Source of the DNA: Candidatus Gottesmanbacteria bacterium GW2011_GWC1_43_10
Lineage (GTDB): Bacteria; Patescibacteriota; Microgenomatia; UBA10105
NCBI GenBank assembly: GCA_000995415.1
Contig: LCEX01000001.1
Location: 60-64,059, forward strand
Length of the DNA stretch: 64,000 nt
Reading direction: 5' to 3'
Shown: in pieces, positions 1 through 64,000 of the stretch
How positions within the stretch are numbered: the first letter of the stretch is position 1
How the letters are laid out: every line of letters begins with the position of its first letter
Translations under genes and position numbers: made by a program
The notes under the pieces: model-generated
The model's database searches: none
Told to the model about the DNA's origin: nothing
Seen by the model: the letters and a program-made list of their open reading frames with translations, nothing else

Positions 1-9
1 AAAATTTCC

Positions 10-1029
10 GTGATTATAATCAATTTTAATGGCATTAGCGATACACGTGAGTGTCTTATGTCGCTCGCTCAGGCCAAGAAAAAAGGTTTTGAAATCGAGA
101 CCATTGTAGTAGATAACGGTTCAACTGATAATTCAGTTCGGGAAATTAAAAAAGAATTTCCTGAGACAATTTGTTTGGAAAACAGTGATAATTTGGGTTT
201 TGCTGAAGGTAACAATGTTGGCATCCGGTATGCTATAGAACGAGGAGCCGATTATTTATTCCTTTTAAATAATGACACAACTACCCACGAACATATATTT
301 ATCGAGCTTGCTAAAGCCGCTACAGATGCTCCAAGCGGGGGAATTTTTTGTCCAAAAATATATTTCGCGCGCGGATATGAAACACACACGGAAAGATACA
401 AACTTACCGACCAAGGTAAAATTATTTGGTATGCAGGAGGAGTCATTGATTGGAAAAACATGTTGGCCTTTCATAGAGGTGTAGACGAGATCGACAGTGG
501 ACAATACGATGTAATGACCAAAACTGTATACGGGACAGGATGCGCTTTGTTTGTGCGGCGTGGGGTATTTGAAAAGACGGGTCTTTTTGATCGAAAATTC
601 TATCTATATTATGAGGATTTAGACTTCTCACTACGGGCGCGGCAAAAAGGTTTTGAAATCTATTATGTTCCCAAAGCTCTCCTTTGGCACAAAAATGCCG
701 GAAGTGCGGGAGGTACGGGATCAGATCTGCAATCCTATTACATCACCCGTAACCGACTTTTGATCGGTATGCGCTATGCACCCTGGCGAACGAAACTAGC
801 ACTTCTTCGAGAAGCCACCAATCTGGTTATGGGAGGTACTCGGACGCAACGTCAAGCAGTGGGAGATTTTTTACGTAAAAAATATGGCAGCCGCGAGCTA
901 AGCAAGCTTTCCCAGAGTCGTTTTTCAATGCCCAAATTCCCAACGGGTATCAAAATGCCGCATCTACCCAAAATGCCCGATCTCCTTAAATACTTACCAA
1001 AAATAAAACCCAAAAGGAAAAATACATGA
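10..1029 (+). CDS. GT2-family glycosyltransferase (rhamnosyl/galactofuranosyl-transferase-like); GTG start at the window edge, the N-terminus may lie upstream
   Basis: Motifs IINFNG...IVVDNGSTDNS and later YYEDLDFSLRARQKGFEIYYVP are typical of GT2 (DxD/ED region). C-terminus has a K/P-rich tail. Overlaps the next gene by 4 nt (ATGA). Confidence 0.8.
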   Translation: MIIINFNGISDTRECLMSLAQAKKKGFEIETIVVDNGSTDNSVREIKKEFPETICLENSDNLGFAEGNNVGIRYAIERGADYLFLLNNDTTTHEHIFIELAKAATDAPSGGIFCPKIYFARGYETHTERYKLTDQGKIIWYAGGVIDWKNMLAFHRGVDEIDSGQYDVMTKTVYGTGCALFVRRGVFEKTGLFDRKFYLYYEDLDFSLRARQKGFEIYYVPKALLWHKNAGSAGGTGSDLQSYYITRNRLLIGMRYAPWRTKLALLREATNLVMGGTRTQRQAVGDFLRKKYGSRELSKLSQSRFSMPKFPTGIKMPHLPKMPDLLKYLPKIKPKRKNT

Positions 1030-1778
1030 CAAATCTAAGTTGTTTGATACTCGCAAAAAACGAAGCGGAAATGATCGGAGATTGTATAGAGTCTCTTCGT
1101 GCTTTGGAGCCGAAAGAAATCATCGTCATAGACGATAACTCGAGTGATGAAACTGTTTCAATTGCCCAGTACAAAAAGGCTACAGTAATTACCCATCAGA
1201 AAGAAAATTTTGCTGAAGCCCGCGATTTCGCCAAGTCTAAAGCTCGTGGCGAATGGTTGTTTTATATTGACAGTGATGAACGAATGATGCCGGAACTGGC
1301 TCAAGAAATAAAAACACTACTCACCAATAATCCTTTGTGGGACGCGGGAAGAATTAACCGAGTTAATTATTACTTAGGTAAACGTTGGCCAACTGTCGAA
1401 AAGATGGTGCGGTTGTTTCGAAAAACGAAACTCAAAGAATGGTACGGAAAACTCCACGAATCACCAGTAGTAAATGGGACCATTTATGATTTGTCTGGGT
1501 CAATCAAACACTACACACATCGGACACTTTCGGAAATGGTAGAAAATACAATTACGTGGTCAGAGATTGAAGCGAAATCGCGATTTGCCAATAATCATCC
1601 GCCTGTTTCTTGGTGGAGGATTCCGCGAGTCATGTTGCCTGTATTTTTTGACTATTATATTAAGCAAGGGGGATGGAAAGTGGGTACATTAGGTTTGATA
1701 GAAAGCATGTATCAAACATTTAGTATATTCATTACTTACGCCAGGCTTTGGGAATTACAACAGAAAGATAACGAGTAG
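1026..1778 (+). CDS. GT2-family glycosyltransferase
   Basis: N-terminal LILAKNEAEMIGDCIESL...IIVIDDNSSDETV is a GT2 signature. Translationally coupled to the upstream GT2. Confidence 0.8.
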   Translation: MTNLSCLILAKNEAEMIGDCIESLRALEPKEIIVIDDNSSDETVSIAQYKKATVITHQKENFAEARDFAKSKARGEWLFYIDSDERMMPELAQEIKTLLTNNPLWDAGRINRVNYYLGKRWPTVEKMVRLFRKTKLKEWYGKLHESPVVNGTIYDLSGSIKHYTHRTLSEMVENTITWSEIEAKSRFANNHPPVSWWRIPRVMLPVFFDYYIKQGGWKVGTLGLIESMYQTFSIFITYARLWELQQKDNE

Positions 1779-1862
1779 AATAGGTAGAATAAGTAAAAAA
1801 TTTTCTACTTTTGCTACTTTAGCTTGAGCTACGAAATGAAGTTTACCTTCGGATTATAGTTT

Positions 1863-1943
1863 CCTCCTCTTCAAAAGAGGAGGTTAGGAGGAGTTGCCTA
1901 AAGAGCAACTAACTCACCCTAACCCTCTCTTACGAAGAGAGGG
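1863..1943 (+). other. three consecutive short stem-loops in a 236-bp intergenic spacer (possible structured RNA or cis-regulatory element)
   Basis: CCTCCTCTT-caa-AAGAGGAGG at 1863-1883. AGTTGC-ctaaaga-GCAACT at 1892-1910. CCCTCTCTT-acg-AAGAGAGGG at 1923-1943. The first and third are near-copies of each other. No T-run follows any of them. Confidence 0.35.
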
Positions 1944-2014
1944 AATCAATAATCCAAAACTTAGATTTTAATTTCGTAAGTCAGGTTACTTTATCTATTT
2001 TTCCTAACTATATT

Positions 2015-3061
2015 ATGAATGTTGGTATTTACGATCCATATCTACACATTTTGGGTGGAGCCGAGCGGTATATTTTGAACATTGCTTGTTGTTTAAGCCA
2101 GGATCACAAAATCATTCTGTTTTCGGACAACGCCAAATTATTGCTTGAGGCAGAAAAAAAATTCGGCTTGAAACTCGGACAGATTGAAGTCCGAACCTGG
2201 CCAAAAGATCGGAGTGCACGTCAACATGAGTTGAAAGAATTTGACCAGTTTTTTTATGTGACGGACGGTAGCCTATTTTTTTCACCGGCGAAGCAAAATT
2301 TACTGATTATCCAATCTCCTGATCACATTCCGGCAAACAATTTGACTAACAAAATCAAATTTTTGTCCTGGAGAAAAATCATTTGTTATTCAGAATTTAT
2401 GGCTGAAATTATTAAAAAACGCTTAGGTAAAACTGCGCATACGCTATTTGTACCGGTAGCGCAAACGCAAAATTTACACACTGCTAAGGAAAATTTGCTT
2501 ATTTCCGTGGGCCGATTTTTCCCCCACTTACATAATAAAAAGCAAAAGGAAATGGTGGGGATTTTGAGAGCTTTATTAAAGCAAGAGACAATCAAAGTGA
2601 AGCTTTGTTTAGTGGGGTCGGTCGACCCTGACGGAGATGCATATTTTAAACAAGTTACTGAAGAGACAGCAGGTTTACCGGTAGAGATTTTGATAAAAGC
2701 AAGCGCTCAAACGCTCAACGCGCTTTTAGATCGAGCCAAAATCTATTGGCATGCCACCGGATACGGCGAAGATTTGGTCAAACATCCGGAGCGGGCAGAG
2801 CATTTTGGCGTTTCGACAATTGAAGCTATGGCCCACGGCGCCGTCCCGATCGTTTTTCCCGCAGGGGGACAACTGGAGATAGTAAACAATGGTCAAAACG
2901 GTTTCTGGTGGCGTACTCCTCAAGAGTTAATTAAATACACCCTAGAACTTTTGCAAAATGATAAATTACGCGAAAAATTAGCTCAAGCTGCCCAAAAAAG
3001 CAGTGCTAACTACTCCGAAGATAAATTTTGTGAAAAGCTCCATGAAATTCTTAAAAGCTAA
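2015..3061 (+). CDS. GT4-family (GT-B fold) glycosyltransferase
   Basis: C-terminal FGVSTIEAMAHGAVPIVFPAGGQLEIVNNGQNGF is the canonical GT4 E-x7-E nucleotide-sugar binding motif. Confidence 0.85.
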   Translation: MNVGIYDPYLHILGGAERYILNIACCLSQDHKIILFSDNAKLLLEAEKKFGLKLGQIEVRTWPKDRSARQHELKEFDQFFYVTDGSLFFSPAKQNLLIIQSPDHIPANNLTNKIKFLSWRKIICYSEFMAEIIKKRLGKTAHTLFVPVAQTQNLHTAKENLLISVGRFFPHLHNKKQKEMVGILRALLKQETIKVKLCLVGSVDPDGDAYFKQVTEETAGLPVEILIKASAQTLNALLDRAKIYWHATGYGEDLVKHPERAEHFGVSTIEAMAHGAVPIVFPAGGQLEIVNNGQNGFWWRTPQELIKYTLELLQNDKLREKLAQAAQKSSANYSEDKFCEKLHEILKS

Positions 3062-5306
3062 CCTTCATTTATTTATATTTATTTTGTTAATTGGCGGGTT
3101 TAGCTATCCGTTTATTTTTAGTGGTAAATTACCTATCCCCAGTGATGCTCTAGTTGGTTTATATCATCCCTGGCGGGATAGTTTGCAGGGGTCTTTTCCC
3201 AATGGATATCCTTACAAAAACCCGCTGATTACGGATCCAGTGCGGCAGCAGTATCCATATAGGATTTTGGCGATAAATGACTTGAAACAAGGTCAATTGC
3301 CCAAATGGAATCCTTACAATTTTTCCGGTACGCCACTTATGGCCAATATCCAAACTGCTGCTTTTTATCCCTTGAATATTTTATTTTGGCTGCTGCCGGA
3401 TGCAAGCGCTTGGTCGATACTGGTTTTACTTCAACCCATATTAGCCGGAGTCTTCATGTATCTATACCTTAAGAATTTGCGCTTGGTGGAGAGTGCGGCA
3501 GTTTTGGGGGGAATCAGCTTTGCTTTTTCCGGATTTATGGTGGCTTGGTTGACTTGGAATACTATCGGGCATGTTGCTTTGTGGTTACCTTTGATCTTGT
3601 TGGCCAAAGATAAGTTACTTGAAAAATTCAGGTGGCGCTGGGGATTAGTTTTGGTTTTTGCCGAGTCCGCGATGCTGCTAGCCGGACATTTGCAAACTGC
3701 CTTCTACGTAGTCGTATTTTCGACAATTTACCTGATTTTAAGAGCATGGCGACTCTCGAATACCAATTTGCGCGAAACTTGGCGGAAGTTAACGCCGTTT
3801 ATTTTTACTGCGTTGGCAGTTATGCTCTTGGTGAGCGGACAGTTCATCCCGACAGTCAGATTTATTTTGGCTTCCGCGCGCAATTTTGATCTACCTGATT
3901 GGCAGCGGCCGGAATGGTTTTTGCCGGTTGGGCATTTAATCCAATTTATCGCTCCGGATTTCTTCGGAAATCCGGCTACCGGTAATTATTGGGGGTATTG
4001 GAATTACGGCGAGTTTGTAGGATATATCGGAATATTACCTTTAATGCTAGGGATATTTGCCGGTCTGTTTCGCCGCGACAAAAAAACTTTATTTTATAGT
4101 TCGTGTTTAGTCAGTGCCTTGATTTTGGCACTGCCGACACCGCTAGCCAAAATCCCGTATCAACTCAATTTGCCGCTAATAGCGACACTGCAACCATCAC
4201 GGATAATCTTTTTGGTTGATTTTTGCTTTGCGGTATTAGCGGCGCTGGGAATGGATCATTTGTTAAAACAAAACCAAGCAACAGCAAGAAATCTGCAGCG
4301 GATTATCGTAGATCTGGCGCTTGTTTTCGGTTTCTTATGGTTATTTGTGATATTTGCTAGAAATTTGGGGGTTTCACCTGAAAAAGCACTTAAGCTCGTG
4401 ACTTCGAAACGGAATTTAGTTTTGCCTTCGGTTGTCTTTATAGCCGTAAGTGGATGCTTGTGGTTGCTTCATAGTGTAAAAAACCACGCGCGCCAAATCA
4501 TGGTTTTACTGTTGGTTGGCATCACCGCCTGGGAATTGTGGCACTTTGCCAACAAATTCACGCCGTTTACAGATCAAAATTTATTATTTCCGCAAGCCCC
4601 GACGCTTAATTTTCTCAAGGCCAACCTGGGCAACTACAGATTATTGACAACTGACCGGCGCATTTTGCCTCCCAACGTAACAACTTATTACCGACTGGCA
4701 AGCGTTGATGGATACGATCCTTTGTATCTGGCAAATTATGGAGAACTCATGGCTGCCTGGACGCGAAACTCACCCGACATCACTCCCGGCGCATTTAATA
4801 GGATATTGACGCCGGAAGATCCAAACACATTTTTTGCAGATTTGCTGGGAGTAAAATATGTGATTTCCTTAAAAGAAGAGACCGATCCGAAATTGAAGTT
4901 GGTGTTTCAGGAAGGCGAAACCCGCGTATATGAAAATACCCAAGTTTTCCCTCGCGCATTTTTAGCGGAAAAAGTTTACCAGTGGCCGAATCGGGAGACT
5001 CTGATTAAAGACATGTTTTTTAACCAGTCTCAACTCAGGAATGTGGCATTTACTACTGCCGATATTGAACTTCCAGCCAATCCGCTTGTTTCAGATGAGA
5101 CAGCCGAAATCGTAAGTTATTCGGAAAATAATATCATTATCAAAACCAAAACTACCCATGAGCGGTTATTGGTTTTGACTGATATTTACTATCCCGAGTG
5201 GCAGGCATTTATCGATGGCCAAAAAACCCAAATTTATCCGGTAGATTTAAGTTTACGGGGAATAGTTGTGTCGCAAGGCGAACATTTGATAGAATTGCAG
5301 ATTTGA
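3003..5306 (+). CDS. polytopic membrane protein, YfhO-like / GT-C-like; true start probably ATG at 3042
   Basis: More than 12 predicted TM helices. C-terminal YYPEWQAFIDGQKTQIYPVD resembles the YfhO-family C-terminal Y-P-G-W-x-A-x-VDG motif. Confidence 0.6.
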   Translation: MLTTPKINFVKSSMKFLKANLHLFIFILLIGGFSYPFIFSGKLPIPSDALVGLYHPWRDSLQGSFPNGYPYKNPLITDPVRQQYPYRILAINDLKQGQLPKWNPYNFSGTPLMANIQTAAFYPLNILFWLLPDASAWSILVLLQPILAGVFMYLYLKNLRLVESAAVLGGISFAFSGFMVAWLTWNTIGHVALWLPLILLAKDKLLEKFRWRWGLVLVFAESAMLLAGHLQTAFYVVVFSTIYLILRAWRLSNTNLRETWRKLTPFIFTALAVMLLVSGQFIPTVRFILASARNFDLPDWQRPEWFLPVGHLIQFIAPDFFGNPATGNYWGYWNYGEFVGYIGILPLMLGIFAGLFRRDKKTLFYSSCLVSALILALPTPLAKIPYQLNLPLIATLQPSRIIFLVDFCFAVLAALGMDHLLKQNQATARNLQRIIVDLALVFGFLWLFVIFARNLGVSPEKALKLVTSKRNLVLPSVVFIAVSGCLWLLHSVKNHARQIMVLLLVGITAWELWHFANKFTPFTDQNLLFPQAPTLNFLKANLGNYRLLTTDRRILPPNVTTYYRLASVDGYDPLYLANYGELMAAWTRNSPDITPGAFNRILTPEDPNTFFADLLGVKYVISLKEETDPKLKLVFQEGETRVYENTQVFPRAFLAEKVYQWPNRETLIKDMFFNQSQLRNVAFTTADIELPANPLVSDETAEIVSYSENNIIIKTKTTHERLLVLTDIYYPEWQAFIDGQKTQIYPVDLSLRGIVVSQGEHLIELQI

Positions 5307-5315
5307 AAGGCATGT

Positions 5316-5645
5316 ATGTCAAAAAAGAGAAACCAAACGCAGACGGATTTGCAAACAAAACTAATTGAGGAAGTATTAAGAGAAATACATGAGCGATGGC
5401 CCAAATTAAAACCGCAAAACTATAGGGGTTTTGCTAAAGCACTGAAAGCACTGGATGATAAATACAGTGGTTTATCGATAAGTAATGAAGGTGATGACCC
5501 TTTAGTATTGCAGAAGTTAAACACAATTAGAACTCTTCAAAATAGAGTAGATGCTGGCATCATGGATTTAGGAATCATGGGTGAAAGCTTAACTGGCGAA
5601 TGGTCGCGTAAACAGCGGCTCGGACCCGAAAAAAATAGATTTTAA
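5316..5645 (+). CDS. hypothetical small protein (109 aa), charged and helical
   Basis: Intact ORF 7 nt upstream of the nuclease gene on the same strand. No recognisable motif. Confidence 0.45.
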   Translation: MSKKRNQTQTDLQTKLIEEVLREIHERWPKLKPQNYRGFAKALKALDDKYSGLSISNEGDDPLVLQKLNTIRTLQNRVDAGIMDLGIMGESLTGEWSRKQRLGPEKNRF

Positions 5646-5652
5646 ATAGTTT

Positions 5653-6480
5653 ATGAAAGATAAATACACTGCAGTTTGGTTGTCACATTCTTCGATCAAA
5701 GATTATTTGAAGTGCCCGCAGGCATATTATTTAAATAATATTTATAGGAAGCCTGAAACTGGACACAAGATCATGTTGATGCAGCCGCCGTTGGCTCTGG
5801 GACAAGTAGTGCACGAAGTGATTGAAGAAATGTCAAAGCTACCGGCTGCCGAGAGACTACGTGAATCCCCCTTAAAGATTTATGAACGGTTGTGGAAAAA
5901 AGTGTCTGGCAAAATGGGTGGATTTCGAAGTCTGGATGAGGAAACAAAATATCAAAAACGCGGCCAAGAGATGGTCCAGCGGTTGATAGATAACCCCGGG
6001 CCGCTACTTAAAAAAATCATCAAAATCAGAGAAGAATTGCCTTACTTTTGGCTATCTGAAGAAGAAAATTTGATTTTATGCGGCAAGATTGATTGGTTGG
6101 AATACTTGCCCCAAACAGATAGTGTGCGGATTTTGGATTTCAAAACCGGAAAATTTGACGAGGATCCTGACTCATTGCAATTGCCGATTTACAATCTGTT
6201 AGTGACCAATTGCCAAAAGCGGTCGGTGACAGGAGCCAGTTATTGGTATTTGGATCGGGATGACGAACCAAGGCTAGTAAAATTGCCGGATTTGGATAGT
6301 TCGTATAAGCGAGTCATGGAAATCGCCCAAAAGATCGCCCTGGCAAGAAAACTTGAGCATTTCAAGTGCCGCCAGAAAGACGGTTGTCGTGCTTGTTTGC
6401 CTCTGGAGCGGATCGTTGCGGGCCAAGCCGAATACGTAGCCGTAGGCGAATACAAAAAAGACATTTATATCCTCAACTAG
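5653..6480 (+). CDS. PD-(D/E)XK nuclease superfamily protein, Cas4/RecB-exonuclease-like, with Fe-S cysteine cluster
   Basis: N-terminal Cys in KCPQAYYL. Motifs IDWLE and ILDFKTGK give the D...D/ExK core. C-terminal C-x5-C-x2-C (CRQKDGCRAC). The arrangement of one N-terminal and three C-terminal Cys matches Cas4/AddB-type 4Fe-4S nucleases. Confidence 0.6.
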   Translation: MKDKYTAVWLSHSSIKDYLKCPQAYYLNNIYRKPETGHKIMLMQPPLALGQVVHEVIEEMSKLPAAERLRESPLKIYERLWKKVSGKMGGFRSLDEETKYQKRGQEMVQRLIDNPGPLLKKIIKIREELPYFWLSEEENLILCGKIDWLEYLPQTDSVRILDFKTGKFDEDPDSLQLPIYNLLVTNCQKRSVTGASYWYLDRDDEPRLVKLPDLDSSYKRVMEIAQKIALARKLEHFKCRQKDGCRACLPLERIVAGQAEYVAVGEYKKDIYILN

Positions 6481-6503
6481 CTACACTAATTTATCCTCAA
6501 GAT

Positions 6504-6532
6504 TTGCCGCTTTTGATTAATTGTCCTATAAT
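6504..6532 (+). promoter_or_regulatory. sigma70-like promoter (TTGCCG -17 nt- TATAAT) for a leaderless transcript of the 6541 ORF
   Basis: TTGCCG at 6504-6509 and TATAAT at 6527-6532 with 17-nt spacing. The ATG at 6541 is only 8 nt downstream. Confidence 0.35.
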
Positions 6533-6540
6533 ACGGTCTG

Positions 6541-7017
6541 ATGATTGAGATATTACACAATTTACCGGATGCAGCTATAGCAGCTGTGGGGGTGGCAGGA
6601 CTTTTACCAGCATTCCTAACTACGTTTTTAGCAATAGGCAAAAAATATCCGATTGAAGATTTTGAAGTCACATCATTTGGTGATATGAAAGAACCACCAA
6701 GTACCATTCTTATAGATGAGGTTCCCGATTCAAACGTAATCTATATCCAATCTGGAGCTACAGTTACTTGTAGAATTGGCGGTGAGCCATTTATAATCCG
6801 AGACTGGCGGCCACGACCGGATAAACCTGGACGTCAGGGAACAAATGGCAACTGTTCAATTAATTCAGACAACAGAAGACCACTCAATGCTACCGAATCC
6901 GAATCACCCAAGCCTTTTCATAGTTTTCCTGGAGCTCTTCTTAAGTACACGAGTATGCCAAGAAGATTGATTTTAGACATCGCTAGTTATTTACAACCGC
7001 AACAGTCCTTACAGTGA
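6541..7017 (+). CDS. hypothetical protein with N-terminal TM anchor (158 aa)
   Basis: ORF with its own promoter-like sequence. Hydrophobic AAIAAVGVAGLLPAFLTTFLAIG segment. No known motif. Confidence 0.4.
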   Translation: MIEILHNLPDAAIAAVGVAGLLPAFLTTFLAIGKKYPIEDFEVTSFGDMKEPPSTILIDEVPDSNVIYIQSGATVTCRIGGEPFIIRDWRPRPDKPGRQGTNGNCSINSDNRRPLNATESESPKPFHSFPGALLKYTSMPRRLILDIASYLQPQQSLQ

Positions 7018-7041
7018 TTTGACAGTTTTTCCATACATTTT

Positions 7042-8490
7042 TTAGCGGACTTTTATCAAAACGTACTCTTTGTGTTGAGCCAGCAATTCATATTTTTGCG
7101 TCGGTATTTTATCCAGATCCATTTTCCATTTTTCGGAAAGCAATAAAAACGGCTTCGGGCCGTTGTCGATGAAATCCACTAAAGAATAACCCTCGCCGGC
7201 TACCAACGTTACCTGTTTTTGGGAGTAAAAGGTAGCGGACGGAAGAAAATAATCAGCGTAGAGATAAAGTTTTTCCGACCGGTTGCGCGCGGCCTGGGCT
7301 GTATAGGCTAAACCACTTATGTCTTGATCAAATAGTCTGACTTCATTTTTAAACTTGTAAATTTGAAAAAAAGCAAAACCAGCCAAAAAAATTGCGGTCA
7401 AAAAAGTCGATATTTGTTTTCGTTGATAGTTCGAGGAGAAATTCAAGATGCGTAGACCAAAGTAAAACATTTGAAACACAAAAAATGAGGTGAGCAAAGC
7501 CAGAAAAGGATAAAGGGGAAATAAATGCCAAATTTCGGTCTTATTGTTGGAAAGGAAACCAAATAGGAGAAAAATGATCAGCCCGTACAGGGGAACCAGT
7601 CGTTTTTCTTTACGGATAAAAATCACGCATCCAAAAAGGGCTATCAGAAACGGGTAATACCATTTGCGGACACCGAAATGTAAATATTGGAATGTGAGCG
7701 ATGATCCGAGGTCAAACCAATTGGGAGTGATGCGACCAAATGGACGCAATCCGACATAAAAAATATGTTTGATAAAATTTAAATGATACAAATAAGTGTT
7801 GGCGATAATCCAAGGCAAAATAAGAAGGGTCACTAAAAATATGCCCAATAAAATCCGCTTAAAAGAAATAACTTGCTTTTCGATCAGCCACTCAATAGTG
7901 ATAGGGATGAGGATACTCAACCCAACGAGCATTTTAGTCAGCAAAACAGCTGCCAGCGAAAAAACTAAGGGAATGAGAAGCAGCGGGTGGTATTTGAGTT
8001 TGATTGCAATATAAAAAGTCAGCAGGTAAAACATCAGAAAAACCGCGTCCAGATTGCCCGAGCGGGCTCTAAGCACAAACCAAACTGTAGATGCTAGGAT
8101 GAGACTAGCTCCTAGACCGATAGCCCGGTTAAACAGTTCCTTGCCGATAAAATATAGTAGAAGCAGTGAGAAAAAAGCTGATAAAGCTTCAGGCAGGCGA
8201 GCCGCAAACTCGTTGACGCCAAACAAAACAAAAGAAATTGCCATGAGTATAAATCCCAAGGGTGGATGTTCGTTGAAGCTTAAGCCGTTGAAAGTGAGTA
8301 CCAGCGGATTACCACGTTTTAGGATATTGAGTGCTACTTCTGCAAACCAGGCTTCATCAAAATCAACCAAACTGTAACTACCCAAGTTGTATAAAAATAG
8401 CGGCAGAAAAAGTGATAAAAAACTCACCACCAAAAGATCAATTTTATGTTTAATCAGTAAACTTGTGATTGTCTGATTAAATCTTTTCAT
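7042..8490 (-). CDS. ArnT/PMT-like GT-C glycosyltransferase (COG1807-like, GT39/GT83 family)
   Basis: LVDFDEAWFAEVALNILKRGNP...HPPLGF...GVNEFAARLPEALSAFFSLLLLYFIG follows the DEA-x-YA / KPPL / RLPSAL pattern of ArnT-family undecaprenyl-phosphate-sugar-dependent transferases. About 12 TM helices. Confidence 0.75.
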   Translation of the reverse strand: MKRFNQTITSLLIKHKIDLLVVSFLSLFLPLFLYNLGSYSLVDFDEAWFAEVALNILKRGNPLVLTFNGLSFNEHPPLGFILMAISFVLFGVNEFAARLPEALSAFFSLLLLYFIGKELFNRAIGLGASLILASTVWFVLRARSGNLDAVFLMFYLLTFYIAIKLKYHPLLLIPLVFSLAAVLLTKMLVGLSILIPITIEWLIEKQVISFKRILLGIFLVTLLILPWIIANTYLYHLNFIKHIFYVGLRPFGRITPNWFDLGSSLTFQYLHFGVRKWYYPFLIALFGCVIFIRKEKRLVPLYGLIIFLLFGFLSNNKTEIWHLFPLYPFLALLTSFFVFQMFYFGLRILNFSSNYQRKQISTFLTAIFLAGFAFFQIYKFKNEVRLFDQDISGLAYTAQAARNRSEKLYLYADYFLPSATFYSQKQVTLVAGEGYSLVDFIDNGPKPFLLLSEKWKMDLDKIPTQKYELLAQHKEYVLIKVR

Positions 8491-8656
8491 ACTTACCGCT
8501 AGGTCATTTCATCATGGTAAAAACGGTGGATGAAAATCACCATACTTATGGTGCTTACTGCCCAAGTTTTAAATTTAAGACTTTTTTCCAGAGATTTTTC
8601 ATGTGCAAGGAGGCTGATGGATTTTATTAATCAGGTAAGTATAGTATACTAAATTT

Positions 8657-10660
8657 ATGGAAGATACACGAAGTGTTCCGGTTACGCAAAAGGGAAACTG
8701 CGGCAAATGCCGATTCGTGTGGTTAGTGTTTTTGGGGCTGATTATTCTTTATGGTCTAAGCATTTTGGTGACTAAATCAAAAATACCCGAGACACAATCT
8801 GGATCACCAAAACTCGAATTCAAAAAATTTACCTCTGAGAACGAATTCAAAGGCTATTTGTCCGTGATATCACAACAGAGATATGGAGGAGGTATCAGCG
8901 GGTTTGGGGTGCGTCAGGCCTTAACTGCAGATAACGAATTGGGGATGTCACCGGCTTTACCTAAAGCTGCGGGAGGAGTAGATGTGGAGCGGGTATCGGA
9001 GACCAATGTTCAGGTAGCCGGGATCGATGAACCGGATATAGTCAAAACCGACGGGAAAAATATTTATTTATCGAGCGAATTCTCTTTTCGATACGCCTTG
9101 CCGGCGCCACCAGAACCACTTATATTCGAGGGTAAAATCGTCCCACCGGTGTCACTAAACGGAGAAACTAGAGTGATCGAAGCATTTCCGCCGGCTACAT
9201 TGGCCGTTAAAAATAAGTTAGCCGGATCCGGAGATTTACTCTTGACCAAAAAATTGTTGGTGATTTTGACCCGGGAAAATAGAATTGTGGGTTATGATAT
9301 TTCCCAACCGGAAGCGCCTCAGGAAAAATGGACCTTAAATTTGGAAGACAATGTGCAGGTCACGGGCGCCCGACTCTATCATGACAAAATATATTTAGTC
9401 ACCAGCACGCAAATAAACAACGGTAGTCCCTGCCCGGTCCACATCATGTCATCGACTTACAGCGGAAAATTATCTATTCCCTGCGTGGGAATTTATCATC
9501 CGACTGTAGAGGTTCCGGTTGACGTGACATACACCGTAAATGTAATTAACCCGACAAACGGGACTGTTGACAAATCTGTGGCTTTTGTGGGATCCGGCAA
9601 TGAATCGGTCATATACATGTCTCCACAGGCGATATATGTTACTTATACCTATTTTGGTAGCCGTTTGGACTATTTGTACGGCTTTTTTACAACTGATGGC
9701 CAAAAACTCGTTTCCACCGAAGTTCTGGAGAAACTAAAAACGCTGAAAAACTTATCAATCAGTGATAGCGCGAAGGAAGTAGAGTTGGAAGTGATTTTGG
9801 AAAAATACAAAAACAGTTTATCTTCAGATGAAAGTTTGCGGATAGAAAACGAAATTGCCAATCGCTTGAAAGACTACACCAAATTACATTTGCGCGATTT
9901 GGAATTGACCGGAATTGCCAAGATTGGCATTGAAAATTTAGACCTGGTTGCTACCGGAAATGTGTCCGGACAGCCGTTGAACCAATATGCCCTCGATGAA
10001 TTTGCCGGTCATTTGCGGATAGCCACTACTATAACAGACAGCATGTTGGGGACAAGTGAGACTGTAAATGACGTCACGGTTTTGGATAACAACCTTAAAC
10101 CTGTCGGGAAGGTAAAAGATCTGGGTAAAGGTGAACGCATTTATGCTGTGCGTTTCATAGAAAACACGGGTTTTGTGGTGACCTTTAAACAAGTCGATCC
10201 GTTTTATGTTCTGGATCTCGGAAATCCGTCCGATCCTAAATTGGTAGGTGAACTCAAAATTCCTGGTTATTCCGCCTACTTACAGCAACTTACTTCTAAT
10301 AAAATCTTGGGAGTAGGTAAAGAAGGTCAGCAAGTCAAACTGGCAGTTTTTGACGTCGGCAATCCGACTAACCCGTTGGAAGTCGATAAATACTTATTGG
10401 ATGAAAATTGGACAGAACTTCTCCAAAACCAGCACGCATTCTTGTTAGATAGTAAACATCAGGTATTTTTCCTACCCGGTAGTAAAGGCGGTTACATCTT
10501 CAGTTACCAAAATGACAAGTTGCAGTTAGTCAAAGCTGTGAGTGAGATGCGCGCCCGCCGCGCGCTTTACATCAACGACTATCTGTATCTGGTAGGTGAC
10601 GATAAATTGGTAGTAGTAAACGAAACTGATTGGCAAACTGTAAACCAGCTTATTTTCTGA
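8657..10660 (+). CDS. secreted/membrane-anchored protein with predicted beta-propeller domain (COG4880 / PF09826-like)
   Basis: N-terminal signal anchor, then a roughly 600-aa soluble region. C-terminal repeats such as DPFYVLDLGNPSDPKLVGELKIPGYSAYL and VFDVGNPTNP resemble the secreted beta-propeller family. Recognition by eye only. Confidence 0.5.
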   Translation: MEDTRSVPVTQKGNCGKCRFVWLVFLGLIILYGLSILVTKSKIPETQSGSPKLEFKKFTSENEFKGYLSVISQQRYGGGISGFGVRQALTADNELGMSPALPKAAGGVDVERVSETNVQVAGIDEPDIVKTDGKNIYLSSEFSFRYALPAPPEPLIFEGKIVPPVSLNGETRVIEAFPPATLAVKNKLAGSGDLLLTKKLLVILTRENRIVGYDISQPEAPQEKWTLNLEDNVQVTGARLYHDKIYLVTSTQINNGSPCPVHIMSSTYSGKLSIPCVGIYHPTVEVPVDVTYTVNVINPTNGTVDKSVAFVGSGNESVIYMSPQAIYVTYTYFGSRLDYLYGFFTTDGQKLVSTEVLEKLKTLKNLSISDSAKEVELEVILEKYKNSLSSDESLRIENEIANRLKDYTKLHLRDLELTGIAKIGIENLDLVATGNVSGQPLNQYALDEFAGHLRIATTITDSMLGTSETVNDVTVLDNNLKPVGKVKDLGKGERIYAVRFIENTGFVVTFKQVDPFYVLDLGNPSDPKLVGELKIPGYSAYLQQLTSNKILGVGKEGQQVKLAVFDVGNPTNPLEVDKYLLDENWTELLQNQHAFLLDSKHQVFFLPGSKGGYIFSYQNDKLQLVKAVSEMRARRALYINDYLYLVGDDKLVVVNETDWQTVNQLIF

Positions 10661-12227
10661 CAAACATGATGGAATTGGGAATACTTCGGCCTGGACCATA
10701 TACATAAGCCCCATTTACCCACAAAGCCGCCGAGCCGCCACCGTCCAGATTTAAGGCATTGTCAGCTCCGAGTGTGGTAAACACCGAAGCCGAATCAAGT
10801 ATAGATGCTCCACCTACGATGCAGAGATACAAAGTATCACCTTTTTGGGCAAAGGCACTGGTACCGATACGGGCTGTCCGCTGTTTTTCATCAAGCGAGC
10901 TTTCATTGATTATGAATTGTCCATTTTGCACCATCAAAGGATTGCCCGCAATTCCAGCCTGAATGCCAGTATCCCGACCCCACTCCAGACTTCTTGGCAC
11001 AAACCTGGGATTTCCGCCGGATTCAATCACCAAAAACGGAATAGTGCTATAAACATTGTTATCCGAATTAAAATACCGTTTCAGACGGGAATTAAAAAAT
11101 AGGGTATCAAAAGTATTTTTCTTGCTGCTGCACCAACTATAGTCTTGGGGACAAAAGTACATTCCGTTCATAGCTGCGACGGCGCCGTTTCGGGTAGCGT
11201 ATTCACCAACAGACATAATTGGACAATTGTCACTGCAATCTGATTCACTTGCCGAGTCGGTGACGACGCGGATGCTGTTTTTGTTAGCACCATAACAAGT
11301 TAAAGTAAATTGGCCACGATCAGTTTTGACGCTAGACCTGCTGTAACCTTCACTTGGCATCGAACCAAGTTGGGGTATGGGTGGCACTGAAGGCGTTGGA
11401 GAGGGTGAAGGGGTAGGAGTGGGAGAGGGGACGAAAAACTGATCGGTTGTTGATATCAAAGAGATGGTATTGTTATGAAAATTTTCGGCAAATTTATTTA
11501 TTTCCAACCAACGGGTTTCACTAGGTGTCAAACTGACATCGGTAATTGAGAAATTGGCAGCGTTTGCAAAAATCAGCGCCTGCTGGTTTTGGGTCATGAC
11601 GGTCGGAGTTTGATCAAAAGAATTCTCTGCGGAGGCGGTAGATTTAGTTAAACTAACGTTGTTTTGCGTCACCACTACCTTTACCGATTGATCGGGATTC
11701 ACAAAAGTCATAAAAATAGTGCCGGATGTGCGGACTAAAACTGATGGCGTTTCAATGACTATTTCTTCACGTGTCTTTGGTAACCTGGTAAAATTTACAA
11801 ATAAACTACCAGAGGTCTGTTTGAGGCTGATATTGGCCGAATTTGTAGCTAAAATGGACACATTTGTATTTGGCGCAAGTCGGACAAAAGTGCCTTCCTG
11901 GAACTCAATCACAGCTAGAGTGTCAGTATCTGTACTGATTTCATCACCCTGATCGACCGGTTCGGCACTGGCGGTGGCCAAAGCGATTTGAGATTGTTGA
12001 CGTTTTAGGAGCACTTTACCTCTAATGTTGATCAGTTGGTTGGATAGTTTCCAAGTTTGAGGCGAAAGGATTTTTCCAGATTTTACGATCCTTTGAGGAT
12101 AAATCAGAAATCTGAAAAACCACCAAAGTAATAATATTATTCCAATTACCAAACTTGCGCGCACGATGAAAATAGGAACTGATTTGGATTTTTGCAGATT
12201 TGAAAAAAAATTGAGTAACTTTTTCAT
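10650..12227 (-). CDS. phosphodiester glycosidase family protein (NAGPA/uncovering-enzyme-like, PF09992) with N-terminal TM, FecR-like domain and Pro/Thr/Ser linker
   Basis: C-terminal ALNLDGGGSAALWVNG is the phosphodiester glycosidase signature. PSPTPTPSPSPTPSVPP linker. N-terminal region resembles the FecR periplasmic domain. 11-nt convergent overlap with the 8657 gene. Confidence 0.65.
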   Translation of the reverse strand: MKKLLNFFSNLQKSKSVPIFIVRASLVIGIILLLWWFFRFLIYPQRIVKSGKILSPQTWKLSNQLINIRGKVLLKRQQSQIALATASAEPVDQGDEISTDTDTLAVIEFQEGTFVRLAPNTNVSILATNSANISLKQTSGSLFVNFTRLPKTREEIVIETPSVLVRTSGTIFMTFVNPDQSVKVVVTQNNVSLTKSTASAENSFDQTPTVMTQNQQALIFANAANFSITDVSLTPSETRWLEINKFAENFHNNTISLISTTDQFFVPSPTPTPSPSPTPSVPPIPQLGSMPSEGYSRSSVKTDRGQFTLTCYGANKNSIRVVTDSASESDCSDNCPIMSVGEYATRNGAVAAMNGMYFCPQDYSWCSSKKNTFDTLFFNSRLKRYFNSDNNVYSTIPFLVIESGGNPRFVPRSLEWGRDTGIQAGIAGNPLMVQNGQFIINESSLDEKQRTARIGTSAFAQKGDTLYLCIVGGASILDSASVFTTLGADNALNLDGGGSAALWVNGAYVYGPGRSIPNSIMFVRK

Positions 12228-12338
12228 GAGTTATGATATGCTAAAGCTTAGGTTTAGGTAGAAAATAGTAAAGTTCTTACTAAATCCGGTTCTAAGGGCT
12301 CGTTCGTCCGCCCAGAGTGGACGATTACGGCCCTTTGT

Positions 12339-12381
12339 GCCGCATCGTTAAAATGCTTATCACGTTATTGACGGATGCGGC
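12339..12381 (+). promoter_or_regulatory. GC-rich stem-loop in 5' leader/promoter region of GT2 gene at 12404
   Basis: GCCGCATC at 12339-12346 pairs with GATGCGGC at 12374-12381 (8-bp perfect stem, 27-nt loop). A second 6-bp hairpin TCGTCC..GGACGA lies at about 12308-12328. No T-run, so it does not look like an intrinsic terminator. Confidence 0.3.
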
Positions 12382-12403
12382 CTAAACTAGTTTACCTAAG
12401 TTT

Positions 12404-13315
12404 ATGCAAATAAGTCTAGTTATTCCCAATTTTAACGGCCGACACCTGCTAGCCAAAAATTTACCCCACGTCATTAAAGCCTTTTCGGTAGCGGAAATTA
12501 TTGTCGTGGATGATGGTTCAAGCGACGGAAGTGCAAAATTCCTTAAACAAAGTTTCCCAAACGTGAAACTTCTCGAAAAAGCGACCACCAGCGGTTTTTC
12601 TACCAGCGTAAATTTGGGTTTTAAAGCTGCTATAGGCGAAATTGTGGTGCTTTTAAACACCGATGTCGTGCCGAAGGCGGATTTCCTAGGTCCATTACTA
12701 TCTCACTTTGAGGACCCTAATATTTTTGCGGTAGGATGTCTCGAAGAAAGCATTGAAGGCGCGCAAACAACTGCGCGCGGACGGGGAATTGGTCGATTCA
12801 GACGCGGTTTTTTGGAACACCGGCGGGGAGAAGTGGATAAAACCGATACATTGTGGGCTAGTGGTGGAGCCAGTGCCTTTAAGAAAAGTCTTTGGGACAA
12901 ATTGCACGGGTTCAATGAAATTTATGATCCATTCTATTGGGAGGACATTGATGTGTCTTACCGAGCACTCAAGAGTGGATACCAAGTATTGTTCGAATCT
13001 CGCAGTCGTGTCACACACCGACACGAGGAAGGAAGTATCAAGAAACAATATTCTGCCAACGAGGTCAGGACCATCGCCTACCGCAACCAATTTATTTTCG
13101 TGTGGAAAAACATTACTGACTTACAATACTTTAGCCAACATTTATTTTGGTTACCTTATCATTTGTTTTTTGCTTTGATTCGCGGAGATTTAGCGATGTG
13201 GAAAGGTTTTGGGTTAGCTCTTTTAAGATTGCCACGAATTTGGATCAGCCGTGGTTACGAAACTAAACTTTACACTAAAACTGATGCCGAGGTCATACAA
13301 CAATTCACAATTTGA
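12404..13315 (+). CDS. GT2-family glycosyltransferase
   Basis: N-terminal SLVIPNFNGRHLL...IIVVDDGSSDGS. DxD-like region EDIDVSYRA. Confidence 0.8.
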   Translation: MQISLVIPNFNGRHLLAKNLPHVIKAFSVAEIIVVDDGSSDGSAKFLKQSFPNVKLLEKATTSGFSTSVNLGFKAAIGEIVVLLNTDVVPKADFLGPLLSHFEDPNIFAVGCLEESIEGAQTTARGRGIGRFRRGFLEHRRGEVDKTDTLWASGGASAFKKSLWDKLHGFNEIYDPFYWEDIDVSYRALKSGYQVLFESRSRVTHRHEEGSIKKQYSANEVRTIAYRNQFIFVWKNITDLQYFSQHLFWLPYHLFFALIRGDLAMWKGFGLALLRLPRIWISRGYETKLYTKTDAEVIQQFTI

Positions 13316-13331
13316 CTTATTAACTTAAGGA

Positions 13332-14222
13332 ATGAAGAACTTTGTTAAGTCTAAACAGTTTTTAGCAATTTTTTTATTTTCCGCCATAAGTCGACTGCTT
13401 TTTTTGGGAGTAATTCCTCCGGGAGTAAATTCAGCTTTTTGGCTAAGACTGCCGAGTGCAATCGGGGGAATGATTTCTATCATTACCCTGATGTTGGTTT
13501 TATATAAACTTACCGCCAAACCAGTGTTGGCGGAAGTTGCCGGACTGATGCTTGGGTTTATGCCTTGGCACATAGAACAAAGCCGAGTGATATCTCAAGC
13601 TATGTTGGGGATGACTATTTTATTGATCGGAGTATTAGGAGCAGTCACATCTAAATCAAAAATGACGAGATGGACGATCGTTATTCTATGCGGGGTGGGT
13701 TTTTATCTCACGTATCCTTCTATCTGGATGAGGTCCTTGCCAATGATACTTCCGAATTTAGAAAAAGTACTTTCTAACTTATCTAAATTAATTTCGGTTG
13801 AATTTCTTTTTTACAATAATGATTCATTCTGGTGGGGTGGTTTACGGACTATGGGGGCAATGTTACCAACAGTCCTGCCCTTTTATGTTGTCGGGCTATT
13901 AGCGGTCATCCGAAATATACAAGCCAAATACTGGTTTTATTATACCGGTTTTGGAGTGATTTGGTTGATTGCTGCCACAAACCCCCGTTTTCCCGAAGGC
14001 AGGGAGTTTTTTTTAATATCGCCTTATTTAGCTTTTGTTTTAGCTTTAGGAGTAATAAAAGTATTCGAACACATAAAGTCGTCAAAGATGATCTCAAGGG
14101 TTTTTATTTTAATATATTTGATATTCGCAGTTTACGAACAGATTTGGTTTTTGCATATGTATACCACTCATTATGCCCAAAGAGTCAAAAATGAAATACC
14201 GAATTCGCAATTTAGTTTCTAA
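13332..14222 (+). CDS. half-size GT39/ArnT-like paralog lacking the N-terminal DE catalytic loop and the C-terminal domain (possible pseudo-paralog)
   Basis: RLPSAIGGMISIITLMLVLYKL...FMPWHIEQSRV aligns with RLPSAILGTLTVGLVYFLV...ISAWHIAESR of the downstream paralogs. The roughly 55-aa segment carrying YSDE..GYNAYS..KTGRDEYG is absent. 296 aa versus 534-602 aa. Confidence 0.45.
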   Translation: MKNFVKSKQFLAIFLFSAISRLLFLGVIPPGVNSAFWLRLPSAIGGMISIITLMLVLYKLTAKPVLAEVAGLMLGFMPWHIEQSRVISQAMLGMTILLIGVLGAVTSKSKMTRWTIVILCGVGFYLTYPSIWMRSLPMILPNLEKVLSNLSKLISVEFLFYNNDSFWWGGLRTMGAMLPTVLPFYVVGLLAVIRNIQAKYWFYYTGFGVIWLIAATNPRFPEGREFFLISPYLAFVLALGVIKVFEHIKSSKMISRVFILIYLIFAVYEQIWFLHMYTTHYAQRVKNEIPNSQFSF

Positions 14223-15891
14223 CCCGATTCCAGGCTTACTAATTTTAGTTATTCTTTTGGCCGGAGTTTTGCGCGTGTCATTTTTAGACCGGTTTCCGCC
14301 AGCACTTTATTCAGATGAGGTTTCCCAGGGATACAATGCGTACTCCATTTGGAAAACGGGTAGAGATGAATACGGCAAGTTTTTACCGGTATCTTTGCGT
14401 TCTTTTGGGGATTGGAAACCACCGTTGCCCACATATCTGATGATTCCGACGATTGCAATTTTTGGACTGAACGCTTGGGGTGTCAGATTGCCATCGGCAA
14501 TACTGGGAACTTTGACTGTCGGCTTAGTCTATTTTTTAGTTTCCGAGTTATTGCAATTTTTTGAGATGAAAACAACTAGAGATGCTCAAAAAACTGATTT
14601 CAACCGAGGTGTTGCTTTATGGTCTGCTCTGTTCTTAGCAATTTCGGCTTGGCATATTGCAGAAAGTCGTAGTGCTATGTTGGTCGCAGTAGGACTATTT
14701 TGGATATGTATGGCAATATGGAGTTTTCTCAAAGGCCTCAAACAACCAAATTATTGGTATATATCGAGCTTGAGTTTAGTTTTTGGAATTTATACTTATT
14801 ATGGATTGCGATTGGTAGTACCTTTGTTACTTATAGCACTAGCCATCTTTTTCATAAAACCTATTTTACGAAATTGGCAAAAAGCGATCGTTGCAGCTAT
14901 TTTAGGCACAGTTTTATTATTACCTTTAATTGTGGCTTATATCAAAGAACCGGATGTATTGTGGGGTAGAGCCAGAACTGTAAGTATTTTTTATGATCAA
15001 GGAGTGGCTTTAAACGTAAAGGATTTGATAGCTCAAGATGGCATCGGGATGCCGCCAAAACTGGCACAATTTTTTCATAACAAAACTTATGCATATACAG
15101 TCGATATCATACGCCGTTTCTTCCAACATCTGGATGGCAGGTATTTATTTTTGATCGGTGACCAAAGTCCGCCTTTTCAAATCCCAGGAATGGGAATTCT
15201 GTATTTAGGAGATGTCATTCTATTGATCTTTGGTCTAAACTACTTAAGTAAAAACTCACGCTTACTCAAATTTTTGTTGGTTTGGGCAGCAATAACAATT
15301 GTCCCATCGGCATTGACTTTTGTGACACCGGCGTCTAACCGAACTTTCAATTTGGTTGTACCCCTGGTCGTAATTATGGCTTTTGGCGCTGTAAACTTGT
15401 TTGGTCGATTAAACAAATATTTCTTCTGGAGCAGTTTGTTTATAATTTACGGATCGAGTTTCGCCTATTTTAGTTTTAATTATTTTAAAGCACTACCCAA
15501 ACAACATGCTGATTGGTGGCACTACGGTTACCAGGAACTTTATGCCTATCTGGCGACTCAGGAATCACAAGTTGAAACTATTTATATCTCCGGCCATGCG
15601 AGCGTGCCTTATATATTCTTGTTATTTTTTCAAGAAATAGATCCGGCATTAGTTGCGACGCAAATAAAAAGAAATTATAAAGCTGACATATATGGATTTG
15701 AACACGTGGACGAGTTTGGTAAATATCAGTTTCCGCGGTATTTTAAATGGGAAGTAGATAAAGATAATTTAGCAAGTAATTCTTTATTAGTTTTGACTGA
15801 AAGTGAGGTGGCAGGGGAAGGGGCACGGGATATCAAAGACATCATTTACCCGGACGGACGAATTGCCTTCAAAATCTATAAGATTGAATAG
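14191..15891 (+). CDS. ArnT/PMT-like GT-C glycosyltransferase, tandem paralog 1 (ORF opens at 14173; ATG at 14191 preferred)
   Basis: YSDEVSQGYNAYSIWKTGRDEYGKFLPVSLRSFGDWKPP...RLPSAILGTLTVGLVYFLV...ISAWHIAESRS. C-terminal module ...PYIFLLFFQEIDPAL. Multi-TM N-terminal half followed by a soluble C-terminal domain. Confidence 0.8.
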   Translation: MKYRIRNLVSNPIPGLLILVILLAGVLRVSFLDRFPPALYSDEVSQGYNAYSIWKTGRDEYGKFLPVSLRSFGDWKPPLPTYLMIPTIAIFGLNAWGVRLPSAILGTLTVGLVYFLVSELLQFFEMKTTRDAQKTDFNRGVALWSALFLAISAWHIAESRSAMLVAVGLFWICMAIWSFLKGLKQPNYWYISSLSLVFGIYTYYGLRLVVPLLLIALAIFFIKPILRNWQKAIVAAILGTVLLLPLIVAYIKEPDVLWGRARTVSIFYDQGVALNVKDLIAQDGIGMPPKLAQFFHNKTYAYTVDIIRRFFQHLDGRYLFLIGDQSPPFQIPGMGILYLGDVILLIFGLNYLSKNSRLLKFLLVWAAITIVPSALTFVTPASNRTFNLVVPLVVIMAFGAVNLFGRLNKYFFWSSLFIIYGSSFAYFSFNYFKALPKQHADWWHYGYQELYAYLATQESQVETIYISGHASVPYIFLLFFQEIDPALVATQIKRNYKADIYGFEHVDEFGKYQFPRYFKWEVDKDNLASNSLLVLTESEVAGEGARDIKDIIYPDGRIAFKIYKIE

Positions 15892-15912
15892 ATATGTTAG
15901 GCTATTAACTAC

Positions 15913-17721
15913 ATGAATAAGTTGAGTAAGTATTTTTTATTGCTTAATATCGTAGGTTTGGCTTTGGTTTTGCGTCTGGTCAACGTAAGTCAGGTGCCAC
16001 CCGGTTTGAATCGAGATGAGGCAGCTATTGGGTATAACGCTTATTCACTTCTTAAAACCGGCAGAGACGAATACGGCAAGTCTTGGCCCTTATCTTTTAA
16101 ATCTTTTGGTGACTGGAAAGTGCCGGCATATTTTTACATGGTGATGCCCTTCGTCCAGTTGTTGGGCTTAACCGAGTTGGCTGTGCGTTTGCCTTCAGGT
16201 CTGCTCGGTACTGCCACGGTATTTTTAACATATTGTTTAGTTTGCGAAATATTGGCTTTTCGGTCAATAAATCAAAGATCTGATACAACCTCCGTCTTGA
16301 CTCTAGCAAAATCACAAATAGACATGATTGCCTTACTTGCAGCTTTTATCTTAGCTATCACTCCTTGGCATGTGTTCATGTCCCGCAACGCTTCCGAGTC
16401 TAACGTCGCAGTATTTTTTGCAGTTTTGGGCTTGTGGACTTTTTTTCGCAGTTTCCAAAATAAAAAACTACTGCTAGTTTCATTTATTGCATTTGCGCTG
16501 ACTTTATATACCTATCATGGAAATCATATTTTTACGCCATTATTTATTTTGGGGTTGTGTACAATATACTGGCGTGAATGTTTAGCCAACCCGTGGTTTA
16601 AAACTGCTGGCGGTATATTTATCCTGCTCTCGGCTATAATCTTTAGCCAAACACTCCTAGGCGCCGATAAAACAAAAATCTCTGGTTTATTCCCGTTGAG
16701 TGATCAATCAAAAGTTTATGCAGATATCACTCTGCGCCGTCTCGAATACAAAAACAACCAGCTTCTTGCCAAATTGATCCACAACAAACCTCTATATTTG
16801 ATCGAAACAGTTGTCAACAATTACCTTAAAGGTTTTTCTAGCGAATTTTTGTTTATCAAAGGAGGAGACAATGCACAGCACAATATTCCCGGATTTGGAA
16901 ATTTATTAGTTTGGGAAGCTCCGTTTATCTTCTTGGGGATCTGCATTTTATTAAATGCAAAACAAAAAAACGGCTATTTTTTGGTATATTGGTTACTGAT
17001 ATCACCGCTAGCTGCAAGTATTACTCGAGATGCGCCTCATACCGCCCGGATGATGGGTTTTTTACCGTTGCCAGCAATTTTGGCAGCTTACGGGTTAGGT
17101 ATAAGCGGGATGTGGATATGGCGGCGAAAGGTTGGGTGGATATTTAGCATCGGGATGGGAGTCATTATCGGAATTTATTTAATTTTATATCTAGATCAGT
17201 ATTTTGTGCATTTTCCGCTGGTTTCAGCAAAAGATTGGGGGTATGGGTACAAGCAACTTGTTGATGAAACACTCAAGCTTCAAAGTAAATACAAACAAGT
17301 TTTTATTGCCCGACCCGAAGTTTCCCCCTACATATATTTTTTGTTTTACGGTCAACTTGATCCCGAAACATATCAAAAAACTATAGTTCGCTATCCGGAA
17401 ACTACAGAAGGTTTTGCGCATGTACGCCAGATGGATAAACTCTACTTTCAACAAATCGACTGGGCTGATGAACTATTGATCCCTAACCGACTATATATCG
17501 ACTGGGTAGAAGGAGTTCCTAGTGGAGCTACTGCTAGTGCCGTAATAATTGATAAACCTACTTTGGCAAAACTGATTCAGAATGGACAGGACGTCAGCGA
17601 GCTAACCGTTGGAGACAAGGTCGTAAGTCGTATCGTGGATACAATCAAACTGCCTGACCACAAGCCATATATCTACTTGATTGAGACTCGGACGGCGAGT
17701 CCTTCTGCATTACCTTTATGA
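15913..17721 (+). CDS. ArnT/PMT-like GT-C glycosyltransferase, tandem paralog 2
   Basis: NRDEAAIGYNAYSLLKTGRDEYGKSWPLSFKSFGDWKVP...RLPSGLLGTATVFLTY...ITPWHVFMSR...PYIYFLFYGQLDPETY. Confidence 0.8.
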   Translation: MNKLSKYFLLLNIVGLALVLRLVNVSQVPPGLNRDEAAIGYNAYSLLKTGRDEYGKSWPLSFKSFGDWKVPAYFYMVMPFVQLLGLTELAVRLPSGLLGTATVFLTYCLVCEILAFRSINQRSDTTSVLTLAKSQIDMIALLAAFILAITPWHVFMSRNASESNVAVFFAVLGLWTFFRSFQNKKLLLVSFIAFALTLYTYHGNHIFTPLFILGLCTIYWRECLANPWFKTAGGIFILLSAIIFSQTLLGADKTKISGLFPLSDQSKVYADITLRRLEYKNNQLLAKLIHNKPLYLIETVVNNYLKGFSSEFLFIKGGDNAQHNIPGFGNLLVWEAPFIFLGICILLNAKQKNGYFLVYWLLISPLAASITRDAPHTARMMGFLPLPAILAAYGLGISGMWIWRRKVGWIFSIGMGVIIGIYLILYLDQYFVHFPLVSAKDWGYGYKQLVDETLKLQSKYKQVFIARPEVSPYIYFLFYGQLDPETYQKTIVRYPETTEGFAHVRQMDKLYFQQIDWADELLIPNRLYIDWVEGVPSGATASAVIIDKPTLAKLIQNGQDVSELTVGDKVVSRIVDTIKLPDHKPYIYLIETRTASPSALPL

Positions 17722-19343
17722 AGCCACGAATACTGATGCTGTTATTGCTGATCCTGATTTTTGGGAGTGGTTTACGGTTGTGGCAATTGGGTAAAATCCC
17801 TGAAGGTTTTTATTCTGATGAAGCACTTTATGGATACGAAGCCTATTCTCTTTCAAAAACCGGTAGAGATCAGTTCGGATACGAGTGGCCAATATCTGTT
17901 GCCGGGTTTGGCGATTATCGTCCCGCAGCATATATTTGGGCGACAGTGCCTTTCATCAAATACTTCGGACTAACCGAGTTTGCCACCCGTTTACCTTCGG
18001 CACTAGCTAGTATCATGACCTTAATTCTGGTTTTTTATTTTGTGTGGGAGGTGACCAAAAAACCAAAGATAGCCTTGTTTGCTACTTTGTTATTGGCAAT
18101 TTCACCTTTAAGTCTATATTTTGGGAGGATGGCGCATGAGACAAACCTGATGACACTATTTATAGTCGCCGGATGTGTGTGTCTTTGGAAGTGTAGACAG
18201 AAAAATGGTTATGCAGTACCGGCAATGCTATTTTTTGCAGCGGCTGTTTATACTTACCATAGCGCTCGCGTATTTGTGCCGTTGTTTTTGCTTCTGACCT
18301 ACTGGTTATTCAGAAAAACTATTTTTCAAGATAAGCGCATGGTGGTTTTGAGTTTACTCACCCTGTTTGTATTTTCTTTGCCACTAGTTAACGAGCTAAG
18401 AAACCCAGAGTCATGGTCGCGGATTCAAGGCGTGAGCTTGTGGACGGATCCGGGGCTGATCCCGCGGATAAATGAATGGCGCGGGCGAGTGAGTGGCTTT
18501 GGGGTGCCAGTAATCCTCAGTCGGATGTTAGTCAATAAAGTTACGATTTTTAGTCTAAGTTTCGTAAATAATTATCTATCGCATTTCTCACCAGATTTTT
18601 TGTTAAGTAAAGGTGATCCTAATGGCGTATACAATACACCAAAAAGCGGCATTTTATATTGGGTGGATCCACTTTTAATGTTGATTGGCGCTTTAGTTTT
18701 ATATAAACGCGAGCGGCGAACTTTTTGGTGGGTCGGCGGATCCATCTTGCTGGGTTTAATTCCCGATGCGTTGACTCGAGTAGCGCCGGCATCCCCGCGG
18801 ATTCATTTGGTACTGCCGTTCGTGGTTTTACTGTCGGGAATGGGGATGGCAACTTTAGGCAGTCTTAAACCCAAGGCGATTTATTATTTTGTTAGCATCT
18901 TATTAGTAATAAATACCTGGTGGTTTTGGTACCAATATTTGCTTGTTCGTCCCCTAGAGAGATCTGATGCCTGGCAGACGGGGACAAAAGAGATGGTCTT
19001 GACCGCGCAAAAACTGGCTCCGAGATTTGATCAAATTTGGATATCTAGGTCAGGGTGGGGTTGGATCCACCTAGTTTTTCATACTCGTTTGGATCCAGCG
19101 CTTTGGCAAAAGCAAATACGGATAGCGGAAAGAAACGATATGGGTTTTTGGTGGGTAAGAGATGTGGGAAAATATCACCTTGAATGGTTGCCAAAACCAC
19201 TAAACACATCTTTGCACACTTTGTATATTGCCACACCCAGCGAATTTGCCAGCGGAATAGTTCCAATGGCCAAAATCCAAGACCCGCTCCGCCATACAGA
19301 TATTTATTGGTTGGTAGACAGCGAGAATCTAGCAGTAGATTGA
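17718..19343 (+). CDS. ArnT/PMT-like GT-C glycosyltransferase, tandem paralog 3
   Basis: YSDEALYGYEAYSLSKTGRDQFGYEWPISVAGFGDYRPA...RLPSALASIMTLILVFYFV. 4-nt ATGA overlap with paralog 2. Confidence 0.8.
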   Translation: MKPRILMLLLLILIFGSGLRLWQLGKIPEGFYSDEALYGYEAYSLSKTGRDQFGYEWPISVAGFGDYRPAAYIWATVPFIKYFGLTEFATRLPSALASIMTLILVFYFVWEVTKKPKIALFATLLLAISPLSLYFGRMAHETNLMTLFIVAGCVCLWKCRQKNGYAVPAMLFFAAAVYTYHSARVFVPLFLLLTYWLFRKTIFQDKRMVVLSLLTLFVFSLPLVNELRNPESWSRIQGVSLWTDPGLIPRINEWRGRVSGFGVPVILSRMLVNKVTIFSLSFVNNYLSHFSPDFLLSKGDPNGVYNTPKSGILYWVDPLLMLIGALVLYKRERRTFWWVGGSILLGLIPDALTRVAPASPRIHLVLPFVVLLSGMGMATLGSLKPKAIYYFVSILLVINTWWFWYQYLLVRPLERSDAWQTGTKEMVLTAQKLAPRFDQIWISRSGWGWIHLVFHTRLDPALWQKQIRIAERNDMGFWWVRDVGKYHLEWLPKPLNTSLHTLYIATPSEFASGIVPMAKIQDPLRHTDIYWLVDSENLAVD

Positions 19344-19368
19344 TTCTGGTATATGATAGAATTAGACA

Positions 19369-21054
19369 ATGAAACTGGTAAATCTGATTTTGGTATTTGT
19401 TTTGTTGTTGGCTGCAGGACTGCGCCTTTATAAACTCGATACTCACCCAGTTTCTGCATACGGTGACGAAATTTCATTTGCCTGGAATGCGTGGAGTGTT
19501 CTAAAAACCGGAGCAGATGAATACGGAATTAGACTGCCGCTGCAGTTTAAGGCCTTCGATGACTACAAAGCGCCAATCCCCGTGTACCTACTTGTTCCCA
19601 TGTTTGCCGCGTTTGGAATGAACATGTGGAGTTTACGTGTACCAGTGGCAATCGCGGGGACTTTAACAGTTTGGGTAACTTATTTACTCGTTAGGGAACT
19701 TTTAAAAGTAAATAAGTTGCCTCTTAACTATAATCCAAAACTAAAATCAGTTAAAATTGAACAAAATTTGTTTTGGTTACCGATAATAAGCGCCTTATTA
19801 CTAGCCATTTCTCCTTGGCATATCCACTTATCCCGCGGATATTTTGAGGCCACACTAGCTTTATTGTCCTTCATATTGGGAATTTATTTTTATTTGAAGG
19901 GTCTAACCCAGAGTCAGTTTTTTTATGCTAGTGCCGTAAGTTTTGCACTTTCGCTTTATACCTACTTCACGCCCCGGTTACTACTACTGATTTTTCTACC
20001 GTTCCTGTATGTCTATTTCCGAAAACACATGGATAAAGATTCCTATAAACAATTTATCTTAGCGGCAGTTTTATTTGGGGTGATATCTTTACCTTTAGTA
20101 AAATTGGCCATTTTTGACAATGGTGGCAACCGATTGACCTGGTTTTTGAAACAAAGATTGTTGACAGCCTCAGATCAGGCCACTAGAGAACTCGCTACCG
20201 CCGGTGGCCCTCTTATTATCAAGCGCTTATTGCATAATCGATATTCCATCGTAGCTTCGAAGATAGGTAACGATTATTTAGAGCATTTTTCCTTCAATTT
20301 TTGGTATATCTATGGAGACAATAGTCTGCGTTACTTTTTGGGGAATATGGGCATGTTCTATCTGGCCGAAATGCCGTTTTTACTTATCGGTCTATATATG
20401 TTACTTCGGTATCAGCCAAGACTAGCTGGTTTTATTATCGGTTGGTTGTTGCTCGCGCCGATTCCTACTGCGCTTGTTGGCAGGTCATTTGCGGTCAGAA
20501 GCATAGCGATGCTACCGGCGCCATTTATGATCGTGGGTTATGGCATACTCTCGTTAATAGATTATGTCAAAAGTAAATACCCAAGACAGCTTAAATTAAG
20601 TTTGTTGGTTATAGTCGGATTGTTTATATTTAGCCTAGCAAACTATGTATTGCGTTATCATTTGGACTACATTCGTTACGCCGCTACCTGGTGGGGATGG
20701 GAAAACAAAGCCGCCATCGATTATGCGAGAGCTCGTGAAGCCGACTATGACCAAATTTTCCTGTCTGATTTTTATAGCGGAATGCCGCTCGCCTTGGCTT
20801 TTTATACCCAAGCTGACCCGTGGGTTTACCGGCAAGCTCTGGATCACCGTTTAACCGTAGCTGATGGGAAACACGTGATGAGATTGGGTAAATACTATAT
20901 CGGTTCGTTGGATTTGGATGAAGCCAGACTTAAAGCCAAATTTATACCACCGAAGACTTTGTATATAGCTCGACCGGAAGAAGCAGATAGTCCGGAAACG
21001 ATCAATGCCCCTGATGACGGCAGATTGATATTCAAAGTTTATCATACAGAATAA
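19369..21054 (+). CDS. ArnT/PMT-like GT-C glycosyltransferase, tandem paralog 4 (most diverged)
   Basis: YGDEISFAWNAWSVLKTGADEYGIRLPLQFKAFDDYKAP...RVPVAIAGTLTVWVTYLLV...ISPWHIHLSRG. Confidence 0.8.
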   Translation: MKLVNLILVFVLLLAAGLRLYKLDTHPVSAYGDEISFAWNAWSVLKTGADEYGIRLPLQFKAFDDYKAPIPVYLLVPMFAAFGMNMWSLRVPVAIAGTLTVWVTYLLVRELLKVNKLPLNYNPKLKSVKIEQNLFWLPIISALLLAISPWHIHLSRGYFEATLALLSFILGIYFYLKGLTQSQFFYASAVSFALSLYTYFTPRLLLLIFLPFLYVYFRKHMDKDSYKQFILAAVLFGVISLPLVKLAIFDNGGNRLTWFLKQRLLTASDQATRELATAGGPLIIKRLLHNRYSIVASKIGNDYLEHFSFNFWYIYGDNSLRYFLGNMGMFYLAEMPFLLIGLYMLLRYQPRLAGFIIGWLLLAPIPTALVGRSFAVRSIAMLPAPFMIVGYGILSLIDYVKSKYPRQLKLSLLVIVGLFIFSLANYVLRYHLDYIRYAATWWGWENKAAIDYARAREADYDQIFLSDFYSGMPLALAFYTQADPWVYRQALDHRLTVADGKHVMRLGKYYIGSLDLDEARLKAKFIPPKTLYIARPEEADSPETINAPDDGRLIFKVYHTE

Positions 21055-21055
21055 T

Positions 21056-23011
21056 GTGCATATGTGGGAATTTGTGTACTACAGCCTAATTTTCGGATTG
21101 TTTGTTTGTGGATTTTTTTTGCTTCCGGGTTTGACACTTTTAAATTGGGCGAATATAAAACAGATTGCAAACAGAACAAAAATCAGTTGCGGTTTGATCC
21201 TGGGTGTAATCGGGTTTTTGTGGCTGGTTTTAATACTAAGAAGTTTGGGTTTGTCATTTAGACTGATGTGGATTTATGCTGGCGTTGGCGTTTGGTTTAG
21301 CTGGAAGCGTTTGATTCAAAGAAAACTTCAATTGACACACTTCAAGTTAAATATTAAAAAATTTTTTTATTTGCTGGTTTTAACAACTTTAGTTTTGATC
21401 CTCTCCATTTTGCATTTGACCGGCGGAGTGGGATCAGACGGGATGCATCTGGCGGCAGCTCGGGACGGCCTTTGGCGGGTAGCTGTGGTGGGTGAATTAA
21501 TTCATCACTTTCCGCCACAAATTCCGGGTTTCCCTCCGCAACTACTCAAAAATTATCACTTCTTTTATGATTTGTTGGTGGCAAGCACACAATTTTTGAC
21601 TTCAATTCCTACTCTAACTTTATATTTTAAGCTCTTTACTGTATTCTCCGCCGCGCTGTTTGTGCTTTTGATTTATGAAATCCTAGCACTTTTCGTAAAC
21701 AAAAGCGGGTGGGTTTTATACGGTACAGTTCTGACAGTGCTTACCGGGAATTTATCTTACCTGTTACATTTTTTTTCTGCGCAATACAGCTTTCTTTATA
21801 AAGCCAATATCTTTATGTCAGATCAACCTTTTGACCAAGTACATAACCCGTTTAATCTGTTTGCTTACTCTTTGGTGTTACTTAGTATTTACTTACTTTT
21901 TGTCTGGGAAAGAAACTCTAGTCCCAAAACGTTTTTACTTCTGGCATTGGTTATTGGGTTACTTCCCGGGATCAAAATCTATGCTGGAGTATTGGTCTTG
22001 GGCGCATATATAGGTATGGTGGCTTATAAAATTTTTTGGCAAAAATACTTTCGTTTTTATTTACTACTACCCTTTATTTTTGTCTTACCAGTATTAAATA
22101 GCATTCGGGGCAGTGGGTTTTCGATTTTGGTATTTAACCCGGGTTGGTTACTAACTAAAATGATCGAAGATCGGGATCGAATTTATTGGCCCGAGATGGC
22201 ACTAAAATTGCAGTACTATACCCAAACTGGCAACATATTTCGTATATTACAGATCAGAATTACCCAATTATTAGTATATTTTTTAGGTAATTTAAACGTC
22301 CGAGTATTGGGATTGATAGTACTTTTTAGACGGGCTTGGTATAAAGACCAGACCGGAACGAAGGTATTTATTTTACTCATAGCTGTTTTTGCGTTTGGAT
22401 TGCCGCTGTTTTTTAGTCAAAATCGGGCTAGTTATGACAGTATTCAATTTACTCCATACGGTTTGCTGCTAATCAGTTTGTTGTTGGCTGTGGTTTTTAC
22501 AAGTTGGGTCTTGAGGTTAAAGCAAAATCTGCGAACTGCAGTTGGGTGGTTGGGAGGTGGGTTATTGCTAGCTTTAGCCATCCCGACAAATATTTTTGTT
22601 TTAAATCAAAATTTGTTGGCTACACATTACCAGGTAAATAAGGACGAAGTAGCTGCTTTAGCCTATCTATCAAAAAATATGCGTCCGGATGAAATAGTTT
22701 TAACAGACCTGGATCAGGATAAACAAATGTATATGTATGTCGCGGCCCTGCTTGAACGGCGGGTGTTTTTGGCCGGGATAGCATTAAACGAACAGTTGGG
22801 CATAAACTCTGACCCAAGACGCAAGGAAATAAACCAATTCTTTGCAAACCACGATGAAAACCTCGATCAGAAACGGAATTTTTTGCACAGTAATACCATT
22901 GCCTACATTTATATATCTGCCTCAGGGTTGACATATCGGGACTTACTAAATGATCTGGGGTTACAAACGGTTTACCAAAATCAGAAGGTCTATATCTATA
23001 AAGTTCCATGA
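21056..23011 (+). CDS. polytopic integral membrane protein of unknown family interrupting the paralog array
   Basis: More than 14 predicted TM segments and no DE/GYNAYS motif. Starts 2 nt after paralog 4 and overlaps paralog 5 by 4 nt, so it is co-transcribed. Confidence 0.6.
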   Translation: MHMWEFVYYSLIFGLFVCGFFLLPGLTLLNWANIKQIANRTKISCGLILGVIGFLWLVLILRSLGLSFRLMWIYAGVGVWFSWKRLIQRKLQLTHFKLNIKKFFYLLVLTTLVLILSILHLTGGVGSDGMHLAAARDGLWRVAVVGELIHHFPPQIPGFPPQLLKNYHFFYDLLVASTQFLTSIPTLTLYFKLFTVFSAALFVLLIYEILALFVNKSGWVLYGTVLTVLTGNLSYLLHFFSAQYSFLYKANIFMSDQPFDQVHNPFNLFAYSLVLLSIYLLFVWERNSSPKTFLLLALVIGLLPGIKIYAGVLVLGAYIGMVAYKIFWQKYFRFYLLLPFIFVLPVLNSIRGSGFSILVFNPGWLLTKMIEDRDRIYWPEMALKLQYYTQTGNIFRILQIRITQLLVYFLGNLNVRVLGLIVLFRRAWYKDQTGTKVFILLIAVFAFGLPLFFSQNRASYDSIQFTPYGLLLISLLLAVVFTSWVLRLKQNLRTAVGWLGGGLLLALAIPTNIFVLNQNLLATHYQVNKDEVAALAYLSKNMRPDEIVLTDLDQDKQMYMYVAALLERRVFLAGIALNEQLGINSDPRRKEINQFFANHDENLDQKRNFLHSNTIAYIYISASGLTYRDLLNDLGLQTVYQNQKVYIYKVP

Positions 23012-24612
23012 GTAAATATAAAGTTATTCTAGTGTTGGTGATAGTCGTCGGGGCGTTTTTGCGGTTGTATCGTCTGGGCCAAAATCCGCCGGCCCTCTAT
23101 TGGGATGAAGCATCACTTGGGTATAACGCCTTTGCGATCCTTAAAACCGGGCACGACGAACACGGCGAAAAACTGCCGGTAGCGCGATTTATCGCCTTTG
23201 GTGACTATAAACCTCCGGGTTACATTTATGCTACGGTGCCATTCTTAGCCGTGTTTGGCGTAAATGAATTTGCCATCAGATTGCCTTCTGCCGTAGCTGG
23301 CATCTTGATGATCGGATTAACTTATATCTTAGCTTACGCCTTGACGCATGATGAACGGATAGGCCTGGCGGCAGCGGCTGTACTTGCCATTTCACCCTGG
23401 GGACTTCAGTTGTCTCGGGTTGCGTTTGAAGCGCATTTAGCCGCCCTGTTTAACTTAGTAGCAATTGTGATATTTTTAAAATCTCTTAAAGTACGTTGGT
23501 ATTTACCACTTGCCGTGTTTTTCTTCGGGCTTTCTTTTTATACGTTTAATGCAAATCGGATTATAGCTCCATTATTGTTAGGATTGATGTTAGTCGTTTA
23601 CATCAAAGAATTATGGCAAAGCAAGCTTTGGTTACTGGTTTCGGCCGTCGTCGGTTTGATCATGATCTGGCCAAGTGTTGGATATCTTGAGACTCGGGAA
23701 AGCCGGCTGAGATTTCAGGAAGTGTCAATTTTTACAAGTTTGGACGTAGTAAAAAAATCCAACGACCGAATAGCTCGGAGTGGAAATACGTGGTGGGCTA
23801 AACTGCTGTTTAATCGCAGAATATATTTTGCCGAAGAATTTTTGATTCATTATCTGGACAATTTCAGGGGTGACTTTTTGTTTGTCGTGGGTGACCGGAA
23901 TCCCAGACTAGCGACCCAAGATTTGGGTGAGCTCTATCCCTACGAGTTACCGCTGCTGCTTGCCGGAATTTATTTTTTGTTAAAACGGCCCAGTCGAGAA
24001 ACAGCATTGTTTTGGGGATGGATGTTGATTGCGCCTATTCCTGCCGGCATGGCTCGTGAAACACCGCACATGCTGCGGATTGCTTCCATTATCCCCACGT
24101 GGCAGATTTTAGTGGGAATCGGAGTGGTACAAGGAATTCTTTGGCTCAAAGAGCAGAAAGCGTATCTAAAATGGGCAGTGGGAGTAGGATATTCGATTTT
24201 GATTTTAGGTTGTTTAAGTTACTACTTTCACAACTATTGGATTCACTATCCGCGGGATTGGAGTAGCGAGTGGCAGTACGGATACAAACAATTGGTAGAA
24301 AAAGTAAATAGGCTAGAGCCAAATTACGATCGCATATACATCACCAACGATTTGGGCCGGCCATATATCTACTTTCTACTTTATAATCAAATAGACCCGC
24401 TGGTTTACATTGCAGAAAGAAAGGCCGAGCGGGATTGGTATGGATTTTGGACTGTTTTTGGATTTGGTAAATATGATTTTAGTGGGAGTCAAAAAGAAAC
24501 AGGACGAGTTTTGGTAGTGGGTGGAAAAGACACCTTTGTCCATTCTGGTAAGAAATTGGATACAGTTATGGCGCCTGACGGAAGTGCAATTTTTGATATA
24601 GGAGAACCATAA
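23008..24612 (+). CDS. ArnT/PMT-like GT-C glycosyltransferase, tandem paralog 5
   Basis: YWDEASLGYNAFAILKTGHDEHGEKLPVARFIAFGDYKPP...RLPSAVAGILMIGLTYILA...ISPWGLQLSR...PYIYFLLYNQIDPLVY. Confidence 0.8.
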   Translation: MSKYKVILVLVIVVGAFLRLYRLGQNPPALYWDEASLGYNAFAILKTGHDEHGEKLPVARFIAFGDYKPPGYIYATVPFLAVFGVNEFAIRLPSAVAGILMIGLTYILAYALTHDERIGLAAAAVLAISPWGLQLSRVAFEAHLAALFNLVAIVIFLKSLKVRWYLPLAVFFFGLSFYTFNANRIIAPLLLGLMLVVYIKELWQSKLWLLVSAVVGLIMIWPSVGYLETRESRLRFQEVSIFTSLDVVKKSNDRIARSGNTWWAKLLFNRRIYFAEEFLIHYLDNFRGDFLFVVGDRNPRLATQDLGELYPYELPLLLAGIYFLLKRPSRETALFWGWMLIAPIPAGMARETPHMLRIASIIPTWQILVGIGVVQGILWLKEQKAYLKWAVGVGYSILILGCLSYYFHNYWIHYPRDWSSEWQYGYKQLVEKVNRLEPNYDRIYITNDLGRPYIYFLLYNQIDPLVYIAERKAERDWYGFWTVFGFGKYDFSGSQKETGRVLVVGGKDTFVHSGKKLDTVMAPDGSAIFDIGEP

Positions 24613-24621
24613 AAATACAAA

Positions 24622-26259
24622 ATGCAAAAATCAAAAATCAAAATGACGATTCAAAATTCAAAAATTTATTTAGTTTTAATTTTATTTTTGGCAGCCTTTT
24701 TAAGGTTTTATCAACTGGGAATTAATCCTCCATCTTTGGATTGGGATGAGGTATCGCTCGGTTACAATGCGTATTCTCTTTTGAAAACTGGGAAAGATGA
24801 ATTTGGGCGGGCGTGGCCCATATCTATCCGATCTTTTGAGGACTACAAGCCGGCAGTTTATACATACTTGACTATCCCGGCAGTAGCTATTTTTGGGTTA
24901 AACGAATTTGCAGTGCGCTTACCCGGTGCAATTTTGGGTACGCTCACAGTTTTGGTGACATATTTTTTGGTGCGGGAACTGTTCAATCAAAAGATGGGTT
25001 TTGTGGTCACTTTATTGTTGGCCATTTCTCCCTGGCATTTGCAGTTTTCGCGAGTGGCTTTTGAAGCAAGCGCCGCGCTGTTTTTCGTCGTAACCGGCTG
25101 CTGGCTATTTCTCAAAGGTACTAACCGCGGAAAATGGTTGATCTTATCTGTTGTATTCTTGGTCTTATCATTTTATACATATCATAGTCCGCGACTCGTA
25201 GTGCCACTAATTTTATTGGGTTGGGGGGTATACTTTAGACACAAACTGTGGCAGGAGCGCAGGTATGTCGGATTGGCTTGTGGTCTAGGTTTATTCCTTC
25301 TACTACCATTTTTTCAGGAAGCATACGCGGTAGGACGGGCCAGATTTACTTCGGTGACGGTGATGAATTCGGCCGGCAGACTTGATAGCGCGATTAGCCG
25401 AACTGAATATGACCTGTCACAAGGCGATACTCTGGGTGCCTTATTGCACAACCGGCGAATTGTTTACGCTTTGGCTATCCTAAAAGGTTATTTAGATCAT
25501 TTTAATCTGGATTTTTTGTTTTTCACCGGAGACAGCGCAAATAGGCACCATGCACAAGATATGGGAATGTTATATTTTTGGGAAGCGCCTTTTGTGATTT
25601 GGGGAATGTGGCAACTACTCAAGAAACGGCAGGCATTTCCAGTCTGGTGGTGGTACCTGATGGCGCCTTCCGCCGCAGCTATCACTACTGGCACGCCACA
25701 TGCAGTCAGGGCACTAATATACTTGCCCACTTACCAAATATTTACAGCTCTGGGCCTAATTATGTCTTACCAATTCTTCAAAGATAAATTGTGGTCTAGG
25801 AAAAAATTACTTAATTTCGCCAAAGCCGCGCTGTTAGTCATAGTTTTCATAAATGTTTTCTATTATTTGCAAATGTATTATATTCATACCCCAGTTGAAG
25901 TATCTCGAGACTGGCAATATGGCAGTAAGCAGGCAGTTACCGAAATAGCAGCCTGGGATAGTCAAGTCGAAAAAATCATCATGACGTATAGTTATGACCA
26001 ACCGCATACATTTGCGTTGTTCTATATGGCTATTGATCCCAGCTGGTATCAACAACAAGTAGCGGGGAAAGAAGTCAAGCGAGATGTACGCAGTTTTGGT
26101 AAATACGAATTCCGAAATATAGATTGGGAAAAAGATGAAAAATTGCATAACGTTCTCCTCATCGGAACGGGAAATGAGATTCCGGCCGCTGCCATCGGGC
26201 TAGTCAAAGAGATCAAATTTTTGGATGGTACAATTGCCTTTAGAATCGTAAAAAGATAA
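24622..26259 (+). CDS. ArnT/PMT-like GT-C glycosyltransferase, tandem paralog 6
   Basis: DWDEVSLGYNAYSLLKTGKDEFGRAWPISIRSFEDYKPA...RLPGAILGTLTVLVTYFLV...ISPWHLQFSR. Confidence 0.8.
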   Translation: MQKSKIKMTIQNSKIYLVLILFLAAFLRFYQLGINPPSLDWDEVSLGYNAYSLLKTGKDEFGRAWPISIRSFEDYKPAVYTYLTIPAVAIFGLNEFAVRLPGAILGTLTVLVTYFLVRELFNQKMGFVVTLLLAISPWHLQFSRVAFEASAALFFVVTGCWLFLKGTNRGKWLILSVVFLVLSFYTYHSPRLVVPLILLGWGVYFRHKLWQERRYVGLACGLGLFLLLPFFQEAYAVGRARFTSVTVMNSAGRLDSAISRTEYDLSQGDTLGALLHNRRIVYALAILKGYLDHFNLDFLFFTGDSANRHHAQDMGMLYFWEAPFVIWGMWQLLKKRQAFPVWWWYLMAPSAAAITTGTPHAVRALIYLPTYQIFTALGLIMSYQFFKDKLWSRKKLLNFAKAALLVIVFINVFYYLQMYYIHTPVEVSRDWQYGSKQAVTEIAAWDSQVEKIIMTYSYDQPHTFALFYMAIDPSWYQQQVAGKEVKRDVRSFGKYEFRNIDWEKDEKLHNVLLIGTGNEIPAAAIGLVKEIKFLDGTIAFRIVKR

Positions 26260-26298
26260 AATATACTCAAAATAAAACACGTTGGATACAAAAAAGAT

Positions 26299-27222
26299 AT
26301 GAAAATTTTGGTAACTGGCGGAGCGGGATTTATTGGTTCACATATTGTTGATGCCTACATTAATTTAGGCCATGAAGTGATCGTCATTGACAATCTGTCA
26401 ACCGGACAGAAACGATTTCTTAATCCCAAAGCTATATTTTATCAGGTAGACATTCGGGAACGGGCGCAAGTAGAGGAAATCTTTGCCACACATCAACCCG
26501 GAGTTTTAAATCACCATGCGGCGCAAATGGATGTGCGTAAATCTGTAGCTGACCCCATCTTTGATGCTGAAGTAAACATTTTAGGATTGATTCATCTCAT
26601 GGAAATAGGTCGGACTACCGGTTTAAAACAGGTCATTTTTGCTTCATCCGGAGGCACGGTTTACGGAGAAGCCAAACAAATACCGACTCCCGAATCGGCG
26701 CCAACCTTGCCTATATCCCCATATGGGATATCCAAATTAGCGAGTGAAAATTATCTACATTTTTACCGGGCAATTTATGGCATCAAGTTTGCGGCTTTAA
26801 GGTATGGCAACGTCTACGGGCCCAGGCAAAATCCTCATGGTGAAGCCGGGGTGGTCGCGATATTTTGTAAAAAGCTCCTAAAGCAGGAACAGCCGGTAAT
26901 AAATGGAGATGGGGAACAAACACGCGATTTTGTTTACGTCAAAGATGTGGTTGAGGCCAATGTGCTTGCCTTAAATCTAAAGCAACCATTGATCGTCAAT
27001 ATTGGAACTGGCACCGCCACCTCGGTGAATACAGTTTTTGATATCTTAGGTAGGTTGATGCAAAGCACTTTGCCCAAAAAATATGGTCCGGTTAAGCCCG
27101 GTGAACAAAGAACTAGTGTTTTAGAGACAAGTCTAGCTAAGGAAACTTTAAGCTGGAGCCCCAAATTTACGCTTGAACGAGGTTTAAGTGAAACCATCGC
27201 ATTTTTCGAAAATGAAAGTTGA
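26299..27222 (+). CDS. NAD-dependent sugar-nucleotide epimerase/dehydratase (GalE-like UDP-hexose 4-epimerase family)
   Basis: MKILVTGGAGFIGSH Rossmann start. SDR YxxxK region PYGISKLASENY. About 307 aa, typical of GalE. Confidence 0.85.
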   Translation: MKILVTGGAGFIGSHIVDAYINLGHEVIVIDNLSTGQKRFLNPKAIFYQVDIRERAQVEEIFATHQPGVLNHHAAQMDVRKSVADPIFDAEVNILGLIHLMEIGRTTGLKQVIFASSGGTVYGEAKQIPTPESAPTLPISPYGISKLASENYLHFYRAIYGIKFAALRYGNVYGPRQNPHGEAGVVAIFCKKLLKQEQPVINGDGEQTRDFVYVKDVVEANVLALNLKQPLIVNIGTGTATSVNTVFDILGRLMQSTLPKKYGPVKPGEQRTSVLETSLAKETLSWSPKFTLERGLSETIAFFENES

Positions 27223-28705
27223 ACGCCCTTCTCGTCAAGTACTCGTCCTTGGAGCCGGTTTAGCTGGGTTGGCGGCTGGATATGAGCTGGTAAAGGGAGG
27301 TTTTGAAGTAACAATTGTTGAAAAAAATGAAGCAGTCGGAGGATTAGCACGGACAATTGAAAAAAACGGCTTTCGTTTTGATACCGGTCCGCACCGGTGG
27401 TATACGAAGAACGACATGGTAAATAACTGGATGCTAAAACTTCTGGGTAAAGAAGTGATTAAGGTTCCCCGGTTGACCAGAATTTATTTTGACAGGAAAT
27501 TTTTTAATTATCCGATCAAAATCAAAAGCACGATTTTAGGCATGGGTCTAGTCAAAACAATTTTAGCTGTATTAGATTATGGCTTGGTTCGAATACAGGC
27601 GTTTTTTCACTCCCGGCCACCCGTGACGCTTGAAGAAGGTTATGTGTCTAAGTTTGGCCGGACGCTATATGAAATGTTTTTCAGGCGTTACAGCGAAAAA
27701 CTTTGGGGGACCAGTTGTAAAAATATTTCTGCCGATTGGATTGGACAGCGAACAAGAGGATTTAACATCAGCACCATCATCAAAGACATATTATTTAAGC
27801 CCCAAAATGTAGTTTCATTCGTCGATGAATTTTCATATCCGGAGAAAGGCATAGGCCGGATTGCCGAAAAATTGGCTGCGGATTTTAAAAAAGGCGGTGG
27901 TAAAATTCTTTTGTCAAGTGAAGTGGTGACAGTTGAGCACGATCAAAAGCGGGTTACAGCAGTGGTGGTTAAACGAAAAACCGGCGCAAAAAAATTGGTC
28001 ATTCAGGAAGTCATTAGTTCAATCCCAATTTCCGATTTCATCCAATCTCTCAATCCGGTGGTGCCAAGTGAAATCGCCCGCACCAATCACAAACTTACTT
28101 ATCGTGACGAATTGCAGGTGGCAATATTTATCAATAAAACTCATTTAACCGCCGACACCTGGATTTATGTACATTCATTAGATTTGCCGTACGTGCGTTT
28201 CATGGAAATGGACAATTGGAGTGATAAGCTTTCGCCTGAAGGCACCACTACCTTAGTTTTTGAAATAGCCTGCAATGAAGGAGACCAAACCTGGCGACAA
28301 ACAGATCGACAAATAGTAGATTTGGTTGTCAGTGCGTTTATCAAAGAATTCAATTTGATAACTGAGGCTGATATTCTTGGGAGTTTCGTTCATCGGATGC
28401 CCAAGGAATATCCGGTTTATCACCTAGGGTATAGAAAAGATTTATCGTTACTCAAAAATTATTTGAGTCGGTTGGGTAATTTACAGTTAGTTGGTCGAAA
28501 TGGAACTTTTCGCTATAACAACATGGATCATTCCATCGAAATGGGCCTCTATGCAGCTTGGAACATCATTGAAGGTGAACGTAAATTTGATGTCGAATCA
28601 GTCAACATTGAGCGGGAATATTTGGAAGAAAAAAAATTGTTTGATAAAGCACCAGAATTAGCTGAAGACGTGTCAGTGGAAGAAAACGAACCATCACATG
28701 AATAA
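27212..28705 (+). CDS. FAD-dependent oxidoreductase, UDP-galactopyranose mutase-like (ORF opens 27188; ATG at 27212 places GxGxxG at the N-terminus)
   Basis: VLVLGAGLAGLAAGYEL..VTIVEKNEAVGG dinucleotide fold. GPHRWYTKNDMVNNWM resembles the Glf GPH-x-FHT-x-N-x-VW motif. The roughly 500-aa length is longer than canonical bacterial Glf. Confidence 0.6.
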   Translation: MKVERPSRQVLVLGAGLAGLAAGYELVKGGFEVTIVEKNEAVGGLARTIEKNGFRFDTGPHRWYTKNDMVNNWMLKLLGKEVIKVPRLTRIYFDRKFFNYPIKIKSTILGMGLVKTILAVLDYGLVRIQAFFHSRPPVTLEEGYVSKFGRTLYEMFFRRYSEKLWGTSCKNISADWIGQRTRGFNISTIIKDILFKPQNVVSFVDEFSYPEKGIGRIAEKLAADFKKGGGKILLSSEVVTVEHDQKRVTAVVVKRKTGAKKLVIQEVISSIPISDFIQSLNPVVPSEIARTNHKLTYRDELQVAIFINKTHLTADTWIYVHSLDLPYVRFMEMDNWSDKLSPEGTTTLVFEIACNEGDQTWRQTDRQIVDLVVSAFIKEFNLITEADILGSFVHRMPKEYPVYHLGYRKDLSLLKNYLSRLGNLQLVGRNGTFRYNNMDHSIEMGLYAAWNIIEGERKFDVESVNIEREYLEEKKLFDKAPELAEDVSVEENEPSHE

Positions 28706-29447
28706 GCGTAATAAGATCATCGTCGTTATGCCAGCATTCAATGCCGAAAAGACTTTGGAAAAAACGGTTAAGGATTTTCCACCGGGTCTAGTCAGCAAAA
28801 CAATTTTGGTTGATGATGGGTCGACAGATCAAACAGTCAAACTAGCGCAAAAACTGGGTTTAACGGTGTTTACCCATTCAGCAAATTTAGGTTACGGCGG
28901 TAACCAGAAGACTTGTTATTGGGAGGCACTAAAAGAAAACCCGGATGTAGTGGTGATGGTGCATCCTGATTATCAATACGATAGTTCGTTGACGGGCGAA
29001 ATGGTCCGACCGATTTTGGAAGGTAGATACGATATGATGTTTGGTAACCGGATTCGGACTCGAGCTGAAGTACTAGCCGGAGGGATGCCAAGAGCCAAGT
29101 ACTACCTGAATCGAGTATATTGCATTTTGGAAAACATGGTATTAGGTGCCAACTTTCCTGAGTATTTTAGTGGCATGCGAGCATATAGCGGTAAATTATT
29201 AAAAAAAATTCCCTTTCAGCGTTTCTCAAATGACTTTGTTTTCGATCAGCAGTTCATGTTGGTGGCTTATGCTCATGCGTTTCGGATCGGCACTATAGAT
29301 ATCCCGGTCCGCTATTTTTCCGAAGCCTCTTCAATTCAGTTTGTAAAAGGAAGTAAGTTCCTGATTGAGACGCTAGTTATGTTACTTAGGTATTTAGGTT
29401 TTAAATGGCGTTTGACACAAGATGATTTGTTTAGAATCGCGTCATGA
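28698..29447 (+). CDS. GT2 polyprenyl-phosphate sugar synthase (GtrB/DPM1-like)
   Basis: IIVVMPAFNAEKTL...ILVDDGSTDQT...ANLGYGGNQKT...FSGMRAY matches the DPM1/GtrB pattern (NRGKG-like loop). Soluble, 249 aa. 4-nt overlap with the following GT-C membrane gene. Confidence 0.75.
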   Translation: MNKRNKIIVVMPAFNAEKTLEKTVKDFPPGLVSKTILVDDGSTDQTVKLAQKLGLTVFTHSANLGYGGNQKTCYWEALKENPDVVVMVHPDYQYDSSLTGEMVRPILEGRYDMMFGNRIRTRAEVLAGGMPRAKYYLNRVYCILENMVLGANFPEYFSGMRAYSGKLLKKIPFQRFSNDFVFDQQFMLVAYAHAFRIGTIDIPVRYFSEASSIQFVKGSKFLIETLVMLLRYLGFKWRLTQDDLFRIAS

Positions 29448-31102
29448 AAATACGGCCAGTGATCATTTTCAGTTTGTTTTTAATATTCATATCCGTTTGG
29501 GCAATGCGGGCGCTTTTCCATCCGGGTTTTTATACCAGTCATGACGGTTGGCATCAGGTGGCTCGGCTCTACCATTTTGATGTGGCTATCCGGGATGGGC
29601 AATTTCCACCTCGCTTTAGCGCTGAGCTACTTAATAGTTTTGGTTACCCGCTATTTATTTTTTCTTATCACTTGCCGTGGTGGTTGGCCGAGCCGTTGGT
29701 TTTGCTGGGAATGTCCATATTTGATGCGATAAAGGTTGTTTTTATTTTGACTTATGTTCTGTCGGGGTTAGCGATGTTTTGGTGGCTAAGAGAAATTTGG
29801 GGAGATATGGGAGGACTCGCCGGAGCGCTGGTTTACCAATTTACTCCATATCGCTTTGCCAATATTTTGGTCAGAGCAAATATCGGTGAGGCAGTCAGTT
29901 TTATGTGTATTCCGCTGATTTTCTGGGGTTTATATCGTGCCCATAAAAAGCAGTCTGTTCCGGCAATCGTCTTGGGAGCAGTAGGGATAGCAGGTTTTGT
30001 GTTATCCCACATTATGGTGGGATTTTTGTTTGCCTTAACATTAATTATCTATTTTTTAGGGCTTCTTACCAAAGCTACCTCTAAAGGCAAATTTATACTA
30101 AGTGCTTTAGCGACCGTCAGTTTAGGCTTGGGTTTGACTGCATATTATTGGTTGCCAGCAATTTTTTATAAACCGCTGACGGTTTTTTCCGATTTTTACC
30201 ACGGTTTGTATCAAAATCATTTTACGCCGCTATCTAAGCTTATTTATTCAGTTTGGGGATATAGTCCGATTGGGATTCCGGGAGAAATGTCCCGTCAGGT
30301 TGGAGTTGTCATTTGGCTGATGATCGCACTTTCTTTGCTTTCCCTATTGGGAAGAGTATTGTTGGGTCAGTCTAAATCCAGGTTTTCTTTATATAACCTC
30401 TTCACGGGTGCATTTTTGATCAGTTTTATAAGCTCCGTTTTTCTGATGATGAGAGCTTCTGCTCCGATTTGGAAAATGATCGAGTCTTGGTCAATGATTG
30501 ACTTTCCCTGGCGATTTTTAGCCGTGACCACATTTTCGGGCAGTGTTTTGACTGCAGGTGCCGCCTCATTGATTAGGAGTAAGCTCCGTTATCTAGTGAT
30601 AGTTATTTTATTTGGGGCATTGGTATATACCAATCGTAATTACGTGCGCGTCAATCAGTATACAGACATCCCACTTTCACTTTATATTGAATCGGAGTTG
30701 ACGACAAATACCGATGATGAATATCTGCCAAAATGGGTTGATCGTACCTTTGCCAAAAAGAAAAAACCTTTGCTGACATCGGACACAACCACGGTTAGCA
30801 ATTTAACTCAAACCTCAAACGTCACCAAATTGGATTATTCTCAAAATTCCCAAGCAACGGTTAGCCTGTATCAAATGTATTTTCCTGGTTGGCAAGCCTT
30901 GATAGATGGTCGGACGGTTTTAGTTTCTAAAAATAATTTTGGTGGCCTTAATATCGATTTACCTTCCGGTCAACATCAATTATTGCTCAAATATCAACCT
31001 ACTGCGATCATGCGTTTTGGTGATGTGCTAAGTTTAGCGAGTCTAAGTTTGATAGGGTTGTGGATATTTAATCGCTTTATAAAATTGCGCCGAGAATCAT
31101 GA
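29444..31102 (+). CDS. polytopic membrane protein, YfhO-like / GT-C-like glycosyltransferase
   Basis: Multi-TM. N-terminal HDGWHQVARLYHFDVAIRDGQFPPRF loop. C-terminal LYQMYFPGWQALIDGRTV matches the YfhO-type Y-x-PGW-x-A-x-IDG motif. Coupled to the upstream GtrB-like GT2. Confidence 0.6.
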   Translation: MKIRPVIIFSLFLIFISVWAMRALFHPGFYTSHDGWHQVARLYHFDVAIRDGQFPPRFSAELLNSFGYPLFIFSYHLPWWLAEPLVLLGMSIFDAIKVVFILTYVLSGLAMFWWLREIWGDMGGLAGALVYQFTPYRFANILVRANIGEAVSFMCIPLIFWGLYRAHKKQSVPAIVLGAVGIAGFVLSHIMVGFLFALTLIIYFLGLLTKATSKGKFILSALATVSLGLGLTAYYWLPAIFYKPLTVFSDFYHGLYQNHFTPLSKLIYSVWGYSPIGIPGEMSRQVGVVIWLMIALSLLSLLGRVLLGQSKSRFSLYNLFTGAFLISFISSVFLMMRASAPIWKMIESWSMIDFPWRFLAVTTFSGSVLTAGAASLIRSKLRYLVIVILFGALVYTNRNYVRVNQYTDIPLSLYIESELTTNTDDEYLPKWVDRTFAKKKKPLLTSDTTTVSNLTQTSNVTKLDYSQNSQATVSLYQMYFPGWQALIDGRTVLVSKNNFGGLNIDLPSGQHQLLLKYQPTAIMRFGDVLSLASLSLIGLWIFNRFIKLRRES

Positions 31103-31866
31103 AATTGTCAGTAGTATTGGCTACGTACAATGAAGAAAAAAACCTACCAGCTTGTTTGGAAAGTGTAGCTGGTTGGTGTAGTGAAATAGTGGTGATTGAT
31201 GGATCATCAAGAGATCACACTATCGACATTGCCCAAAAATTTGGGGCGCGGGTAACCGTGACCGATAATCCACCGATTTTTCACATCAACAAGCAAAAAG
31301 CGATAGATCTGGCCCGCGGAGAGTGGATATTACAACTGGATGCGGATGAACGAGTGAGTAGAGAACTTAAGACCGAAATAGACGCAGCGATAAAAAACCC
31401 AGACATTGATGGGTATTGGCTTCCCCGGAAAAATTACTTCTTAGGTAGGTTCCTGACGAAAGGAGGGCAATATCCTGACTACACGCTGAGACTATATCGA
31501 AAGGGAAAAGGGAGGCTACCGCTCAAGGATGTACACGAACAGGCTATCGTTTTGGGAGAGGTAGGCTATTTAAAAAATCCCCTCATTCATATGGCAGATC
31601 CCAGTTTTCAAAGATACATAATGCGTTATAAAAGATATGTAGATTTATTAGCGCAACAGATATCTGTGCAAGAAAAGCGGATTAATATTTTTCCCTTGGT
31701 TAATTATTTATTGATAAAGCCGGTCTATTGGTTTCTTTTAATTTATGTCCGGCACAAAGGATTTGTCGATTCATGGCAAGGTTTTGTCTTTGCAGTGTTT
31801 TCAGGACTCCGCTACCCTCTGGCTTATATTAAGTATTTAACTAACTATGCGCGTCGCGATCATTGA
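31099..31866 (+). CDS. GT2-family glycosyltransferase
   Basis: LSVVLATYNEEKNLPACLESV...IVVIDGSSRDHT...LDADE. Confidence 0.8.
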   Translation: MKLSVVLATYNEEKNLPACLESVAGWCSEIVVIDGSSRDHTIDIAQKFGARVTVTDNPPIFHINKQKAIDLARGEWILQLDADERVSRELKTEIDAAIKNPDIDGYWLPRKNYFLGRFLTKGGQYPDYTLRLYRKGKGRLPLKDVHEQAIVLGEVGYLKNPLIHMADPSFQRYIMRYKRYVDLLAQQISVQEKRINIFPLVNYLLIKPVYWFLLIYVRHKGFVDSWQGFVFAVFSGLRYPLAYIKYLTNYARRDH

Positions 31867-32887
31867 GCCACCACTTATGGGACACATGTTGAGAGGAACG
31901 GGTGTTTATACTCGCAATTTGGCACGAGCTTTGGAAGATGTTACAGACATGGAAATAGTGATGTCGGAAATAGAAAGCTTACCTAAAAATGTCGATCTGT
32001 ATCATTTTCCGTATTTCGACCCATTTTTTAGAACTTTACCGGTTATTAGAAATAAACCTACTGTTGTCACAGTTCACGATCTGACACCAATTCGTTTCCC
32101 TGAGCATTTTCCGCGTGGAATCAAAGGAGAACTAAAATGGCAATTGCAAAAATATATTTTGCGCGGGATAGAGGCAGTGATTACGGATTCACAAGCCTCA
32201 AAAGTAGACGTGGAAAAATTCGTGGGTCTTGACCCACAAAAAGTCCACTCCGTATATTTAGCGCCGGAACCAGAATTCTTCGAGAAAAGAGACAAATCCG
32301 AAAAAGAAAATATACGAAAAAAGTATCAATTACCAGGCAAATTTGCAATCTATACTGGAGAAGTGAATTGGAATAAAAATTTACCCAACATCATTAAAGC
32401 TGCGACGTTGGCCAAAATCCACTTACTGATCATCAGTAAGTCTTTTATAGAAAAGCATGAAGAAAGTTATAATCCGTGGAAAGATAGTTTGTTAGAATCA
32501 CAGACTTTGGCCAGAAATAATCCATGGGTAAAAGGATTAGGTTACGTAAAACTTAGTGAACTCGTGACCATTTATCAGATGGCAAGCGTACTACTTCTAC
32601 CGTCGTACTATGAAGGTTTCGGTTTACCGGTAGTTGAAGCGTTTGCCAGCGGTTGTCCGGTAATTACTTCCGATAAAGGCAGCTTGGGAGAAGTAGCTGC
32701 TGGAGCTTCCCTGATCGTAGAACCAGATGATGTTTCAGGCATGGCAAAAGCTATTCATTCAATATTAACTGATCAGGAGTTAGGCCGAAAACTGATAAAA
32801 AAAGGCAAAAATAAGTTAAGTCAATTTACTTGGAAGAAAACAGCGGACCAAACTTTTAACGTGTATAATAGTGTTTTAGATAAGTAA
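31847..32887 (+). CDS. GT4-family glycosyltransferase
   Basis: YEGFGLPVVEAFASGCPVITSDKGSLGEVAG is the GT4 E-x7-E motif. Confidence 0.85.
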   Translation: MRVAIIEPPLMGHMLRGTGVYTRNLARALEDVTDMEIVMSEIESLPKNVDLYHFPYFDPFFRTLPVIRNKPTVVTVHDLTPIRFPEHFPRGIKGELKWQLQKYILRGIEAVITDSQASKVDVEKFVGLDPQKVHSVYLAPEPEFFEKRDKSEKENIRKKYQLPGKFAIYTGEVNWNKNLPNIIKAATLAKIHLLIISKSFIEKHEESYNPWKDSLLESQTLARNNPWVKGLGYVKLSELVTIYQMASVLLLPSYYEGFGLPVVEAFASGCPVITSDKGSLGEVAAGASLIVEPDDVSGMAKAIHSILTDQELGRKLIKKGKNKLSQFTWKKTADQTFNVYNSVLDK

Positions 32888-32902
32888 AAAGCTTACCATT
32901 CT

Positions 32903-34630
32903 ATGGTTAATTCGATTGTTTATGTGAGTACATGGATTTGGCAAAGAAGATACTGGTTGGTTTATTGGGTTGTGGTATTCGGGATATATTGGGCAAACAC
33001 TTTCCATACAAACTTTTCAGACGAATTCGATAACATAGTGGGTGGCTGGTATATAAACCATGGTATCCTGCCCTACATCGGTTTTTTTACACATCACAAT
33101 CCAGGTGCCTACTTCTTATCGGCCCTAATTACTTTATTTACGAAGCAATCATTTGTAGTGTTTCGAATAGTGTGGGGTGGGATGCTGTTTTTGGCCGTAT
33201 GCAGTAGTTATTTTTTTTTGCGTAAGCATGTTGGTATAAAAGACACATGGTTTTTTTTAGGATACACTGTCCTTGTTGGTCTGTCCGCCACATATTATTG
33301 GGGACACATGATGTTATCGGAGACAATCGTTGGGTATCTGTTGATACCTGTTTACGGTCTGGTGTTTATTAAAGCTTTGCGCGGTCAAGTTTTTACTTAC
33401 CGAGACGTTTGGTTCGTATCTATTGGTACAGCTCTAGCTCTTTTTACCTCTTTTACATTCATTTTTTCTACAGCCATATTGGTAGGTTTTGTGGCGCTTC
33501 TTTATCTAAGGCAAATAAGACTCATACAAGATATAAAAAGATTTTGCATAAGTACAGGAAAAATAATGGGTATATTTATCTTGCCTTACGTAATATTTTT
33601 AGCGTATCTCATAGTTTCGGGTAGTTTACCCAAATTTTACTTCCAATCCATTACTTACAATCGGGATTATTACATATACAACTTTCCCAAGGTTTCTGGC
33701 CAGATTTCCAAAAATCCCGCTCGATACGCACTTTCAATTCTTTATGAAACGTCGAACCAATTTAACACTCTATCTTTTCAAGTTCGTGACTTTAATTTTG
33801 CTTATCCCATAAATATCACTCTTTTAGTGGCAAACGTAACTGTATTTATTTATCTCTTTCTGAGAAAGAAGAACTTTCAGGCGGTGGTTATCTATTTATT
33901 TATTGTGTACCTTAATGCCAGAGCAGAACCGTTAAATTCAGGCGAAACAGATTTTCACTCGACTGTCTACATCATGGTGAGTTTATTTAATCTGAGCTTC
34001 ATAGTTTGGGAAGTTTGGCATGCCCTAAACGCCAAGCTTAGCTCCGCAATACGGCTTATTAACAGCACTTTATTTTTGTTCGTAGGTGTATATGGGGTTT
34101 TTCTGACTGCGTTCTTTGCCAGGAATTTTGCGGACAAAACCTATGCCAAAATCATGGGTCAGGCGCCAATTATTTACGATGATCCTGTTGTGGCTCCAAT
34201 AATAAACAAAATTGTATCAAAAGATGAATATTTTTGGATCGGACCGTTTGAATTTCAAGAACTTTTATACATAAACGGACGGTTGCCTTCAAAATATCAC
34301 TGGTTTTTACCCGCCCATGAACGCTCAGAACAAATTCGTACCGAGTTCATATCAGACCTGACGCGGAACCGACCAAAAATAATCGTCTTTAAAGGAAATT
34401 TGGGTTATTTTGGGAAGTTACCTCAGGAATTTAATTATCCGATCGCAAATTTTCTGCGGGATTACTATTTTCGTTTAATAGATCTTGAGGCTGAAAATAA
34501 GAAATTTAAGCCAACACGGACGGATTTGCACAATTTTGATATTGCCGAAAACTTCTACTTCGATAAAAGTAAAAAAAATGAAATAGTAGAACAGCTTTTG
34601 CGCGAAAATATTATTAAACCAGCAGAATGA
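32903..34630 (+). CDS. polytopic integral membrane protein, unknown family (candidate GT-C or polymerase)
   Basis: About 12 predicted TM helices plus a soluble C-terminal tail. No known motif recognised. Confidence 0.55.
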   Translation: MVNSIVYVSTWIWQRRYWLVYWVVVFGIYWANTFHTNFSDEFDNIVGGWYINHGILPYIGFFTHHNPGAYFLSALITLFTKQSFVVFRIVWGGMLFLAVCSSYFFLRKHVGIKDTWFFLGYTVLVGLSATYYWGHMMLSETIVGYLLIPVYGLVFIKALRGQVFTYRDVWFVSIGTALALFTSFTFIFSTAILVGFVALLYLRQIRLIQDIKRFCISTGKIMGIFILPYVIFLAYLIVSGSLPKFYFQSITYNRDYYIYNFPKVSGQISKNPARYALSILYETSNQFNTLSFQVRDFNFAYPINITLLVANVTVFIYLFLRKKNFQAVVIYLFIVYLNARAEPLNSGETDFHSTVYIMVSLFNLSFIVWEVWHALNAKLSSAIRLINSTLFLFVGVYGVFLTAFFARNFADKTYAKIMGQAPIIYDDPVVAPIINKIVSKDEYFWIGPFEFQELLYINGRLPSKYHWFLPAHERSEQIRTEFISDLTRNRPKIIVFKGNLGYFGKLPQEFNYPIANFLRDYYFRLIDLEAENKKFKPTRTDLHNFDIAENFYFDKSKKNEIVEQLLRENIIKPAE

Positions 34631-35832
34631 TATATTTAGCAATTTTAGGAGTATGGAGAATCGTCCTATTTGGTATAGCCGTCACTGCACAGAGATTTCC
34701 GTTTGTACCTCGATTTCCTTATAGCGATATTTATCTTATTCCTTCAAGCTTACCCCCATGGGTTTGGGGATGGGCCAATTTTGACGGGGTACATTATTTA
34801 ACTATTGCCAAAACAGGTTATTCCGCTCAATTTACTCAAACTTTTTTCCCCTTATATCCGATTTTTGTTAGGATAGTGAGCTTGCTCATACACGATAAAT
34901 TTTTGATTCTCAGTGGGATTTTGATTTCTTTTATCGCCATGGCACTGGGTGTACACGTATTTTATAAATTGTTATCCTTGGATTATGACCGTGACCAGAT
35001 CATTTATATTTTACTATTTCTATTTTTATTTCCGACGAGCTTTTATTTTGGCGCTCTTTACACCGAAGCTCTTTTTTTCTTTTTGGTGATAACGGCGTTT
35101 TGGTGTGCACGTACAAACAGATGGTGGTTAAGCGGGATTTGTGGCATGCTCGCTTCAGCTACTAGAATTACCGGTATTTTTTTACTTCCGGCATTACTTT
35201 GGGAATGGCACTATCAAAAATCGTCCACTTTCCGCCGGCATTCTTTACAAAATGATAGCAGAAAAACCAATTCTAAATTCCAAATAAAGGTAGCGCTAAA
35301 ATCTGCTGCGGGGATAATGTGGGATTCGCTGCGGTCACCTGTACTCTATCTTGTCCCATTGGGCTTGATTTTTTACATGGTTTTTTTGCAGTGGAAGTAT
35401 GGTGACGCGTTGCTTTTTTGGCATGCACAATCAGTTTTTGGAGCTGAGAGGGCAAGTAATTCATTTGTATTTCCACTCCAGGTGGTTTGGCGCTATCTTA
35501 AAATCCTAAAAGCAATTCCTTTTCCCGCATATGCTTTTTGGTTGGCTCTAGGAGAGTTAAGCGCTTTTATAGTAAGTGTAGGATTTCTGATCTCTGCCCA
35601 TCTCTCAAGAGTCCGTTTTTCTTATCTAGTTTTTAGTTGGTTAGTGATTATTGTTCCAACTCTGACCGGAACTTTTTCCAGTCTGCCCCGTTACGTTCTG
35701 ATGGTTTTTCCGATGTTTATCAGTCTGGGTTTGATAAAAAATAAGGCAATTAAGCTATTGGTTATGGCGGTAAGCGTTTTGTTGTTGACGTATCTAACTT
35801 CACTTTTCATCCGTGGCTTATGGGTAGCCTAG
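34627..35832 (+). CDS. GT-C membrane glycosyltransferase, PIG-V/GPI18-like (GT76) or DUF2029-like mannosyltransferase
   Basis: WANFDGVHYLTIAKTGYS resembles the W-D-x-x-Y-x-x-IA-x-x-GY motif of PIG-V-family mannosyltransferases. Multi-TM. Assignment by eye, alternatives possible. Confidence 0.45.
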   Translation: MIYLAILGVWRIVLFGIAVTAQRFPFVPRFPYSDIYLIPSSLPPWVWGWANFDGVHYLTIAKTGYSAQFTQTFFPLYPIFVRIVSLLIHDKFLILSGILISFIAMALGVHVFYKLLSLDYDRDQIIYILLFLFLFPTSFYFGALYTEALFFFLVITAFWCARTNRWWLSGICGMLASATRITGIFLLPALLWEWHYQKSSTFRRHSLQNDSRKTNSKFQIKVALKSAAGIMWDSLRSPVLYLVPLGLIFYMVFLQWKYGDALLFWHAQSVFGAERASNSFVFPLQVVWRYLKILKAIPFPAYAFWLALGELSAFIVSVGFLISAHLSRVRFSYLVFSWLVIIVPTLTGTFSSLPRYVLMVFPMFISLGLIKNKAIKLLVMAVSVLLLTYLTSLFIRGLWVA

Positions 35833-35840
35833 CCTTGGGC

Positions 35841-35871
35841 TTGCCAGTTTTGTACCTTTACATGGTATAAT
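35841..35871 (+). promoter_or_regulatory. sigma70-like promoter with extended -10 (TTGCCA ... TGgTATAAT) upstream of the GT2 gene at 35892
   Basis: TTGCCA at 35841-35846. TG at 35863-35864 followed by TATAAT at 35866-35871. The 59-bp gap is the only sizeable intergenic space in the long + operon. Confidence 0.4.
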
Positions 35872-35891
35872 TAAACTTAAAATAGGCGACT

Positions 35892-36575
35892 ATGCCGCGA
35901 TTACTTTTGCTTATTCCAGCCTTTAATGAAGCAGCTATAATTGGTGAGGTGCTTGATGGATTACCTAGACAAATTCATGGAATGGGTAAAATAGATGTGG
36001 TTGTAATTGACGACGGTTCTCAAGATAATACTTTTGAGATTGCGAAACGCAAAAAGGTAAAAGTATTTCGTCACTCGTTAAATTTGGGTTTAGGGGCAGT
36101 TTTGGGAACCGGATTTGAATACGCTGTAAATACAGGCTACGATTTTGTGATCACGGTTGATGCCGATGGTCAACACCAACCAGATGATGTGGTGAATATC
36201 GCCAAATCACTGCTGACAGAAAAGTCGGACATAGTGATTGGGAGTAGGTCATTAAGTAAAAAAAATATGCCACTTGTCAGGCGATTAGTGAACTTTCTAT
36301 CAAATACACTGACGTTTTTGTTATTTAACGTCTGGACGACAGATTCACAATCAGGACTTAGAGGATTCACAAAAGCGGCTCTTAAAAAATTGAAAATTCG
36401 TTCGCAGCGAATGGAAGTTTCTTCCGAAATTTTTAAAGAAATTGGCCGGCTGCATCTGACTTTTGTAGAAGTTCCGATCACCGCGATTTATACAGATTAT
36501 TCTTTGACCAAGGGCCAACCGATCAGTAATGCACCGAACGTTTTTTGGAAATTACTTTTACAAAGATTTGCATAA
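35892..36575 (+). CDS. GT2 polyprenyl-phosphate sugar synthase (GtrB/DPM1-like)
   Basis: LLLIPAFNEAAIIGEVL...VVVIDDGSQDNT...SLNLGLGAVLGTGFEYA...VDADGQHQPDD. Small soluble GT2 of the DPM1/GtrB type. Confidence 0.8.
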   Translation: MPRLLLLIPAFNEAAIIGEVLDGLPRQIHGMGKIDVVVIDDGSQDNTFEIAKRKKVKVFRHSLNLGLGAVLGTGFEYAVNTGYDFVITVDADGQHQPDDVVNIAKSLLTEKSDIVIGSRSLSKKNMPLVRRLVNFLSNTLTFLLFNVWTTDSQSGLRGFTKAALKKLKIRSQRMEVSSEIFKEIGRLHLTFVEVPITAIYTDYSLTKGQPISNAPNVFWKLLLQRFA

Positions 36576-36583
36576 AATTTTTT

Positions 36584-36934
36584 ATGCTGATTCAAATATT
36601 TTTCAGCCTATTTCTGCTATTTGCGTTAAGCCGGGTTATTTTACAGGTAAAATCTGCCAAAATTTCTCCGGGCGGGTTTCTTTTTTGGAGTGCTCTGTTT
36701 ATTTTTGCGTTGGTCGGCGTCATAGAGCCCAAGCTCACTTCTTACATCGCTAATTTTTTGGGCATAGGTCGGGGAGCCGATGTAGTTTTGTATACATCAA
36801 TCGCACTTTTATTTTACTTGATTTTTCGATTATCGATTGCACTTGAAGAAACGCGGCGAGAAATCACAAAATTGGTTAGAAAAATCACCTTGGATGATAA
36901 GTCTCAAGTTAAATCTTCAAGAAGCAGAGGCTAA
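36584..36934 (+). CDS. DUF2304-family small membrane protein (GtrA-like partner of GtrB-type GT2); ORF opens at 36545, ATG at 36584 preferred
   Basis: Three TM helices. GIGRGADVVLYTSIALLFYLIFRL matches the conserved DUF2304 core as I recall it. Immediately downstream of the GtrB-like gene. Confidence 0.55.
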   Translation: MLIQIFFSLFLLFALSRVILQVKSAKISPGGFLFWSALFIFALVGVIEPKLTSYIANFLGIGRGADVVLYTSIALLFYLIFRLSIALEETRREITKLVRKITLDDKSQVKSSRSRG

Positions 36935-36935
36935 A

Positions 36936-38072
36936 TTGAAAATTTTATATCTGACTGAGTTTTTTCCCACGACCTTGAATTTGGATGTTCATGGCGGCAT
37001 TGAAACCCGGACTTATGCCATAGGCAAATTATTGAGCAGCAGACACGAAGTTTATGTTTTGGCTGCCGCCGAAACGGGTAAACCGATGCGTCAAGAGTTG
37101 GCCGGAATAAAAGTTCGTCGTGTCGGTTGGAGTCGGCAGTATTCCCGGCGGGGGGCCATTGGAGAACGAGTAAGTTTTATAATTTCCGCGATTTGGCAAG
37201 GACTATTTTGGAATTTTGATTTAGTAGAAGGATCCGGATTTTTAGGATGGTTACCTGCCTACATACTGGGAGTAGTAAAACGAAAGAAAAAAGTCATCTT
37301 GGTAGCCGACTTATTGGAAAATTATGCAAGTGACACACCAAAACTTGCATACAAGGCGGCGACGGTATTGGAAAAATATTTGTTAAATAGACCGTGGGAG
37401 AGAATAATTTGCATCAGCCAGGTGATTAAAGAAAAGCTGCTAAAAAAACACATTTTAAGTAAAAAAATTTCGGTCATTTACTGTGGGGCAGAAGTTCAAA
37501 GAATCCAAAAGCTCGAATCGGAGAAAAAGCAAATATTTACAATTGGCTGCGTTTCCCGGCTGGTGCCGTATAAGCGGGTGGCTGATTTGATCAGGGCAAT
37601 TCACATATTGAGATCCGATAAGAATTTGGTTGAGTGCGAAATCGTCGGAGATGGAGAGGAGCTGCCAAATCTCAAGCAGTTGGTGAAAGATTTAAAATTA
37701 ACGAGGTTTGTGCATTTGCGTGGTTTTGTTGAGAGTCATCAAGAGGTGATCAAGATAGTCAAAAGTTGCCAGGTGTTTTGTTTGCCGTCAGTCGTCGAAG
37801 GTTTTGGAATATCGACTATTGAAGCTTTGAGTGCCGGCTTACCGGTAGTCTTAGCCGATATTCCCATCAGCCATGAAGTTACCGAAAACCAAGCCGTTTT
37901 GTATTTCAAACCCGGAGATTATCGAGACTTGGCTAGACAACTACATAGACTTTTAAGTGATCAACAACTTTATCAAAAACTAGCGCGTGAGACCGGTTTA
38001 TCTAATAAGTATGATTGGAAACAAATAGCGCGGGAAACGGAAAACCTATATGAGAATTTGTGTACTAGTTGA
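36936..38072 (+). CDS. GT4-family glycosyltransferase (probable TTG start at 36936 giving MKILYLTEFFP; ORF opens at 36837)
   Basis: VVEGFGISTIEALSAGLPVVLADIP GT4 motif. The TTG lies 2 nt after the DUF2304 stop and is in frame. Confidence 0.8.
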   Translation: MKILYLTEFFPTTLNLDVHGGIETRTYAIGKLLSSRHEVYVLAAAETGKPMRQELAGIKVRRVGWSRQYSRRGAIGERVSFIISAIWQGLFWNFDLVEGSGFLGWLPAYILGVVKRKKKVILVADLLENYASDTPKLAYKAATVLEKYLLNRPWERIICISQVIKEKLLKKHILSKKISVIYCGAEVQRIQKLESEKKQIFTIGCVSRLVPYKRVADLIRAIHILRSDKNLVECEIVGDGEELPNLKQLVKDLKLTRFVHLRGFVESHQEVIKIVKSCQVFCLPSVVEGFGISTIEALSAGLPVVLADIPISHEVTENQAVLYFKPGDYRDLARQLHRLLSDQQLYQKLARETGLSNKYDWKQIARETENLYENLCTS

Positions 38073-39189
38073 CGCTTGGAAACCGATGTGGGGCGGTGGA
38101 CAAACACATGTTTGGGAGACAAGTAAGATATTAGTTCGTCAACATGATTTAGAGATCGATGTATTTACTAGATCTATTTGTGATGGCAAAGAAAGATATG
38201 CCACGGACGAAAGTCATTATGGTGGGAAGCTCAATATCAGGCGTATTGGCCCGTGTACGAAGTTTTTTAATTTATTCGGACGTTTAGCTTGGGTCATTAG
38301 TGTGATTTTTTCCGTCATACAGACTCATCGCATAAAGAAGTATGATCTGATCCACGCCCATGCATATATTTCCGGTTTGCCCGGCAAACTGCTTAGTTAT
38401 TTACTCAAGATACCTGTTGTATATACGGTTCATGGCGCCAACAACTTAGACCTAGGTCGGACTAATCCCGTCACTCTGTTGGAGAATATACTCCTGACCA
38501 AAATCAAATACGATCAGGAAATTTCTGTCAGTCACCACTTTCTTAAATACAATAATGTGAATCAAAAAATCTGCGTTATTCCAAATGGCGTGGATGTCTC
38601 TATGTTTGATCGGTACGTCTCCAAAATACGTCGCGATCATTTTTTTACATTGCTCTGGGTAGGTAGATTCGAGACGGTAAAAAACGTGACGGCACTAGTT
38701 TTAGCGTTTCGTAATCTAGTGAATGATTATCCATACTTACGCCTAGTGTTAATAGGCGATGGGAGAGAAAAGGAAGACATCCGTAAGTTATGTCAAAAGC
38801 TTAAACTCAACGATTTGGTGAAATTTAAAGATCAGTTAAAATATACAGAATTAATAAAAGCATACAAAGAAGCAAACTTATTTGTTTTGCCCTCCCTTTC
38901 GGAAGGTCAACCGATTTCTCTGCTTGAAGCCTGGGCGGCGAAACTTCCGGTGGTGGCAACTGACGTTGGTGATGATAAGTTGCTAGTAAAGAAAGACGTA
39001 AACGGGTGGTTAGTTAAACCGGGAGATATCCAATCTCTAGAAAAGGTATTGCACCAGGTCATCAAACGCACAGATTTAGGAAAAATCGGTCAGAGCGGCT
39101 ATGATTTGGTGCGGGCACATTGTAGCTGGGAGAAAAGTTCCTTGGATCTATATCGAATTTATCAACAACTGGTGGATGCAAATGAATAA
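38050..39189 (+). CDS. GT4-family glycosyltransferase
   Basis: MRICVLVDAWKPMWGGGQTH start. SLSEGQPISLLEAWAAKLPVVATDVGD is the E-x7-E motif. Confidence 0.8.
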   Translation: MRICVLVDAWKPMWGGGQTHVWETSKILVRQHDLEIDVFTRSICDGKERYATDESHYGGKLNIRRIGPCTKFFNLFGRLAWVISVIFSVIQTHRIKKYDLIHAHAYISGLPGKLLSYLLKIPVVYTVHGANNLDLGRTNPVTLLENILLTKIKYDQEISVSHHFLKYNNVNQKICVIPNGVDVSMFDRYVSKIRRDHFFTLLWVGRFETVKNVTALVLAFRNLVNDYPYLRLVLIGDGREKEDIRKLCQKLKLNDLVKFKDQLKYTELIKAYKEANLFVLPSLSEGQPISLLEAWAAKLPVVATDVGDDKLLVKKDVNGWLVKPGDIQSLEKVLHQVIKRTDLGKIGQSGYDLVRAHCSWEKSSLDLYRIYQQLVDANE

Positions 39190-40675
39190 GTTGCAAAAAT
39201 GGTTGATTCAATATTGGAATTTAATACTCATTTTAGTATTGGCCGTAATTTTATTGACAGTAAAACTGGACAAAAAATTCATGGGGCAACATGATTGGAA
39301 CAGCACCTGGTACGGCAATGTAGCCCGTAACCATATCCGCTATGGTTTAGCTAACACCAAACTTGGTTCTATCAGTGCCGGTGGTCCGATAGACTTTAAT
39401 TCCAGCAGGTTGTATTTTACTCATTATCCACCTTTATTTCCGTTATTATTAGCTTTAGGTTTTAAACTTTTTGGACCTAGCGAGGTGGCTTTGAGGTTGG
39501 TAGTAATATTTTTTTCTCTTTGGACAATAGTTTTTATCTATTTGCTGGCTAAATTGGTGTTAAATAAAACGGTGGCTTTTTTGGCCAGCATATTTGCAGT
39601 TGTTACACCTTTATTTCTTTACTACGGCAAATTACCCGTACATGAACCGATCATTTTGCCGTTTATTCTTGCCGGCATCTACTTTTACTTACGGTGGTTT
39701 AAAGATCAGAAGTCGAAGAACTTGATCTTGTCTGCCAGTTTTCTATTTCTAGCAGAACTCATTACTTGGCCGGCATATTTTGTACCGCCTTTATTAACCC
39801 TTCATTATTGGTTGTTTCATCCCCAGAAAAAACACCTGAAGCTATTACTGCTTTTGCCTTTAATCATGATTGGAGTCTTTATGTTGCACCTCATGCACGT
39901 AAAATTGTTGACTGGTTCGTTTTTGGGTGGCGGCTTGGTCCAGATATTTTTGACCCGCATCCAATCAAAACAAACGAACGAGATATATCGCCTGACATTT
40001 TTCAAATACCTTACCACCGAGATTCAATATCTCAAAATCTACTTTACGAATATTTTATTAGTTTTGGATTTGGGTTGGGTTATTCACTTAATTATTCGCT
40101 ATCAAAAACGCCAAATTGCTTTGTCAGAAAGTCTTCAGATGCTACTTTTGATATTTGGCAGTGCTTATGTGGTCATTTTTCAAGAGGCAGCCTTTCTGCA
40201 TGATTATTTAATCTATTATCTGTTGCCTTTTATAGTGATAGCTGCAGCTCAAATTTCAGAACAAATTTTGCGACGACTAACCAAAAATTGGCGTTTGCTA
40301 GTTGCAGCCTTGTTGGTTCTACTGGTGGCTACTGAAAGGCTGAAATATGCTAAGGCTATTTTGAACAGCAACAATAGCGAAAAGGGATATAAAATAGGCG
40401 AGTTCATAAATCGTCAAACTTCATTTAACGATCTAGTGCTCGTGGGCTCAAATTTTTATGGAGATTTCTACGCCAGTTTTATTGCTTACTACGGGGATAG
40501 AAGCGTAGGTTACAGCGAAGACCTGAAACTTACGGATTTAGATAAATTCCAGTGGGTGGTGAGGCCCAAAGCCCACGATGCCTTAAGTGAAAAAAGCAAA
40601 GCTATTTTAGACAAAAAATTTCCTCGTTACGAAAACGCAGAATTTGTTTGGTATGATCTACGTAAAAAAACATGA
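39176..40675 (+). CDS. polytopic GT-C-like membrane glycosyltransferase (distant ArnT/PMT-like, COG1807-like); ORF opens 39101
   Basis: QHDWNSTWYGNVARNHIRYG first loop, then FTHYPPLFPLLLALGFKLFGPSEVALRLVVIFFSLWTIVFIYLLAK, parallel to the KPPL / sefa-RLps region of ArnT-like proteins. About 12 TM helices. Confidence 0.5.
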   Translation: MQMNKLQKWLIQYWNLILILVLAVILLTVKLDKKFMGQHDWNSTWYGNVARNHIRYGLANTKLGSISAGGPIDFNSSRLYFTHYPPLFPLLLALGFKLFGPSEVALRLVVIFFSLWTIVFIYLLAKLVLNKTVAFLASIFAVVTPLFLYYGKLPVHEPIILPFILAGIYFYLRWFKDQKSKNLILSASFLFLAELITWPAYFVPPLLTLHYWLFHPQKKHLKLLLLLPLIMIGVFMLHLMHVKLLTGSFLGGGLVQIFLTRIQSKQTNEIYRLTFFKYLTTEIQYLKIYFTNILLVLDLGWVIHLIIRYQKRQIALSESLQMLLLIFGSAYVVIFQEAAFLHDYLIYYLLPFIVIAAAQISEQILRRLTKNWRLLVAALLVLLVATERLKYAKAILNSNNSEKGYKIGEFINRQTSFNDLVLVGSNFYGDFYASFIAYYGDRSVGYSEDLKLTDLDKFQWVVRPKAHDALSEKSKAILDKKFPRYENAEFVWYDLRKKT

Positions 40676-41478
40676 AGAAACAATTACCGTTAGTCAGCAT
40701 CATTATGCCAGTTCACAACGCTCAGGAATTTGTGGCAGAGGCGATAAGAAGTATTTTGGAGCAAACTTATCAACGTTTTAAACTAATTATTATTGATGAT
40801 GCTTCGACTGATAAATCCGCAGAAATTCTAAAAAAGTTGGTTAACCCGAAAATAGTGTATTTTCGAAATCCAAAACAACTTGGAGTAACTAAGTCATTAA
40901 CCCACGCTCTAAAAATGAGTAAAGGCGTTTTTATCGCCCGAATGGATGCTGACGATATAGCTTACCCGACCCGTTTAGAAAGACAAGTCAAGTTTTTGGA
41001 AGGACATTCAGAAGTAGGTGTGTTGGGTACGGCAGTCGAAGTGATTAATGCAGAAGGTAAGTCAGTCGGTTTCAGAAAAATGCCTACAGATAGTTTGGCT
41101 ATAAAACGAACTTTAGCCTGGATGAATCCACTTATTCATCCAACAGTGATGTTTCGAAACAGCTTGGTTCAAAGAATGGGAACTTATGATGAAGATTTGA
41201 ATGGTGCTGAAGACTATGACTTGTGGTTGAGATATGCTAAATCTACGCAAATAGGGAATTTACCTGAGGTGTTACTTAAATATCGAATTCACAGACAACA
41301 AGTATCTTTTTTACAAACGCAACTCGTGAGTCAAGCTCACTGGAAGACACTTTTAAAGGCGGTAAATAAATATCAATATCCCAAATGGTATTTGTTGGCA
41401 GGTTTAAAAGGTCTGTTATTTAGATTGATTCCTGTCGGAATCAAACAAAAAATTTATGCTAAGCTCTTCACAAATTAA
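40672..41478 (+). CDS. GT2-family glycosyltransferase
   Basis: LVSIIMPVHNAQEFVAEAIRSIL..LIIIDDASTDKS...RMDADD...EDYDLWLR. Confidence 0.85.
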   Translation: MKKQLPLVSIIMPVHNAQEFVAEAIRSILEQTYQRFKLIIIDDASTDKSAEILKKLVNPKIVYFRNPKQLGVTKSLTHALKMSKGVFIARMDADDIAYPTRLERQVKFLEGHSEVGVLGTAVEVINAEGKSVGFRKMPTDSLAIKRTLAWMNPLIHPTVMFRNSLVQRMGTYDEDLNGAEDYDLWLRYAKSTQIGNLPEVLLKYRIHRQQVSFLQTQLVSQAHWKTLLKAVNKYQYPKWYLLAGLKGLLFRLIPVGIKQKIYAKLFTN

Positions 41479-42253
41479 AAATAAGTTGTTGACACCAATC
41501 GTCGTCTTCTTACAAAAAACAGCAGTGTTATCTGCAGTAGCATGCCGATTAGTTAAATGGACAGGAAAACACAAGGATCCAATACATCCCAAGCATTTAG
41601 TCAAGATCAGAGATCCCTGGTACTTAGAATATTTACATGCGCAAGATATAGTTTTGGATGTAGGATGCAATAATGGACAACACACTCTTAAGGCTGCCAA
41701 AAAATGTAAGTTTATTTATGGCTTTGATTATGACCGAGGATTATTACAACTAGCTCAAAAGGAGGCTTCAAGGTTGAGTTTAAAAAATGTTGAATTTCAG
41801 ATTGGTAATGCGGAAAAGGCTTATCCATACAAAAAGCAAACTTTCAATATCATACTTTTCTTTGACGTGTTGGAACACTTGTATGAACGGGAGCAGGCGC
41901 TTAAAGAGATCCACCGGGTACTAAAACCAAAAGGAAAGTTACTCTTGTCTGTTCCAAATAAAGATACGAGCTGGAAAAGACTACAAGAAAGACTGGGTCT
42001 ACCATATTATTCAGATCCAGATCACAAAGTGGAGTTTACACAAAAAACGATTGAGCAACTGCTAAATAATACTGGATATAAAGCAACAAAAATTTTGCCA
42101 GTGACTCTGGATACACCGTGGGTAGGGGTAATCGACGTGGTAGGAGGGTTGTCTCTTTCTGCTTATGCCGCCATTTCCCGGTGGCGTCGGCAACAAGCTT
42201 TGTTCAACCCAAAGGAATCAATTGGTTGGGAAATAGTTTGTATCAAAAAATAG
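41456..42253 (+). CDS. class I SAM-dependent methyltransferase
   Basis: VLDVGCNNGQHTL (motif I), FNIILFFDVLEHL, VLKPKGKLLLSVPN (type 11/12 methyltransferase). Confidence 0.75.
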   Translation: MLSSSQIKNKLLTPIVVFLQKTAVLSAVACRLVKWTGKHKDPIHPKHLVKIRDPWYLEYLHAQDIVLDVGCNNGQHTLKAAKKCKFIYGFDYDRGLLQLAQKEASRLSLKNVEFQIGNAEKAYPYKKQTFNIILFFDVLEHLYEREQALKEIHRVLKPKGKLLLSVPNKDTSWKRLQERLGLPYYSDPDHKVEFTQKTIEQLLNNTGYKATKILPVTLDTPWVGVIDVVGGLSLSAYAAISRWRRQQALFNPKESIGWEIVCIKK

Positions 42254-42256
42254 CCT

Positions 42257-43522
42257 ATGAAAATCTTCATGTTGGCGGAATATTTTCATCCTTTTGCCCA
42301 TGGTGGAAGCGAATGGAGCGTTTATTATTTAGCTCAAGCGCTGATTCAACAGGGACACAAGGTGATCGTCTTATCACCGAACTACGGAACAAAAACCAGG
42401 GAAGTCTGGGAAGGGTTGACTATTTCCCGGTTTTGGTTTCCGCTAAAAATAGATCCACAGCAACCAAAATCTTTATCTCCTTTTTGGATAAATAATCTAC
42501 TTTTTTTTGGGTTAGTTGTTATAAACATAATTAGGTTGCTTAAAACAGAAGAGATAGACGTGATTCACGTTCAGAGTAAAAGTATGTTGCCGGGAGCGAT
42601 ACTGGTCAAATGGTTGACAGGAACTCCGGTAGTAGTGACGCTTAGAGATTATTTTTTACTTTGCCCTTATGGAGCGTGTTTGACAAAAGATCGTAATTAT
42701 CGAAGTTGCGACGTAAAATATCTTTTAACTAAAGAATTACCTGAATATTACAAAGATTATGTCATAAATCCAATTTGGTGGAAAAAAGCCTTTCATTTTA
42801 TGGCGGCAGTGAATGCTCGAATAACGAGTTTTGTTCTGCGCTGGTTTCTAAAATTCGCCGATCGTGTGATTTGTATCAGCCTCAAAGAACAACTTATTTT
42901 CGAACAGAACGGAATTACAAATACAAGAATGATCTACAACTTGTTCTCCGAACCAAAAGCAGCGAGTCGACGGACGAATGAACAGAACATTTTGTTTGTA
43001 GGTAGATTAACTCCGGGTAAGGGGTTTGATCTTTTTTTAGAAGCTTGTAGGGGCTTAACTAGCGAAAAGACGCTGCGAATTCAAATAATTGGAGACGGTT
43101 TTCTTAAAAACCTTATGACTAGTCAAAAAGATAAACATAGACAAATTATACTTTTAGGTCAAATTCCGCATGCGCAAACATTAGAATATTTGGCACAAGC
43201 CCAAGTAGTTGTTGTTCCTTCGCGTTGGGAAGAACCTTTTGGCCGGACAGCATTGGAAGCATTGATGTTGGGAGTTCCAGTAGTTGTCACCAATCGCGGG
43301 GGACTTCCGGAAATAGTGACAGATCAACGCACGGGATATATCGTTGAACCAACGATTTCCGACCTCAAACGCGCGATTGGGCTGGCTTTAAAACACAATG
43401 GCGTTTTGCGTAAGCAGATATTGGTAGATATGCCAAAATTAAGTCATATATTTTATACTAGACCCCTGTTACAACACGTTTCTTTATACAAAGAATTATG
43501 TTACCCAAAGTCAAATCAATAA
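42257..43522 (+). CDS. GT4-family glycosyltransferase
   Basis: MKIFMLAEYFHPFAHGGSEWSVYYLAQAL N-terminal GT-B domain. WEEPFGRTALEALMLGVPVVVTNRGGLPEIV motif. Confidence 0.85.
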   Translation: MKIFMLAEYFHPFAHGGSEWSVYYLAQALIQQGHKVIVLSPNYGTKTREVWEGLTISRFWFPLKIDPQQPKSLSPFWINNLLFFGLVVINIIRLLKTEEIDVIHVQSKSMLPGAILVKWLTGTPVVVTLRDYFLLCPYGACLTKDRNYRSCDVKYLLTKELPEYYKDYVINPIWWKKAFHFMAAVNARITSFVLRWFLKFADRVICISLKEQLIFEQNGITNTRMIYNLFSEPKAASRRTNEQNILFVGRLTPGKGFDLFLEACRGLTSEKTLRIQIIGDGFLKNLMTSQKDKHRQIILLGQIPHAQTLEYLAQAQVVVVPSRWEEPFGRTALEALMLGVPVVVTNRGGLPEIVTDQRTGYIVEPTISDLKRAIGLALKHNGVLRKQILVDMPKLSHIFYTRPLLQHVSLYKELCYPKSNQ

Positions 43523-45000
43523 AACATTTGGTATATTGGGGGATTTTTGCATTTCTTGCGATCTTAATTCGTGGTTACGGATATGGCTTAGGTGATCAAG
43601 TATTGCATTTGCCGTTACTTTATAGGTTGGAAGACGCCAATTTGTACCCGACAGATTCATTGTTTCCTTTGATTTTTAGCCACGTCACGCCATTTATCAG
43701 GTTAGTGGTTTTTCTTAATCAAACAGTATTTAAAGACTATTTCACGACATATTTTGTTTTCTATTTTTTGGGAAGTTGGTTGTTTTTTTTAGGTCTCTAC
43801 AAATTGACTTACTTAATAACTGACGATAAAACCGCTGCCCTGCTTAGCGGATGGTTTTTTATTTTACCTTTACATATCGGAGGCACTGCTTTAACTACAG
43901 TTGAGACAACTTTCGTACCACGACATCTCACCAATTTTTTCTTGATTTTAAGTTTAGTAGCACTTTTGCAAAAAAAATACTTACGATTGTTTTTTATTAA
44001 TGCGGTGATTTTACTCATTCATCCAATTACAGCAGTTTTATTATTTATAGCTACCACTTTTTGTATACTGGTATTGGATAAACAACGGTTTTTCCTCACC
44101 CTTTTAAAGGGTATAGGAATAATGTTATTGATTAGTATAAGCTTCTTGCCAGACTTTATTCGCGCTGTTCCGGCAAGTAGACTACCTTTACTGATGCCTG
44201 AGTCCTGGCTAGAAATTATTAAACTGCGCAATACCTATGCCTTTCCGTTACTTTGGACATTTAAAGGCTGGTTAAGCCTGATTTTATTGCTCATACCTAT
44301 AGCAGGTTACTTAGGTTGGAAAAAACATACAGGAAGAAACTTTAATTACGCGGATAAAGTCAGTTTATTTTTACTAGTAGGAGCGGCTTTTATTTTTGTA
44401 GGACAAATATTATTTACTTCATTATTGCCCTTAACTTGGATGATACCACTGCAACTGGGTAGAGTTTGGCAAATCCCGGCGACTTTATCTTTAATCTATT
44501 TAGCTTGGATTTTAAGTAAAATGGTCAAAAGGTTTTCGTTGACGCAAACGCAACTCGGTTTGTTATTAATTGGCTTTTTGCTAATAGCCTACTTTGTAAA
44601 AGATAAAGTCTGGTACCAACATCAATCTTCTGAATGGATTGAGACACAAAGATGGGCTCAAAGACACACCTCAGAGGACTGTACTTTTTTGGTGGATTTT
44701 TATTCTCAAGGATTTCGCGTTTTTTCCCAAAGAGCAATTGTAGGCGAATATAAGGACGGAACGCTGGCTTTTTACTCATCAGAATTTGCCCAGGATTGGT
44801 ACCAGAAATACAATTTATTTGGTGATACAAAAACTCATAGATACATGAACAACTTGGATAAAATATATGCCAATTACCCTTTTTCCTTTGTCGTGAGCGG
44901 GATATCCATTACAGCCAACTTGCCACCGATATACAAAAACAAAAATTATGGCATCTATGAGATGCCTATTAAAGAAAAAGGATGCAGTTTAAGAGTATGA
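43498..45000 (+). CDS. polytopic integral membrane protein, unknown family (candidate O-antigen polymerase/ligase-like or GT-C)
   Basis: More than 10 predicted TM helices plus a C-terminal soluble region. No recognised motif. Confidence 0.5.
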   Translation: MLPKVKSIKHLVYWGIFAFLAILIRGYGYGLGDQVLHLPLLYRLEDANLYPTDSLFPLIFSHVTPFIRLVVFLNQTVFKDYFTTYFVFYFLGSWLFFLGLYKLTYLITDDKTAALLSGWFFILPLHIGGTALTTVETTFVPRHLTNFFLILSLVALLQKKYLRLFFINAVILLIHPITAVLLFIATTFCILVLDKQRFFLTLLKGIGIMLLISISFLPDFIRAVPASRLPLLMPESWLEIIKLRNTYAFPLLWTFKGWLSLILLLIPIAGYLGWKKHTGRNFNYADKVSLFLLVGAAFIFVGQILFTSLLPLTWMIPLQLGRVWQIPATLSLIYLAWILSKMVKRFSLTQTQLGLLLIGFLLIAYFVKDKVWYQHQSSEWIETQRWAQRHTSEDCTFLVDFYSQGFRVFSQRAIVGEYKDGTLAFYSSEFAQDWYQKYNLFGDTKTHRYMNNLDKIYANYPFSFVVSGISITANLPPIYKNKNYGIYEMPIKEKGCSLRV

Positions 45001-46094
45001 ATTTAAGTGTTTTTTTAGCTATTGGTGAAAGTTTTGCTGATTATAAGGCCAAGGGTCAAGATACATTAATCCAAGATTATCTCTTGAAAAATTATAGTCG
45101 TGCTTTTAATAAAGTGTATGTTTTTTCCTACGGTAATGAACGGTTCACGCTTTTCAAAAATGTAGAAATCTTACCAAACAAATGGCGAATTCACCGATAT
45201 TTGTATTGGTTGTTTGCGCCACTACTCTATAAGAAATATTTAAAAAATTGCCAAGTCGTACGCGGATTACAGTTAAGCGGAGGATTACCTGCCTTGGTTT
45301 GCAAATATTTTTGGCATAAACCTTATGTGGTCAATTACGGTTACGACTACGTAAATATGGCAAAAGTAGAAGGCAAACAAATGCAATCCTTGGTTTACCG
45401 GATCGTCTCTCGTCTCGTGTTGGCAGGTGCGGCTAAAATAATCATTACTGCCAGATATTTGAAACCGCAACTTCGGACATATCAAATTGCTTCTAAATTA
45501 AAATGGTTACCCAACGGCGTCAATACGCAACTTTTTTCGCCCAGGCAAGACGTTAAATTAAAACAAATATTATTTATTGGCAGACTGGAAAAGCAAAAAA
45601 ACCTCAAGCAATTGATCACTGCGGTAAGCCAAATCAAGTTCCCCGGAATTGAACTATGCTTCATTGGTCAAGGTAGCCTGCGCCAAGAATTGGAAACCTT
45701 AGCTCAAGAACTTGGAGTAAACCTTAGGATTTTGGGAACGGTTGAACATACAGAATTGCCTAAATGTTTAAATCAGGCTAGCGTGTTTGTACTGGTATCA
45801 CTAATTGAGGGTCAACCAAAAGTCTTGCTGGAAGCCATGAGTTGCGGTTTACCGGTGATCGCATCCCAAATACCAGCTCACGAGGAAATTATTTCACATA
45901 ATAAAAATGGTATACTATCCGACATTAATACCCAAGACATTACACAAGCCTTGCGTTCAGTGATGACTGATCCCAATTTAAGGCAAAAACTGGGAAAAAA
46001 CGCCAGGCAAACAATCATCAAGCATTACAACATGCACGACTTAAATCGGCAGGAAACAATCTTATTGAAACAAGTAGCCACTACTTATGCCTAA
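44982..46094 (+). CDS. GT4-family glycosyltransferase
   Basis: SLIEGQPKVLLEAMSCGLPVIASQIPAHEEII motif. Confidence 0.8.
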   Translation: MQFKSMNLSVFLAIGESFADYKAKGQDTLIQDYLLKNYSRAFNKVYVFSYGNERFTLFKNVEILPNKWRIHRYLYWLFAPLLYKKYLKNCQVVRGLQLSGGLPALVCKYFWHKPYVVNYGYDYVNMAKVEGKQMQSLVYRIVSRLVLAGAAKIIITARYLKPQLRTYQIASKLKWLPNGVNTQLFSPRQDVKLKQILFIGRLEKQKNLKQLITAVSQIKFPGIELCFIGQGSLRQELETLAQELGVNLRILGTVEHTELPKCLNQASVFVLVSLIEGQPKVLLEAMSCGLPVIASQIPAHEEIISHNKNGILSDINTQDITQALRSVMTDPNLRQKLGKNARQTIIKHYNMHDLNRQETILLKQVATTYA

Positions 46095-47010
46095 ACCAAC
46101 AGTCTTAGTTTTGGGTGCAACCGGATTTATCGGTACCAGCTTGTGTCACCGACTGACTCAGAAAAATTTTGAAGTGATTTCTTTTTCCACCAGCCAGAAA
46201 GGACCCAAAAAAACTCGTCACTATCAAGGTGACATTAGAGACCAGCGGTCGATCGGCAGATTATTAGCTTTTAAACCACATGTCGTCTATTTGTTGGCTG
46301 GCATTTCTGGTCAAACCAACACCGATTCTTTGAGGGATTTAAGCTTTGCCGTAAATGTTAAAGCGCAAATGGATTGGTTAAACAGTATTGTGAAGCAGTT
46401 GCCACAAACAAAAGTGATTTTTTCGAGCTCCAGATTGGAGTACGGAAAACCGCAACATCTGCCGGTAGATGAAAAGCACCCCGTAGCGCCATTAAGTACC
46501 TACGGGATCCATAAACTTATGGTGACGCAATATTTATTGTATCTACACAAAAAGCATGGGTTGGACGTAACAATTTTACGGACATCCAATCCTTATGGAC
46601 GACCGATATCTTCAGGTAGTAGCAAATACAATATTATTAATCACTTTCTGGGGGCGGCAAGAAAGAACGGGGAATTGACGATTTTTGGTTCCGGTAAACA
46701 GCTGCGAGATTATCTGTATATTGAAGACTTGATTGATGTTTTTGAAATTTTAATCACAAAAAAAAATCCAGCTGGTGAAATATATAATGTTGGAAGTGGG
46801 CAGGGAATAAGTATAGTGAACATGGCGCAAAAAATAGTGCAAATAAGCGGAGGCGGTAGAATAAAATATTTGCCTTGGCCGCGACAGGAAAAGTCTGTAG
46901 AAACAGGTGATTATATTTCGGATATCACAAAAATTAAACTCGCTCTCGGTTGGGAACCAAAAACTGATTTGGATAGGGGAATAAAATTGTCTCTAGATAA
47001 CCGCGAATAA
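46087..47010 (+). CDS. NAD-dependent epimerase/dehydratase family protein
   Basis: VLVLGATGFIGTSLCHRL Rossmann motif. YGIHKLMVTQY (YxxxK). Confidence 0.8.
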   Translation: MPKPTVLVLGATGFIGTSLCHRLTQKNFEVISFSTSQKGPKKTRHYQGDIRDQRSIGRLLAFKPHVVYLLAGISGQTNTDSLRDLSFAVNVKAQMDWLNSIVKQLPQTKVIFSSSRLEYGKPQHLPVDEKHPVAPLSTYGIHKLMVTQYLLYLHKKHGLDVTILRTSNPYGRPISSGSSKYNIINHFLGAARKNGELTIFGSGKQLRDYLYIEDLIDVFEILITKKNPAGEIYNVGSGQGISIVNMAQKIVQISGGGRIKYLPWPRQEKSVETGDYISDITKIKLALGWEPKTDLDRGIKLSLDNRE

Positions 47011-47012
47011 CT

Positions 47013-48137
47013 ATGCGCATTTGTTCACCTCAACTTGGTTTATCACCTCAAAGTATTTTAGGTGGAGAAATTTATGATCGGGAAATCTTACACTATTTAG
47101 CAAAGTATGGCATTGAATGTGAAATCATTCTGCCTTTAGGCAAACCACATCCGCAAGTTCCCGGGTGGCGCATAACTAGTTTGCCTGTTCCATTTGTATA
47201 CCCGCCGCATATATTTAACTTTTTGGTATTGCCGCAACTTTTCTCTCTTTTTCGCCAAAGGCCTTTTCAGATTTTAAGAATTCACTCACCTGCATTCTTG
47301 GGGGTTGCGGCCGCGATCTTCAAAAAAGTCTATCCCCAAATTCCAATTGTTGGTACCTATCACTGGTTAGGAGAAGGTGGTTCATTCGAGAATTTTTTGG
47401 ACCCGTATCTGATGCAGGTATTCGACTTAATCATTTGCGACAGTTTTTATACCAAAAATCAAATAGAAAAAAAATTTCAGGTGAACTCCGATAAAATTGC
47501 CGCGATCCATAACGGAGTTGATTCAATACTTAAACCGGCTCCCAAATCAAAAACGTTACTTAAAAAATACAACTTGGATGAAGCAACTACCACTCTACTA
47601 TTTATGGGACTTTTTATAGAACGTAAAAATCCCCAGTTTCTCTTGAGTATCATAAGTCAACTTAGAGATTTGGGGCTAAAAGTAAAATTGCTATTGTGCG
47701 GAAAAGGACCTTTGGAGCCAGATTTGGAACTACAGATCAGGCAGCAAGGCTTAACTGAATATGTACAACTGGTTCCGCCGGTGTTTGGGTTGGCAAAGAA
47801 AGAGTTATTTAATACGGTTGACGTATTTGTTCATCCAGCCAAAAACGAAGGATTTTCGCTCGCGGTAGTTGAGGCCATGGCGTGCGGTTTAACGGTAGTG
47901 ATTTCAGACGGATTTTCGGCTCAAGAGGCAGTAGTTGATGGAAGTAATGGTTTCTTATGCAAAACGCAAAACGATTGGGTAACTAACCTAATTACATTAA
48001 CTAAACAACCTAGATTACGACAAACAATGCGCCAATTCGCTTTGGAAAAAGTCAGGAGCGAATTTTCATGGACGAAAGCAGTGCAAAAACAAGTAAAGTT
48101 GTTCCATGAGTTAATCGCGCAAAAGAAAAAAGAGTGA
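47013..48137 (+). CDS. GT4-family glycosyltransferase
   Basis: KNEGFSLAVVEAMACGLTVVISDGFSAQEAVVDGSNGFL motif. Confidence 0.8.
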   Translation: MRICSPQLGLSPQSILGGEIYDREILHYLAKYGIECEIILPLGKPHPQVPGWRITSLPVPFVYPPHIFNFLVLPQLFSLFRQRPFQILRIHSPAFLGVAAAIFKKVYPQIPIVGTYHWLGEGGSFENFLDPYLMQVFDLIICDSFYTKNQIEKKFQVNSDKIAAIHNGVDSILKPAPKSKTLLKKYNLDEATTTLLFMGLFIERKNPQFLLSIISQLRDLGLKVKLLLCGKGPLEPDLELQIRQQGLTEYVQLVPPVFGLAKKELFNTVDVFVHPAKNEGFSLAVVEAMACGLTVVISDGFSAQEAVVDGSNGFLCKTQNDWVTNLITLTKQPRLRQTMRQFALEKVRSEFSWTKAVQKQVKLFHELIAQKKKE

Positions 48138-49388
48138 AATGAGAGGAGACACAAATTTTTCCAGTAAAACTACTGCCACCAAACCACCAATACCCCACTT
48201 CGGAATAAGTACCAGAAACAACAGGATTTTAACAACAGGCGGGACAATTGATACGAATATTTGAGGTTTTTTTTTCTTTTGATAGATGAGCATATCTGCT
48301 AAGACCCAGGCAATAGGCATAGGTAATAAAACCAAGCTTAGCCATTGAGCATAGTTGACTGCTACTTGATACGAGGATTTATAAAAAAACGAGATCAGCC
48401 AGGGGACGACTAACCATAAGCTTCCAGCTAAAAAAGCTCCCAGCAAGACAAGTTTACTGGCGTGTTTTGCAAGCGTATCCAAGTGTCCCCTAACATTTTG
48501 AGTGACTAATTTACCGGTAATGGGTTTGTAAAATACCATAAAACTTTGTTGGGCTATAATATAAAAACTACTGGCTACCGTAAAAATAGCCAAAGCTCTA
48601 GCGTGCAGAAAAAAGGCAAGAATAATATTTCCCAGATAACCGGAAACCCAAGGCAAAATTTGTACTAAGGTAAGAAAAAAGCCATAGTGAGGAAGCTCGG
48701 GATCCGGTTTCTTGTTTGCTACAAACTTGAGTGAAAACCAAAAACTCACAAAAGACGGAATAATGGTGGCGATTATAAAACCTAAAGTTAAACTCAGGGT
48801 GGCGGGCGATACGAAAATGACAGTGCTAAGTAAAATTAGGAAAAAAATCGAAGAAAGAGAAGAGAGGATTGTTATTGTAGTAAAACGCCTTTTTGCAGTG
48901 AGAAAAAATGAATAGTTGGTGAAAGTATAAAGCAGAGGAAAAGATACAGCAGCCACACTCAAAACTTGCGCCAGGTAGCGATTGCCATGAAGGAAATAAT
49001 ACAGGGCGTATAATAATAGACAAGGAATTCCCAGAAGAGAGAATACAAACTTCAGTTTGGCACTTTGGATAAGTGCGCCATCATAGCCTCGTCCAGCTGC
49101 TTGGGTTAGTGCTGTATTTAAACCCGGTAAACTGAGAAAAGTGAACAGCCCGATGATGGATAGAATCAGGTTATACTCTCCAAAAATAGTCTGGGAGACA
49201 AAGTGTCCCAAAAGGTAAGTCAAGATGATACCGCATACACTACCAATTACTTGTTGAATCAACCCGTAAAGACTATTTGTGGCAAAGTAGGTCAGATCTA
49301 AATTCAATTTGTTACCAATTTTTGAAAATAGATCAATAATTTTGTTAAATTTGGAAGAGTCGTCGGGAAAGATGTTGTTGGATTTCAT
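48111..49388 (-). CDS. Wzx-type oligosaccharide flippase (MOP superfamily polysaccharide biosynthesis protein); ATG at 49388 preferred over ORF start 49478
   Basis: About 12-14 TM helices. N-terminal LTYFATNSLYGLIQQVIGSVCGIILTYLLGHFVSQTIFGEYNLILSIIGLF is typical of Wzx/PST family proteins. The ATG at 49388 overlaps the stop of the upstream RmlD-like gene (ATGA). Confidence 0.7.
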   Translation of the reverse strand: MKSNNIFPDDSSKFNKIIDLFSKIGNKLNLDLTYFATNSLYGLIQQVIGSVCGIILTYLLGHFVSQTIFGEYNLILSIIGLFTFLSLPGLNTALTQAAGRGYDGALIQSAKLKFVFSLLGIPCLLLYALYYFLHGNRYLAQVLSVAAVSFPLLYTFTNYSFFLTAKRRFTTITILSSLSSIFFLILLSTVIFVSPATLSLTLGFIIATIIPSFVSFWFSLKFVANKKPDPELPHYGFFLTLVQILPWVSGYLGNIILAFFLHARALAIFTVASSFYIIAQQSFMVFYKPITGKLVTQNVRGHLDTLAKHASKLVLLGAFLAGSLWLVVPWLISFFYKSSYQVAVNYAQWLSLVLLPMPIAWVLADMLIYQKKKKPQIFVSIVPPVVKILLFLVLIPKWGIGGLVAVVLLEKFVSPLISLFFLLRD

Positions 49389-50263
49389 GTTCGCTCCACT
49401 TTCATAGCTTGTAAACCTTGTTTTAAAGATAGAGGAGAAACTCCCAAAACGCGTTCCATTTTTTGGGTGGCGAAACAAGTATTATGAGCGCGGGGAGTAA
49501 GTTGCGCAAAGTAGTTGCTGGTTACTGGTTTTAACAGTTTTTCGTTACAATGAAAGACGCGTGCTAGTTCGCAGGCAAATTGATAACGACTTAAACATTC
49601 TTTACCGGCGATGTGGAAAATTTGTCCCCAGGCGCCAATCTCGATTGCTTTCCAGACCGCCTGTGCTGCCTGACCAACCCAGAGATGATTATTATAGATA
49701 TCTGTTACAACTGGAGTTGGTAATTTTTTAGAAAATCTATCAAGTATCCAGGTGGCAGGATTATTCCGCTCTCTTGAATCGTTCCACCCATACATAGTAT
49801 TTAAGCGAAAAATGATTGCCTGAGGAAAATAAGTAGATACAATTTTTTCTGCCGCTACTTTTGTTTTGCCATAGTAATTAAGAGGATGCATTTGTGACCG
49901 TTCGTTATAAGGAGGTGATTTGCCATCAAAGACAGCGTTGGTAGAGAAAAAAACGCATTTGGCCCGGATGAGTTTGGCTGCCTGAACAATATTTCGCGTC
50001 CCCTCGACGTTTATTTGTTTTGCTTCTTTTTGATGATTTTCACAGTAATCAATATCTCCCAAAGAACTGGTATGAATCACAATTTGCGGATGAATGTCTT
50101 TAACGACTTTCCTGACCTGTATAGGATTGGTAATATCCAGTTTTATTTTTGCCAGATCCGAGGTCTGCGTGTGATATGTAGCAACTATATCGTAGTTAGA
50201 AGTGGTACTTGAGTAAATTTTTCTTCCCAAGAGACTTGTAGCGCCTATCAATAATATTTTCAT
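49385..50263 (-). CDS. RmlD-like sugar-nucleotide reductase (dTDP-4-dehydrorhamnose reductase family) / NAD-dependent epimerase
   Basis: MKILLIGATSLLGRKI, LDITNPIQV, HTSSLGDIDYCENHQKEA, FFSTNAVFDG..PPYNE, YGKTKVAAE follow the RmlD pattern. 292 aa. Confidence 0.65.
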   Translation of the reverse strand: MKILLIGATSLLGRKIYSSTTSNYDIVATYHTQTSDLAKIKLDITNPIQVRKVVKDIHPQIVIHTSSLGDIDYCENHQKEAKQINVEGTRNIVQAAKLIRAKCVFFSTNAVFDGKSPPYNERSQMHPLNYYGKTKVAAEKIVSTYFPQAIIFRLNTMYGWNDSRERNNPATWILDRFSKKLPTPVVTDIYNNHLWVGQAAQAVWKAIEIGAWGQIFHIAGKECLSRYQFACELARVFHCNEKLLKPVTSNYFAQLTPRAHNTCFATQKMERVLGVSPLSLKQGLQAMKVERT

Positions 50264-50386
50264 ACACTTTTAGTCTATCCACCTTCGCAGAGCACCACGG
50301 TTTTAGCCCTAAGTTAATGCGATAAGGTTATGCTCTGCTGCGGTAGGATGCTTGCCCCAACAGGACGTTTGATTGGTACCACGAGT

Positions 50387-51487
50387 TTACCCGTGGAGCT
50401 CCATTTTTATCTGATCAAAAACTGCTCGCAGCTTCTGGCCATACTTCTCTATCGAATAAGATTCGACAATAATCCGCCGGGCGTTTCTTTCGATTTTACT
50501 ACGTTTGGCCTGATATGTATTCAAAAAATGAATTGCCTTATATACTGCGTATTCATCACTTACAGGGACTTTTAGGCAATGAACTAAGTTTTGGAATTGA
50601 TATTCTTCAACCCCTGGGCTCTCGGTAAAAATGACGGCCTTACCGCAACTCATGGCGCGCATCGCCGTGCTTTGGCCGGCAAAGTGATAGTTAAATTTAG
50701 AAAGAATCAGTAAGTATTTTGCTTCCCAGATGCGTTGTCTTAAGTCTAAATAAGACAGATTATATTCAAAAACGACATTTTTAGGCATGTCATGTTTTAC
50801 GATATAAGGGTAAGTGACGACCCGAAATGTCTCTTGCGGAAAGTTGCGGGCAATCTTGGCGTAGAGTTGCCAGTCCCGTGAGGGGTCAGCCCCAATAATC
50901 AAAATTTCATTATTAGATAGAATCTTTTTCGGAGTAAAGAAGTCCGTGTCAATTCCAAACGGAATAAAAGAAAATTTTGAGAGCGGAAATTTGAGCATCT
51001 TAGCCAGTTTTTTACATTCTTGAAAACTTCCTCCTGCCACAAAATGATCAACAGCGCGCAAAATTTGTTGATAGAAATACAAAATTAACGGATTCTTCAT
51101 TGTTAACAGACCATCATACAGTCCTATTGTATTGAAGACCAAAGGTTTACGAACAAGTTTTAAAAACTTAAGTAAAGCAATTGGTAACCCGTAAGTATCA
51201 ACCGTGGCAAAAATTATATCTGACCGATTTAGGTCTTTTAACAAATAAATTGCTGGAAAAAGTGAAAAGCCAAGAGTTATGAATTTAGTAACAAAGATAT
51301 TTAACAAATGTTGACTGAACAATAAAGTTCTTGATTTAAACACTTTGTCACTAACTTTAACTGCACAATATTTATTTATTTCTGTTAAACCGTAAAAGAT
51401 ATCGCGCGGTGAGTCGTGTTGATAAGCGTTTTCGATTTCTTTTGTAACCGGTCTTCTAAAAACATACAAAATGGAGCGTTTTGACAT
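50387..51487 (-). CDS. putative GT-B-fold glycosyltransferase (divergent GT4-like)
   Basis: The C-terminal region FAGQSTAMRAMSCGKAVIFTESPGVEEY resembles the GT-B nucleotide-sugar binding helix. Otherwise no strong motif. Confidence 0.45.
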   Translation of the reverse strand: MSKRSILYVFRRPVTKEIENAYQHDSPRDIFYGLTEINKYCAVKVSDKVFKSRTLLFSQHLLNIFVTKFITLGFSLFPAIYLLKDLNRSDIIFATVDTYGLPIALLKFLKLVRKPLVFNTIGLYDGLLTMKNPLILYFYQQILRAVDHFVAGGSFQECKKLAKMLKFPLSKFSFIPFGIDTDFFTPKKILSNNEILIIGADPSRDWQLYAKIARNFPQETFRVVTYPYIVKHDMPKNVVFEYNLSYLDLRQRIWEAKYLLILSKFNYHFAGQSTAMRAMSCGKAVIFTESPGVEEYQFQNLVHCLKVPVSDEYAVYKAIHFLNTYQAKRSKIERNARRIIVESYSIEKYGQKLRAVFDQIKMELHG

Positions 51488-51610
51488 ATTAAATTGTTAT
51501 ATCATAATCTTACTAAAAAACGTAGTTGGCTTTTTTAAGCATGTCTGCATTAGGTTTTATCCGGCGAGATCTTTCGGTTCGTGATAAAATAAAATTTAAG
51601 ACGGAAAAAT

Positions 51611-52780
51611 ATGAAAAAGCTCATTCCTTATGCTCGGCAGCAGATTGACGAAACTGATATACAGGCAGTAGTAAGGGTACTAAGATCGGATTTTCTTACC
51701 CAAGGAACTGCTGTTCCCCGCTTCGAAGATGCGGTCAGTCGGTACTGCGGAGTCAAGTACGCAGTGGCATACTCTTCAGGGACAGCTGCCCTTCACGGAG
51801 CTTGTTTTGCTGCCGGGATCAATAAAGACGATGAAGTGATCACGTCTCCTTTGACTTTTGCCGCATCGGCTAATTGTGTTTTATATTGCGGTGGGAAACC
51901 CATACTTGCTGATATTCGCTCTGATTTACCCTTGATTGATGTATCGCAAATTGCCAAAAAAATTACTAAAAAGACCAAAGCTATTATTCCCGTTGATTTT
52001 TCAGGGATTCCGGCTGACTATGACGACATAAATCAATTAGCTAGGAAGCATGGACTGATAGTCATTGCCGACAGTGCTCATTCACTAGGAGCTACCTACA
52101 AAGGAAAAAAAGTCGGAACACTGGCTGATATGACAGTATTTTCATTTCATCCGGTTAAACTTATTACGACAGGCGAAGGGGGGATGGTAGTCACGAACGA
52201 TAGAGATTTTTATGAAAAACTGCTACTTTTCAGGACGCATGGGATCACTAAAGATCCGCAAAAATTATTAAATAAAAATGTTGGACCATGGTATTATGAA
52301 ATGCAGGAGTTGGGTTTTAATTACAGATTGACAGATATTCAGGCAGCATTAGGTATTTCCCAGATGGAGAAAATAGAAATATTTATAGAGCGGCGGACAG
52401 AAATAGCCAGAAAATATATCGCGGCTTTCAAAAACGAAAAACACTTCAAAACTCTTAAATTTCTCAAAGACCGGACTTCAGCTTGGCATTTGTTTCCAGT
52501 CCTTTTAACTCCTCGGTTAGTTGATTACAAAAGGCAAATAGTAGAGGATTTACACAAACGAGGTATATTGGTCCAGATCCACTATATTCCTGTTCATTTA
52601 CATCCGTACTACAGAAACACATTTGGATATACAAATAGAAACTACCCGAAAGCGGAAATGTGGTACCACAGTGAGATATCGTTGCCGCTCTTCCCAGCAC
52701 TTACAAAAGAAGAGATAAAATATATTGTGACCACGGTTCTTGAAGAGATGCAAAAATACACTGTAAAATTACAGACTTAA
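51611..52780 (+). CDS. DegT/DnrJ/EryC1/StrS-family PLP-dependent sugar aminotransferase (PseC/ArnB-like)
   Basis: Conserved over the full length of the family. FSFHPVKLITTGEGGMVVTND carries the catalytic Lys region. N-terminal domain DFLTQGTAVPRFEDAVSRYCGVKYAVAYSSGTAAL. Confidence 0.9.
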   Translation: MKKLIPYARQQIDETDIQAVVRVLRSDFLTQGTAVPRFEDAVSRYCGVKYAVAYSSGTAALHGACFAAGINKDDEVITSPLTFAASANCVLYCGGKPILADIRSDLPLIDVSQIAKKITKKTKAIIPVDFSGIPADYDDINQLARKHGLIVIADSAHSLGATYKGKKVGTLADMTVFSFHPVKLITTGEGGMVVTNDRDFYEKLLLFRTHGITKDPQKLLNKNVGPWYYEMQELGFNYRLTDIQAALGISQMEKIEIFIERRTEIARKYIAAFKNEKHFKTLKFLKDRTSAWHLFPVLLTPRLVDYKRQIVEDLHKRGILVQIHYIPVHLHPYYRNTFGYTNRNYPKAEMWYHSEISLPLFPALTKEEIKYIVTTVLEEMQKYTVKLQT

Positions 52781-53821
52781 CAGAAATTTTCGAAACTCCG
52801 CATTAGCTTGAGAATCAGACATTTGTTTGGGAGGAGCTTTCATCAAAAATGAACAAACTTTCCAGGTGTCTTTTTGTTTTCCACGATTAACCAGCAATTT
52901 GGCTATGCGTATCGCATCCACCACAACTCCGGCACCATTGATGCTGATTTCATCTTCAATAACAGAGATAATAGATATAGGAACCCGTCCGAATATTTCC
53001 CCTTCTATTTTGATGTTGACCAACTTGTGCCCGGAAGGTTTACCGGTATAGAAAAATTTTACTGACGGCTCCGCATCTCCTTTTTCCAAAAAGTGTGTTA
53101 ATGCTTCACGTTTTGATTTTTCTTTTGATTTGGCTCGATACAATAAATTGAAGTGATCGGCATTTCCACCACGATTTTCCTGTTCAGATTTTGACACATT
53201 AATCCCGCGCATTTTCAGCAACTCTAATAAAAAACGATTAAGCATAGTTGCACCCAACTGACTTTTGATATCATCCCCTAATAGGACTAGCCCGTTATTT
53301 GTAAACTTCTTTCTCCATTCGGGTATGGTTGCTAGCGGGGTGGGGATACAGTTAATAAAACTGCAGTGTGCTTCAAGCGCCGCTTCTGCATATACATATG
53401 TTGCTTGTTCACCGCCAGATGGGACAAAGTTTACGACAATATCTGCCTTAGATTTTTTGAGAATATTTACAATATCGACCACTGGCGCATTACTTTCATG
53501 TACAAATGATTTTCTCATTTGATCTATGATGCCATCCAGAGTCGGGCCCCGGTGTACTACAGCATCATATTTGAGGGGATCGCATATTTTTAAAGTAACA
53601 TTCGGTTTTGCAGAAATTGCTTCATGAAGTTTTTTATTGACTTTTCGTTCATCCACATCAAAGGCGGCGACGAAGTTGATATCTTGTATCCGGTAGTTTC
53701 CGATTTTAGGATTTATCAGACCTCTGTTCTCTTTTGGATGTTTTGTATAGAATGCAACTCCCTCTACAAGTGCTTTGGTAAAGCTGCCAACACCAATAAT
53801 TGCGACATTGATCTTATTCAC
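52769..53821 (-). CDS. myo-inositol-1-phosphate synthase family (Ino1-like, NAD-dependent) enzyme
   Basis: [22 protein letters not shown] matches [34 protein letters not shown] matches [19 protein letters not shown], and [28 protein letters not shown] matches [28 protein letters not shown], all in the same order as in mycobacterial/archaeal-type MIPS. Confidence 0.75.
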   Translation of the reverse strand: [350 protein letters not shown]

Positions 53822-53879
53822 TAAGTTAAGTTAATCGTTTGATTACACAGGCACCATGTATTCTTGAGTCAATGCGATT

Positions 53880-53888
53880 TGATATAAT
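53880..53888 (+). promoter_or_regulatory. extended -10 promoter element TGATATAAT upstream of the PEP-utilizing gene (with AGGGA RBS at about 53907)
   Basis: TGaTATAAT at 53880-53888, 27 nt upstream of ATG 53916. AAGGGA 5-10 nt upstream of the start. An identical TGATATAAT occurs upstream of 60773. Confidence 0.4.
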
Positions 53889-53915
53889 TGTAGCACAATT
53901 TTGAAAGGGAAATAA

Positions 53916-55220
53916 ATGCACTTAATTAATTATGGTTGCCGGGAGGATGTAGCCGGAAAATTAAGAACAATCAAGTTACTAAAACAAATAAATCAAATCT
54001 TGCCTGGTGAAATCATAGTTCTTAAATTGTCCGGGGATTTATTGATCCCAGTTTTGCAAGCAATTGATAGGGGAGCAGTTGCCTTTATTGCAGATTGCGG
54101 AAAAACAAATCACGGAGTGATCGCTGCCAAAGAACTAGGCTTGCCTTTCTATATCGGTAACCAAAATGATTTGAGAAATGGCTATTATTACTCACTGTTA
54201 GAAAATCAAATTCATCCGGGTAAAATGCCCATAAAAACAAGTAAAAACGCAAACAGAAGATTAGCACCTGCTACTAATAAGAATTTATTTATTAATCTGG
54301 GTTTTCCTAAGCGGGTTTTAAAACACAACCCTCAACTATTTTCTGCAGTTGATGGAGTGGGGTTTGCACGTCTCGAATTTTGCATCGCAGAAATCATCGG
54401 TCGATTGCATCCGGTAGAATACCTGCGACGTTTTGGCGAAGAAAAATTGCTGATAGAAATATACAAAGAGTTTGCAAAGGTGGCTGATAAATTTAGCGGC
54501 AAACGCTTTTGGATCAGAACTGACGATTTCTCCCCTGCACAACTAGTCCAACTTGAAGCCGGAAAAAAATATGAGTCACACATAGGTAATGAACTGGTTA
54601 GTTTTAGAGGCATAAGTCGATCGATACATCCCGACTGGCAAAACTTGGGCAATCTGGAAAAGAAGTTAACCGGAGTAAGCTGGATAGGCATTCAATTTAA
54701 AGCTTTGAACATATTAGCCAGAGATTTTCCCAAAGTAAAATTTGGAGTGTTTGCTCCGATGGTACATGATGTTTCTGAATATAAAGTTTGGCGGAAGATA
54801 GCGGATAAATTTATTAAGCAGCCGATTGATTATGGAGTAATGGTGGAAGTTCCAGCATTGACAGGAAAAGGAATTACGCCGTTTATTAAAAGTAAACTTA
54901 TTGATTTCATGATTTTTGGGACAAACGACTTAACGGCGTTGACTTTGGGTATAGATAGATCTGACAACCGATTAGCATACTTATTTAACGAAGAAAATCC
55001 GGTAGTTCTAAATTCCCTTTATGAAACCATCGCTATTTGTAAAAAGGCAAAAGTACTTACTGCAATTGGTGGAGCAGCAGCTTCAAGGCCAAGTCTGATA
55101 AAAAAATTATTCACAGCCGGGATAGATATTTTTTCGGTGAATCCAGATCGGGAAACTATTAACCAAACTCGGCAATTTATTTATAAATTAGAACGAGGTA
55201 AAAAAAATGCAAAAAATTAA
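53916..55220 (+). CDS. PEP-utilizing enzyme: phosphohistidine mobile domain plus PEP/pyruvate-binding TIM barrel (PEP synthase/PPDK C-terminal half), lacking ATP-grasp domain
   Basis: N-terminal swivel domain ...[31 protein letters not shown], and [21 protein letters not shown] matching the PPDK/PEPS signature [29 protein letters not shown] corresponds to the GLCRTEHMF region. Confidence 0.7.
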   Translation: [434 protein letters not shown]

Positions 55221-56226
55221 AATATTAATTACCGGAGCCAGTGGTGACTTGGGAAGGGTGATGGTTCTATACTTATCCACGTTTAAGAAGTTTGAAATAT
55301 ATGCGGCAGATAGTCAGATTGACTTATTGGCTGCAGCCCCATCTAGTAAAAGATATCTTTTGCCCAAAGCAGATACTCTGGAATATATACAGGAATTGAA
55401 CCAACTCCTAGAGAAAAATCATATAGACATATTATGGTTGGGATCTGACTTGGAAATTAGACGTGTGACACAGGACAAAGATAACATCTCCGCTAAATTT
55501 TGGTACCCACCTCATAAAGCGATTGTTACAATGCAAAATAAATTTTTATGTAATCAGCTTTGGCAAAGTAAAAATGTGGCGGTTCCTAATTCGATTGTTA
55601 TAAAGGAACCGTCCCAGCTTAAGCCAGATGTTTGGTTAAGACCTGTGGATCATATCGGTGGCGGAGGTAAGCTGGCTGTGCACGCTGTCACAAAAATTCA
55701 AGCCAAACAGTGGTTAGATCAACACCATGGATGGGGAAAATTCACCATGAGTGAATTTTTGCCTGGTGTCATGTTTGGTTTTGATTCTCTATGGAAAAAC
55801 GGAAAATTGTTAAGTTTTTCTATCAAAGAAAGAGTGCGTTATTCCAGAGACTCCTCAATCAGTTTTACAACGAGTGTGGTAAAAACCTCAAGCAATCAAC
55901 AGGCGATAAAGATGGCAATTAAAGCAATTAAAACTATCCTACCCCACCCAGATGGCGTTTTTTCTGTGGATTTACGTGAAAACAGTCAGGGGATTCCTTG
56001 CGTAACCGAAATCAATCCAGGCAGGTTTCTTACCACCTCTATTCTGTTATTTAAAGAACTAAGTTATGATCTGCCATTAGATTATCTCAATTTGATTTTA
56101 GGGAAAAAGATACCAGTAAGAAAACAAATAAGAGAAAATCAGTACCTATTCTTTGTTAAAGGCTTAATTAGAGTAGTTGATGAAAAAGATATGTTGGTAG
56201 AGAATGCCCGGAGATACTGGAAATAA
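55207..56226 (+). CDS. ATP-grasp domain protein (pre-ATP-grasp Rossmann-like N-terminus plus ATP-grasp core)
   Basis: WLRPVDHIGGGGKLAV (Gly-rich loop). SEFLPGVMFGFDSLWKNGKLL, and GVFSVDLRENSQGIPCVTEINPGR (E-x-N metal-binding end). 14-nt overlap with the PEP-utilizing gene. Confidence 0.65.
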   Translation: MQKIKILITGASGDLGRVMVLYLSTFKKFEIYAADSQIDLLAAAPSSKRYLLPKADTLEYIQELNQLLEKNHIDILWLGSDLEIRRVTQDKDNISAKFWYPPHKAIVTMQNKFLCNQLWQSKNVAVPNSIVIKEPSQLKPDVWLRPVDHIGGGGKLAVHAVTKIQAKQWLDQHHGWGKFTMSEFLPGVMFGFDSLWKNGKLLSFSIKERVRYSRDSSISFTTSVVKTSSNQQAIKMAIKAIKTILPHPDGVFSVDLRENSQGIPCVTEINPGRFLTTSILLFKELSYDLPLDYLNLILGKKIPVRKQIRENQYLFFVKGLIRVVDEKDMLVENARRYWK

Positions 56227-56227
56227 C

Positions 56228-56935
56228 ATGAAATATGCGTTAATTAGTGATATTCATGCTAATCCCCTAGCCTTAGAGTTAGTGCTTCGAGATATTACTC
56301 TGCATGATATAGACAAGTTACTCATCGCCGGAGATTTCGTGGGTTATTATTATCGCCCTGATGTTTGTTTCGAACTACTTGAGGAATGGAACTGGATAGG
56401 CGTACAGGGCAATCACGACCAAACATTACAAGATTTTGTGAGCGGCAATTCAGTTATGATGCAAATTTACCGTGAGGAATATGGAAGTGGTTTAGATGAG
56501 GCGGTAAAAAGACTTACCTTAAATCAAAGAAAGTTGCTTTCGTCACTTCCGGAAAAGAGGGAACTGTTGATTGATGAGCAAAAAGTTTTGTTGTGTCATG
56601 GTTCACCCTGGTCGATCAATGAACGCATCTATCCTGATGCCAAACTAGAAGTATTTACGCGCATATCCAGTTTAGAGTATGACTGGGTTATTTTGGGACA
56701 TACACATTATCCGTTGGTTCAAGAAACAAATCAAACGTTGATTGTCAATCCTGGATCTGTCGGACAACCGCGCGATATTGGAGGTCTGGCGAGTTGGATG
56801 GTGGTTGATTTTGGTAAGCGTACCTGCCAGTTAAAACGAGTTAAATTTCCTACCCAAAAACTGATTCGGGAAACAAAACTCTTGGATCCAAAAGTCCCAT
56901 ATTTAGCTGAGGTTTTGATGCGTAAACCAAGATAA
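56228..56935 (+). CDS. calcineurin-like metallophosphoesterase (YfcE/MJ0936-like)
   Basis: MKYALISDIHAN, LLIAGDFVGY, GNHD, CHGSP, ILGHTH form the classic metallophosphoesterase motif series D-x-H ... GD ... GNH[DE] ... H ... GH-x-H. Confidence 0.8.
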   Translation: MKYALISDIHANPLALELVLRDITLHDIDKLLIAGDFVGYYYRPDVCFELLEEWNWIGVQGNHDQTLQDFVSGNSVMMQIYREEYGSGLDEAVKRLTLNQRKLLSSLPEKRELLIDEQKVLLCHGSPWSINERIYPDAKLEVFTRISSLEYDWVILGHTHYPLVQETNQTLIVNPGSVGQPRDIGGLASWMVVDFGKRTCQLKRVKFPTQKLIRETKLLDPKVPYLAEVLMRKPR

Positions 56936-56936
56936 G

Positions 56937-58004
56937 TTATTTTTTGGCTATGAATTTCCAAGATAGTGGCGTGCCGGAGGCTATATTTTGAGTTGCCGTG
57001 GCTCCGATAATCTTCTGATAGAACCTTGGGGGTAAACCGTTTGCAGGTCTGATAGAGCGTACATTATCCCATGTAAATTTTTCGCCAACCTTAACAGGCC
57101 GGATGACGAACAGCGATCTTCGCCATCCATATTCGCGCATTTGCGCCTCTCCTTTTTTAACGCCATATTTTACTTTTCCCATGGCCTGTTCGGTGATTCG
57201 GATCGACTTGACCATTTGAGCAAATTCACTTGGTACTAATGAAAAACCTGCATCGACCGCCCCTTTTTTTCTTGAAAGAGTCAGATGTTTTTCGATGATT
57301 GACGCTCCCAATGCGACCCCTGCCACCGGTATTTCCCATCCCAGAGTATGATCTGAGATCCCCACAGGAACACCAAATGTTTGGAGCAAATGAGGGACGG
57401 TTTTTAGATGCATCTCTTCAGGCGGAGCCGGATATGCACTGGTGCATTTAAGCAAAGCTATTTCGCGCGCGCCGGATTTGCGAGCCGCATTCACTGCTTC
57501 CCTGATTTCGGAGAGAGTAGCCATCCCAGTTGAAATAATTAGCGGTTTGCCGGTATGGGCCATTTTTTGGATCAAAGGTATATCCACCAATTCAAATGAA
57601 GCTATCTTGTGTACAGGTGGATTAACCTCTTTTTCTAAGTAGTCGACTGCAGTTTGATCAAAAGCAGTCGAAAAAAAATCCAGGCCCAACTTAGTAGCTA
57701 ATTTTTTGAGTTTGAGGGCCCAATCCCATGGAGTATAAGCTTTTTGGTAGAGGGAGTATAGGTAATTCCCTGACCATAGGGATCCGGGGTCGGAGATTTT
57801 AAACAGCGGACTTCTGACATTAAGAGTCATCGTATCGGCGGTATAAGTTTGGAGTTTGACTGCATCAGCGCCGGCAGTTTTAGCTGCTCTGACAATTTCT
57901 TCTGCCTCTGAATAGTCCTGTTTATGATTACCGGACATTTCGGCAATGATATAAGTAGGATGATCCCGGCCTATCTTTTTACCGCCAATTGCAAAACTTT
58001 TCAT
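56937..58004 (-). CDS. N-acylneuraminate/pseudaminate/legionaminate synthase family (NeuB/PseI/LegI-like), PEP-dependent, with C-terminal SAF domain
   Basis: FAIGGKKIGRDHPTYIIAEMSGNHKQDYSEAEEIVRAAKTAGADAVKLQTY matches the NeuB N-terminal signature. C-terminal RSLFVIRPVKVGEKFTWDNVRSIRPANG is the SAF/antifreeze-like domain. Confidence 0.9.
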   Translation of the reverse strand: MKSFAIGGKKIGRDHPTYIIAEMSGNHKQDYSEAEEIVRAAKTAGADAVKLQTYTADTMTLNVRSPLFKISDPGSLWSGNYLYSLYQKAYTPWDWALKLKKLATKLGLDFFSTAFDQTAVDYLEKEVNPPVHKIASFELVDIPLIQKMAHTGKPLIISTGMATLSEIREAVNAARKSGAREIALLKCTSAYPAPPEEMHLKTVPHLLQTFGVPVGISDHTLGWEIPVAGVALGASIIEKHLTLSRKKGAVDAGFSLVPSEFAQMVKSIRITEQAMGKVKYGVKKGEAQMREYGWRRSLFVIRPVKVGEKFTWDNVRSIRPANGLPPRFYQKIIGATATQNIASGTPLSWKFIAKK

Positions 58005-58038
58005 AGTGACGAGAGGAGTATTGTAAAGAGAAATTATA

Positions 58039-58710
58039 TCAATCTTTGATATTTCTCACAACTTGAAACGCTTCTGCATTTTGAAATCCCACCTCCATAC
58101 CTCTATAGTGAGCGAGCGTTTTGATGCCTTCAGCAGATCGGGGATGGGGAAAAGAGCGAAGTTCATCTTTATAAATTTTCATTAACTTTACTTTTTTTTC
58201 TATATATTGAGAGATATTTATGTATTCTGTTGGAGAAAACATAGTTTGGGGTGATTTGTGTTGCCATTCAGTTGAAGATAGGACTTCAAAAGAAACAATT
58301 TTTTTTACAAAAAATCCAGGTTGGGGTCGGCAGGCAGTCAGTACTGCCTGAAAAGTGAGACGATGATCAATATTTAAATCAGAGGCAAAATGTGTATAAA
58401 CGAGATTGGGTTTGATTTTAAAAATAGTGCGTTCGACAACTTTAGTAATCGTAAGTAATGGCAGTGAATCAAATTTGTTATCGGGAAGTTTTTCAAGAAT
58501 AAGTTCCTTGGCGCCTATTTTTTTTGCCACCTGTTGAGCTTGTTTGGCACGTTTTTGAATACTACCTTGATCATCTCTGGCTGATTCGCCATCTCCTAAA
58601 ATCAGGATGTATAAGAAATCTCTGTCAGCCACATGTTTGAGCATTATTCCCCCGGCGCCTAGAACCTCATCGTCTGGGTGAGCCGCAACAACCATGACTT
58701 TATTTTTCAT
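58039..58710 (-). CDS. PIG-L/LmbE-family N-deacetylase (start at MKNKVMVVAAHPDDE, ATG 58710; ORF opens at 58815)
   Basis: VMVVAAHPDDEVLGAGG is the LmbE/PIG-L zinc-binding signature. ILILGDGES follows. Confidence 0.8.
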   Translation of the reverse strand: MKNKVMVVAAHPDDEVLGAGGIMLKHVADRDFLYILILGDGESARDDQGSIQKRAKQAQQVAKKIGAKELILEKLPDNKFDSLPLLTITKVVERTIFKIKPNLVYTHFASDLNIDHRLTFQAVLTACRPQPGFFVKKIVSFEVLSSTEWQHKSPQTMFSPTEYINISQYIEKKVKLMKIYKDELRSFPHPRSAEGIKTLAHYRGMEVGFQNAEAFQVVRNIKD

Positions 58711-59392
58711 AAACTTCCACTTGGGCGGCCAGCTTATTTTTTCGCAAACGCGCTTTGGAAAATTCGAACCGTAATCCTTTGGTCTGCAAAAAAGCTTTTG
58801 GATATTCAGGCGCATCTAGCATGCGGATAAAATCATAAGCATCAGAAATTGTTTTAACCGGTTCGAGATTACTTTCTTCTGGTAGCCGTCTCTTAAAAAG
58901 AGTAATTTTTCCTGTTTGTGGAGTAGGAGTTGGTTCATTTTTTATAATGTGCGGGATCATGTCTGAAAAAACAATTTGTGAAAGTCGGGCGTAGATTTGT
59001 TCGGCACTACCTTTGAGTGATACTGGTCGTTTAAGATAAATATTTCCTGTGTCCATGCCGTCGCTAACTCGTATTGCCGAAATTTTGGTATTCTTAAAAC
59101 CCCGAATAATTAAATTTTGGAGCGGACTCCCACCTCGGCCAAACGGCAAGTCCGTCATATGAAAAACCACACATTCAAAATTGCGCCAAATCTCTTCCGA
59201 AATGATCCAAGACCAATGAGGGAAAAAAATGTAACGGGGGTGGAGCCGTCTGAGGTGTTCCACCGTCATTTCAGATTTATTTTGAATGAGATGATAGTTC
59301 TTTTTGGCACTAAAATATTTATGGAAGTTAGCAATATTCCAAGGCCTGATAGTAGCGATGATATATGTTTTAGACACCATAGTTTTTCCCAA
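58700..59392 (-). CDS. formyltransferase-domain protein (sugar N-formyltransferase, Fmt/ArnA-N-like)
   Basis: FFPHWSWIIS...FHMTDLPFGRGGSPL matches the formyl_trans_N H-x-S-x-LP-x-x-RG-x-x-P motif. 230 aa with no C-terminal Met-tRNA binding domain. Confidence 0.65.
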   Translation of the reverse strand: MGKTMVSKTYIIATIRPWNIANFHKYFSAKKNYHLIQNKSEMTVEHLRRLHPRYIFFPHWSWIISEEIWRNFECVVFHMTDLPFGRGGSPLQNLIIRGFKNTKISAIRVSDGMDTGNIYLKRPVSLKGSAEQIYARLSQIVFSDMIPHIIKNEPTPTPQTGKITLFKRRLPEESNLEPVKTISDAYDFIRMLDAPEYPKAFLQTKGLRFEFSKARLRKNKLAAQVEVYEK

Positions 59393-59396
59393 ATTG

Positions 59397-60029
59397 TTAT
59401 TTTTTTAATAACCACCAATGGCAGTCATCGAATCCGGCAGAGGCATCCAAAAAACCATGTTTAAGAAGGGTAAGACGGGGATATAACGCCAACCATTCTT
59501 TATCAAACGGACGTTTAAATAAGGCGTCAGTCAATCCGCGGTAGGGGATAACCGTTTTTTCCTGAGCGAAGTATTCGATAGTAAGAATGTACTTTCGGGA
59601 AGCAGTATGGATACGGCGTAGCGCTTGAGCCAAATTGGCGTCTCCGATATGGATGAGTACGCCGATAGTAAATACTAGATCAAAGGCGTTTTTCCACGTA
59701 CTATCAAAAATACTTTTTTCAAAAATACGGGCGCTGGGGACCAGTTTTCGAGCAGTGGCAACAGCTATTTTGTTAGGTTCTAGACCCATGAGTTTGAAAT
59801 CAGGATTAATTTTGTGTAATACATCGAGGTTCCCGCCAATATTACAACCCACCTCCAGAATAGACTTAATATCGGGAAAATCGCGAAATACAGATTTAAA
59901 AAAAGCAGCTCTTTTCCTAAAACGTGAAAGGTCAGAGTTACGTTTAATGTATTCGTTACCAAACGTTCCTTGCCAGTAAGCAAGTTGTTTTGTTTTATTG
60001 ACCATAGTGCTTTTGCTGAACATCAGCAT
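59397..60029 (-). CDS. class I SAM methyltransferase resembling the pseudaminic-acid-biosynthesis-associated methylase family (TIGR03587-like)
   Basis: QLAYWQGTFGNEYIKRN is the N-terminal hallmark of that family as I recall it. ILEVGCNIGGNL is SAM motif I. About 200 aa. Confidence 0.6.
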   Translation of the reverse strand: MLMFSKSTMVNKTKQLAYWQGTFGNEYIKRNSDLSRFRKRAAFFKSVFRDFPDIKSILEVGCNIGGNLDVLHKINPDFKLMGLEPNKIAVATARKLVPSARIFEKSIFDSTWKNAFDLVFTIGVLIHIGDANLAQALRRIHTASRKYILTIEYFAQEKTVIPYRGLTDALFKRPFDKEWLALYPRLTLLKHGFLDASAGFDDCHWWLLKK

Positions 60030-60717
60030 TAAGTTTTGCTATTTTAGGGTGTTTTTCCAACAGCTCAATAATCTCCAAACTGTTTTTTTTATGAGCCTGG
60101 TATTTCTGGATAAGTGTTTTGACTGCCAAAAAATCTTCTTGAGTATCTACTGTAATTCTATATGCAGATTCGTCTTTTGGTTGTGTCAGTTGTTTGATTA
60201 TAAATCGATCGGGATGGTTTCGCCAAATGTAGGGTGTGACATGTTCGCGTTCTAGTAGTTCTGTAGCTTTTTGAAAAGCCTCGGTCAGAGCCGCAAAGGT
60301 AAAGATTTCAAAATCGAACCCCCGGGGATAAGTGCGTTTGACCGTATTGGAAAGATAATCGCAACCAGATTTTTGAAACATCCTCAAACCTTTTGCGATC
60401 AAATCCCCGTCTATCAGAGGGCAGTCGGACGTGATCCTAATTATCGTTGTTAAGTCAAAGGCCTGTGCGCAGTAATAGAACCTGGCCAAAACGTCGTTTA
60501 AATCTCCCCTGAAAACTGGCACTGAAATGGTTTGACAAAGTTGAACGATCGCATCATCTTTACGATCAATGGAGGTGGCTACGATTATAGGTATTTTTGA
60601 CTCTTGGGCTCTTTTTAAATGATATTCCAGAAGGGTTTGATTATTAATTTTGGCTAACACTTTACCGGGTAAACGGATAGAGGACATCCGAGCTTGGGTA
60701 ATAATAGCTGTTTTCAT
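59995..60717 (-). CDS. acylneuraminate cytidylyltransferase family (CMP-nonulosonic acid synthetase; PseF/SpsF/NeuA-like)
   Basis: AIITQARMSSIRLPGKVL matches the SpsF/PseF A-I-I-Q-A-R-M-G-S-T-R-L-P-G-K motif. About 240 aa. Confidence 0.8.
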   Translation of the reverse strand: MKTAIITQARMSSIRLPGKVLAKINNQTLLEYHLKRAQESKIPIIVATSIDRKDDAIVQLCQTISVPVFRGDLNDVLARFYYCAQAFDLTTIIRITSDCPLIDGDLIAKGLRMFQKSGCDYLSNTVKRTYPRGFDFEIFTFAALTEAFQKATELLEREHVTPYIWRNHPDRFIIKQLTQPKDESAYRITVDTQEDFLAVKTLIQKYQAHKKNSLEIIELLEKHPKIAKLNADVQQKHYGQ

Positions 60718-60749
60718 GTCTTGATCTGCCTTATTCTAACATATTGAGG

Positions 60750-60758
60750 TGATATAAT
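60750..60758 (+). promoter_or_regulatory. extended -10 promoter element TGATATAAT upstream of 60773
   Basis: TGaTATAAT at 60750-60758, 15 nt upstream of the ATG, giving a short or absent leader. Same nonamer as at 53880. Confidence 0.4.
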
Positions 60759-60772
60759 GAGAATCTTGAGAT

Positions 60773-62680
60773 ATGGGTAAGAAAAATCGTACAATAATCA
60801 TCTTCGCGTTTACGCAAAAACAGGCAGAATGGGGAGTTGATTACCGCCAAAAACATACTAGTGACCAAACTATCATTTTAGCTCCGACGATTGAGGCTAC
60901 TCTCACGCTCCAAAAATACCAGCAGCAGGCATTTGAGTATTTTAATTTATTGTCACAAAATAGTCCGTTACATTACCCGCAAGTTCTCTTGCCTTATTCC
61001 GAGAAAAGCCAGGAATTAGTGAAGTATTTTAACAAACACGTGGAACAGATCGAGGTGTGCGGTATCAATTTCATCGAGATTTTTGACTATTTACTCTGGG
61101 GAGAGTTTTTAGATGTTTTTTTGGCATATGCGCTCTTCAATGAAATTGAAAAGAAGTGGCACCCGGATGCATTTATCGGATTTAAAGACGCGGCTGATGT
61201 TTCGCTAGCCAGTTGGTCGCCTCGACAATTTTCTTACGCCGCTCTGATTTGTGCTTTTTTTGCCCCACCCGAAAAGGTAAAATGGCAGGAAATTTTAGAT
61301 CCCTCCCACCAATCGAGGATTTTTGATTACACGTTTTATCTACCAACGTTGTTTCGGACAGTTTTAGAAATGGGTGGCGGATGGATTCTAAAAAAATATT
61401 CAAATTTGAAAAATCGCTTATTCAAAATAAAACCACACGAAGTTGACTTTCTCTTGTTCTCCGGCGGATTTAACTTGTATTATAACAAGTCGTTGTTTGA
61501 GCACCTTTTATCAAACCGTAAGTATCTTGTAACTACCGGGGATCATCTTTTGGAACACGAATGGTTACTTAAAACTCAAAGTTTTCACTACACTCCACTA
61601 GCACATTTCTTGACAAGGCAATTATCTGACCAAGTCGATAAAACGCACCAGCAAATTTCCAAAAAAATCGATTCAATTCTCACCCAAACAGAAGTCACCC
61701 AATTACTTTTTCCCAGCTCGCTTCCCGAGGTCTGCAAGCAAGCGTGTTTGGCAAAGTTACGGTTGGTGTTTCGCCAATACACGCTAAAATTTGTCCGCCA
61801 AACTATATTAGCCCAAGAAGTCATCCGCAGCTCTCGACCCAAACTGGTAATTACCACACACGATCCAGGACCCTCTGCATTGCCGTTTGTGTTTTTGGCC
61901 AAGCGCAAACACATACCCACGTTAGTCTTATTACATGGATTTCACGACGTGCATTTTGGAGCCGATCACAAGAGTGACTACATGGCTTTGTGGGGGAAAT
62001 TAGTCCAAAATAGATTTGAAAAAATACTTCATAAACCCCGTAAGACTCTTTTTACTGTGGGTTTTCCCCATTTGGATGAGATTTTTCAAAAAAAGCAGGC
62101 TTTTTGGCAACGAAATCTTGGGCAATTTAAACCACGAAACCCAGTCAAAATAGGATTTCTGTGCACATTATATCCGCCCAATACTTTTATTCTGACAAAA
62201 TACTTTCATGAGGTGATGGAAAAGTTTAAGCAGTTACCATTTCCCATAGAAGTATGGATTCGAACTCATTCCGGGCAAATTGTGCATGAGCTTAGGAGTT
62301 TGGGAGATCATTACGGGGTGAAAACGATGATAAATCCAAAGACGACTTTAAACGAATTCTTGGAATCAACAGATGTGATTGTGTCTTGGGATACGACAGC
62401 CATTTTGTGGCCAATGCTATTTGGCAAACCTTTGTTTTACATGAGTCCTTGGTGGGCGGAAGCCAATATCCCAGCAAACAAATATCAGGCGGCATGGACA
62501 GTAAAAAACGCTGCAGAGTTGGTAAAAGGACTTGATTATTTGGTACATCATCCAGAAGCTGTAACCAAACTTCATCCAGGTCAACGCCAATTTTTAAACG
62601 ACGCATTGGGAGTGATTGATGGAACTTCTGGAGAAAAACTAGCAAATCTGATTGAGCATTTACTGACGAGTTCTGCTTGA
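60773..62680 (+). CDS. large soluble protein of unknown family; candidate GT-B-like nonulosonate transferase or PseG-type hydrolase fusion
   Basis: 635 aa, no TM helices. C-terminal VIVSWDTTAILWPMLFGKPLFYMSP resembles a GT-B C-terminal donor-binding segment. It sits between the CMP-sugar synthetase and PseB genes. Confidence 0.4.
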   Translation: MGKKNRTIIIFAFTQKQAEWGVDYRQKHTSDQTIILAPTIEATLTLQKYQQQAFEYFNLLSQNSPLHYPQVLLPYSEKSQELVKYFNKHVEQIEVCGINFIEIFDYLLWGEFLDVFLAYALFNEIEKKWHPDAFIGFKDAADVSLASWSPRQFSYAALICAFFAPPEKVKWQEILDPSHQSRIFDYTFYLPTLFRTVLEMGGGWILKKYSNLKNRLFKIKPHEVDFLLFSGGFNLYYNKSLFEHLLSNRKYLVTTGDHLLEHEWLLKTQSFHYTPLAHFLTRQLSDQVDKTHQQISKKIDSILTQTEVTQLLFPSSLPEVCKQACLAKLRLVFRQYTLKFVRQTILAQEVIRSSRPKLVITTHDPGPSALPFVFLAKRKHIPTLVLLHGFHDVHFGADHKSDYMALWGKLVQNRFEKILHKPRKTLFTVGFPHLDEIFQKKQAFWQRNLGQFKPRNPVKIGFLCTLYPPNTFILTKYFHEVMEKFKQLPFPIEVWIRTHSGQIVHELRSLGDHYGVKTMINPKTTLNEFLESTDVIVSWDTTAILWPMLFGKPLFYMSPWWAEANIPANKYQAAWTVKNAAELVKGLDYLVHHPEAVTKLHPGQRQFLNDALGVIDGTSGEKLANLIEHLLTSSA

Positions 62681-62711
62681 AGAATTGGATTTTCTATGGT
62701 AGAGTGACGAC

Positions 62712-63698
62712 ATGTTTGATTGGAGTAAACAAGTGATACTTTTGACCGGTGGTACCGGTTCTTTTGGTCAGGCTTTCACTCAATACCTTCTGAAATATCA
62801 TTCTCCCACAGCCCTTAGAATATTTAGCCGAGACGAATTTAAACAGTACGAGATGCAACAGAGATTTCAGCATCCATGTTTACGTTTTTTCATTGGTGAT
62901 GTGCGTGACCCAGAACGGCTAGCTCGAGCTATGGATGGCGTGACGTTGGTGGTTCATGCGGCTGCACTCAAGCAAATTGTCGCTTGCGAATACAACCCAA
63001 ATGAAGCAATCAAAACAAACATCATTGGGACGATGAACGTTTTGAATGCGGCGCTGGATGCTCAAGTTGAACGGGTGTTGGGATTGATCACCGACAAAGC
63101 AGTCAGCCCAATCAATTTATATGGAGCCACAAAGCTATGTATGGAAAAATTGCTGATCCAGGGAAATTCGTATCATGGAAAACACCGAACAGCGATCAGT
63201 TGTGTCAGATACGGAAATGTGGCTAATAGCCGTGGAAGTGTAGTGCCGCTTTTTAGGAAACAGAAAGAAACTGGGACATTGACAATTACTCACAAAGACA
63301 TGACACGTTTTTGGATCACTCTTGAAGAAGGGGTCAAATTCGTGGTTCGGACCATCGAAACCATGCAAGGGGGAGAAGTATTTGTACCCAAAATGTCTAG
63401 TTTCAAAATCATGGATCTAGCTCGGGCAATTGCCCCAGAAGCCAAACACAGATTTGTGGGTATACGTCCTGGAGAAAAACTGCATGAAGATTTGATTAAC
63501 CATCACGAAGCCATAAACGTGGTTGAGTTGGCCGACCATTTTATCATCAAGCCCGGAAACGTTTTTTGGACAAAAGATAAAAGACTAACAGCTTTTGACG
63601 GAAAAACAGTAGTTGCCGATTTCTCATACAATAGTAAAACTAACCCTCATTATTTATCAATACTGGACTTACAAAAAAGTTTAGAGAAACTCTTTTAA
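62712..63698 (+). CDS. pseB: UDP-GlcNAc 4,6-dehydratase, inverting (PseB/FlaA1/CapD-like); first enzyme of pseudaminic/legionaminic-type pathways
   Basis: VILLTGGTGSFGQAF...RIFSRDEFKQYEMQ...FFIGDVRD...HAAALKQIVACEYNPNEAIKTNIIGTMNVLNAA...TDKAVSPINLYGATK...YGNVANSRGSVVPLF...MTRFWITLEE aligns block by block with H. pylori/C. jejuni PseB. Confidence 0.9.
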   Translation: MFDWSKQVILLTGGTGSFGQAFTQYLLKYHSPTALRIFSRDEFKQYEMQQRFQHPCLRFFIGDVRDPERLARAMDGVTLVVHAAALKQIVACEYNPNEAIKTNIIGTMNVLNAALDAQVERVLGLITDKAVSPINLYGATKLCMEKLLIQGNSYHGKHRTAISCVRYGNVANSRGSVVPLFRKQKETGTLTITHKDMTRFWITLEEGVKFVVRTIETMQGGEVFVPKMSSFKIMDLARAIAPEAKHRFVGIRPGEKLHEDLINHHEAINVVELADHFIIKPGNVFWTKDKRLTAFDGKTVVADFSYNSKTNPHYLSILDLQKSLEKLF

Positions 63699-63710
63699 GT
63701 CAAACGAAGA

Positions 63711-64000
63711 TTAAACTTTGAGATGTTTGATAAGATCGCGCAGACGGACAAGATAAGTGTGGTCTTTGGTGGTTCTTTTCCAGCCAGCGCGGGCAATTTT
63801 TTCCCGGGCCGACTCGTTTTTCAGATAAAATTTAGTCTTGGCTAGAGCTTCATCTGGGGTCTTAAAAACTTCTATTTCGTGGCCTATCTTGAAAAATTCT
63901 TCTAACGGATGATTGTACCAAGATAGCACAAATCCGCCTACACCAGTGGCTTCAAACATGCGGTAGTTGACAGAAATAATCGGCACGTTGTCTGTAGCCG
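63711..64000 (-). CDS. C-terminal fragment of a CgeB-like (DUF3880 / GT1-like) glycosyltransferase; gene continues beyond window end
   Basis: YNHPLEEFFKIGHEIEVFKTPDEALAKTKFYLKNESAREKIARAGWKRTTKDHTYLVRLRDLIKHL resembles the CgeB-family C-terminus. The ORF is open at the window edge. Confidence 0.45.
   Translation of the reverse strand, partial: ATDNVPIISVNYRMFEATGVGGFVLSWYNHPLEEFFKIGHEIEVFKTPDEALAKTKFYLKNESAREKIARAGWKRTTKDHTYLVRLRDLIKHLKV

Follow-up and report, generated by a model that had tools for sequence, protein, structure and literature searches.

A widespread standalone iron-staple nuclease gene and two species-restricted orphan reading frames between membrane glycosyltransferase genes of a Candidatus Gottesmanbacteria bacterium

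Three consecutive reading frames of Candidatus Gottesmanbacteria bacterium GW2011_GWC1_43_10 are best explained as a single ordinary gene that is conserved, accompanied by two orphan ORFs specific to the lineage, rather than as a three-gene system. According to this explanation, to which we assign a probability of roughly 0.7 as a whole, the conserved gene encodes a housekeeping standalone AddB/AdnA/ACE1-like single-stranded DNA (ssDNA) nuclease that probably acts in DNA repair or recombination, and it is flanked by two species-specific orphans. An earlier note on the same DNA had suggested a defence or toxin-like three-gene module or the remnant of a mobile element. That idea found no support, since the flanking frames are unconserved, the nuclease is widely conserved with native composition, a relative shares the local gene order, and there is no defence or mobile context. 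As the region fails as a defence islet, there is no ground for pursuing it as a new system.

The window, that is, the whole stretch of DNA analysed (64 kb), contains the following features at this locus:

3003-5306, plus strand: YfhO-family membrane protein gene (PF09586, E = 3.9e-25), the upstream flank
5316-5645, plus strand: ORF1, 109 aa, charged, occupying the spacer between the YfhO and nuclease genes
5653-6480, plus strand: nuclease gene, 275 aa, standalone iron-staple PD-(D/E)XK type (RecB/AddB/AdnA/ACE1-like)
6504-6532, plus strand: sigma-70-like promoter match, TTGCCG (6504-6509), 17 nt, TATAAT (6527-6532)
6541-7017, plus strand: ORF3, 158 aa, with a hydrophobic helix near the N-terminus and a C-terminal half rich in proline
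7042-8490, minus strand: PMT_2-family membrane glycosyltransferase gene (PF13231, E = 3.6e-16), convergent with ORF3

Thus, the three ORFs of 109, 275 and 158 aa lie between the YfhO and PMT_2 genes with the spacings that the earlier note had given. Both flanking genes belong to membrane glycosyltransferase families, and the window holds seven PMT_2 paralogues, including the gene at 7042-8490; the nuclease is, as had been remarked, functionally unrelated to these adjoining glycan-biosynthesis genes. The ATG of ORF1 lies 9 nt beyond the YfhO stop (5306), and the ORF1 stop lies 7 nt before the nuclease ATG, a gap close enough for co-transcription in the strain studied here, in keeping with the operon that had been proposed. 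ORF1 is probably co-transcribed with the YfhO and nuclease genes, and would be reached by read-through from the YfhO operon. GC content across the three-gene region (0.37-0.44) resembles that of the flanks.

The 275-aa protein is a member of PF12705 (PDDEXK_1) and belongs to the RecB/AddB/AdnA/Cas4-like iron-staple branch of PD-(D/E)XK nucleases. It matched the profile at E = 1.3e-22 with 81.4 bits (cut-off, 22) over positions 2-240 of 247, and its homologues bear precomputed PF12705 annotation. Four cysteines (C21 and C239-x5-C245-x2-C248), the catalytic residues D147 and D162-F-K164, and the RecB-type QxxxY motif (Q176-x3-Y180, here Q176-L-P-I-Y180) were each invariant in 20 of 20 family members. 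The profile search and these residues bear out the Cas4/AddB-type Fe-S nuclease that had been read from the sequence. At the sequence level, the protein has the one N-terminal and three C-terminal cysteines that characterise iron-staple nucleases, and by analogy with them C21, C239, C245 and C248 should bind a 4Fe-4S cluster. The protein consists of the nuclease domain alone, with no helicase domain.

An AlphaFold2 (AF2) model of the nuclease reached a pLDDT of 89. Its best fold matches in the PDB were to ACE1 (9iab/9iac; E = 2e-8, TM 0.61), followed by AdnA (E = 1e-6, TM 0.58-0.62), Dna2 (E = 1e-4) and AddB (E = 2e-4), while the canonical Cas4 SSO0001 gave a weak match (TM 0.29); sequence identity to solved structures was 15-19%. 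ACE1 was also the sole sequence-profile match in the PDB, and the DFKTGK and Q-x3-YLL motifs of the nuclease align to it. ACE1 cuts ssDNA as an endonuclease, contains an Fe4S4 cluster and has its D-DxK site buried (PMC12094033). Like the present protein, it is a standalone nuclease of about 270 aa with one N-terminal and three C-terminal cysteines, and its D...DxK residues occupy nearly the same positions (D147/D162/K164 here, compared with D148/D162, the residues mutated in CtACE1). However, the two share only 15-17% identity. ACE1 comes from cyanobacteria, where a long-A pAgo is typically encoded alongside it, whereas the nuclease described here has no recurrent adjoining partner. No long-A Argonaute, as would mark the pAgo-ACE1 pair APACE1, occurs among the recurrent neighbour families or in the window listings, and Argonautes of any kind are absent from these neighbour families, from the PADLOC matches of the window and from its 25 most frequent Pfam families. 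With AdnA/AdnB, AddB and Dna2, the nuclease shares the iron-staple PD-(D/E)XK fold, the Fe-S cysteines, the QxxxY motif and, likely, a repair role on ssDNA tails. Those enzymes, in contrast, are domains of helicase-nucleases of 800-1200 aa, and neither the fusion to an SF1 helicase nor the operon with one that defines AddAB, AdnAB and RecBCD was found for the 275-aa protein among the listed neighbour families.

A CRISPR-associated Cas4 is not indicated. The nuclease scored 32.5 bits against TIGR00372 (Cas4), below the cut-off of 65, no PF01930 match was reported at E up to 1, and neither an array nor cas genes lie nearby. There is no CRISPR-like array in the 64-kb window. Its 50 large ORFs match 54 Pfam families, of which the 25 most frequent include no Cas family; PADLOC returned three matches in the window, none of them Cas and together no coherent system. 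These results agree with the earlier remark that CRISPR-cas is missing from the vicinity. CPR genomes are enriched in solo Cas4-family genes, which lie outside CRISPR-cas loci and have evolved chiefly vertically; the pfam12705 branch has no CRISPR association (Hudaiberdiev et al. 2017, PMC5704561). The nuclease resembles these solo genes in being encoded away from CRISPR-cas loci, and differs from them in fitting PF12705 best, not PF01930/COG1468. It also belongs to the same superfamily as the phage RecB-like/Cas4-like exonucleases of PHROG 69, and the phrog_69 'exonuclease' profile matched residues 10-248 (E = 2.7e-14); unlike those, it lies in a window of native composition without phage context, and its divergence tracks that of RpoB.

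Nor does the region look like a mobile element or a genomic island. The 25 Pfam families that the window's large ORFs match most often include no integrase or phage family, the window contains no tRNA gene, and its flanking repeats are short and compatible with chance. The comparison of composition that had been called for showed the nuclease gene to be native rather than foreign, with the GC content given above and a coding score of 0.112 bits/codon, typical of a host gene. Moreover, the YfhO-nuclease order is common to the relative L033, whose nuclease is 59% identical and whose locus reads glycosyltransferase (348 aa)-YfhO (780 aa)-nuclease, without ORF1 or ORF3. The proposed mobile-element remnant is thus not borne out.

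Microgenomates-type Patescibacteria carry the nuclease family in at least 546 species-representative genomes, with identities of 56-70%. Among 6035 homologues, the best 120 (leaving aside the 100% self-match) were 61-73% identical and about 275 aa long. The gene is vertically inherited: its composition is native, and its divergence tracks that of RpoB where this was tested. Pairwise identities of the two proteins gave a Mantel r of 0.92, which none of 5000 permutations reached; only loci with rpoB adjacent to the nuclease gene entered the comparison, and the correlation is inflated by linkage because the two genes adjoin in them. Within the species, the nuclease carried no substitution in L004 and none in L091. 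As to gene position, the earlier note had considered that a housekeeping RecB/AddB-family repair enzyme might be conserved at this site. The nuclease is indeed of that type and widespread, but its position varies across the family and is kept only within sub-lineages. One genome (P0002/L086) had appeared to be the closest relative, with 73% identity and an ORF3. Its nuclease gene is a mosaic, in which nt 1-581 show about 64% identity, whereas the remainder equals the window save for one mismatch; its coverage is 1.07x, and since it is either a chimeric assembly or a recombinant, it is not independent evidence. Two apparent pseudogenes in L090 were likewise set aside as assembly artefacts, namely a 'split' nuclease, which breaks at an alignment discontinuity of an N-containing scaffold with about 100 extra nt, and a 'split' beta-propeller gene with a 1-nt deletion.

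In other genomes, the nuclease is neighboured by variable housekeeping genes. Among 148 immediate neighbours, the recurrent families were Acetyltransf_6 (12), EamA (7), DUF2130 (6), HhH-GPD (6) and YceG (4); of 80 loci, about 15 had rpoB/rpoC near the nuclease. A helicase family is missing from the 25 Pfam families most often seen in the immediate neighbours. A cellular role in repair, recombination or replication, not mobile defence, is suggested by the wide distribution in Microgenomates, by the RpoB tracking and by neighbours that are housekeeping genes with a DNA-repair flavour.

Against this stands a defence reading. Here the nuclease would be a standalone enzyme of solo-Cas4/ACE1 type that serves defence or counters mobile elements by degrading the invading DNA of phages or plasmids, and ORF1, ORF3 or both would supply strain-specific accessory or specificity functions. 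Because ACE1, the nearest solved structure, is a pAgo accessory nuclease, and because the nuclease has weak PADLOC matches (Cas4, 1.9e-8; Aga_Cas4-like, 5.4e-6; DruK, 4.4e-4), a defence-type role keeps a small probability. The phrog_69 match also points that way, the function of solo Cas4 in small genomes has been left as 'defense or repair' (Hudaiberdiev et al. 2017, PMC5704561), and the fast evolution of ORF1 and ORF3 would fit an arms race. Nonetheless, we consider such a role unlikely. The search for a defence neighbourhood that the earlier note had recommended yielded no PADLOC family in more than three of the 148 neighbours. Neither cas, pAgo nor Druantia is among the most recurrent families of these neighbours, and no such partner, or any other, recurs there or occurs in the window. 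In addition, ORF1 and ORF3 never accompany the nuclease at the 80 other loci, the neighbours are housekeeping genes (rpoBC, YceG, EamA), and a gene so widespread, so closely tracking RpoB and invariant within the species is unlike typical defence genes.

De novo nucleotide synthesis is lacking in CPR bacteria, and the nuclease might serve nucleotide salvage by degrading imported or damaged ssDNA, instead of recombinational repair. A deoxynucleoside kinase (cluster 11, at position -3 of the nuclease in five loci), MazG pyrophosphohydrolase (three immediate neighbours) and HhH-GPD glycosylases occur near the gene in one sub-lineage, a helicase is neither fused nor adjacent, and a preference for ssDNA is expected from the analogy with ACE1. 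Yet no more than about 10% of loci have such neighbours, which frequently lie on the other strand, and the glycosylases together with GIY-YIG indicate repair at least equally. No competence genes were found among the recurrent neighbours. To our knowledge, the iron-staple nucleases characterised to date have functions in repair, in CRISPR adaptation or in the processing of guides, and none is used for bulk catabolism. Salvage therefore appears highly improbable to us.

If the nuclease is a housekeeping repair enzyme, as we prefer, its action can be pictured by analogy. A 4Fe-4S cluster held by the one N-terminal and three C-terminal cysteines would clamp the nuclease fold, and Mg2+ would be bound and DNA cut via D147, D162 and K164. 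[quoted passage not shown] Lacking a helicase, the enzyme would need one that is separately encoded, or pre-existing ssDNA. Both the Fe-S binding and the ssDNA specificity are thus predicted from analogy, and the repair role is deduced from the distribution and neighbours of the gene. A bolder proposal is that the nuclease is a core Microgenomates enzyme and the chief DNA-end and flap nuclease (a 'mini-Dna2') where AddAB, RecBCD and AdnAB were lost, partnered in some lineages by DUF2130, a translationally coupled PD-(D/E)XK protein, and that ORF1 and ORF3 are de novo-born genes caught early; we offer it tentatively, at odds of about one in four. In any event, the family is a very widespread and experimentally uncharacterised standalone AddB/ACE1-like type in Microgenomates-type Patescibacteria, and it could explain how DNA ends are processed in reduced genomes that have no fused helicase-nuclease machine.

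The two small ORFs have a quite different distribution. Among 5.8 billion proteins, no homologue of either was found outside Ca. Gottesmanbacteria GW2011_GWB1_43_11, and all matches to ORF1 and to ORF3 were at least 98% identical and from this same species. Both ORFs were absent at the 80 related nuclease loci, and the co-occurrence of the three genes that the module idea had led one to expect is confined to near-identical strains of one species. Searched by tblastn, 50,697 phage records gave no match to either ORF at E up to 1, and a phage origin is thus not indicated. We therefore weighed whether ORF1 and/or ORF3 are no genes at all, leaving open non-coding spacers or decayed remnants in an arrangement YfhO-spacer-nuclease-spacer-PMT_2. 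The missing homologues speak for this, as do a substitution density in both ORFs about 9-fold that of the flanking DNA and the spacer of only about 90 nt that L033 has in place of ORF1. On the other hand, the reading frames are intact on 30 (ORF1) and 32 (ORF3) contigs, and ORFs of these lengths arose in only 4 of 3000 dinucleotide shuffles of the YfhO-nuclease spacer and 1 of 3000 of the ORF3 spacer. The annotated frame had the best coding score of the six, by a clear margin, in both cases. A blastx search against about 1000 neighbour proteins, meant to reveal leftovers of genes found beside the nuclease in relatives (e.g., the Acetyltransf_6 gene downstream in L033), gave no match better than E = 0.9, and an Rfam search of the spacers returned nothing at E up to 1. 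Hence, the suspicion that the flanking ORFs might be spurious holds as far as their lack of conservation outside the species goes, but their lengths exceed chance. We regard their being no genes as rather doubtful; most likely, ORF1 and ORF3 are real, young, fast-evolving, species-restricted genes, and they are presumably expressed.

The coding score of ORF1 (0.085 bits/codon) lies inside the range of real genes, the other five frames score negative, and an AAAGG Shine-Dalgarno-like motif precedes it. Variation consists of three synonymous and two non-synonymous substitutions in L091 and one in-frame 15-nt deletion, the only indel. The five substitutions are confined to 110 nt and may represent a single recombination tract. 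A direct repeat (D4, 5452-5469 versus 5654-5671, LDDKYSG versus MKDKYTA) had raised the idea that ORF1 is a partial duplicate of the nuclease 5' end. Searches of six-frame translations with the nuclease family HMM and by blastn-short gave no support for a duplication, and the repeat was judged a chance match.

In ORF3, the N-terminal membrane-anchor-like stretch that had been noted is present (residues 12-30, mean Kyte-Doolittle 2.05), and the C-terminal half is proline-rich and disordered-looking; a single-sequence AF2 model reached a pLDDT of only 41 and was set aside as uninformative. The coding score of 0.005 bits/codon is lower than that of all 100 real-gene chunks and higher than that of all shadow ORFs, and all five within-species substitutions are non-synonymous (0 synonymous). 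The score, the variants and the low confidence of the model with its disordered C-terminal half favour the no-gene view for this ORF in particular, and ORF3 could be non-functional or decaying. An exhaustive phmmer search of 1.84 billion representatives gave three 'significant' matches (E = 6.5e-10 to 4.5e-4), which we rejected as repeat artefacts. The three proteins are mutually unrelated, each is built of almost perfect tandem repeats, and each score arises by counting a match of about 30 bits to one unit 5-7 times over. Upstream, 8 nt separate the TTGCCG-17-TATAAT site from the ATG of ORF3 (6541); the site matches the consensus at 10 of 12 positions and is the best one within 5000-7400. Thus, the promoter sequence and spacing described earlier are present, but matches of this quality are not enriched window-wide (18 observed versus 34 +/- 6 in shuffles). 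The chance of one in the 60-nt nuclease-ORF3 spacer is about 2% by our estimate, and the predicted promoter is plausible. ORF3 would then probably be transcribed from its own promoter, with a leader that is very short or absent. A leaderless habit was also sought genome-wide and gave no signal (a TAnnnT hexamer 4-12 nt before the start at 7 of 21 genes versus 0.28 expected).

The interest of ORF1 and ORF3, as fast-evolving, species-restricted small genes beside a strongly conserved one, is limited to research on how genes are born in CPR bacteria. Together they fill the variable spacers that flank the nuclease gene.

The locus is a standalone iron-staple PD-(D/E)XK nuclease of a known kind, lying between two species-specific orphan ORFs. 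ORF calling placed all three ORFs on the plus strand at exactly the coordinates proposed in the earlier note, and their proteins are 100% identical to GenBank UV61_C0002G0135-0137 (Candidatus Gottesmanbacteria bacterium GW2011_GWB1_43_11, contig UV61_C0002). The features are as follows.

3003-5306, + strand, YfhO-family membrane protein upstream of ORF1 (PF09586, E 3.9e-25)
5316-5645, + strand, ORF1, 109 aa
5653-6480, + strand, nuclease, 275 aa, PF12705 (PDDEXK_1)
6541-7017, + strand, ORF3, 158 aa
7042-8490, - strand, PMT_2 glycosyltransferase, downstream and convergent (PF13231, E 3.6e-16)

Glycan biosynthesis fills the entire 64-kb window, with 7 PMT_2, 2 YfhO, 1 PTPS_related, 7 GT1, and 7 GT2 genes, in addition to sugar epimerases/dehydratases, NeuB, and DegT. 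Within the window we found no CRISPR-like array, in agreement with the earlier note, and likewise no tRNA gene and no coherent PADLOC system.

The nuclease had been correctly identified from the sequence: it matched PF12705 end to end at 81.4 bits (cut-off 22). The iron-staple RecB/AddB/Cas4 signature ascribed to it is present, and in a 20-member family alignment the cysteines C21, C239, C245, and C248 (C-x5-C-x2-C) are invariant, as are H54, D147, and the catalytic motifs D162-F-K164 and Q176-x3-Y180. Assignment as a canonical Cas4 was rejected, as TIGR00372, at 32.5 bits, fell short of its cut-off of 65 and PF01930 was not reported. The top PDB match of an alignment-based AlphaFold2 model (pLDDT 89, pTM 0.84) was ACE1 (9iab/9iac; E 2e-8, TM 0.61), a standalone, Argonaute-associated, Cas4-family enzyme; the nuclease domains of AdnA (TM about 0.6), Dna2, and AddB were further top matches, whereas canonical Cas4 SSO0001 matched weakly (TM 0.29). 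ACE1 was also the sole, marginal match of the family profile to PDB sequences (E 0.012), in an alignment that pairs the DxK and QxxxY motifs. In ACE1, an Fe4S4 ssDNA endonuclease, the D-DxK site lies in a channel so narrow that it excludes duplex DNA; AdnA and AddB cleave the 5' strand once it is unwound (PMC12094033). By analogy with these closest characterised relatives, the nuclease would be 4Fe-4S stabilised and Mg2+ dependent, would cut ssDNA (5' tails, flaps, or unwound ends) supplied by a separately encoded helicase or already present, and would act in DNA repair, recombination, or replication. This picture agrees with a survey of solo Cas4-family genes, which are over-represented in CPR and DPANN genomes and mainly vertically inherited under ordinary purifying selection, with an unknown "defense or repair" function, and whose pfam12705 branch is not CRISPR associated (Hudaiberdiev et al. 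2017, PMC5704561).

The three ORFs had been read as an islet, possibly a small defence or toxin-like module or a mobile-element remnant; this reading is not supported, with distribution, inheritance, composition, synteny, and neighbourhood each speaking against it. A protein database search returned 6035 nuclease homologues, the best 120 of which, the self-match at 100% aside, were all ~275 aa long and 61-73% identical. With each species represented by a single genome, relatives were found in at least 546 genomes at 56-70% identity. Titles among the matches listed name Gottesman-, Woese-, Ames-, Shapiro-, Pace-, and Magasanikbacteria, and relatives already bear the GenBank annotation "PD-(D/E)XK nuclease family protein." In 13 loci that also carry rpoB, nuclease and RpoB identities correlate pair by pair (Mantel r 0.92, reached by 0/5000 permutations), with the caveat that the two genes are linked there. 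Neither GC nor codon-type comparison gave a foreign signal: regional GC (0.37-0.44) is like that of the flanks, and the frame-specific coding score of the nuclease, 0.112 bits/codon, is typical of window genes (mean 0.133, sd 0.05). Moreover, ORF1 and ORF3 accompany the nuclease only in near-identical strains of one species. The residual value of the locus lies in this nuclease family, very widespread in CPR and, to our knowledge, never studied by experiment.

The apparent closest homologue (P0002, 73%), on a contig with 1.07x coverage (L086 1-1732, ENA ERZ5996431 NODE_85045, corresponding to window 5646-6737), is a mosaic. Over nt 1-581, its nuclease shares ~64% identity with the window; nt 582-828 and 257 nt downstream (spacer, promoter, and first 65 ORF3 codons) are identical save 6534 C>T. 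Most probably, assembly fused two sequences at the conserved stretch coding for SYWYLDRDDEP, giving a chimera, or else the contig is possibly a genuine recombinant.

In a relative from Patescibacteria UBA10118 (locus L033), whose nuclease shares 59% identity, a GT (348 aa), YfhO (780 aa), and the nuclease follow one another in the order seen here; thus, the YfhO-nuclease adjacency is an inherited arrangement, not an insertion. The YfhO-nuclease gap there is only about 90 nt, and the downstream gene differs (Acetyltransf_6). At 3620-3712, immediately 3' of YfhO and ahead of the nuclease, L033 has a perfect GC-rich hairpin, GCTTAGCTTTCC-CGG-GGAAAGCTAAGC, which suggests that this nuclease is transcribed separately; the corresponding spacer of the window has no hairpin and is occupied by ORF1.

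Across 80 loci, the nuclease flanks are variable. One sub-lineage has the order YceG / Acetyltransf_6 / nuclease / DUF2130 / rpoB-rpoC. A second (L022, L027, L029, L030, L032, L044, and L058) has EamA upstream, with MazG (a 109-aa pyrophosphohydrolase), a MutY/Nth-like HhH-GPD glycosylase, and a deoxynucleoside kinase nearby, which is a DNA-repair and nucleotide-metabolism neighbourhood. The kinase and MazG would also suit a nuclease serving nucleotide salvage, a reading given lower confidence than the repair-type role. The Pfam families seen most often in the 148 immediate neighbours were Acetyltransf_6 (12), EamA (7), DUF2130 and HhH-GPD (6 each), YceG and CAP (4 each), and DUF378, GIY-YIG, and MazG (3 each). 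No PADLOC family recurred more than three times among them, and the recurrent neighbours included no cas, pAgo, or helicase family. A standalone defence enzyme, as the likeness to Argonaute-associated ACE1 might suggest, is likewise given lower confidence beside these counts.

The most frequent neighbour, the Acetyltransf_6/FemAB-like gene, is mostly divergent upstream and sometimes convergent downstream (L001 5020-5943, L006-L009, L013, L033 4810-5736, L087, L088, and others). In some lineages, DUF2130, with an N-terminal coiled coil, lies 3' of the nuclease with a 4-nt overlap, or nearby (L001 6825-7940, L010, L015, L020, L087 179-1243, and L089 4414-5472). DUF2130 (PF09903) was reportedly assigned to the PD-(D/E)XK superfamily by Steczkiewicz et al. 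in 2012, and the pair may form a two-nuclease operon. Neither gene occurs within the window.

ORF1 and ORF3 had no relatives outside the species: a search of 5.8 billion proteins returned only sequences of ≥98% identity, tblastn against all fetched loci only near-identical strains (L004 and L005), and phage records nothing. No Rfam family matched the ORF1-ORF3 region. An exhaustive phmmer search with ORF3 against 1.84 billion representatives found only ORF3 itself and three tandem-repeat proteins, which were dismissed as a chance ~30-bit match summed over 5-7 identical repeats. The two ORFs are not remnants of the relatives' neighbour genes, and ORF1 is not a duplicated nuclease fragment.

Nonetheless, neither is a chance ORF. 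When the two spacers were dinucleotide-shuffled, the observed length was reached in 4/3000 (ORF1) and 1/3000 (ORF3) cases. The annotated frame scored best of six for each, and the frames are intact on 30 and 32 contigs, respectively. The coding score of ORF1 (0.085 bits/codon) is inside the real-gene range; that of ORF3 (0.005) falls under all real-gene chunks (minimum 0.007) and over all shadow ORFs (maximum -0.027). ORF3 residues 12-30 are strongly hydrophobic. That the small ORFs are non-coding, as the ORF3 score might hint, is rated less likely in view of the lengths and intact frames.

We compared the window with the same-species loci L004, L090, and L091 and cluster members P0121-P0133. 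Variation within the species is concentrated in ORF1/ORF3, which carried 10 substitutions in about 2.4 kb of sites; the rest, roughly 19 kb, had about 9. These counts are small, and some clustered changes may be single events. In L091, ORF1 differs by 3 synonymous and 2 non-synonymous substitutions, and other members add two amino-acid variants and one in-frame 5-aa deletion; ORF3 has 5 non-synonymous and 0 synonymous changes, and the nuclease has none in L004 or L091. The variants are K15E, K32R, A42G, D60G, and loss of GIMDL between two GIM repeats in ORF1, and V75A, P83S, and PLN114-116TIK in ORF3. We read ORF1 as probably a genuine gene of recent origin, and ORF3 as either a genuine gene, atypical or under weak constraint, or a decaying one.

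ORF1 starts 9 nt past the YfhO stop and ends 7 nt ahead of the nuclease ATG, and no terminator-like structure was found on the plus strand of this stretch; YfhO, ORF1, and the nuclease are likely cotranscribed in this strain. An AAAGG motif precedes ORF1. A Shine-Dalgarno-like motif lies in the 20 nt before the start in only 6/50 window ORFs; this genome thus seems to use it rarely. -10-like hexamers just upstream of starts, as leaderless mRNAs would have, were not enriched (7/21 versus 0.28 expected). ORF3 had been credited with its own promoter and a leaderless mRNA. The site, TTGCCG-17-TATAAT (6504-6532), is the best promoter-like match of the region (10/12) and ends 8 nt ahead of the ATG as described, a position that would suit an mRNA with little or no leader. 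Equally good sites show no enrichment across the window (18 versus 34 ± 6 in shuffles), and the promoter is therefore plausible but unproven.

Elsewhere in the window, the GT-C-type paralogues (PMT_2, YfhO, and PTPS_related) are many and tandem, and several ORFs of 500-650 aa (21056-23011, 32903-34630, and 60773-62680) have no Pfam match. The longest-ORF start of YfhO (GTG, 3003) overlaps the preceding GT1 gene (2015-3061) by 59 nt, which makes a true start downstream of it probable; YfhO of L033 overlaps its preceding gene in the same pattern (1277 versus 1335).

Follow-up and report, generated by a model that had tools for sequence, protein, structure and literature searches.

Several systems of transmembrane glycosylation by GT-C enzymes are known. 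One is ArnT, the lipid A 4-amino-4-deoxy-L-arabinose transferase (CAZy GT83; PDB 5ezm and 5f15), which is among the closest known systems to the genes considered here. The protein O-mannosyltransferases (PMTs; CAZy GT39), such as Pmt1-Pmt2 and Pmt4, are another. In these enzymes, a D-[DE] motif after the first transmembrane helix (TM1) is essential for catalysis (D55/E56 in ArnT, D77/E78 in Pmt1), and the two residues of Pmt1 are salt-bridged to R138 (PMC7801869). In monoderm bacteria, multi-component systems (GacI/GacJ/GacK/GacL; CsbB/GtcA/YfhO; GtlA/GtlB; CsdAB, CsdCD and CsdEF; PpgS/Rv3632/Rv3779) combine a GT-A polyprenyl-phosphate-sugar synthase and a flippase with a PMT_2 or YfhO-type GT-C that acts outside; the Gac and PpgS systems also have a DUF2304 helper (PMC8035078; 10.1101/180810). 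For the PMT_2 GT-Cs GtlB, GttB, GtcC, CsdD, CsdF, GtsC and GacL, the target of modification is LTA, WTA or a wall polysaccharide (PMC8035078).

The window analysed here is a 64-kb stretch of DNA from a Microgenomates (Gottesmanbacteria-like) CPR genome, and it contains an array of such genes. The kind of enzyme is already known, but its fixed multi-copy arrangement is undescribed, and a literature search found no paper on these CPR proteins.

The array and its enzyme family

The array belongs to a single-strand run of glycan-assembly genes of about 36 kb (12404-48137), and the ORF map places its members on the + strand, closely packed or overlapping. Six of them encode full-length GT-C glycosyltransferases of the PMT_2 type. 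Paralog A (14173..15891) has 572 aa, a PMT_2 match of 7e-8 and a D-E loop; position 14191, at which the gene was first thought to begin, is an in-frame ATG six codons inside this ORF and is an alternative start. Paralog B (15913..17721; 602 aa; PMT_2 6e-6) has a longer C-terminal domain, and its stop overlaps by 4 nt with the start of paralog C (17718..19343; 541 aa; PMT_2 3e-10, PMT 2e-6). Paralog D (19369..21054; 561 aa) is the most divergent, with BLASTP E values of 5e-40 to 2e-68 against the other five, and its PMT_2 score of 22.7 bits makes it the only one of the six below the gathering score (26.1). Paralogs E (23008..24612; 534 aa; PMT_2 1e-10, PMT 6e-10) and F (24622..26259; 545 aa; the modelled member) complete the set.

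The mutual homology claimed for the six was borne out over their full length: BLASTP gave 26-37% identity over about 475-590 aa with E values of 5e-40 to 2e-99, and the mean identity in the alignment was 31%. Judged from sequence, this similarity is far beyond chance. The proposed membership of the ArnT-PMT type also holds, as Pfam PMT_2 is matched by all six and the nearest solved structure is ArnT. ArnT was the top match by structure and by profile; the family profile finds 5ezm, with the K-P-P of the family aligned with that of ArnT. Two distant relatives were likewise confirmed. One is an ArnT-like protein of 482 aa at 7042..8490 on the - strand (PMT_2 4e-16), which lacks the C-terminal domain and carries 'DFDEAW' after TM1. 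The other, at 39101..40675 (+), has 524 aa (PMT_2 2e-15, PMT 5e-7) and had been given a start at 39176.

The six genes are not consecutive, as had been stated. The run is broken by an ORF that was passed over, 21056..23011 (+), which encodes a GT-C-fold membrane protein of 651 aa. This adds a GT-C enzyme from another, unannotated family. Its C-terminal globular domain resembles that of AglB-type oligosaccharyltransferases, and STT3, AglB and PglB serve as comparators; however, a WWDYG-type motif is absent from each of 25 family members, Pfam gave no STT3 match, and AftA aligns with it over more residues (462) than these comparators do. With this protein, and with the YfhO, PTPS_related and PIG-V-like membrane proteins in the window, the earlier figure of nine GT-C genes in 64 kb is an undercount.

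In the alignment, D-E follows TM1 in all six paralogs, so the catalytic loop is conserved as proposed. K-T-G, the D of 'DEYG' and F-x-D-[YW]-[KR] are also common to the six, and the first outer loop carries D-[YW]-[KR]-[PAV]-[PA] (a 'DYKPP'-type motif) in addition to D-E. The description of this loop as strictly conserved went too far, since only 11 of its 40 positions are invariant and its mean pairwise identity is 51%. Two further motifs survive in part: R and P of the 'RLPSA' segment are invariant and its remaining letters vary, while D-P of the 'PYIYFL...DP' module is found in six of six and PYI[YF] in only three. Across 64 family members, D42, E43, D74, R99 and R363 never vary (residues are numbered as in the 24622 protein), and K76 is nearly invariant (at least 90%). 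The N-terminal membrane domain is followed, on the outer side, by a C-terminal domain of alpha/beta type, about 110-170 aa long, for which no Pfam match was found.

Orthology and the short paralog

In a neighbour-joining tree (without support values), A-F form six separate orthogroup clades, in which B and C are sisters, as are E and F. Positional orthologues share 35-61% identity, whereas paralogs share 26-37%, in agreement with the first-pass annotation, which had read the genes as old duplicates kept in a single operon and not as a recent amplification. The orthogroups of A (7 loci, single copy), B (12 loci), C (8 loci) and D (9 loci) almost always contribute one copy per locus, and the order A-B-C-D-E-F is retained in three loci. 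Of 86 related loci counted, 81 have arrays of two to seven copies; in the genome collection, 59 of 80 loci have three or fewer copies. E is found in 60 of 80 Microgenomates loci and nearly always immediately precedes F; the two are neighbours in about 60 of the 80, and the stop of E often overlaps the start of F. On these comparisons of sequence and position, the array is ancient, and A-F are anciently diverged and non-redundant. E-F is taken as the ancestral pair, and A-D as an expansion within the Gottesmanbacteria-like clade.

The earlier suggestion that diversified acceptor domains accompany a conserved chemistry holds in part. At 27% identity, the C-terminal domain is not extra diverged, as the membrane domain has 24-27% in its second half, but it is among the most orthogroup-specific parts. 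The long outer loop, which spans residues 236-320 in the 24622 protein, has the highest ratio of within- to between-orthogroup identity (1.9), followed by the C-terminal domain (1.6), whereas the DE loop and TM2-7 both have 1.3.

Upstream of A lies a short paralog ('mini', 13332..14222, +), a GT-C-derived membrane protein of 296 aa that matches paralog E (BLASTP E 4e-8 to 23008) and has no Pfam match. It was first called a truncated copy. It is not 3'-truncated; it is a conserved paralog of about 290 aa with clean deletions, not a remnant. Three internal or terminal deletions account for what is missing: one takes out the DE loop entirely, another a block of two helices together with some of the long outer loop, and the third the C-terminal domain. 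Orthologues of 259-321 aa (23-39% identity) with identical deletions are found in five other loci, and in 5/5 loci with upstream sequence the gene stands directly upstream of the A orthologue. By this pattern, mini arose recently from the PMT_2 family by deletion of the catalytic loop and C-terminal domain; it is predicted to be non-catalytic, probably as a partner of A. PIG-U/GAB1, a GT-C-fold, non-catalytic subunit of GPI transamidase, offers a comparison, without specific homology.

Proposed donor supply and function

The approximately 36 kb around the array contain candidate polyprenyl-phosphate-sugar synthases of the Dpm1/AglJ/PpgS-like GT2 type, a UDP-galactopyranose mutase (UGM) homologue and many other glycosyltransferases. 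An NAD-dependent, GalE-like sugar epimerase (26299..27222, +; Epimerase PF01370 9e-62) is kept downstream of F and occupies the same place in two related loci. It is followed by a eukaryote-type UGM homologue (27188..28705, +), which matches T. cruzi UGM 4dsg over its full length (E 1e-21), with many other UGM chains ranking next; 11 related loci also have it downstream of F, and its product would supply UDP-galactofuranose. A small GT2 (28698..29447, +), with counterparts in 29 related loci, is a candidate polyprenyl-phosphate-hexose synthase for donor supply; it matches AglJ (2e-15), PpgS (2e-11, full length) and dolichyl-phosphate hexose transferase (5e-11) in NCBIfam, all below the curated cut-offs. 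A PTPS_related/YfhO-like multi-TM protein (29444..31102, +; PF10131 1e-10, YfhO 3e-6), a further GT-C-type candidate, and another small GT2 (31099..31866, +; PF00535 6e-19) are conserved with the E-F pair in 59/82 and 61/82 loci, respectively, the latter at a median identity of 51%. Further downstream, a PpgS/GacI-like GT2 (35892-36575, +; NF058614 PpgS 5e-45 over its full length, below cut-off) and a small GacJ/Rv3632-like DUF2304 membrane partner (36545-36934, +; 2e-23) form a candidate polyprenyl-phosphate-HexNAc synthase, by analogy with the role of such a pair (10.1101/180810). A Wzx-type flippase candidate is encoded at 48111-49478 (-).

The analysis yielded homology, fold, motif conservation, orthology and synteny, from which we infer the type of donor, the class of acceptor, one linkage per enzyme and the roles of partners. 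The best explanation, to which we give about an even chance, is that A-F carry out stepwise extracytoplasmic glycosylation of envelope glycopolymers from lipid-linked sugars. The small cytoplasmic GT2s (28698-29447, and the PpgS-like protein with its DUF2304 partner) would load sugars onto polyprenyl phosphate, galactofuranose being a possible sugar given the epimerase and UGM homologue directly downstream of F. The lipid-linked monosaccharides would then be flipped to the outer face, where each paralog would move one sugar, with inversion, to its own position or acceptor; a wall polysaccharide, teichoic-acid-like polymer or lipoglycan made by the same locus is the likeliest acceptor, in line with the monoderm PMT_2 GT-Cs and with the mycobacterial Emb/Aft sets. 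Two observations count against this glycopolymer model: only two or three synthase candidates are present for at least eight GT-C enzymes, and no GtrA-type flippase was found among the ORFs scanned.

A somewhat unlikely alternative is that the paralogs are PMT-like protein O-glycosyltransferases, each C-terminal domain picking different secreted or surface proteins such as pilins or S-layer proteins. PMT (PF02366) is above the gathering score in 17718, 23008 and 24622 and just missed by 14173 (21.0 vs 22.7), the D-E plus R pattern is like that of Pmt1, and orthogroup-specific conservation is strongest in the long outer loop and the C-terminal domain. There are also weak NCBIfam matches to S. 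mutans Pgf protein-glycosylation components, and the resemblance of the embedded 21056-23011 protein to STT3/AglB, C-terminal domain included, makes protein glycosylation at the locus conceivable. However, the paralogs gave no Pfam match to PMT_4TMC or MIR, domains that true PMTs carry, the closest structure is ArnT, and the neighbourhood, with its PpgS/DUF2304 pair and UGM homologue, is of a polysaccharide type. Glycopolymers are the targets of all characterised monoderm PMT_2 GT-Cs listed in PMC8035078, and pilin or S-layer genes were not found within the window. The O-mannosylation-like system first suggested for such proteins is thus less favoured.

It is unlikely, too, that the paralogs are subunits of heteromeric complexes comparable to Pmt1-Pmt2 or EmbA-EmbB, with E-F as an obligate heterodimer and mini-A as a pair of non-catalytic and catalytic subunits; distinct activities would then be fewer than genes. 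The sister relationship and adjacency of E and F and the fixed position of mini are consistent with this, and PMTs are described as obligate dimers (PMC7759382; PMC12705809). On the other hand, no full-length paralog has lost any of the catalytic residues, so each could act alone. ArnT-like glycosylation directed at membrane lipids or lipid-anchored glycolipids, and not at wall polymers or proteins, is very unlikely. The structural and profile matches point towards it, as does 7042-8490(-), the best NCBIfam ArnT match (1e-13, yet far below cut-off); the six paralogs, however, reach at most 17.7 bits against the ArnT equivalog cut-off of 567, and the conservation of six paralogs would call for as many lipid targets. 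Lipid A is generally considered absent from CPR bacteria. Finally, recent or ongoing amplification of redundant, fast-turnover copies for variable surface glycans (phage evasion, host attachment) is extremely improbable and largely refuted by the orthology analysis: copy number does range from 1 to 7 among loci, with extra F-like copies in some, but the paralogs are only 26-37% identical, their orthogroups are essentially 1:1 and retain their order in genomes with orthologues of 45-61% identity, and the ORF map shows neither repeats nor mobile elements beside the array.

Comparison with known systems

The array can be set against the described systems. ArnT and the paralogs have in common the D-E after TM1, K-P-P in the first outer loop, an extracytoplasmic C-terminal domain and, presumably, a polyprenyl-phosphate-monosaccharide donor. 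They differ in that identity is 15%, the equivalog score is far below cut-off and the C-terminal domain of the paralogs is without a Pfam match; ArnT is one gene in the arn operon, whereas six paralogs are found here in an organism in which no lipid A is expected. PMTs share the D-E/Arg pattern and are likewise families of paralogs, which form dimers, but similarity is confined to the first ~200 residues and the C-terminal domain is another one. The mycobacterial cell-wall sets (the EmbC-EmbA-EmbB tandem paralogs, AftA-D and the Mpt enzymes) resemble the array in having several GT-C paralogs, partly in tandem, with C-terminal extracytoplasmic domains, each forming one defined wall-polysaccharide linkage from polyprenyl-phosphate sugars; these proteins are much larger, carry carbohydrate-binding modules and belong to another Pfam family. 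All component types of the monoderm systems are present in the window. In those systems there is one GT-A per GT-C, scattered in the genome, whereas here six to eight GT-C genes follow one another in a fixed tandem order and do not each have a GT-A of their own.

Family membership and predicted fold of the tandem paralogs

Six full-length PMT_2-type GT-C paralogs, here called A to F, lie on the plus strand at 14173-15891 (A), 15913-17721 (B), 17718-19343 (C), 19369-21054 (D), 23008-24612 (E) and 24622-26259 (F), and the ORF map gives products of 534-602 aa. B and C overlap by 4 nt, as do E and the gene at 21056 that precedes it; the remaining gaps measure 1-39 nt. An all-against-all BLASTP comparison of A-F gave 26-37% mutual identity over about 475-590 residues, with E-values between 5e-40 and 2e-99.

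The first-pass annotation had placed these proteins among the GT-C transferases of the ArnT/PMT type, and the Pfam search bore this out. All six match PMT_2 (PF13231), five of them above its gathering threshold of 26.1 bits (27.0-51.3 bits); D reaches 22.7 bits, yet is homologous to the other five at E <= 5e-40. The PMT model PF02366 (threshold 22.7 bits) is passed by three of the six (C, E and F), with A slightly under it at 21.0 bits, and F additionally passes the STT3 model. Since no match to PMT_4TMC or MIR was found in any of the six at E <= 0.01, they fall outside GT39 as strictly defined. When searched in isolation, the C-terminal domains of the six, and that of the 651-aa 21056 protein encoded between D and E, gave no Pfam match at E <= 10. 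Against PDB sequences, phmmer searches with the 24622 and 23008 proteins returned chance-level matches only; the family profile reached ArnT only, and its K-P-P was aligned to the K-P-P of ArnT. As structural matches, Pmt4, AglB and STT3 score close to ArnT. The paralogs share with the GT-C superfamily a superposable polytopic membrane domain and an acidic D-E in the loop after TM1, and it is very probable that they are GT-C enzymes with lipid-phosphate-sugar donors.

The first outer loop, or DE loop, shows a mean pairwise identity of 51% among A-F, and 11 of its 40 positions, counted on the alignment, are invariant (D-E, A, K-T-G, D, G, P, F and D). This loop had been described at first as strictly conserved, together with an RLPSA segment and a PYIYFL...DP module. 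The motifs are indeed present, but they are not strict: in the latter two, only R/P and D-P, respectively, are invariant. The conservation of the catalytic D-E itself was confirmed, as it occurs in all six paralogs and, in the numbering of F, D42 and E43 are invariant over 64 family members. Other residues invariant in this set include D59, D74, R99, R144, N277, R363, Y419, W431 and P473, and K76 is nearly so (>= 90%). The D-E after TM1 is essential in ArnT (D55/E56) and in Pmt1 (D77/E78), and R138 of Pmt1 forms a salt bridge with E78 (PMC7801869). Following TM1 in the same way, D42/E43 probably correspond to these pairs, and R99 of the RLP segment would be placed like R138; these equivalences are drawn from spacing and the Pfam PMT match rather than from a residue-level superposition. 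F was modelled with confidence by AlphaFold (pLDDT 92.3, pTM 0.91), and about 11 membrane-length helices can be counted from the helix list of the model. Given this number and the K-rich N-terminus, a location outside the cell is predicted for the DE loop as well as for the C-terminal alpha/beta domain (about residues 430-545).

A loop-less paralog and a further GT-C family in the array

The gene at 13332-14222 encodes a short paralog of 296 aa that aligns to A-F with three clean deletions: the entire DE loop, a two-helix block with part of the long outer loop, and the C-terminal domain. The R-L-P, PWH..SR and FLF..(N/G)D segments are retained. It had been listed as a truncated copy, but its reading as a remnant did not hold, and pseudogene status was rejected, since orthologues of 259-321 aa (23-39% identity) with identical deletions are conserved in five related loci. 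In each of the five, an A orthologue lies directly downstream. As the deletions remove even numbers of helices, the membrane topology can presumably be kept. The D-E is absent from the short paralog and from all five orthologues and, because this pair is essential in ArnT and Pmt1, the protein is predicted to be non-catalytic.

The 21056 protein (21056-23011, plus strand) was passed over in the first-pass annotation. It has no match in Pfam, NCBIfam or PDB sequences, and its family and the paralog family were not connected by a profile-profile comparison (probability 4%); the relationship is visible solely at the level of the fold. This fold resembles the STT3/AglB/PglB type, and the similarity does not extend beyond it. 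A WWDYG-type motif (W[WYF]D[YFWN]G) was found in none of 25 family members, and there is no STT3 Pfam match; the protein is therefore not an orthodox N-oligosaccharyltransferase. Orthologues occupy the equivalent position in two related loci (L012 and L014) and lie near arrays in at least ten more. With A-F, the short paralog and the 21056 protein, the range 13332-26259 holds eight GT-C-derived genes.

Orthology and divergence of the paralogs

Orthologues of F with 50-63% identity come from proteins named as Microgenomates, Gottesmanbacteria or Patescibacteria, and are annotated as "glycosyltransferase family 39" or "phospholipid carrier-dependent glycosyltransferase". A scan of the genome collection yielded 80 loci, virtually all of them in the Microgenomates group; with the window and five loci from metagenomes or assemblies, the number rose to 86. 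Full-length members within 10 kb on either side of the F orthologue were counted with a family HMM, which gave one copy in 5 loci, two in 22, three in 23, four in 20, five in 5, six in 10 and seven in 1; at most three copies occur in 59 of the 80 genome-collection loci. The family as a whole comprises 6,597 clusters (50% identity) in public data at E <= 1e-30. Several records among the related loci carry doubtful names. Metagenome-assembled genomes at L006, L009, L011, L013, L023 and many more loci hold typical Microgenomates arrays under the title "uncultured Gammaproteobacteria bacterium", in one case "Pseudomonadales", which look like placeholder or wrong taxonomy. L050, labelled Candidatus Limnocylindrales (Chloroflexota), carries the same E-F pair, by mis-binning or transfer.

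Orthologues were assigned by best hit, and 263 members were placed in a neighbour-joining tree, calculated without support values; together these gave six separate orthogroups, with E and F as sisters and likewise B and C. The number of loci is 7 for A, 12 for B, 8 for C, 9 for D, 60 for E and 80 for F. No locus has more than one copy each of A to D, apart from one in which C occurs twice. Three loci (L007, L008 and L010) share the order A-B-C-D-E-F. L001 reads short paralog-A-C-D-E-F; in this locus the C and D orthologues are separated by a DUF2130 gene (5498-6688, minus strand) inserted on the opposite strand, which indicates that the array tolerates insertions without losing its order. Separate orthogroups in a kept order support the earlier reading of old duplicates held together, and for the same reason a recent amplification is unlikely and was rejected. 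E-F is an ancestral adjacent pair of Microgenomates, and A-D, the short paralog and a downstream UDP-galactopyranose mutase (UGM) gene belong to the Gottesmanbacteria-like clade nearest the window. The paralogs probably have non-redundant functions.

It had also been proposed that conserved chemistry is combined here with diversified acceptor domains. Between the window paralogs, identity is 51% in the DE loop, 38% over the first 260 alignment columns and 24-27% in all other regions, including the C-terminal domain, which is therefore not specially diverged. A weaker form of the proposal is upheld by the ratio of within- to between-orthogroup identity in the 263-member alignment. This ratio is highest in the outward parts, namely the long outer loop (F residues 236-320; 1.9) and the C-terminal domain (1.6), followed by TM8-11 (1.4), the DE loop (1.3) and TM2-7 (1.3). 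Outward parts that are constant inside orthogroups and different between them agree with the expectation for paralogs that each serve a separate acceptor or linkage, and so support this possibility.

Proposed donor supply and acceptors, and relation to known systems

The array is part of an uninterrupted plus-strand run of about 30 genes (12404-48137) with short gaps or overlaps, some 36 kb of a genome of probably about 1 Mb. When 12-29 kb was scanned for consensus promoters and terminators, the sites found did not outnumber those in shuffled sequence, so operon boundaries are placed by gene spacing only. Almost all genes of the run encode glycosyltransferases, sugar-modifying enzymes or multi-TM GT-C-like proteins, among them seven GT2 and seven GT4 genes, two NAD-dependent epimerases and one methyltransferase. 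The UGM homologue (27188-28705, plus strand) is of the long eukaryote type; T. cruzi UGM (4dsg, E 1e-21) matches it over the full length and ranks before the short UGMs of bacteria. Its position between a GalE-like epimerase directly before it and a Dpm1-like GT2 after it is a hint that the surface glycan contains galactofuranose, which might be supplied by a lipid-linked Galf donor. The small GT2 at 28698-29447 is a candidate polyprenyl-phosphate-sugar synthase, with full-length matches, all below the curated cut-offs, to the models for AglJ, PpgS and Dol-P-hexose transferase. The second candidate, a PpgS/GacI-like GT2 (35892-36575, plus strand; PpgS 5e-45, full length, below the curated cut-off), is overlapped by a DUF2304 gene of the GacJ/Rv3632 type (2e-23) within 35892-36934. 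The DUF2304 proteins GacJ and Rv3632 bind and stimulate the synthases GacI and PpgS, whose type of product is used by GT-C enzymes for decorating wall polysaccharides (10.1101/180810). The pair thus has the two-protein polyprenyl-phosphate-HexNAc synthase arrangement of Streptococcus and Mycobacterium, here in a CPR genome. The Dpm1/PpgS-like GT2s and DUF2304 in the same gene run are contextual evidence for the predicted donor type of A-F.

Further GT-C-type enzymes are likely among the multi-TM proteins encoded at 29444-31102 (PTPS_related/YfhO-like), 32903-34630 (575 aa, unannotated), 34627-35832 (PIG-V-like) and 43498-45000 (DUF6798), all on the plus strand, and the YfhO protein upstream of the run (3003-5306, plus strand), which would bring the window to about 14-15. 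The E-F pair co-occurs with a GT2 of the type encoded at 31099 in 61 of 82 related loci and with a PTPS-like membrane protein in 59 of 82. Just downstream of the run, on the minus strand, lie a Wzx-type flippase candidate (Polysacc_synt, 48111-49478) and an RmlD-like reductase; no GtrA-family match was found among the ORFs scanned (>= 100 aa). Multi-component transmembrane glycosylation systems of the monoderm type comprise a GT-A synthase of polyprenyl-phosphate monosaccharides, a flippase (GtrA or Wzx type) and a PMT_2- or YfhO-type GT-C that modifies a wall polymer outside the membrane; A-F are GT-Cs of this type, and the two small GT2s and the Wzx-like protein are candidates for the other parts.

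Beyond these, 51611-63698 holds a nonulosonic-acid gene set (pseudaminic or legionaminic acid-like). Pfam identified a NeuB-family synthase (56937-58004) and a CMP-sugar cytidylyltransferase (59995-60717), both on the minus strand, and a DegT-type aminotransferase (51611-52780) and a PseB-like dehydratase (62712-63698) were recognized by eye only. Mixed into the set are a myo-inositol-1-phosphate-synthase-like gene (52769-53821, minus strand), a PEP-utilising enzyme (53916-55220), an ATP-grasp protein (55207-56226) and a 635-aa protein without a Pfam match (60773-62680, plus strand). Between the ArnT-like gene (7042-8490, minus strand) and the array, a Beta_propel (PF09826) protein (8657-10660, plus strand) is convergent with a FecR and NAGPA (phosphodiester glycosidase) protein (10650-12227, minus strand); both are possibly surface or glycan-processing proteins. 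A PD-(D/E)XK nuclease-family gene (5653-6480, plus strand) lies amid the glycosylation genes.

Taken together, A-F would act as inverting GT-C transferases that use single sugars from polyprenyl-phosphate carriers made by the GT2s of the run, each paralog adding its sugar to an extracytoplasmic acceptor at a site of its own. Among acceptor classes, an envelope glycopolymer built by this locus is the most likely, at about an even chance. This is based on the polysaccharide-type genes including the PpgS/DUF2304 pair, on ArnT as the nearest structure, and on the precedent of PMC8035078, where all the characterised PMT_2 GT-Cs listed for monoderm bacteria act on LTA, WTA or wall polysaccharide. 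The first-pass proposal of protein O-glycosylation is possible at a lower probability; it is favored by the three paralogs that pass the PMT model, the structural scores of Pmt4, AglB and STT3, and the STT3/AglB-like enzyme embedded in the array. Compatible with either acceptor class, heteromers (an E-F dimer, and the short paralog with A) are suggested by the conserved adjacency of these genes and by the obligate dimerisation of PMTs, as described in PMC7759382 and PMC12705809. Lipid acceptors are unlikely, as the best of A-F scores 17.7 bits against the NCBIfam ArnT equivalog (NF009784, cut-off 567), to which the gene at 7042-8490 (minus strand) scores 50.5 bits; an ArnA/ArnB/ArnD-type set was not found adjoining the array, and ArnC-type matches were weak and far under the cut-off.

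The genomes of CPR bacteria measure about 1 Mb. These bacteria are attached to or dependent on other cells, and to our knowledge almost nothing is known about their surface chemistry. No description of these proteins or arrays was found in the searched literature on GT-C, GT39, ArnT or glycosyltransferases of CPR, Patescibacteria, Microgenomates or Gottesmanbacteria. This organism devotes about 13 kb to the eight GT-C genes, and glycan genes take up most of the 64 kb of the window. The same paralogs in the same order throughout the lineage, together with the 6,597 clusters, point to a conserved, complex and undescribed surface glycoconjugate. Concrete targets for expression and glycan analysis are provided by the map of orthogroups, the partner without the loop and the GT-C family that lacks annotation.

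The kind of enzyme and the three-part logic of GT-A, flippase and GT-C were already known, and automatic annotation routinely labels the homologues as GT39. Three features are new: six orthogroups in a fixed tandem set, a conserved paralog without the loop that is coupled to A and, within the array, a GT-C family lacking annotation. Because the chemistry belongs to a kind already known, the finding adds to present knowledge without overturning it. A far-reaching and rather improbable proposal is that the fixed set (short paralog, A-D, 21056 protein, E-F and the downstream galactofuranose and polyprenyl-phosphate-sugar genes) forms an extracytoplasmic assembly line. The paralogs would build one defined complex glycan stepwise, with the short paralog as a scaffold subunit; once complete, the glycan would be passed en bloc to protein or wall by the STT3/AglB-like 21056 protein. 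Such a line would be comparable to the ER ALG pathway or to mycobacterial arabinogalactan synthesis. If true, the lineage as a whole would have a new pathway for a surface glycoconjugate, one that may be central to the attachment of these ultra-small CPR cells to their hosts.

Follow-up and report, generated by a model that had tools for sequence, protein, structure and literature searches.

Genes at the locus

The DNA analysed here, a stretch of 64,000 nucleotides (the window), comes from a member of Candidatus Gottesmanbacteria (CPR), in line with the CPR-like genome guessed at in the first-pass annotation of the letters alone, and the whole 64-kb window is a glycosylation island. Within it we studied an ORF of 350 aa with a GTG start (52769-53821, minus strand), whose N-terminus ([12 protein letters not shown]) agrees with the starts of its homologues and which carries the NCBI label inositol-1-phosphate synthase. 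The gene shares a 12-nt overlap with the convergent PseC gene and is separated by 94 nt from a PEP-utilizers_C gene that diverges from it, and the coordinates thus verify the arrangement described earlier. The features of the surrounding region are as follows; "crown" denotes the branch of MIPS to which the protein belongs.

50387..51487 (-), 366-aa weakly GT4-like glycosyltransferase, upstream of PseC
51611..52780 (+), PseC aminotransferase (TIGR03588, 502 bits, cut-off 423)
52769..53821 (-), MIPS-fold gene, crown-clade "I310" variant of inositol-3-phosphate synthase (Pfam, NCBIfam, PDB and fold matches)
53916..55220 (+), PEP-binding protein with the phospho-His and PEP-utilizers_C domains of PpsA, without the N-terminal ATP-grasp
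55207..56226 (+), ATP-grasp protein, gene 2 of the PEP-binding/ATP-grasp/phosphoesterase module
56204..56935 (+), metallophosphoesterase (YfcE-like), gene 3 of the module
56937..58004 (-), PseI pseudaminic acid synthase (TIGR03586, 449 bits, cut-off 340)
58039..58815 (-), PIG-L/LmbE-family de-N-acetylase
58700..59392 (-), formyltransferase-family protein
59397..60029 (-), Pse-biosynthesis-associated methylase (TIGR03587, 188 bits, cut-off 112)
59995..60717 (-), CTP_transf_3 cytidylyltransferase (CMP-nonulosonate synthetase type)
60773..62680 (+), 635-aa ORF with no Pfam match, its C-terminal ~280 aa distantly TagF/Glyphos_transf-like
62712..63698 (+), PseB-like Polysacc_synt_2 dehydratase (320 bits)

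The nonulosonic-acid cluster recognised in the first-pass annotation is real: PseC, PseI and the Pse methylase score above their NCBIfam cut-offs and are accompanied by the PseB-like dehydratase and the CTP_transf_3 cytidylyltransferase, the latter scoring no higher than 16.6 bits with the PseF model. Neither PseG nor PseH was recognised in the window's Pse cluster.

Family assignment and fold

In a Pfam search with gathering thresholds the protein passed both models proposed for checking, PF01658 (Inos-1-P_synth) with 54.4 bits against a cut-off of 27 and, at the borderline, PF07994 (NAD_binding_5) with 25.1 bits against 25. The NCBIfam model TIGR03450 matched over the full length (E = 2.8e-81), with a score of 273.4 bits that misses the equivalog cut-off of 638, and no other NCBIfam MIPS model matched. 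The best sequence match was Mycobacterium tuberculosis (Mtb) Ino1 (1GR0; E = 7e-73, ~45% identity, 249 bits), which was also the best structural match (TM 0.81/0.86) of the AlphaFold (AF2) model of the protein (pLDDT 87.7, pTM 0.88). This model shows the Rossmann NAD domain with the inserted catalytic/oligomerisation domain that makes up the MIPS fold, and Foldseek returned 1GR0, 6K96, 3CIN, 1U1I and 7NWR as its top matches. PF01658, PF07994, TIGR03450, 1GR0 and the fold search thus agree that the 350-aa protein is a member of the MIPS family, an assignment far beyond chance. A better match to DapB-like or Gfo/Idh/MocA oxidoreductases, which the first-pass annotation had named among the findings that would overturn its proposal, was not seen: no such model scored above MIPS and DapB-type reductases reached a TM of only ~0.4 to the AF2 model.

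Active-site residues

All motifs quoted in the first-pass annotation were found at the coordinates checked, and the segments that bear on catalysis were located as follows.

Residues 10-16, 53774..53794 (-), GVGSFTK dinucleotide-binding loop (G10-V-G-S13-F-T-K16)
Residues 50-57, FVAAFDVD motif
Residues 91-97, RGPTLDG motif
Residues 182-192, 53246..53278 (-), [11 protein letters not shown], conserved Asp pair and sugar-phosphate-binding loop, same as in canonical MIPS
53153..53176 (-), N216-R-G-G-N220-A-D222-H223, MIPS "Block D" (PMC5614600)
53111..53128 (-), S-K233-E-K-S-K237, conserved K-x-x-x-K catalytic lysine pentapeptide (PMC5614600)
52937..52957 (-), E289-D290-E291-I292-S293-I294-N295 signature segment

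We compared the protein with 118 close homologues, and D69, D71, D110, N170, D196, D197, K199, S200, N229, N233, D235, K248, K252, K284, S311, N313, D320 and K346 (Mtb numbering) are kept in all 118 and in the window protein. The catalytic Lys network, K233, K237, K266 and K328 (Mtb K248, K252, K284 and K346; yeast K369, K373, K412 and K489), is invariant (118/118), and both the N-x-x-G-N-x-D pattern of Block D (N216, N220, D222) and the D-D-x-K-S-x-x-G-x-T loop (G182-T192) are present. The single canonical residue that is changed among those compared is the Block-A Asp (Mtb D310, yeast D438, A. fulgidus D332), whose "invariant" position is occupied by Ile292. The suggested check of catalytic residues thus finds the lysines and the other aspartates in place and this one replaced. 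The Block-A Asp is reported to be invariably maintained and to be one of four residues directly contacting the substrate (PMC5614600). Across ~130 cluster representatives of the superfamily, almost all full-length entries have Asp at position 310, and Ile occurs there in the crown clade only. The few exceptions at this position look truncated or divergent.

The change does not stand alone, since D310I, P312I/V, N25S, S28K and F236H (Mtb numbering) are all fixed in the crown clade. In the window protein Ile294 takes the place of Mtb Pro312, the dinucleotide loop carries the clade-specific Ser13 and Lys16 where Mtb Ino1 has Asn25 and Ser28, and Block D keeps its Asn/Asn/Asp with a clade-specific His223 at a position that is Phe in canonical short MIPS. 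Asp290, two residues upstream of Ile292, is invariant across the crown clade and pairs with D438 in the profile alignment to fungal and yeast MIPS; judging from this alignment, D290 might substitute for the lost Block-A Asp. The loss could instead mean a different reaction or substrate.

Phyletic distribution of the crown clade

The crown clade is a distinct, horizontally shared branch of short (Ino1-type) MIPS and not standard Ino1. It is common to CPR bacteria, DPANN archaea and uncultured Gammaproteobacteria (MAGs), with a concentration in CPR and DPANN organisms, and the high conservation across these groups (63-85% identity) argues for a functional enzyme under selection. The nearest relative of the window protein, encoded at locus L011, shares 76% identity with it. 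In the sister "intermediate" clade both Asp308 and Asp310 are present (E-D-E-D-S-P-N), which offers a plausible path for the relocation of the Asp. One intermediate-clade protein (P0124) is a HAD-phosphatase::MIPS fusion, which points to a product that is phosphorylated and then dephosphorylated. No characterised member of the crown clade was found in the literature.

Gene neighbourhoods of the crown clade

Neighbourhoods were tallied over ~56 independent crown loci. Tight methyltransferase coupling is the main signal of the clade, one that was invisible to the first-pass annotation: a SAM methyltransferase directly adjoins the MIPS-like gene in about half of the loci (28 of ~56), and the partners belong to two unrelated families, TylF-type (PF05711) or Methyltransf_11/23-type. 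The TylF-type gene lies on the same strand with gaps of -8 to +9 bp in nine of the first eleven cases, and for both families the gaps are 0-30 bp in most cases. Methyltransferase neighbours occur also in 3 of ~20 intermediate-clade loci, which retain D310; the Ile is thus no prerequisite for methylation. No methyltransferase of the crown type adjoins the gene in the window, and the TIGR03587 methylase found there is unrelated to these partners. A set of AMP-ligase, ACP and PPTase (acyl-AMP ligase/carrier-protein) genes accompanies the gene in 8 and a TrmB sugar-type regulator in ~10 of the ~56 loci, and at L055 an APH-family kinase follows 4 bp after it. DegT-type aminotransferases flank it at L011, L066 and in the window. 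The L011 gene belongs to one operon with HAD, NTP-transferase, three TagF-like phosphotransferases, two DegT-like proteins, a ligase, ACP, a methyltransferase, a NeuC-like epimerase and CTP_transf_3, and an L011 protein matches the 635-aa ORF of the window with a pairwise E of 6e-11. At L007, L015, L017 and the P0029 locus the gene sits amid unrelated housekeeping genes.

Placement within a NeuB/PEP-utiliser (Pse) cluster, which the first-pass annotation had called unexpected, is real and unusual, being confined to 2 of the ~56 loci: the window and L016 (=L065) from another CPR MAG. At L016 the gene is again found with PIG-L, the metallophosphoesterase, ATP-grasp and PEP-binding proteins, PseI, PseC and PseB, and in both cases it is on the strand opposite to its Pse neighbours. 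The L016 protein falls on a tree branch other than that of the window protein, in a neighbour-joining (NJ) tree whose branches are without support values. Nonulosonate (NulO) genes lie within 10 kb in 4 of the ~56 loci (including L035, with NeuB, NeuC and CTP_transf_3), and none were detected at the other ~52. The PEP-binding module is present in three further NeuB clusters (L049, L050 and L051) without a MIPS-like gene, and does not, therefore, need one. Thus a Pse cluster is not a regular setting for the MIPS-like protein.

Characterised bacterial MIPS genes typically adjoin genes for a CDP-alcohol phosphatidyltransferase, a phosphatase or an NTP-transferase (bioRxiv 10.1101/2021.04.26.441525). 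No motif match to CDP-alcohol phosphatidyltransferase, IMPase or IPCT was obtained in the six-frame translation of the window, Pfam searches of the ORFs scanned in the window revealed none of the three, and the 25 Pfam families seen most often in 150 neighbours at 33 crown loci do not include them either. Nor did the window yield a nucleotidyltransferase or phosphotransferase dedicated to a cyclitol phosphate, its TagF-like 635-aa ORF being a distant match only. No mycothiol or phosphatidylinositol genes were seen near the MIPS-like gene. A PIG-L/LmbE-family gene is in the window, adjoins the MIPS-like gene at L016 and lies two genes off at L055, and these PIG-L-domain proteins match BshB1 best among NCBIfam models, with 52-55 bits against a cut-off of 182. 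The L055 GT4 scores 24.7 bits on the MshA model against 462 and the GT4-like ORF of the window has no MshA match, so that the pairing of an MshA/PIG-A GT4 with an MshB/PIG-L deacetylase, as in a mycothiol or GPI-like GlcN-inositol locus, was not found at these loci.

Possible function of the protein

We favour, with about even confidence, an active cyclitol-phosphate synthase. Its product would be a building block that undergoes tailoring, in this organism probably for the surface glycan. Family, fold, kept and changed residues, phyletic spread and neighbourhood statistics were observed directly, and from these we infer catalytic activity, substrate, compensation by D290 and the fate of the product. 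The enzyme would bind a hexose 6-phosphate, most likely glucose 6-phosphate, tightly bound NAD+ would oxidise the sugar, the ring would be closed by an intramolecular aldol and the product reduced back, giving an inositol-phosphate-type cyclitol phosphate. D290, joined by the newly acquired His223 and Lys16, would probably assume or modify the role of the lost Asp. The product would bypass classical inositol lipids and be tailored as a building block: in about half of the genomes the translationally coupled O-methyltransferase would work with the synthase, in others the gene belongs to operons that include an acyl-AMP ligase and carrier protein, or to a teichoic-acid-like operon, and in the present Gottesmanbacteria genome and one other CPR genome, where it adjoins the PEP-binding/ATP-grasp/phosphoesterase/PIG-L module of a pseudaminic-acid cluster, the cyclitol (phosphate) would most likely become part or decoration of the surface glycan of the island.

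Of the two readings offered in the first-pass annotation, that of a genuine MIPS stands as regards family and fold and is insecure beyond that, given the absence of the Block-A Asp from its homologous position and the 273 bits against 638. In its plainest form, an ordinary myo-inositol-3-phosphate synthase would serve general needs (lipid head groups, osmolyte, redox thiol) and owe its Pse-cluster position to chance, gene order being fluid in small, recombining CPR genomes. We consider this possible, if doubtful. It fits the full-length identity to Mtb Ino1, the existing annotation, the retention of every Lys, Asn and Asp but one and the alignment of D290 with yeast D438, as well as the strand opposite to the Pse neighbours in the window and L016, the location of most crown members outside glycan clusters, some of them amid housekeeping genes, and the PEP-binding modules that elsewhere work without a MIPS-like gene. 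However, the Asp is gone together with three or four further invariant clade-specific changes near the active site, TIGR03450 scores far under its equivalog cut-off, CDP-alcohol phosphatidyltransferase and IMPase are missing from the scanned window ORFs and the 25 top neighbour families, and the same five-gene module recurs beside the gene in two genomes on separate tree branches. Moreover, the gene is scattered unevenly across domains at 63-76% identity, more in the manner of an accessory gene than of a housekeeping one. The other reading, a repurposed oxidoreductase/cyclase acting on a nonulosonate-pathway intermediate (UDP-sugar, 2,4-diamino-6-deoxy hexose or Pse), is very improbable. Its evidence is physical placement: in the window the gene lies between PseC and the PEP module, and at L016 it adjoins PIG-L. 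The intermediates of the Pse pathway are either nucleotide sugars or 6-deoxy sugars without a phosphate, and against such substrates speak the intact sugar-6-phosphate loop (K-S-Q-x-G-A-T), K346 and the Lys network, the ~54 of 56 crown loci outside Pse clusters, the scarcity of NulO genes and the Pse clusters that have the same accessory module and no MIPS-like gene.

A MIPS-fold enzyme that has acquired a different substrate or product seems rather unlikely to us. Candidates would be a different epimer of hexose 6-phosphate, a sugar phosphate bearing an O-methyl or amino group, or an inosose phosphate set free for transamination; with the coupled methyltransferase the outcome may be a methylated cyclitol of a kind so far not known in prokaryotes, and Ile292 and Ile294 would form a hydrophobic pocket where the Asp once bound a hydroxyl. 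Such a change is suggested by the five substitutions fixed in the clade, by the loss of one of the four residues reported to contact the substrate (PMC5614600), by Ari2 (6K96), which shows that the MIPS fold can switch reaction, by the recruitment of two unrelated methyltransferase families, and by the DegT-type aminotransferases and the APH-family kinase beside the gene. Yet the phosphate loop, Lys network and Block D are unaltered and fit standard G6P chemistry, D290 may simply stand in for D310, and methyltransferase neighbours occur in intermediate-clade loci that keep D310. A bolder proposal, to which we give similarly little credence, is that the Ile310 crown clade represents a new activity: in place of a MIPS, a remodelled, possibly cation-site-free cyclitol-phosphate synthase of altered substrate or product, making a methylated or otherwise tailored cyclitol, new to prokaryotes, with its coupled O-methyltransferase, the gene pair being exchanged among CPR, DPANN and Gammaproteobacteria and the cyclitol phosphate entering a Pse-containing or teichoic-acid-like polymer in islands. 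A catalytically dead homologue (pseudoenzyme or regulator) would account for the missing Asp and is the least credible of all, since the remaining catalytic and NAD-binding residues show no variation in >100 sequences from two domains of life at 63-85% identity, the replacement residues are invariant too and the gene forms tight operons with genes for enzymes.

MIPS is considered to be among the best conserved of all enzymes, and its catalytic residues to be a fixed set. A large, strongly selected natural clade that lacks one catalytic Asp is a ready test of the role of this residue, be it metal binding, substrate contact or neither. CPR and DPANN organisms have very small genomes with very few biosynthetic pathways, and a conserved, horizontally shared module of synthase and methyltransferase in such hosts points to a metabolite or surface component important to the episymbiotic lifestyle. 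Furthermore, inositol-1-phosphate synthase, as assigned automatically, may be too specific a name for thousands of metagenomic proteins, and at the present locus a pseudaminic-acid glycan cluster gains a candidate non-sugar building block.

Comparison with known systems

Mtb Ino1 (1GR0; TIGR03450, actinobacterial short MIPS) has the same length and domain order as the window protein and resembles it in the NAD loop, D196/D197, the phosphate loop, N229/N233/D235, K248/K252/K284/K346 and D320, and differs where D310 and P312 become Ile, V308 Asp, F236 His, N25 Ser and S28 Lys. The second-best PDB match, Ari2 of Streptomyces citricolor (6K96; E = 4e-43, TM 0.79, 151 bits, ~30% identity), is a five-membered-cyclitol-phosphate synthase that acts on fructose 6-phosphate in aristeromycin biosynthesis, and thus a precedent for a short MIPS fold with a different cyclisation in a specialised pathway. 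Ari2 itself keeps the Block-A Asp (D310), has Ala in place of K199 and carries His at 71, none of which the window protein shares, and carbocyclic nucleosides have no link to the crown clade. An Ari2-type synthase was rejected on the 151 bits to Ari2 against 249 to Ino1 and on the lack of A199 and H71. BT_1526 of B. thetaiotaomicron and the archaeal/Thermotoga MIPS (1U1I, 3CIN) have the same fold and are expected to share the chemistry, at only 16-24% identity; these genes, BT_1526 in its inositol-lipid cluster included, have CDP-alcohol phosphatidyltransferase, phosphatase or NTP-transferase genes beside them (bioRxiv 10.1101/2021.04.26.441525), whereas crown neighbours are methyltransferases, TrmB and acyl ligases.

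In plants, the route through MIPS, IMPase and IMT leads to ononitol and pinitol, a cyclitol from MIPS being O-methylated by a SAM enzyme. The pairing of synthase and methyltransferase in about half of the crown loci resembles this pathway, although plant IMTs are Methyltransf_2 and the crown partners TylF-type or Methyltransf_11/23-type, and no paper was found on methylated inositol from CPR or DPANN. Finally, the L011 operon shares its logic of activating and then polymerising an alcohol phosphate with teichoic-acid-type (TagD/TarI, TagF, DltA/DltC) and CDP-inositol (IPCT/DIPPS) pathways. The likeness is weaker in the window, where the TagF-like ORF (60773-62680) is distant and the cytidylyltransferase is of the CMP-nonulosonate type; by analogy with these systems, a hypothetical poly(cyclitol phosphate) polymer may be envisaged.

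Gene, family and fold

52769-53821, minus strand: ORF of the MIPS (myo-inositol phosphate synthase, Ino1) type, 350 aa, GTG start

The ORF lies exactly where the first-pass annotation had placed it, its N-terminus agrees with those of homologues, and all of the motifs quoted from it were found at verified coordinates in the protein. Both MIPS models of Pfam were passed, PF01658 with 54.4 bits (cut-off 27) and PF07994 with 25.1 bits (cut-off 25), and the NCBIfam model TIGR03450 aligned with the protein from end to end (E = 2.8e-81). The best solved relative was M. tuberculosis (Mtb) Ino1 (1GR0; E = 7e-73, approximately 45% identity), followed by Ari2 (6K96), a five-membered-cyclitol-phosphate synthase, and Thermotoga TM1419. 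A confident AlphaFold model built with 22 homologs (pLDDT 87.7, pTM 0.88) matched 1GR0 with TM scores of 0.81/0.86, against only about 0.4 for DapB-type reductases. Since family and fold evidence both point to MIPS, a closer kinship with Gfo/Idh/MocA or DapB-like oxidoreductases, proposed as grounds for rejecting the assignment, was not observed, and the product is a MIPS-fold, NAD-binding protein. The NCBI name of the protein, accession KKS42191.1, is already "Inositol 1-phosphate synthase", therefore the bare finding is not new. The guess of a CPR-like genome was also right, as Candidatus Gottesmanbacteria belongs to the CPR. Overall, what the first-pass annotation observed holds, while its interpretation is supported only in part.

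A conserved clade with a remodelled active site

A homologue search over 5.8 billion proteins placed the protein in a strongly conserved, cross-domain clade. The best 120 matches form a tight family (63-85% identical, about 350 aa) from CPR bacteria (Magasanik-, Kerfeld-, Uhr-, Peregrini- and Saccharibacteria), DPANN archaea (Woese-, Nano-, Micr- and Aenigmarchaeota) and uncultured Gammaproteobacteria. No composition signal of recent transfer was seen, the GC content near the gene (0.38) being like that of the remaining window.

We aligned 118 of these 120 homologues with Mtb Ino1 and Ari2. In Mtb numbering, the 118 sequences keep the NAD loop, D69/D71, D110, N170, D196/D197, K199, S200, the K-S-Q-x-G-A-T phosphate loop, N229/N233/D235, K248/K252/K284/K346, S311, N313 and D320; the sugar-phosphate loop and the lysine network are complete in the window protein. 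Fixed changes of the clade are N25S, S28K, F236H, V308D and P312I/V, and D310 is replaced by Ile in 118/118 members. Of the catalytic Lys and Asp residues singled out for inspection, all but D310 are retained; where other MIPS have the canonical Block-A Asp, the window protein has none. This residue (yeast D438, A. fulgidus D332) is described in PMC5614600 as conserved without exception in 172 MIPS sequences, as interacting with a second cation and as belonging to the four residues in direct contact with the substrate.

An exhaustive HMMER search over 1.84 billion cluster representatives, from which about 130 full-length representatives were aligned, showed Asp at position 310 in nearly every sequence; the few other exceptions look truncated or divergent, and Ile occurs only in the clade of the query. 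The three nearest outgroups (49-54% identity) have K28, H236 and D308 as in the clade and keep N25, D310 and P312. Sequences derived from genomic loci confirmed three grades, of which the crown grade is that of the Ile310 branch and the intermediate grade that of its sister clade.

Residues of the three grades at Mtb Ino1 positions 25, 28, 236 and 308-313
Canonical: N-S-F-V-x-D-S-P-N
Intermediate: N-K-H-D-E-D-S-P-N
Crown (includes the window protein): S-K-H-D-E-I-S-I-N

In a comparison of the clade profile with fungal and yeast MIPS, E289-D290 of the window protein (D290 being position 308) pairs with E-D438, leaving E291-I292 as an insertion, and the intermediate clade has both Asp residues. 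On these grounds, a shift of the catalytic Asp by two residues may have taken place instead of a plain loss. The idea that D290 and I292 point the same way on one strand was dropped, as in the AlphaFold model D290 closes strand 280-290 and I292 opens the next helix. The assignment to the MIPS family is borne out by sequence and fold, while the suggestion of a genuine MIPS is not secure: two tests of EC 5.5.1.4 membership speak against it, the Block-A Asp and the TIGR03450 equivalog score (273 bits against a cut-off of 638).

Two variants of gene architecture were seen outside the crown clade: one intermediate-clade protein is a HAD-phosphatase::MIPS fusion, and a canonical-type representative (P0138, 837 aa) is split by an intein with a LAGLIDADG endonuclease. 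In a Thaumarchaeota MAG (L040, 5616-8372) an intein-bearing eRF1 gene adjoins an intermediate-clade MIPS gene.

Genomic partners across the clade

Loci were collected from species-representative genomes (38), metagenomes (68) and exact-protein look-ups, which after removal of duplicates gave about 56 independent crown loci and about 20 intermediate loci. The crown loci were examined by unbiased clustering of flanking ORFs, marker-panel tblastn and, in 33 of them, a Pfam census that took in 150 flanking proteins.

Neighbours of the MIPS-like gene (number among about 56 crown loci)
SAM methyltransferase, directly adjacent: 28
Of these 28, TylF type (PF05711): 18
Of these 28, Methyltransf_11/23 type: 10
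Acetate-CoA-ligase-like AMP-binding enzyme with small carrier protein and 4'-phosphopantetheinyl transferase: 8
TrmB sugar-type regulator: about 10
Nonulosonate genes within 10 kb: 4
NeuB/PEP-utiliser pseudaminic acid (Pse) cluster: 2

The methyltransferase is thus the dominant partner of the crown clade. Among the first 11 TylF cases, 10 were co-oriented with the MIPS-like gene, nine of these with gaps of -8 to +9 bp. Loci with the AMP-ligase often carry DegT- or PseB-like genes too. CDP-alcohol phosphatidyltransferase, IMPase and glycosyltransferase families were not among the 25 most frequent neighbour families of the Pfam census; characterised bacterial MIPS genes adjoin CDP-alcohol transferases (bioRxiv 10.1101/2021.04.26.441525). 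Confinement of methyltransferase partners to the Ile clade was overturned by a larger sample that included intermediate loci, and we softened the claim because a distant methyltransferase neighbour occurs at 3 of about 20 of these (L046, L104, L105), the others lying among unrelated genes. No partner gene was seen at the locus of outgroup P0122, that of outgroup P0121 is an uninformative contig of only 1.4 kb, and the locus of P0029 has housekeeping neighbours.

Methyltransferase and MIPS-like gene form a two-gene module common to CPR bacteria and DPANN archaea at >65% identity (L005, 7122-9056; L009, 7148-9053; L018, 9245-11041; L054, 2029-9062; and many others). Two unrelated methyltransferase families take part, a TrmB regulator is often near, and in L054 the MIPS-like gene follows a sugar ABC importer and the methyltransferase. 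The pair looks like a mobile small-metabolite module. The window itself has a strong class-I SAM methyltransferase (Methyltransf_31/11/25; 41456-42253, plus strand) among glycosyltransferase genes 10 kb upstream, which by BLAST is unrelated to the partners of the clade.

The Pse cluster and its accessory module

53916-55220, plus strand: PEP-binding gene (PEP-utilizers_C)
55207-56226, plus strand: ATP-grasp protein
56204-56935, plus strand: metallophosphoesterase
58039-58815: PIG-L deacetylase
58700-59392: formyltransferase

The nonulosonic-acid cluster recognised earlier is real, with PseC, PseI and a Pse-associated methylase above their NCBIfam cut-offs, accompanied by a PseB-like dehydratase, a CTP_transf_3 cytidylyltransferase and the genes listed. 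The 12-nt convergent overlap of the MIPS-like gene with PseC and the 94-nt divergent spacer to the PEP-binding gene were likewise found, and promoter-like sites in 52500-54100 were fewer than in shuffles in a promoter/terminator scan. The PIG-L and formyltransferase calls, which have the same orientation, share 116 nt (58700-58815); since other gene callers start PIG-L later (223 aa), the first possible start codon is probably not the one used, and PIG-L begins downstream of it.

Comparative synteny agreed that the placement is unusual, the only other Pse-cluster case among the crown loci being a CPR MAG (L016, same contig as L065). There CTP_transf_3 flanks the MIPS-like gene on one side, with PIG-L, metallophosphoesterase, ATP-grasp, PEP-binding protein, DUF218, GNAT, PseI, B12-radical-SAM, PseC and PseB on the other, therefore both genomes combine the same PEP-binding/ATP-grasp/phosphoesterase/PIG-L module with the MIPS-like gene. 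Because the module proteins of the two genomes are only about 50-57% identical and their MIPS-like proteins fall on different branches of a neighbour-joining tree (without support values), two independent placements are suggested.

The PEP-binding family is small (71 database matches) and has PpsA phospho-His and PEP-binding domains without the N-terminal ATP-grasp (window 53916-56935; L016, L049-L051); it recurs in NeuB/CTP_transf_3 clusters beside a separate ATP-grasp and a phosphatase (metallophosphoesterase or HAD), and one member (P0296) is an NTP_transferase::PEP-binding fusion. A possible function is the modification of Pse with an N-acyl or phospho group derived from PEP. We rejected a requirement of the module for the MIPS product, as three NeuB clusters (L049, L050, L051) carry the PEP-binding gene with an ATP-grasp and/or phosphatase/nucleotidyltransferase partner and no MIPS-like gene. 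This, together with the opposite strand of the MIPS-like gene relative to its Pse neighbours in both the window and L016, weakens the functional link to Pse.

Surface-polymer contexts

Other loci support a surface-polymer role. The nearest relative of the window protein (76% identity) is encoded in a Saccharibacteria-labelled MAG (L011, 2565-18470) within a teichoic-acid-like, single same-strand operon, where HAD phosphatase, NTP-transferase, three TagF-like phosphotransferases, PPTase, two truncated DegT-like genes and the MIPS-like gene are followed by acetate-CoA-ligase-like AMP-ligase, carrier protein, methyltransferase, polysaccharide deacetylase, NeuC-type epimerase and CTP_transf_3. This gene content suggests a poly(cyclitol phosphate)-type polymer as the putative product. 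One further locus (L035) has NeuB, NeuC and CTP_transf_3 within 10 kb. In another (L055, 2080-6662) an APH-family (aminoglycoside-kinase-like) kinase gene starts 4 bp after the MIPS-like gene, and PIG-L deacetylase, GT4 and glucosyl-3-phosphoglycerate-synthase-like (GpgS-like) GT2 genes converge on this pair, a set resembling a pseudo-oligosaccharide or compatible-solute pathway. The nonulosonate/surface-polymer recurrence of the clade is real but infrequent.

All 64 kb of the window make up a single, very large glycosylation island, which also encodes a flippase and several epimerases/dehydratases.

Further features of the island
1-64000: about 8 GT2 and 6 GT4 genes; a series of PMT_2/GT-C-like membrane proteins, each of 500-650 aa
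3003-5306: YfhO
8657-10660: Beta_propel protein
10650-12227, minus strand: NAGPA phosphodiester glycosidase with FecR domain
34627-35832: PIG-V-like Mannosyl_trans2
43498-45000: DUF6798

No inositol-lipid enzymes, including the inositol-phosphate transferases and inositol monophosphatases for which a search had been advised, were found among the window ORFs scanned, which lie outside the stretches 17718-26259 and 29444-34630 with their six large ORFs. For an ORF of 635 aa (60773-62680, plus strand) neither Pfam nor PDB gave a sequence match. Over the last ~280 aa at its C-terminus it shares 23% identity with one of the TagF-like (Glyphos_transf) proteins from L011 (pairwise E = 6e-11), making it by sequence a candidate GT-B transferase or phosphotransferase for the Pse-containing polymer.

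Proposed role

We propose that the window protein is catalytically active and makes a cyclitol phosphate from a hexose 6-phosphate, the likely substrate being glucose 6-phosphate. The product would not serve as a precursor of lipid head groups; it would be a building block that is tailored and, in the Gottesmanbacteria genome, enters the surface glycan made by the island. As a whole, we regard this proposal as evenly balanced. An ordinary housekeeping MIPS, in the Pse cluster by accident, is a distinctly weaker candidate; the loosened tie to Pse speaks for it, the replaced Block-A Asp against it. A neofunctionalised enzyme with an altered substrate or product is slightly less probable still, and overlaps with our main explanation. 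Direct action on nonulosonate intermediates, the second reading of the first-pass annotation, would agree with the position of the gene; it conflicts with the distribution of the clade and with a sugar-6-phosphate site that is intact, and we consider it very improbable. A pseudoenzyme, for which the loss at position 310 might be cited and against which the complete lysine network stands, is the most doubtful of all.

New here are the distinct variant clade, its remodelled active site and the characteristic methyltransferase partnership. In the literature searched we found no description of the crown clade, the Asp replacement or the methyltransferase pairing, nothing linking MIPS to CPR/DPANN or to Pse clusters, and no prokaryotic MIPS/O-methyltransferase pair. 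That the cyclitol-phosphate synthase represents new cyclitol chemistry specific to ultra-small prokaryotes is an unlikely prospect.

Comparison with known systems

A mycothiol/GPI-like GlcN-inositol pathway (MIPS, GT4, phosphatase, PIG-L, ligase) suggested itself through the repeated occurrence of PIG-L proteins close to the MIPS-like gene; it was discarded, as the MshA and MshB models were unmatched and BLAST detected no relation between the PIG-L protein of L055 and that of the window. In its logic the L011 operon resembles a teichoic-acid or CDP-alcohol pathway. In plants, the MIPS-to-IMT route yields methyl-inositols, and the methyltransferase pairing of the clade may work like this route, with unrelated methyltransferases. 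Actinobacterial Ino1 is closest to the window protein in sequence and fold, whereas the Block-A Asp and the equivalog score speak against EC 5.5.1.4 membership of the window protein. Ari2 shows that the MIPS fold can change its reaction, while the residues specific to Ari2 are absent from the window protein.
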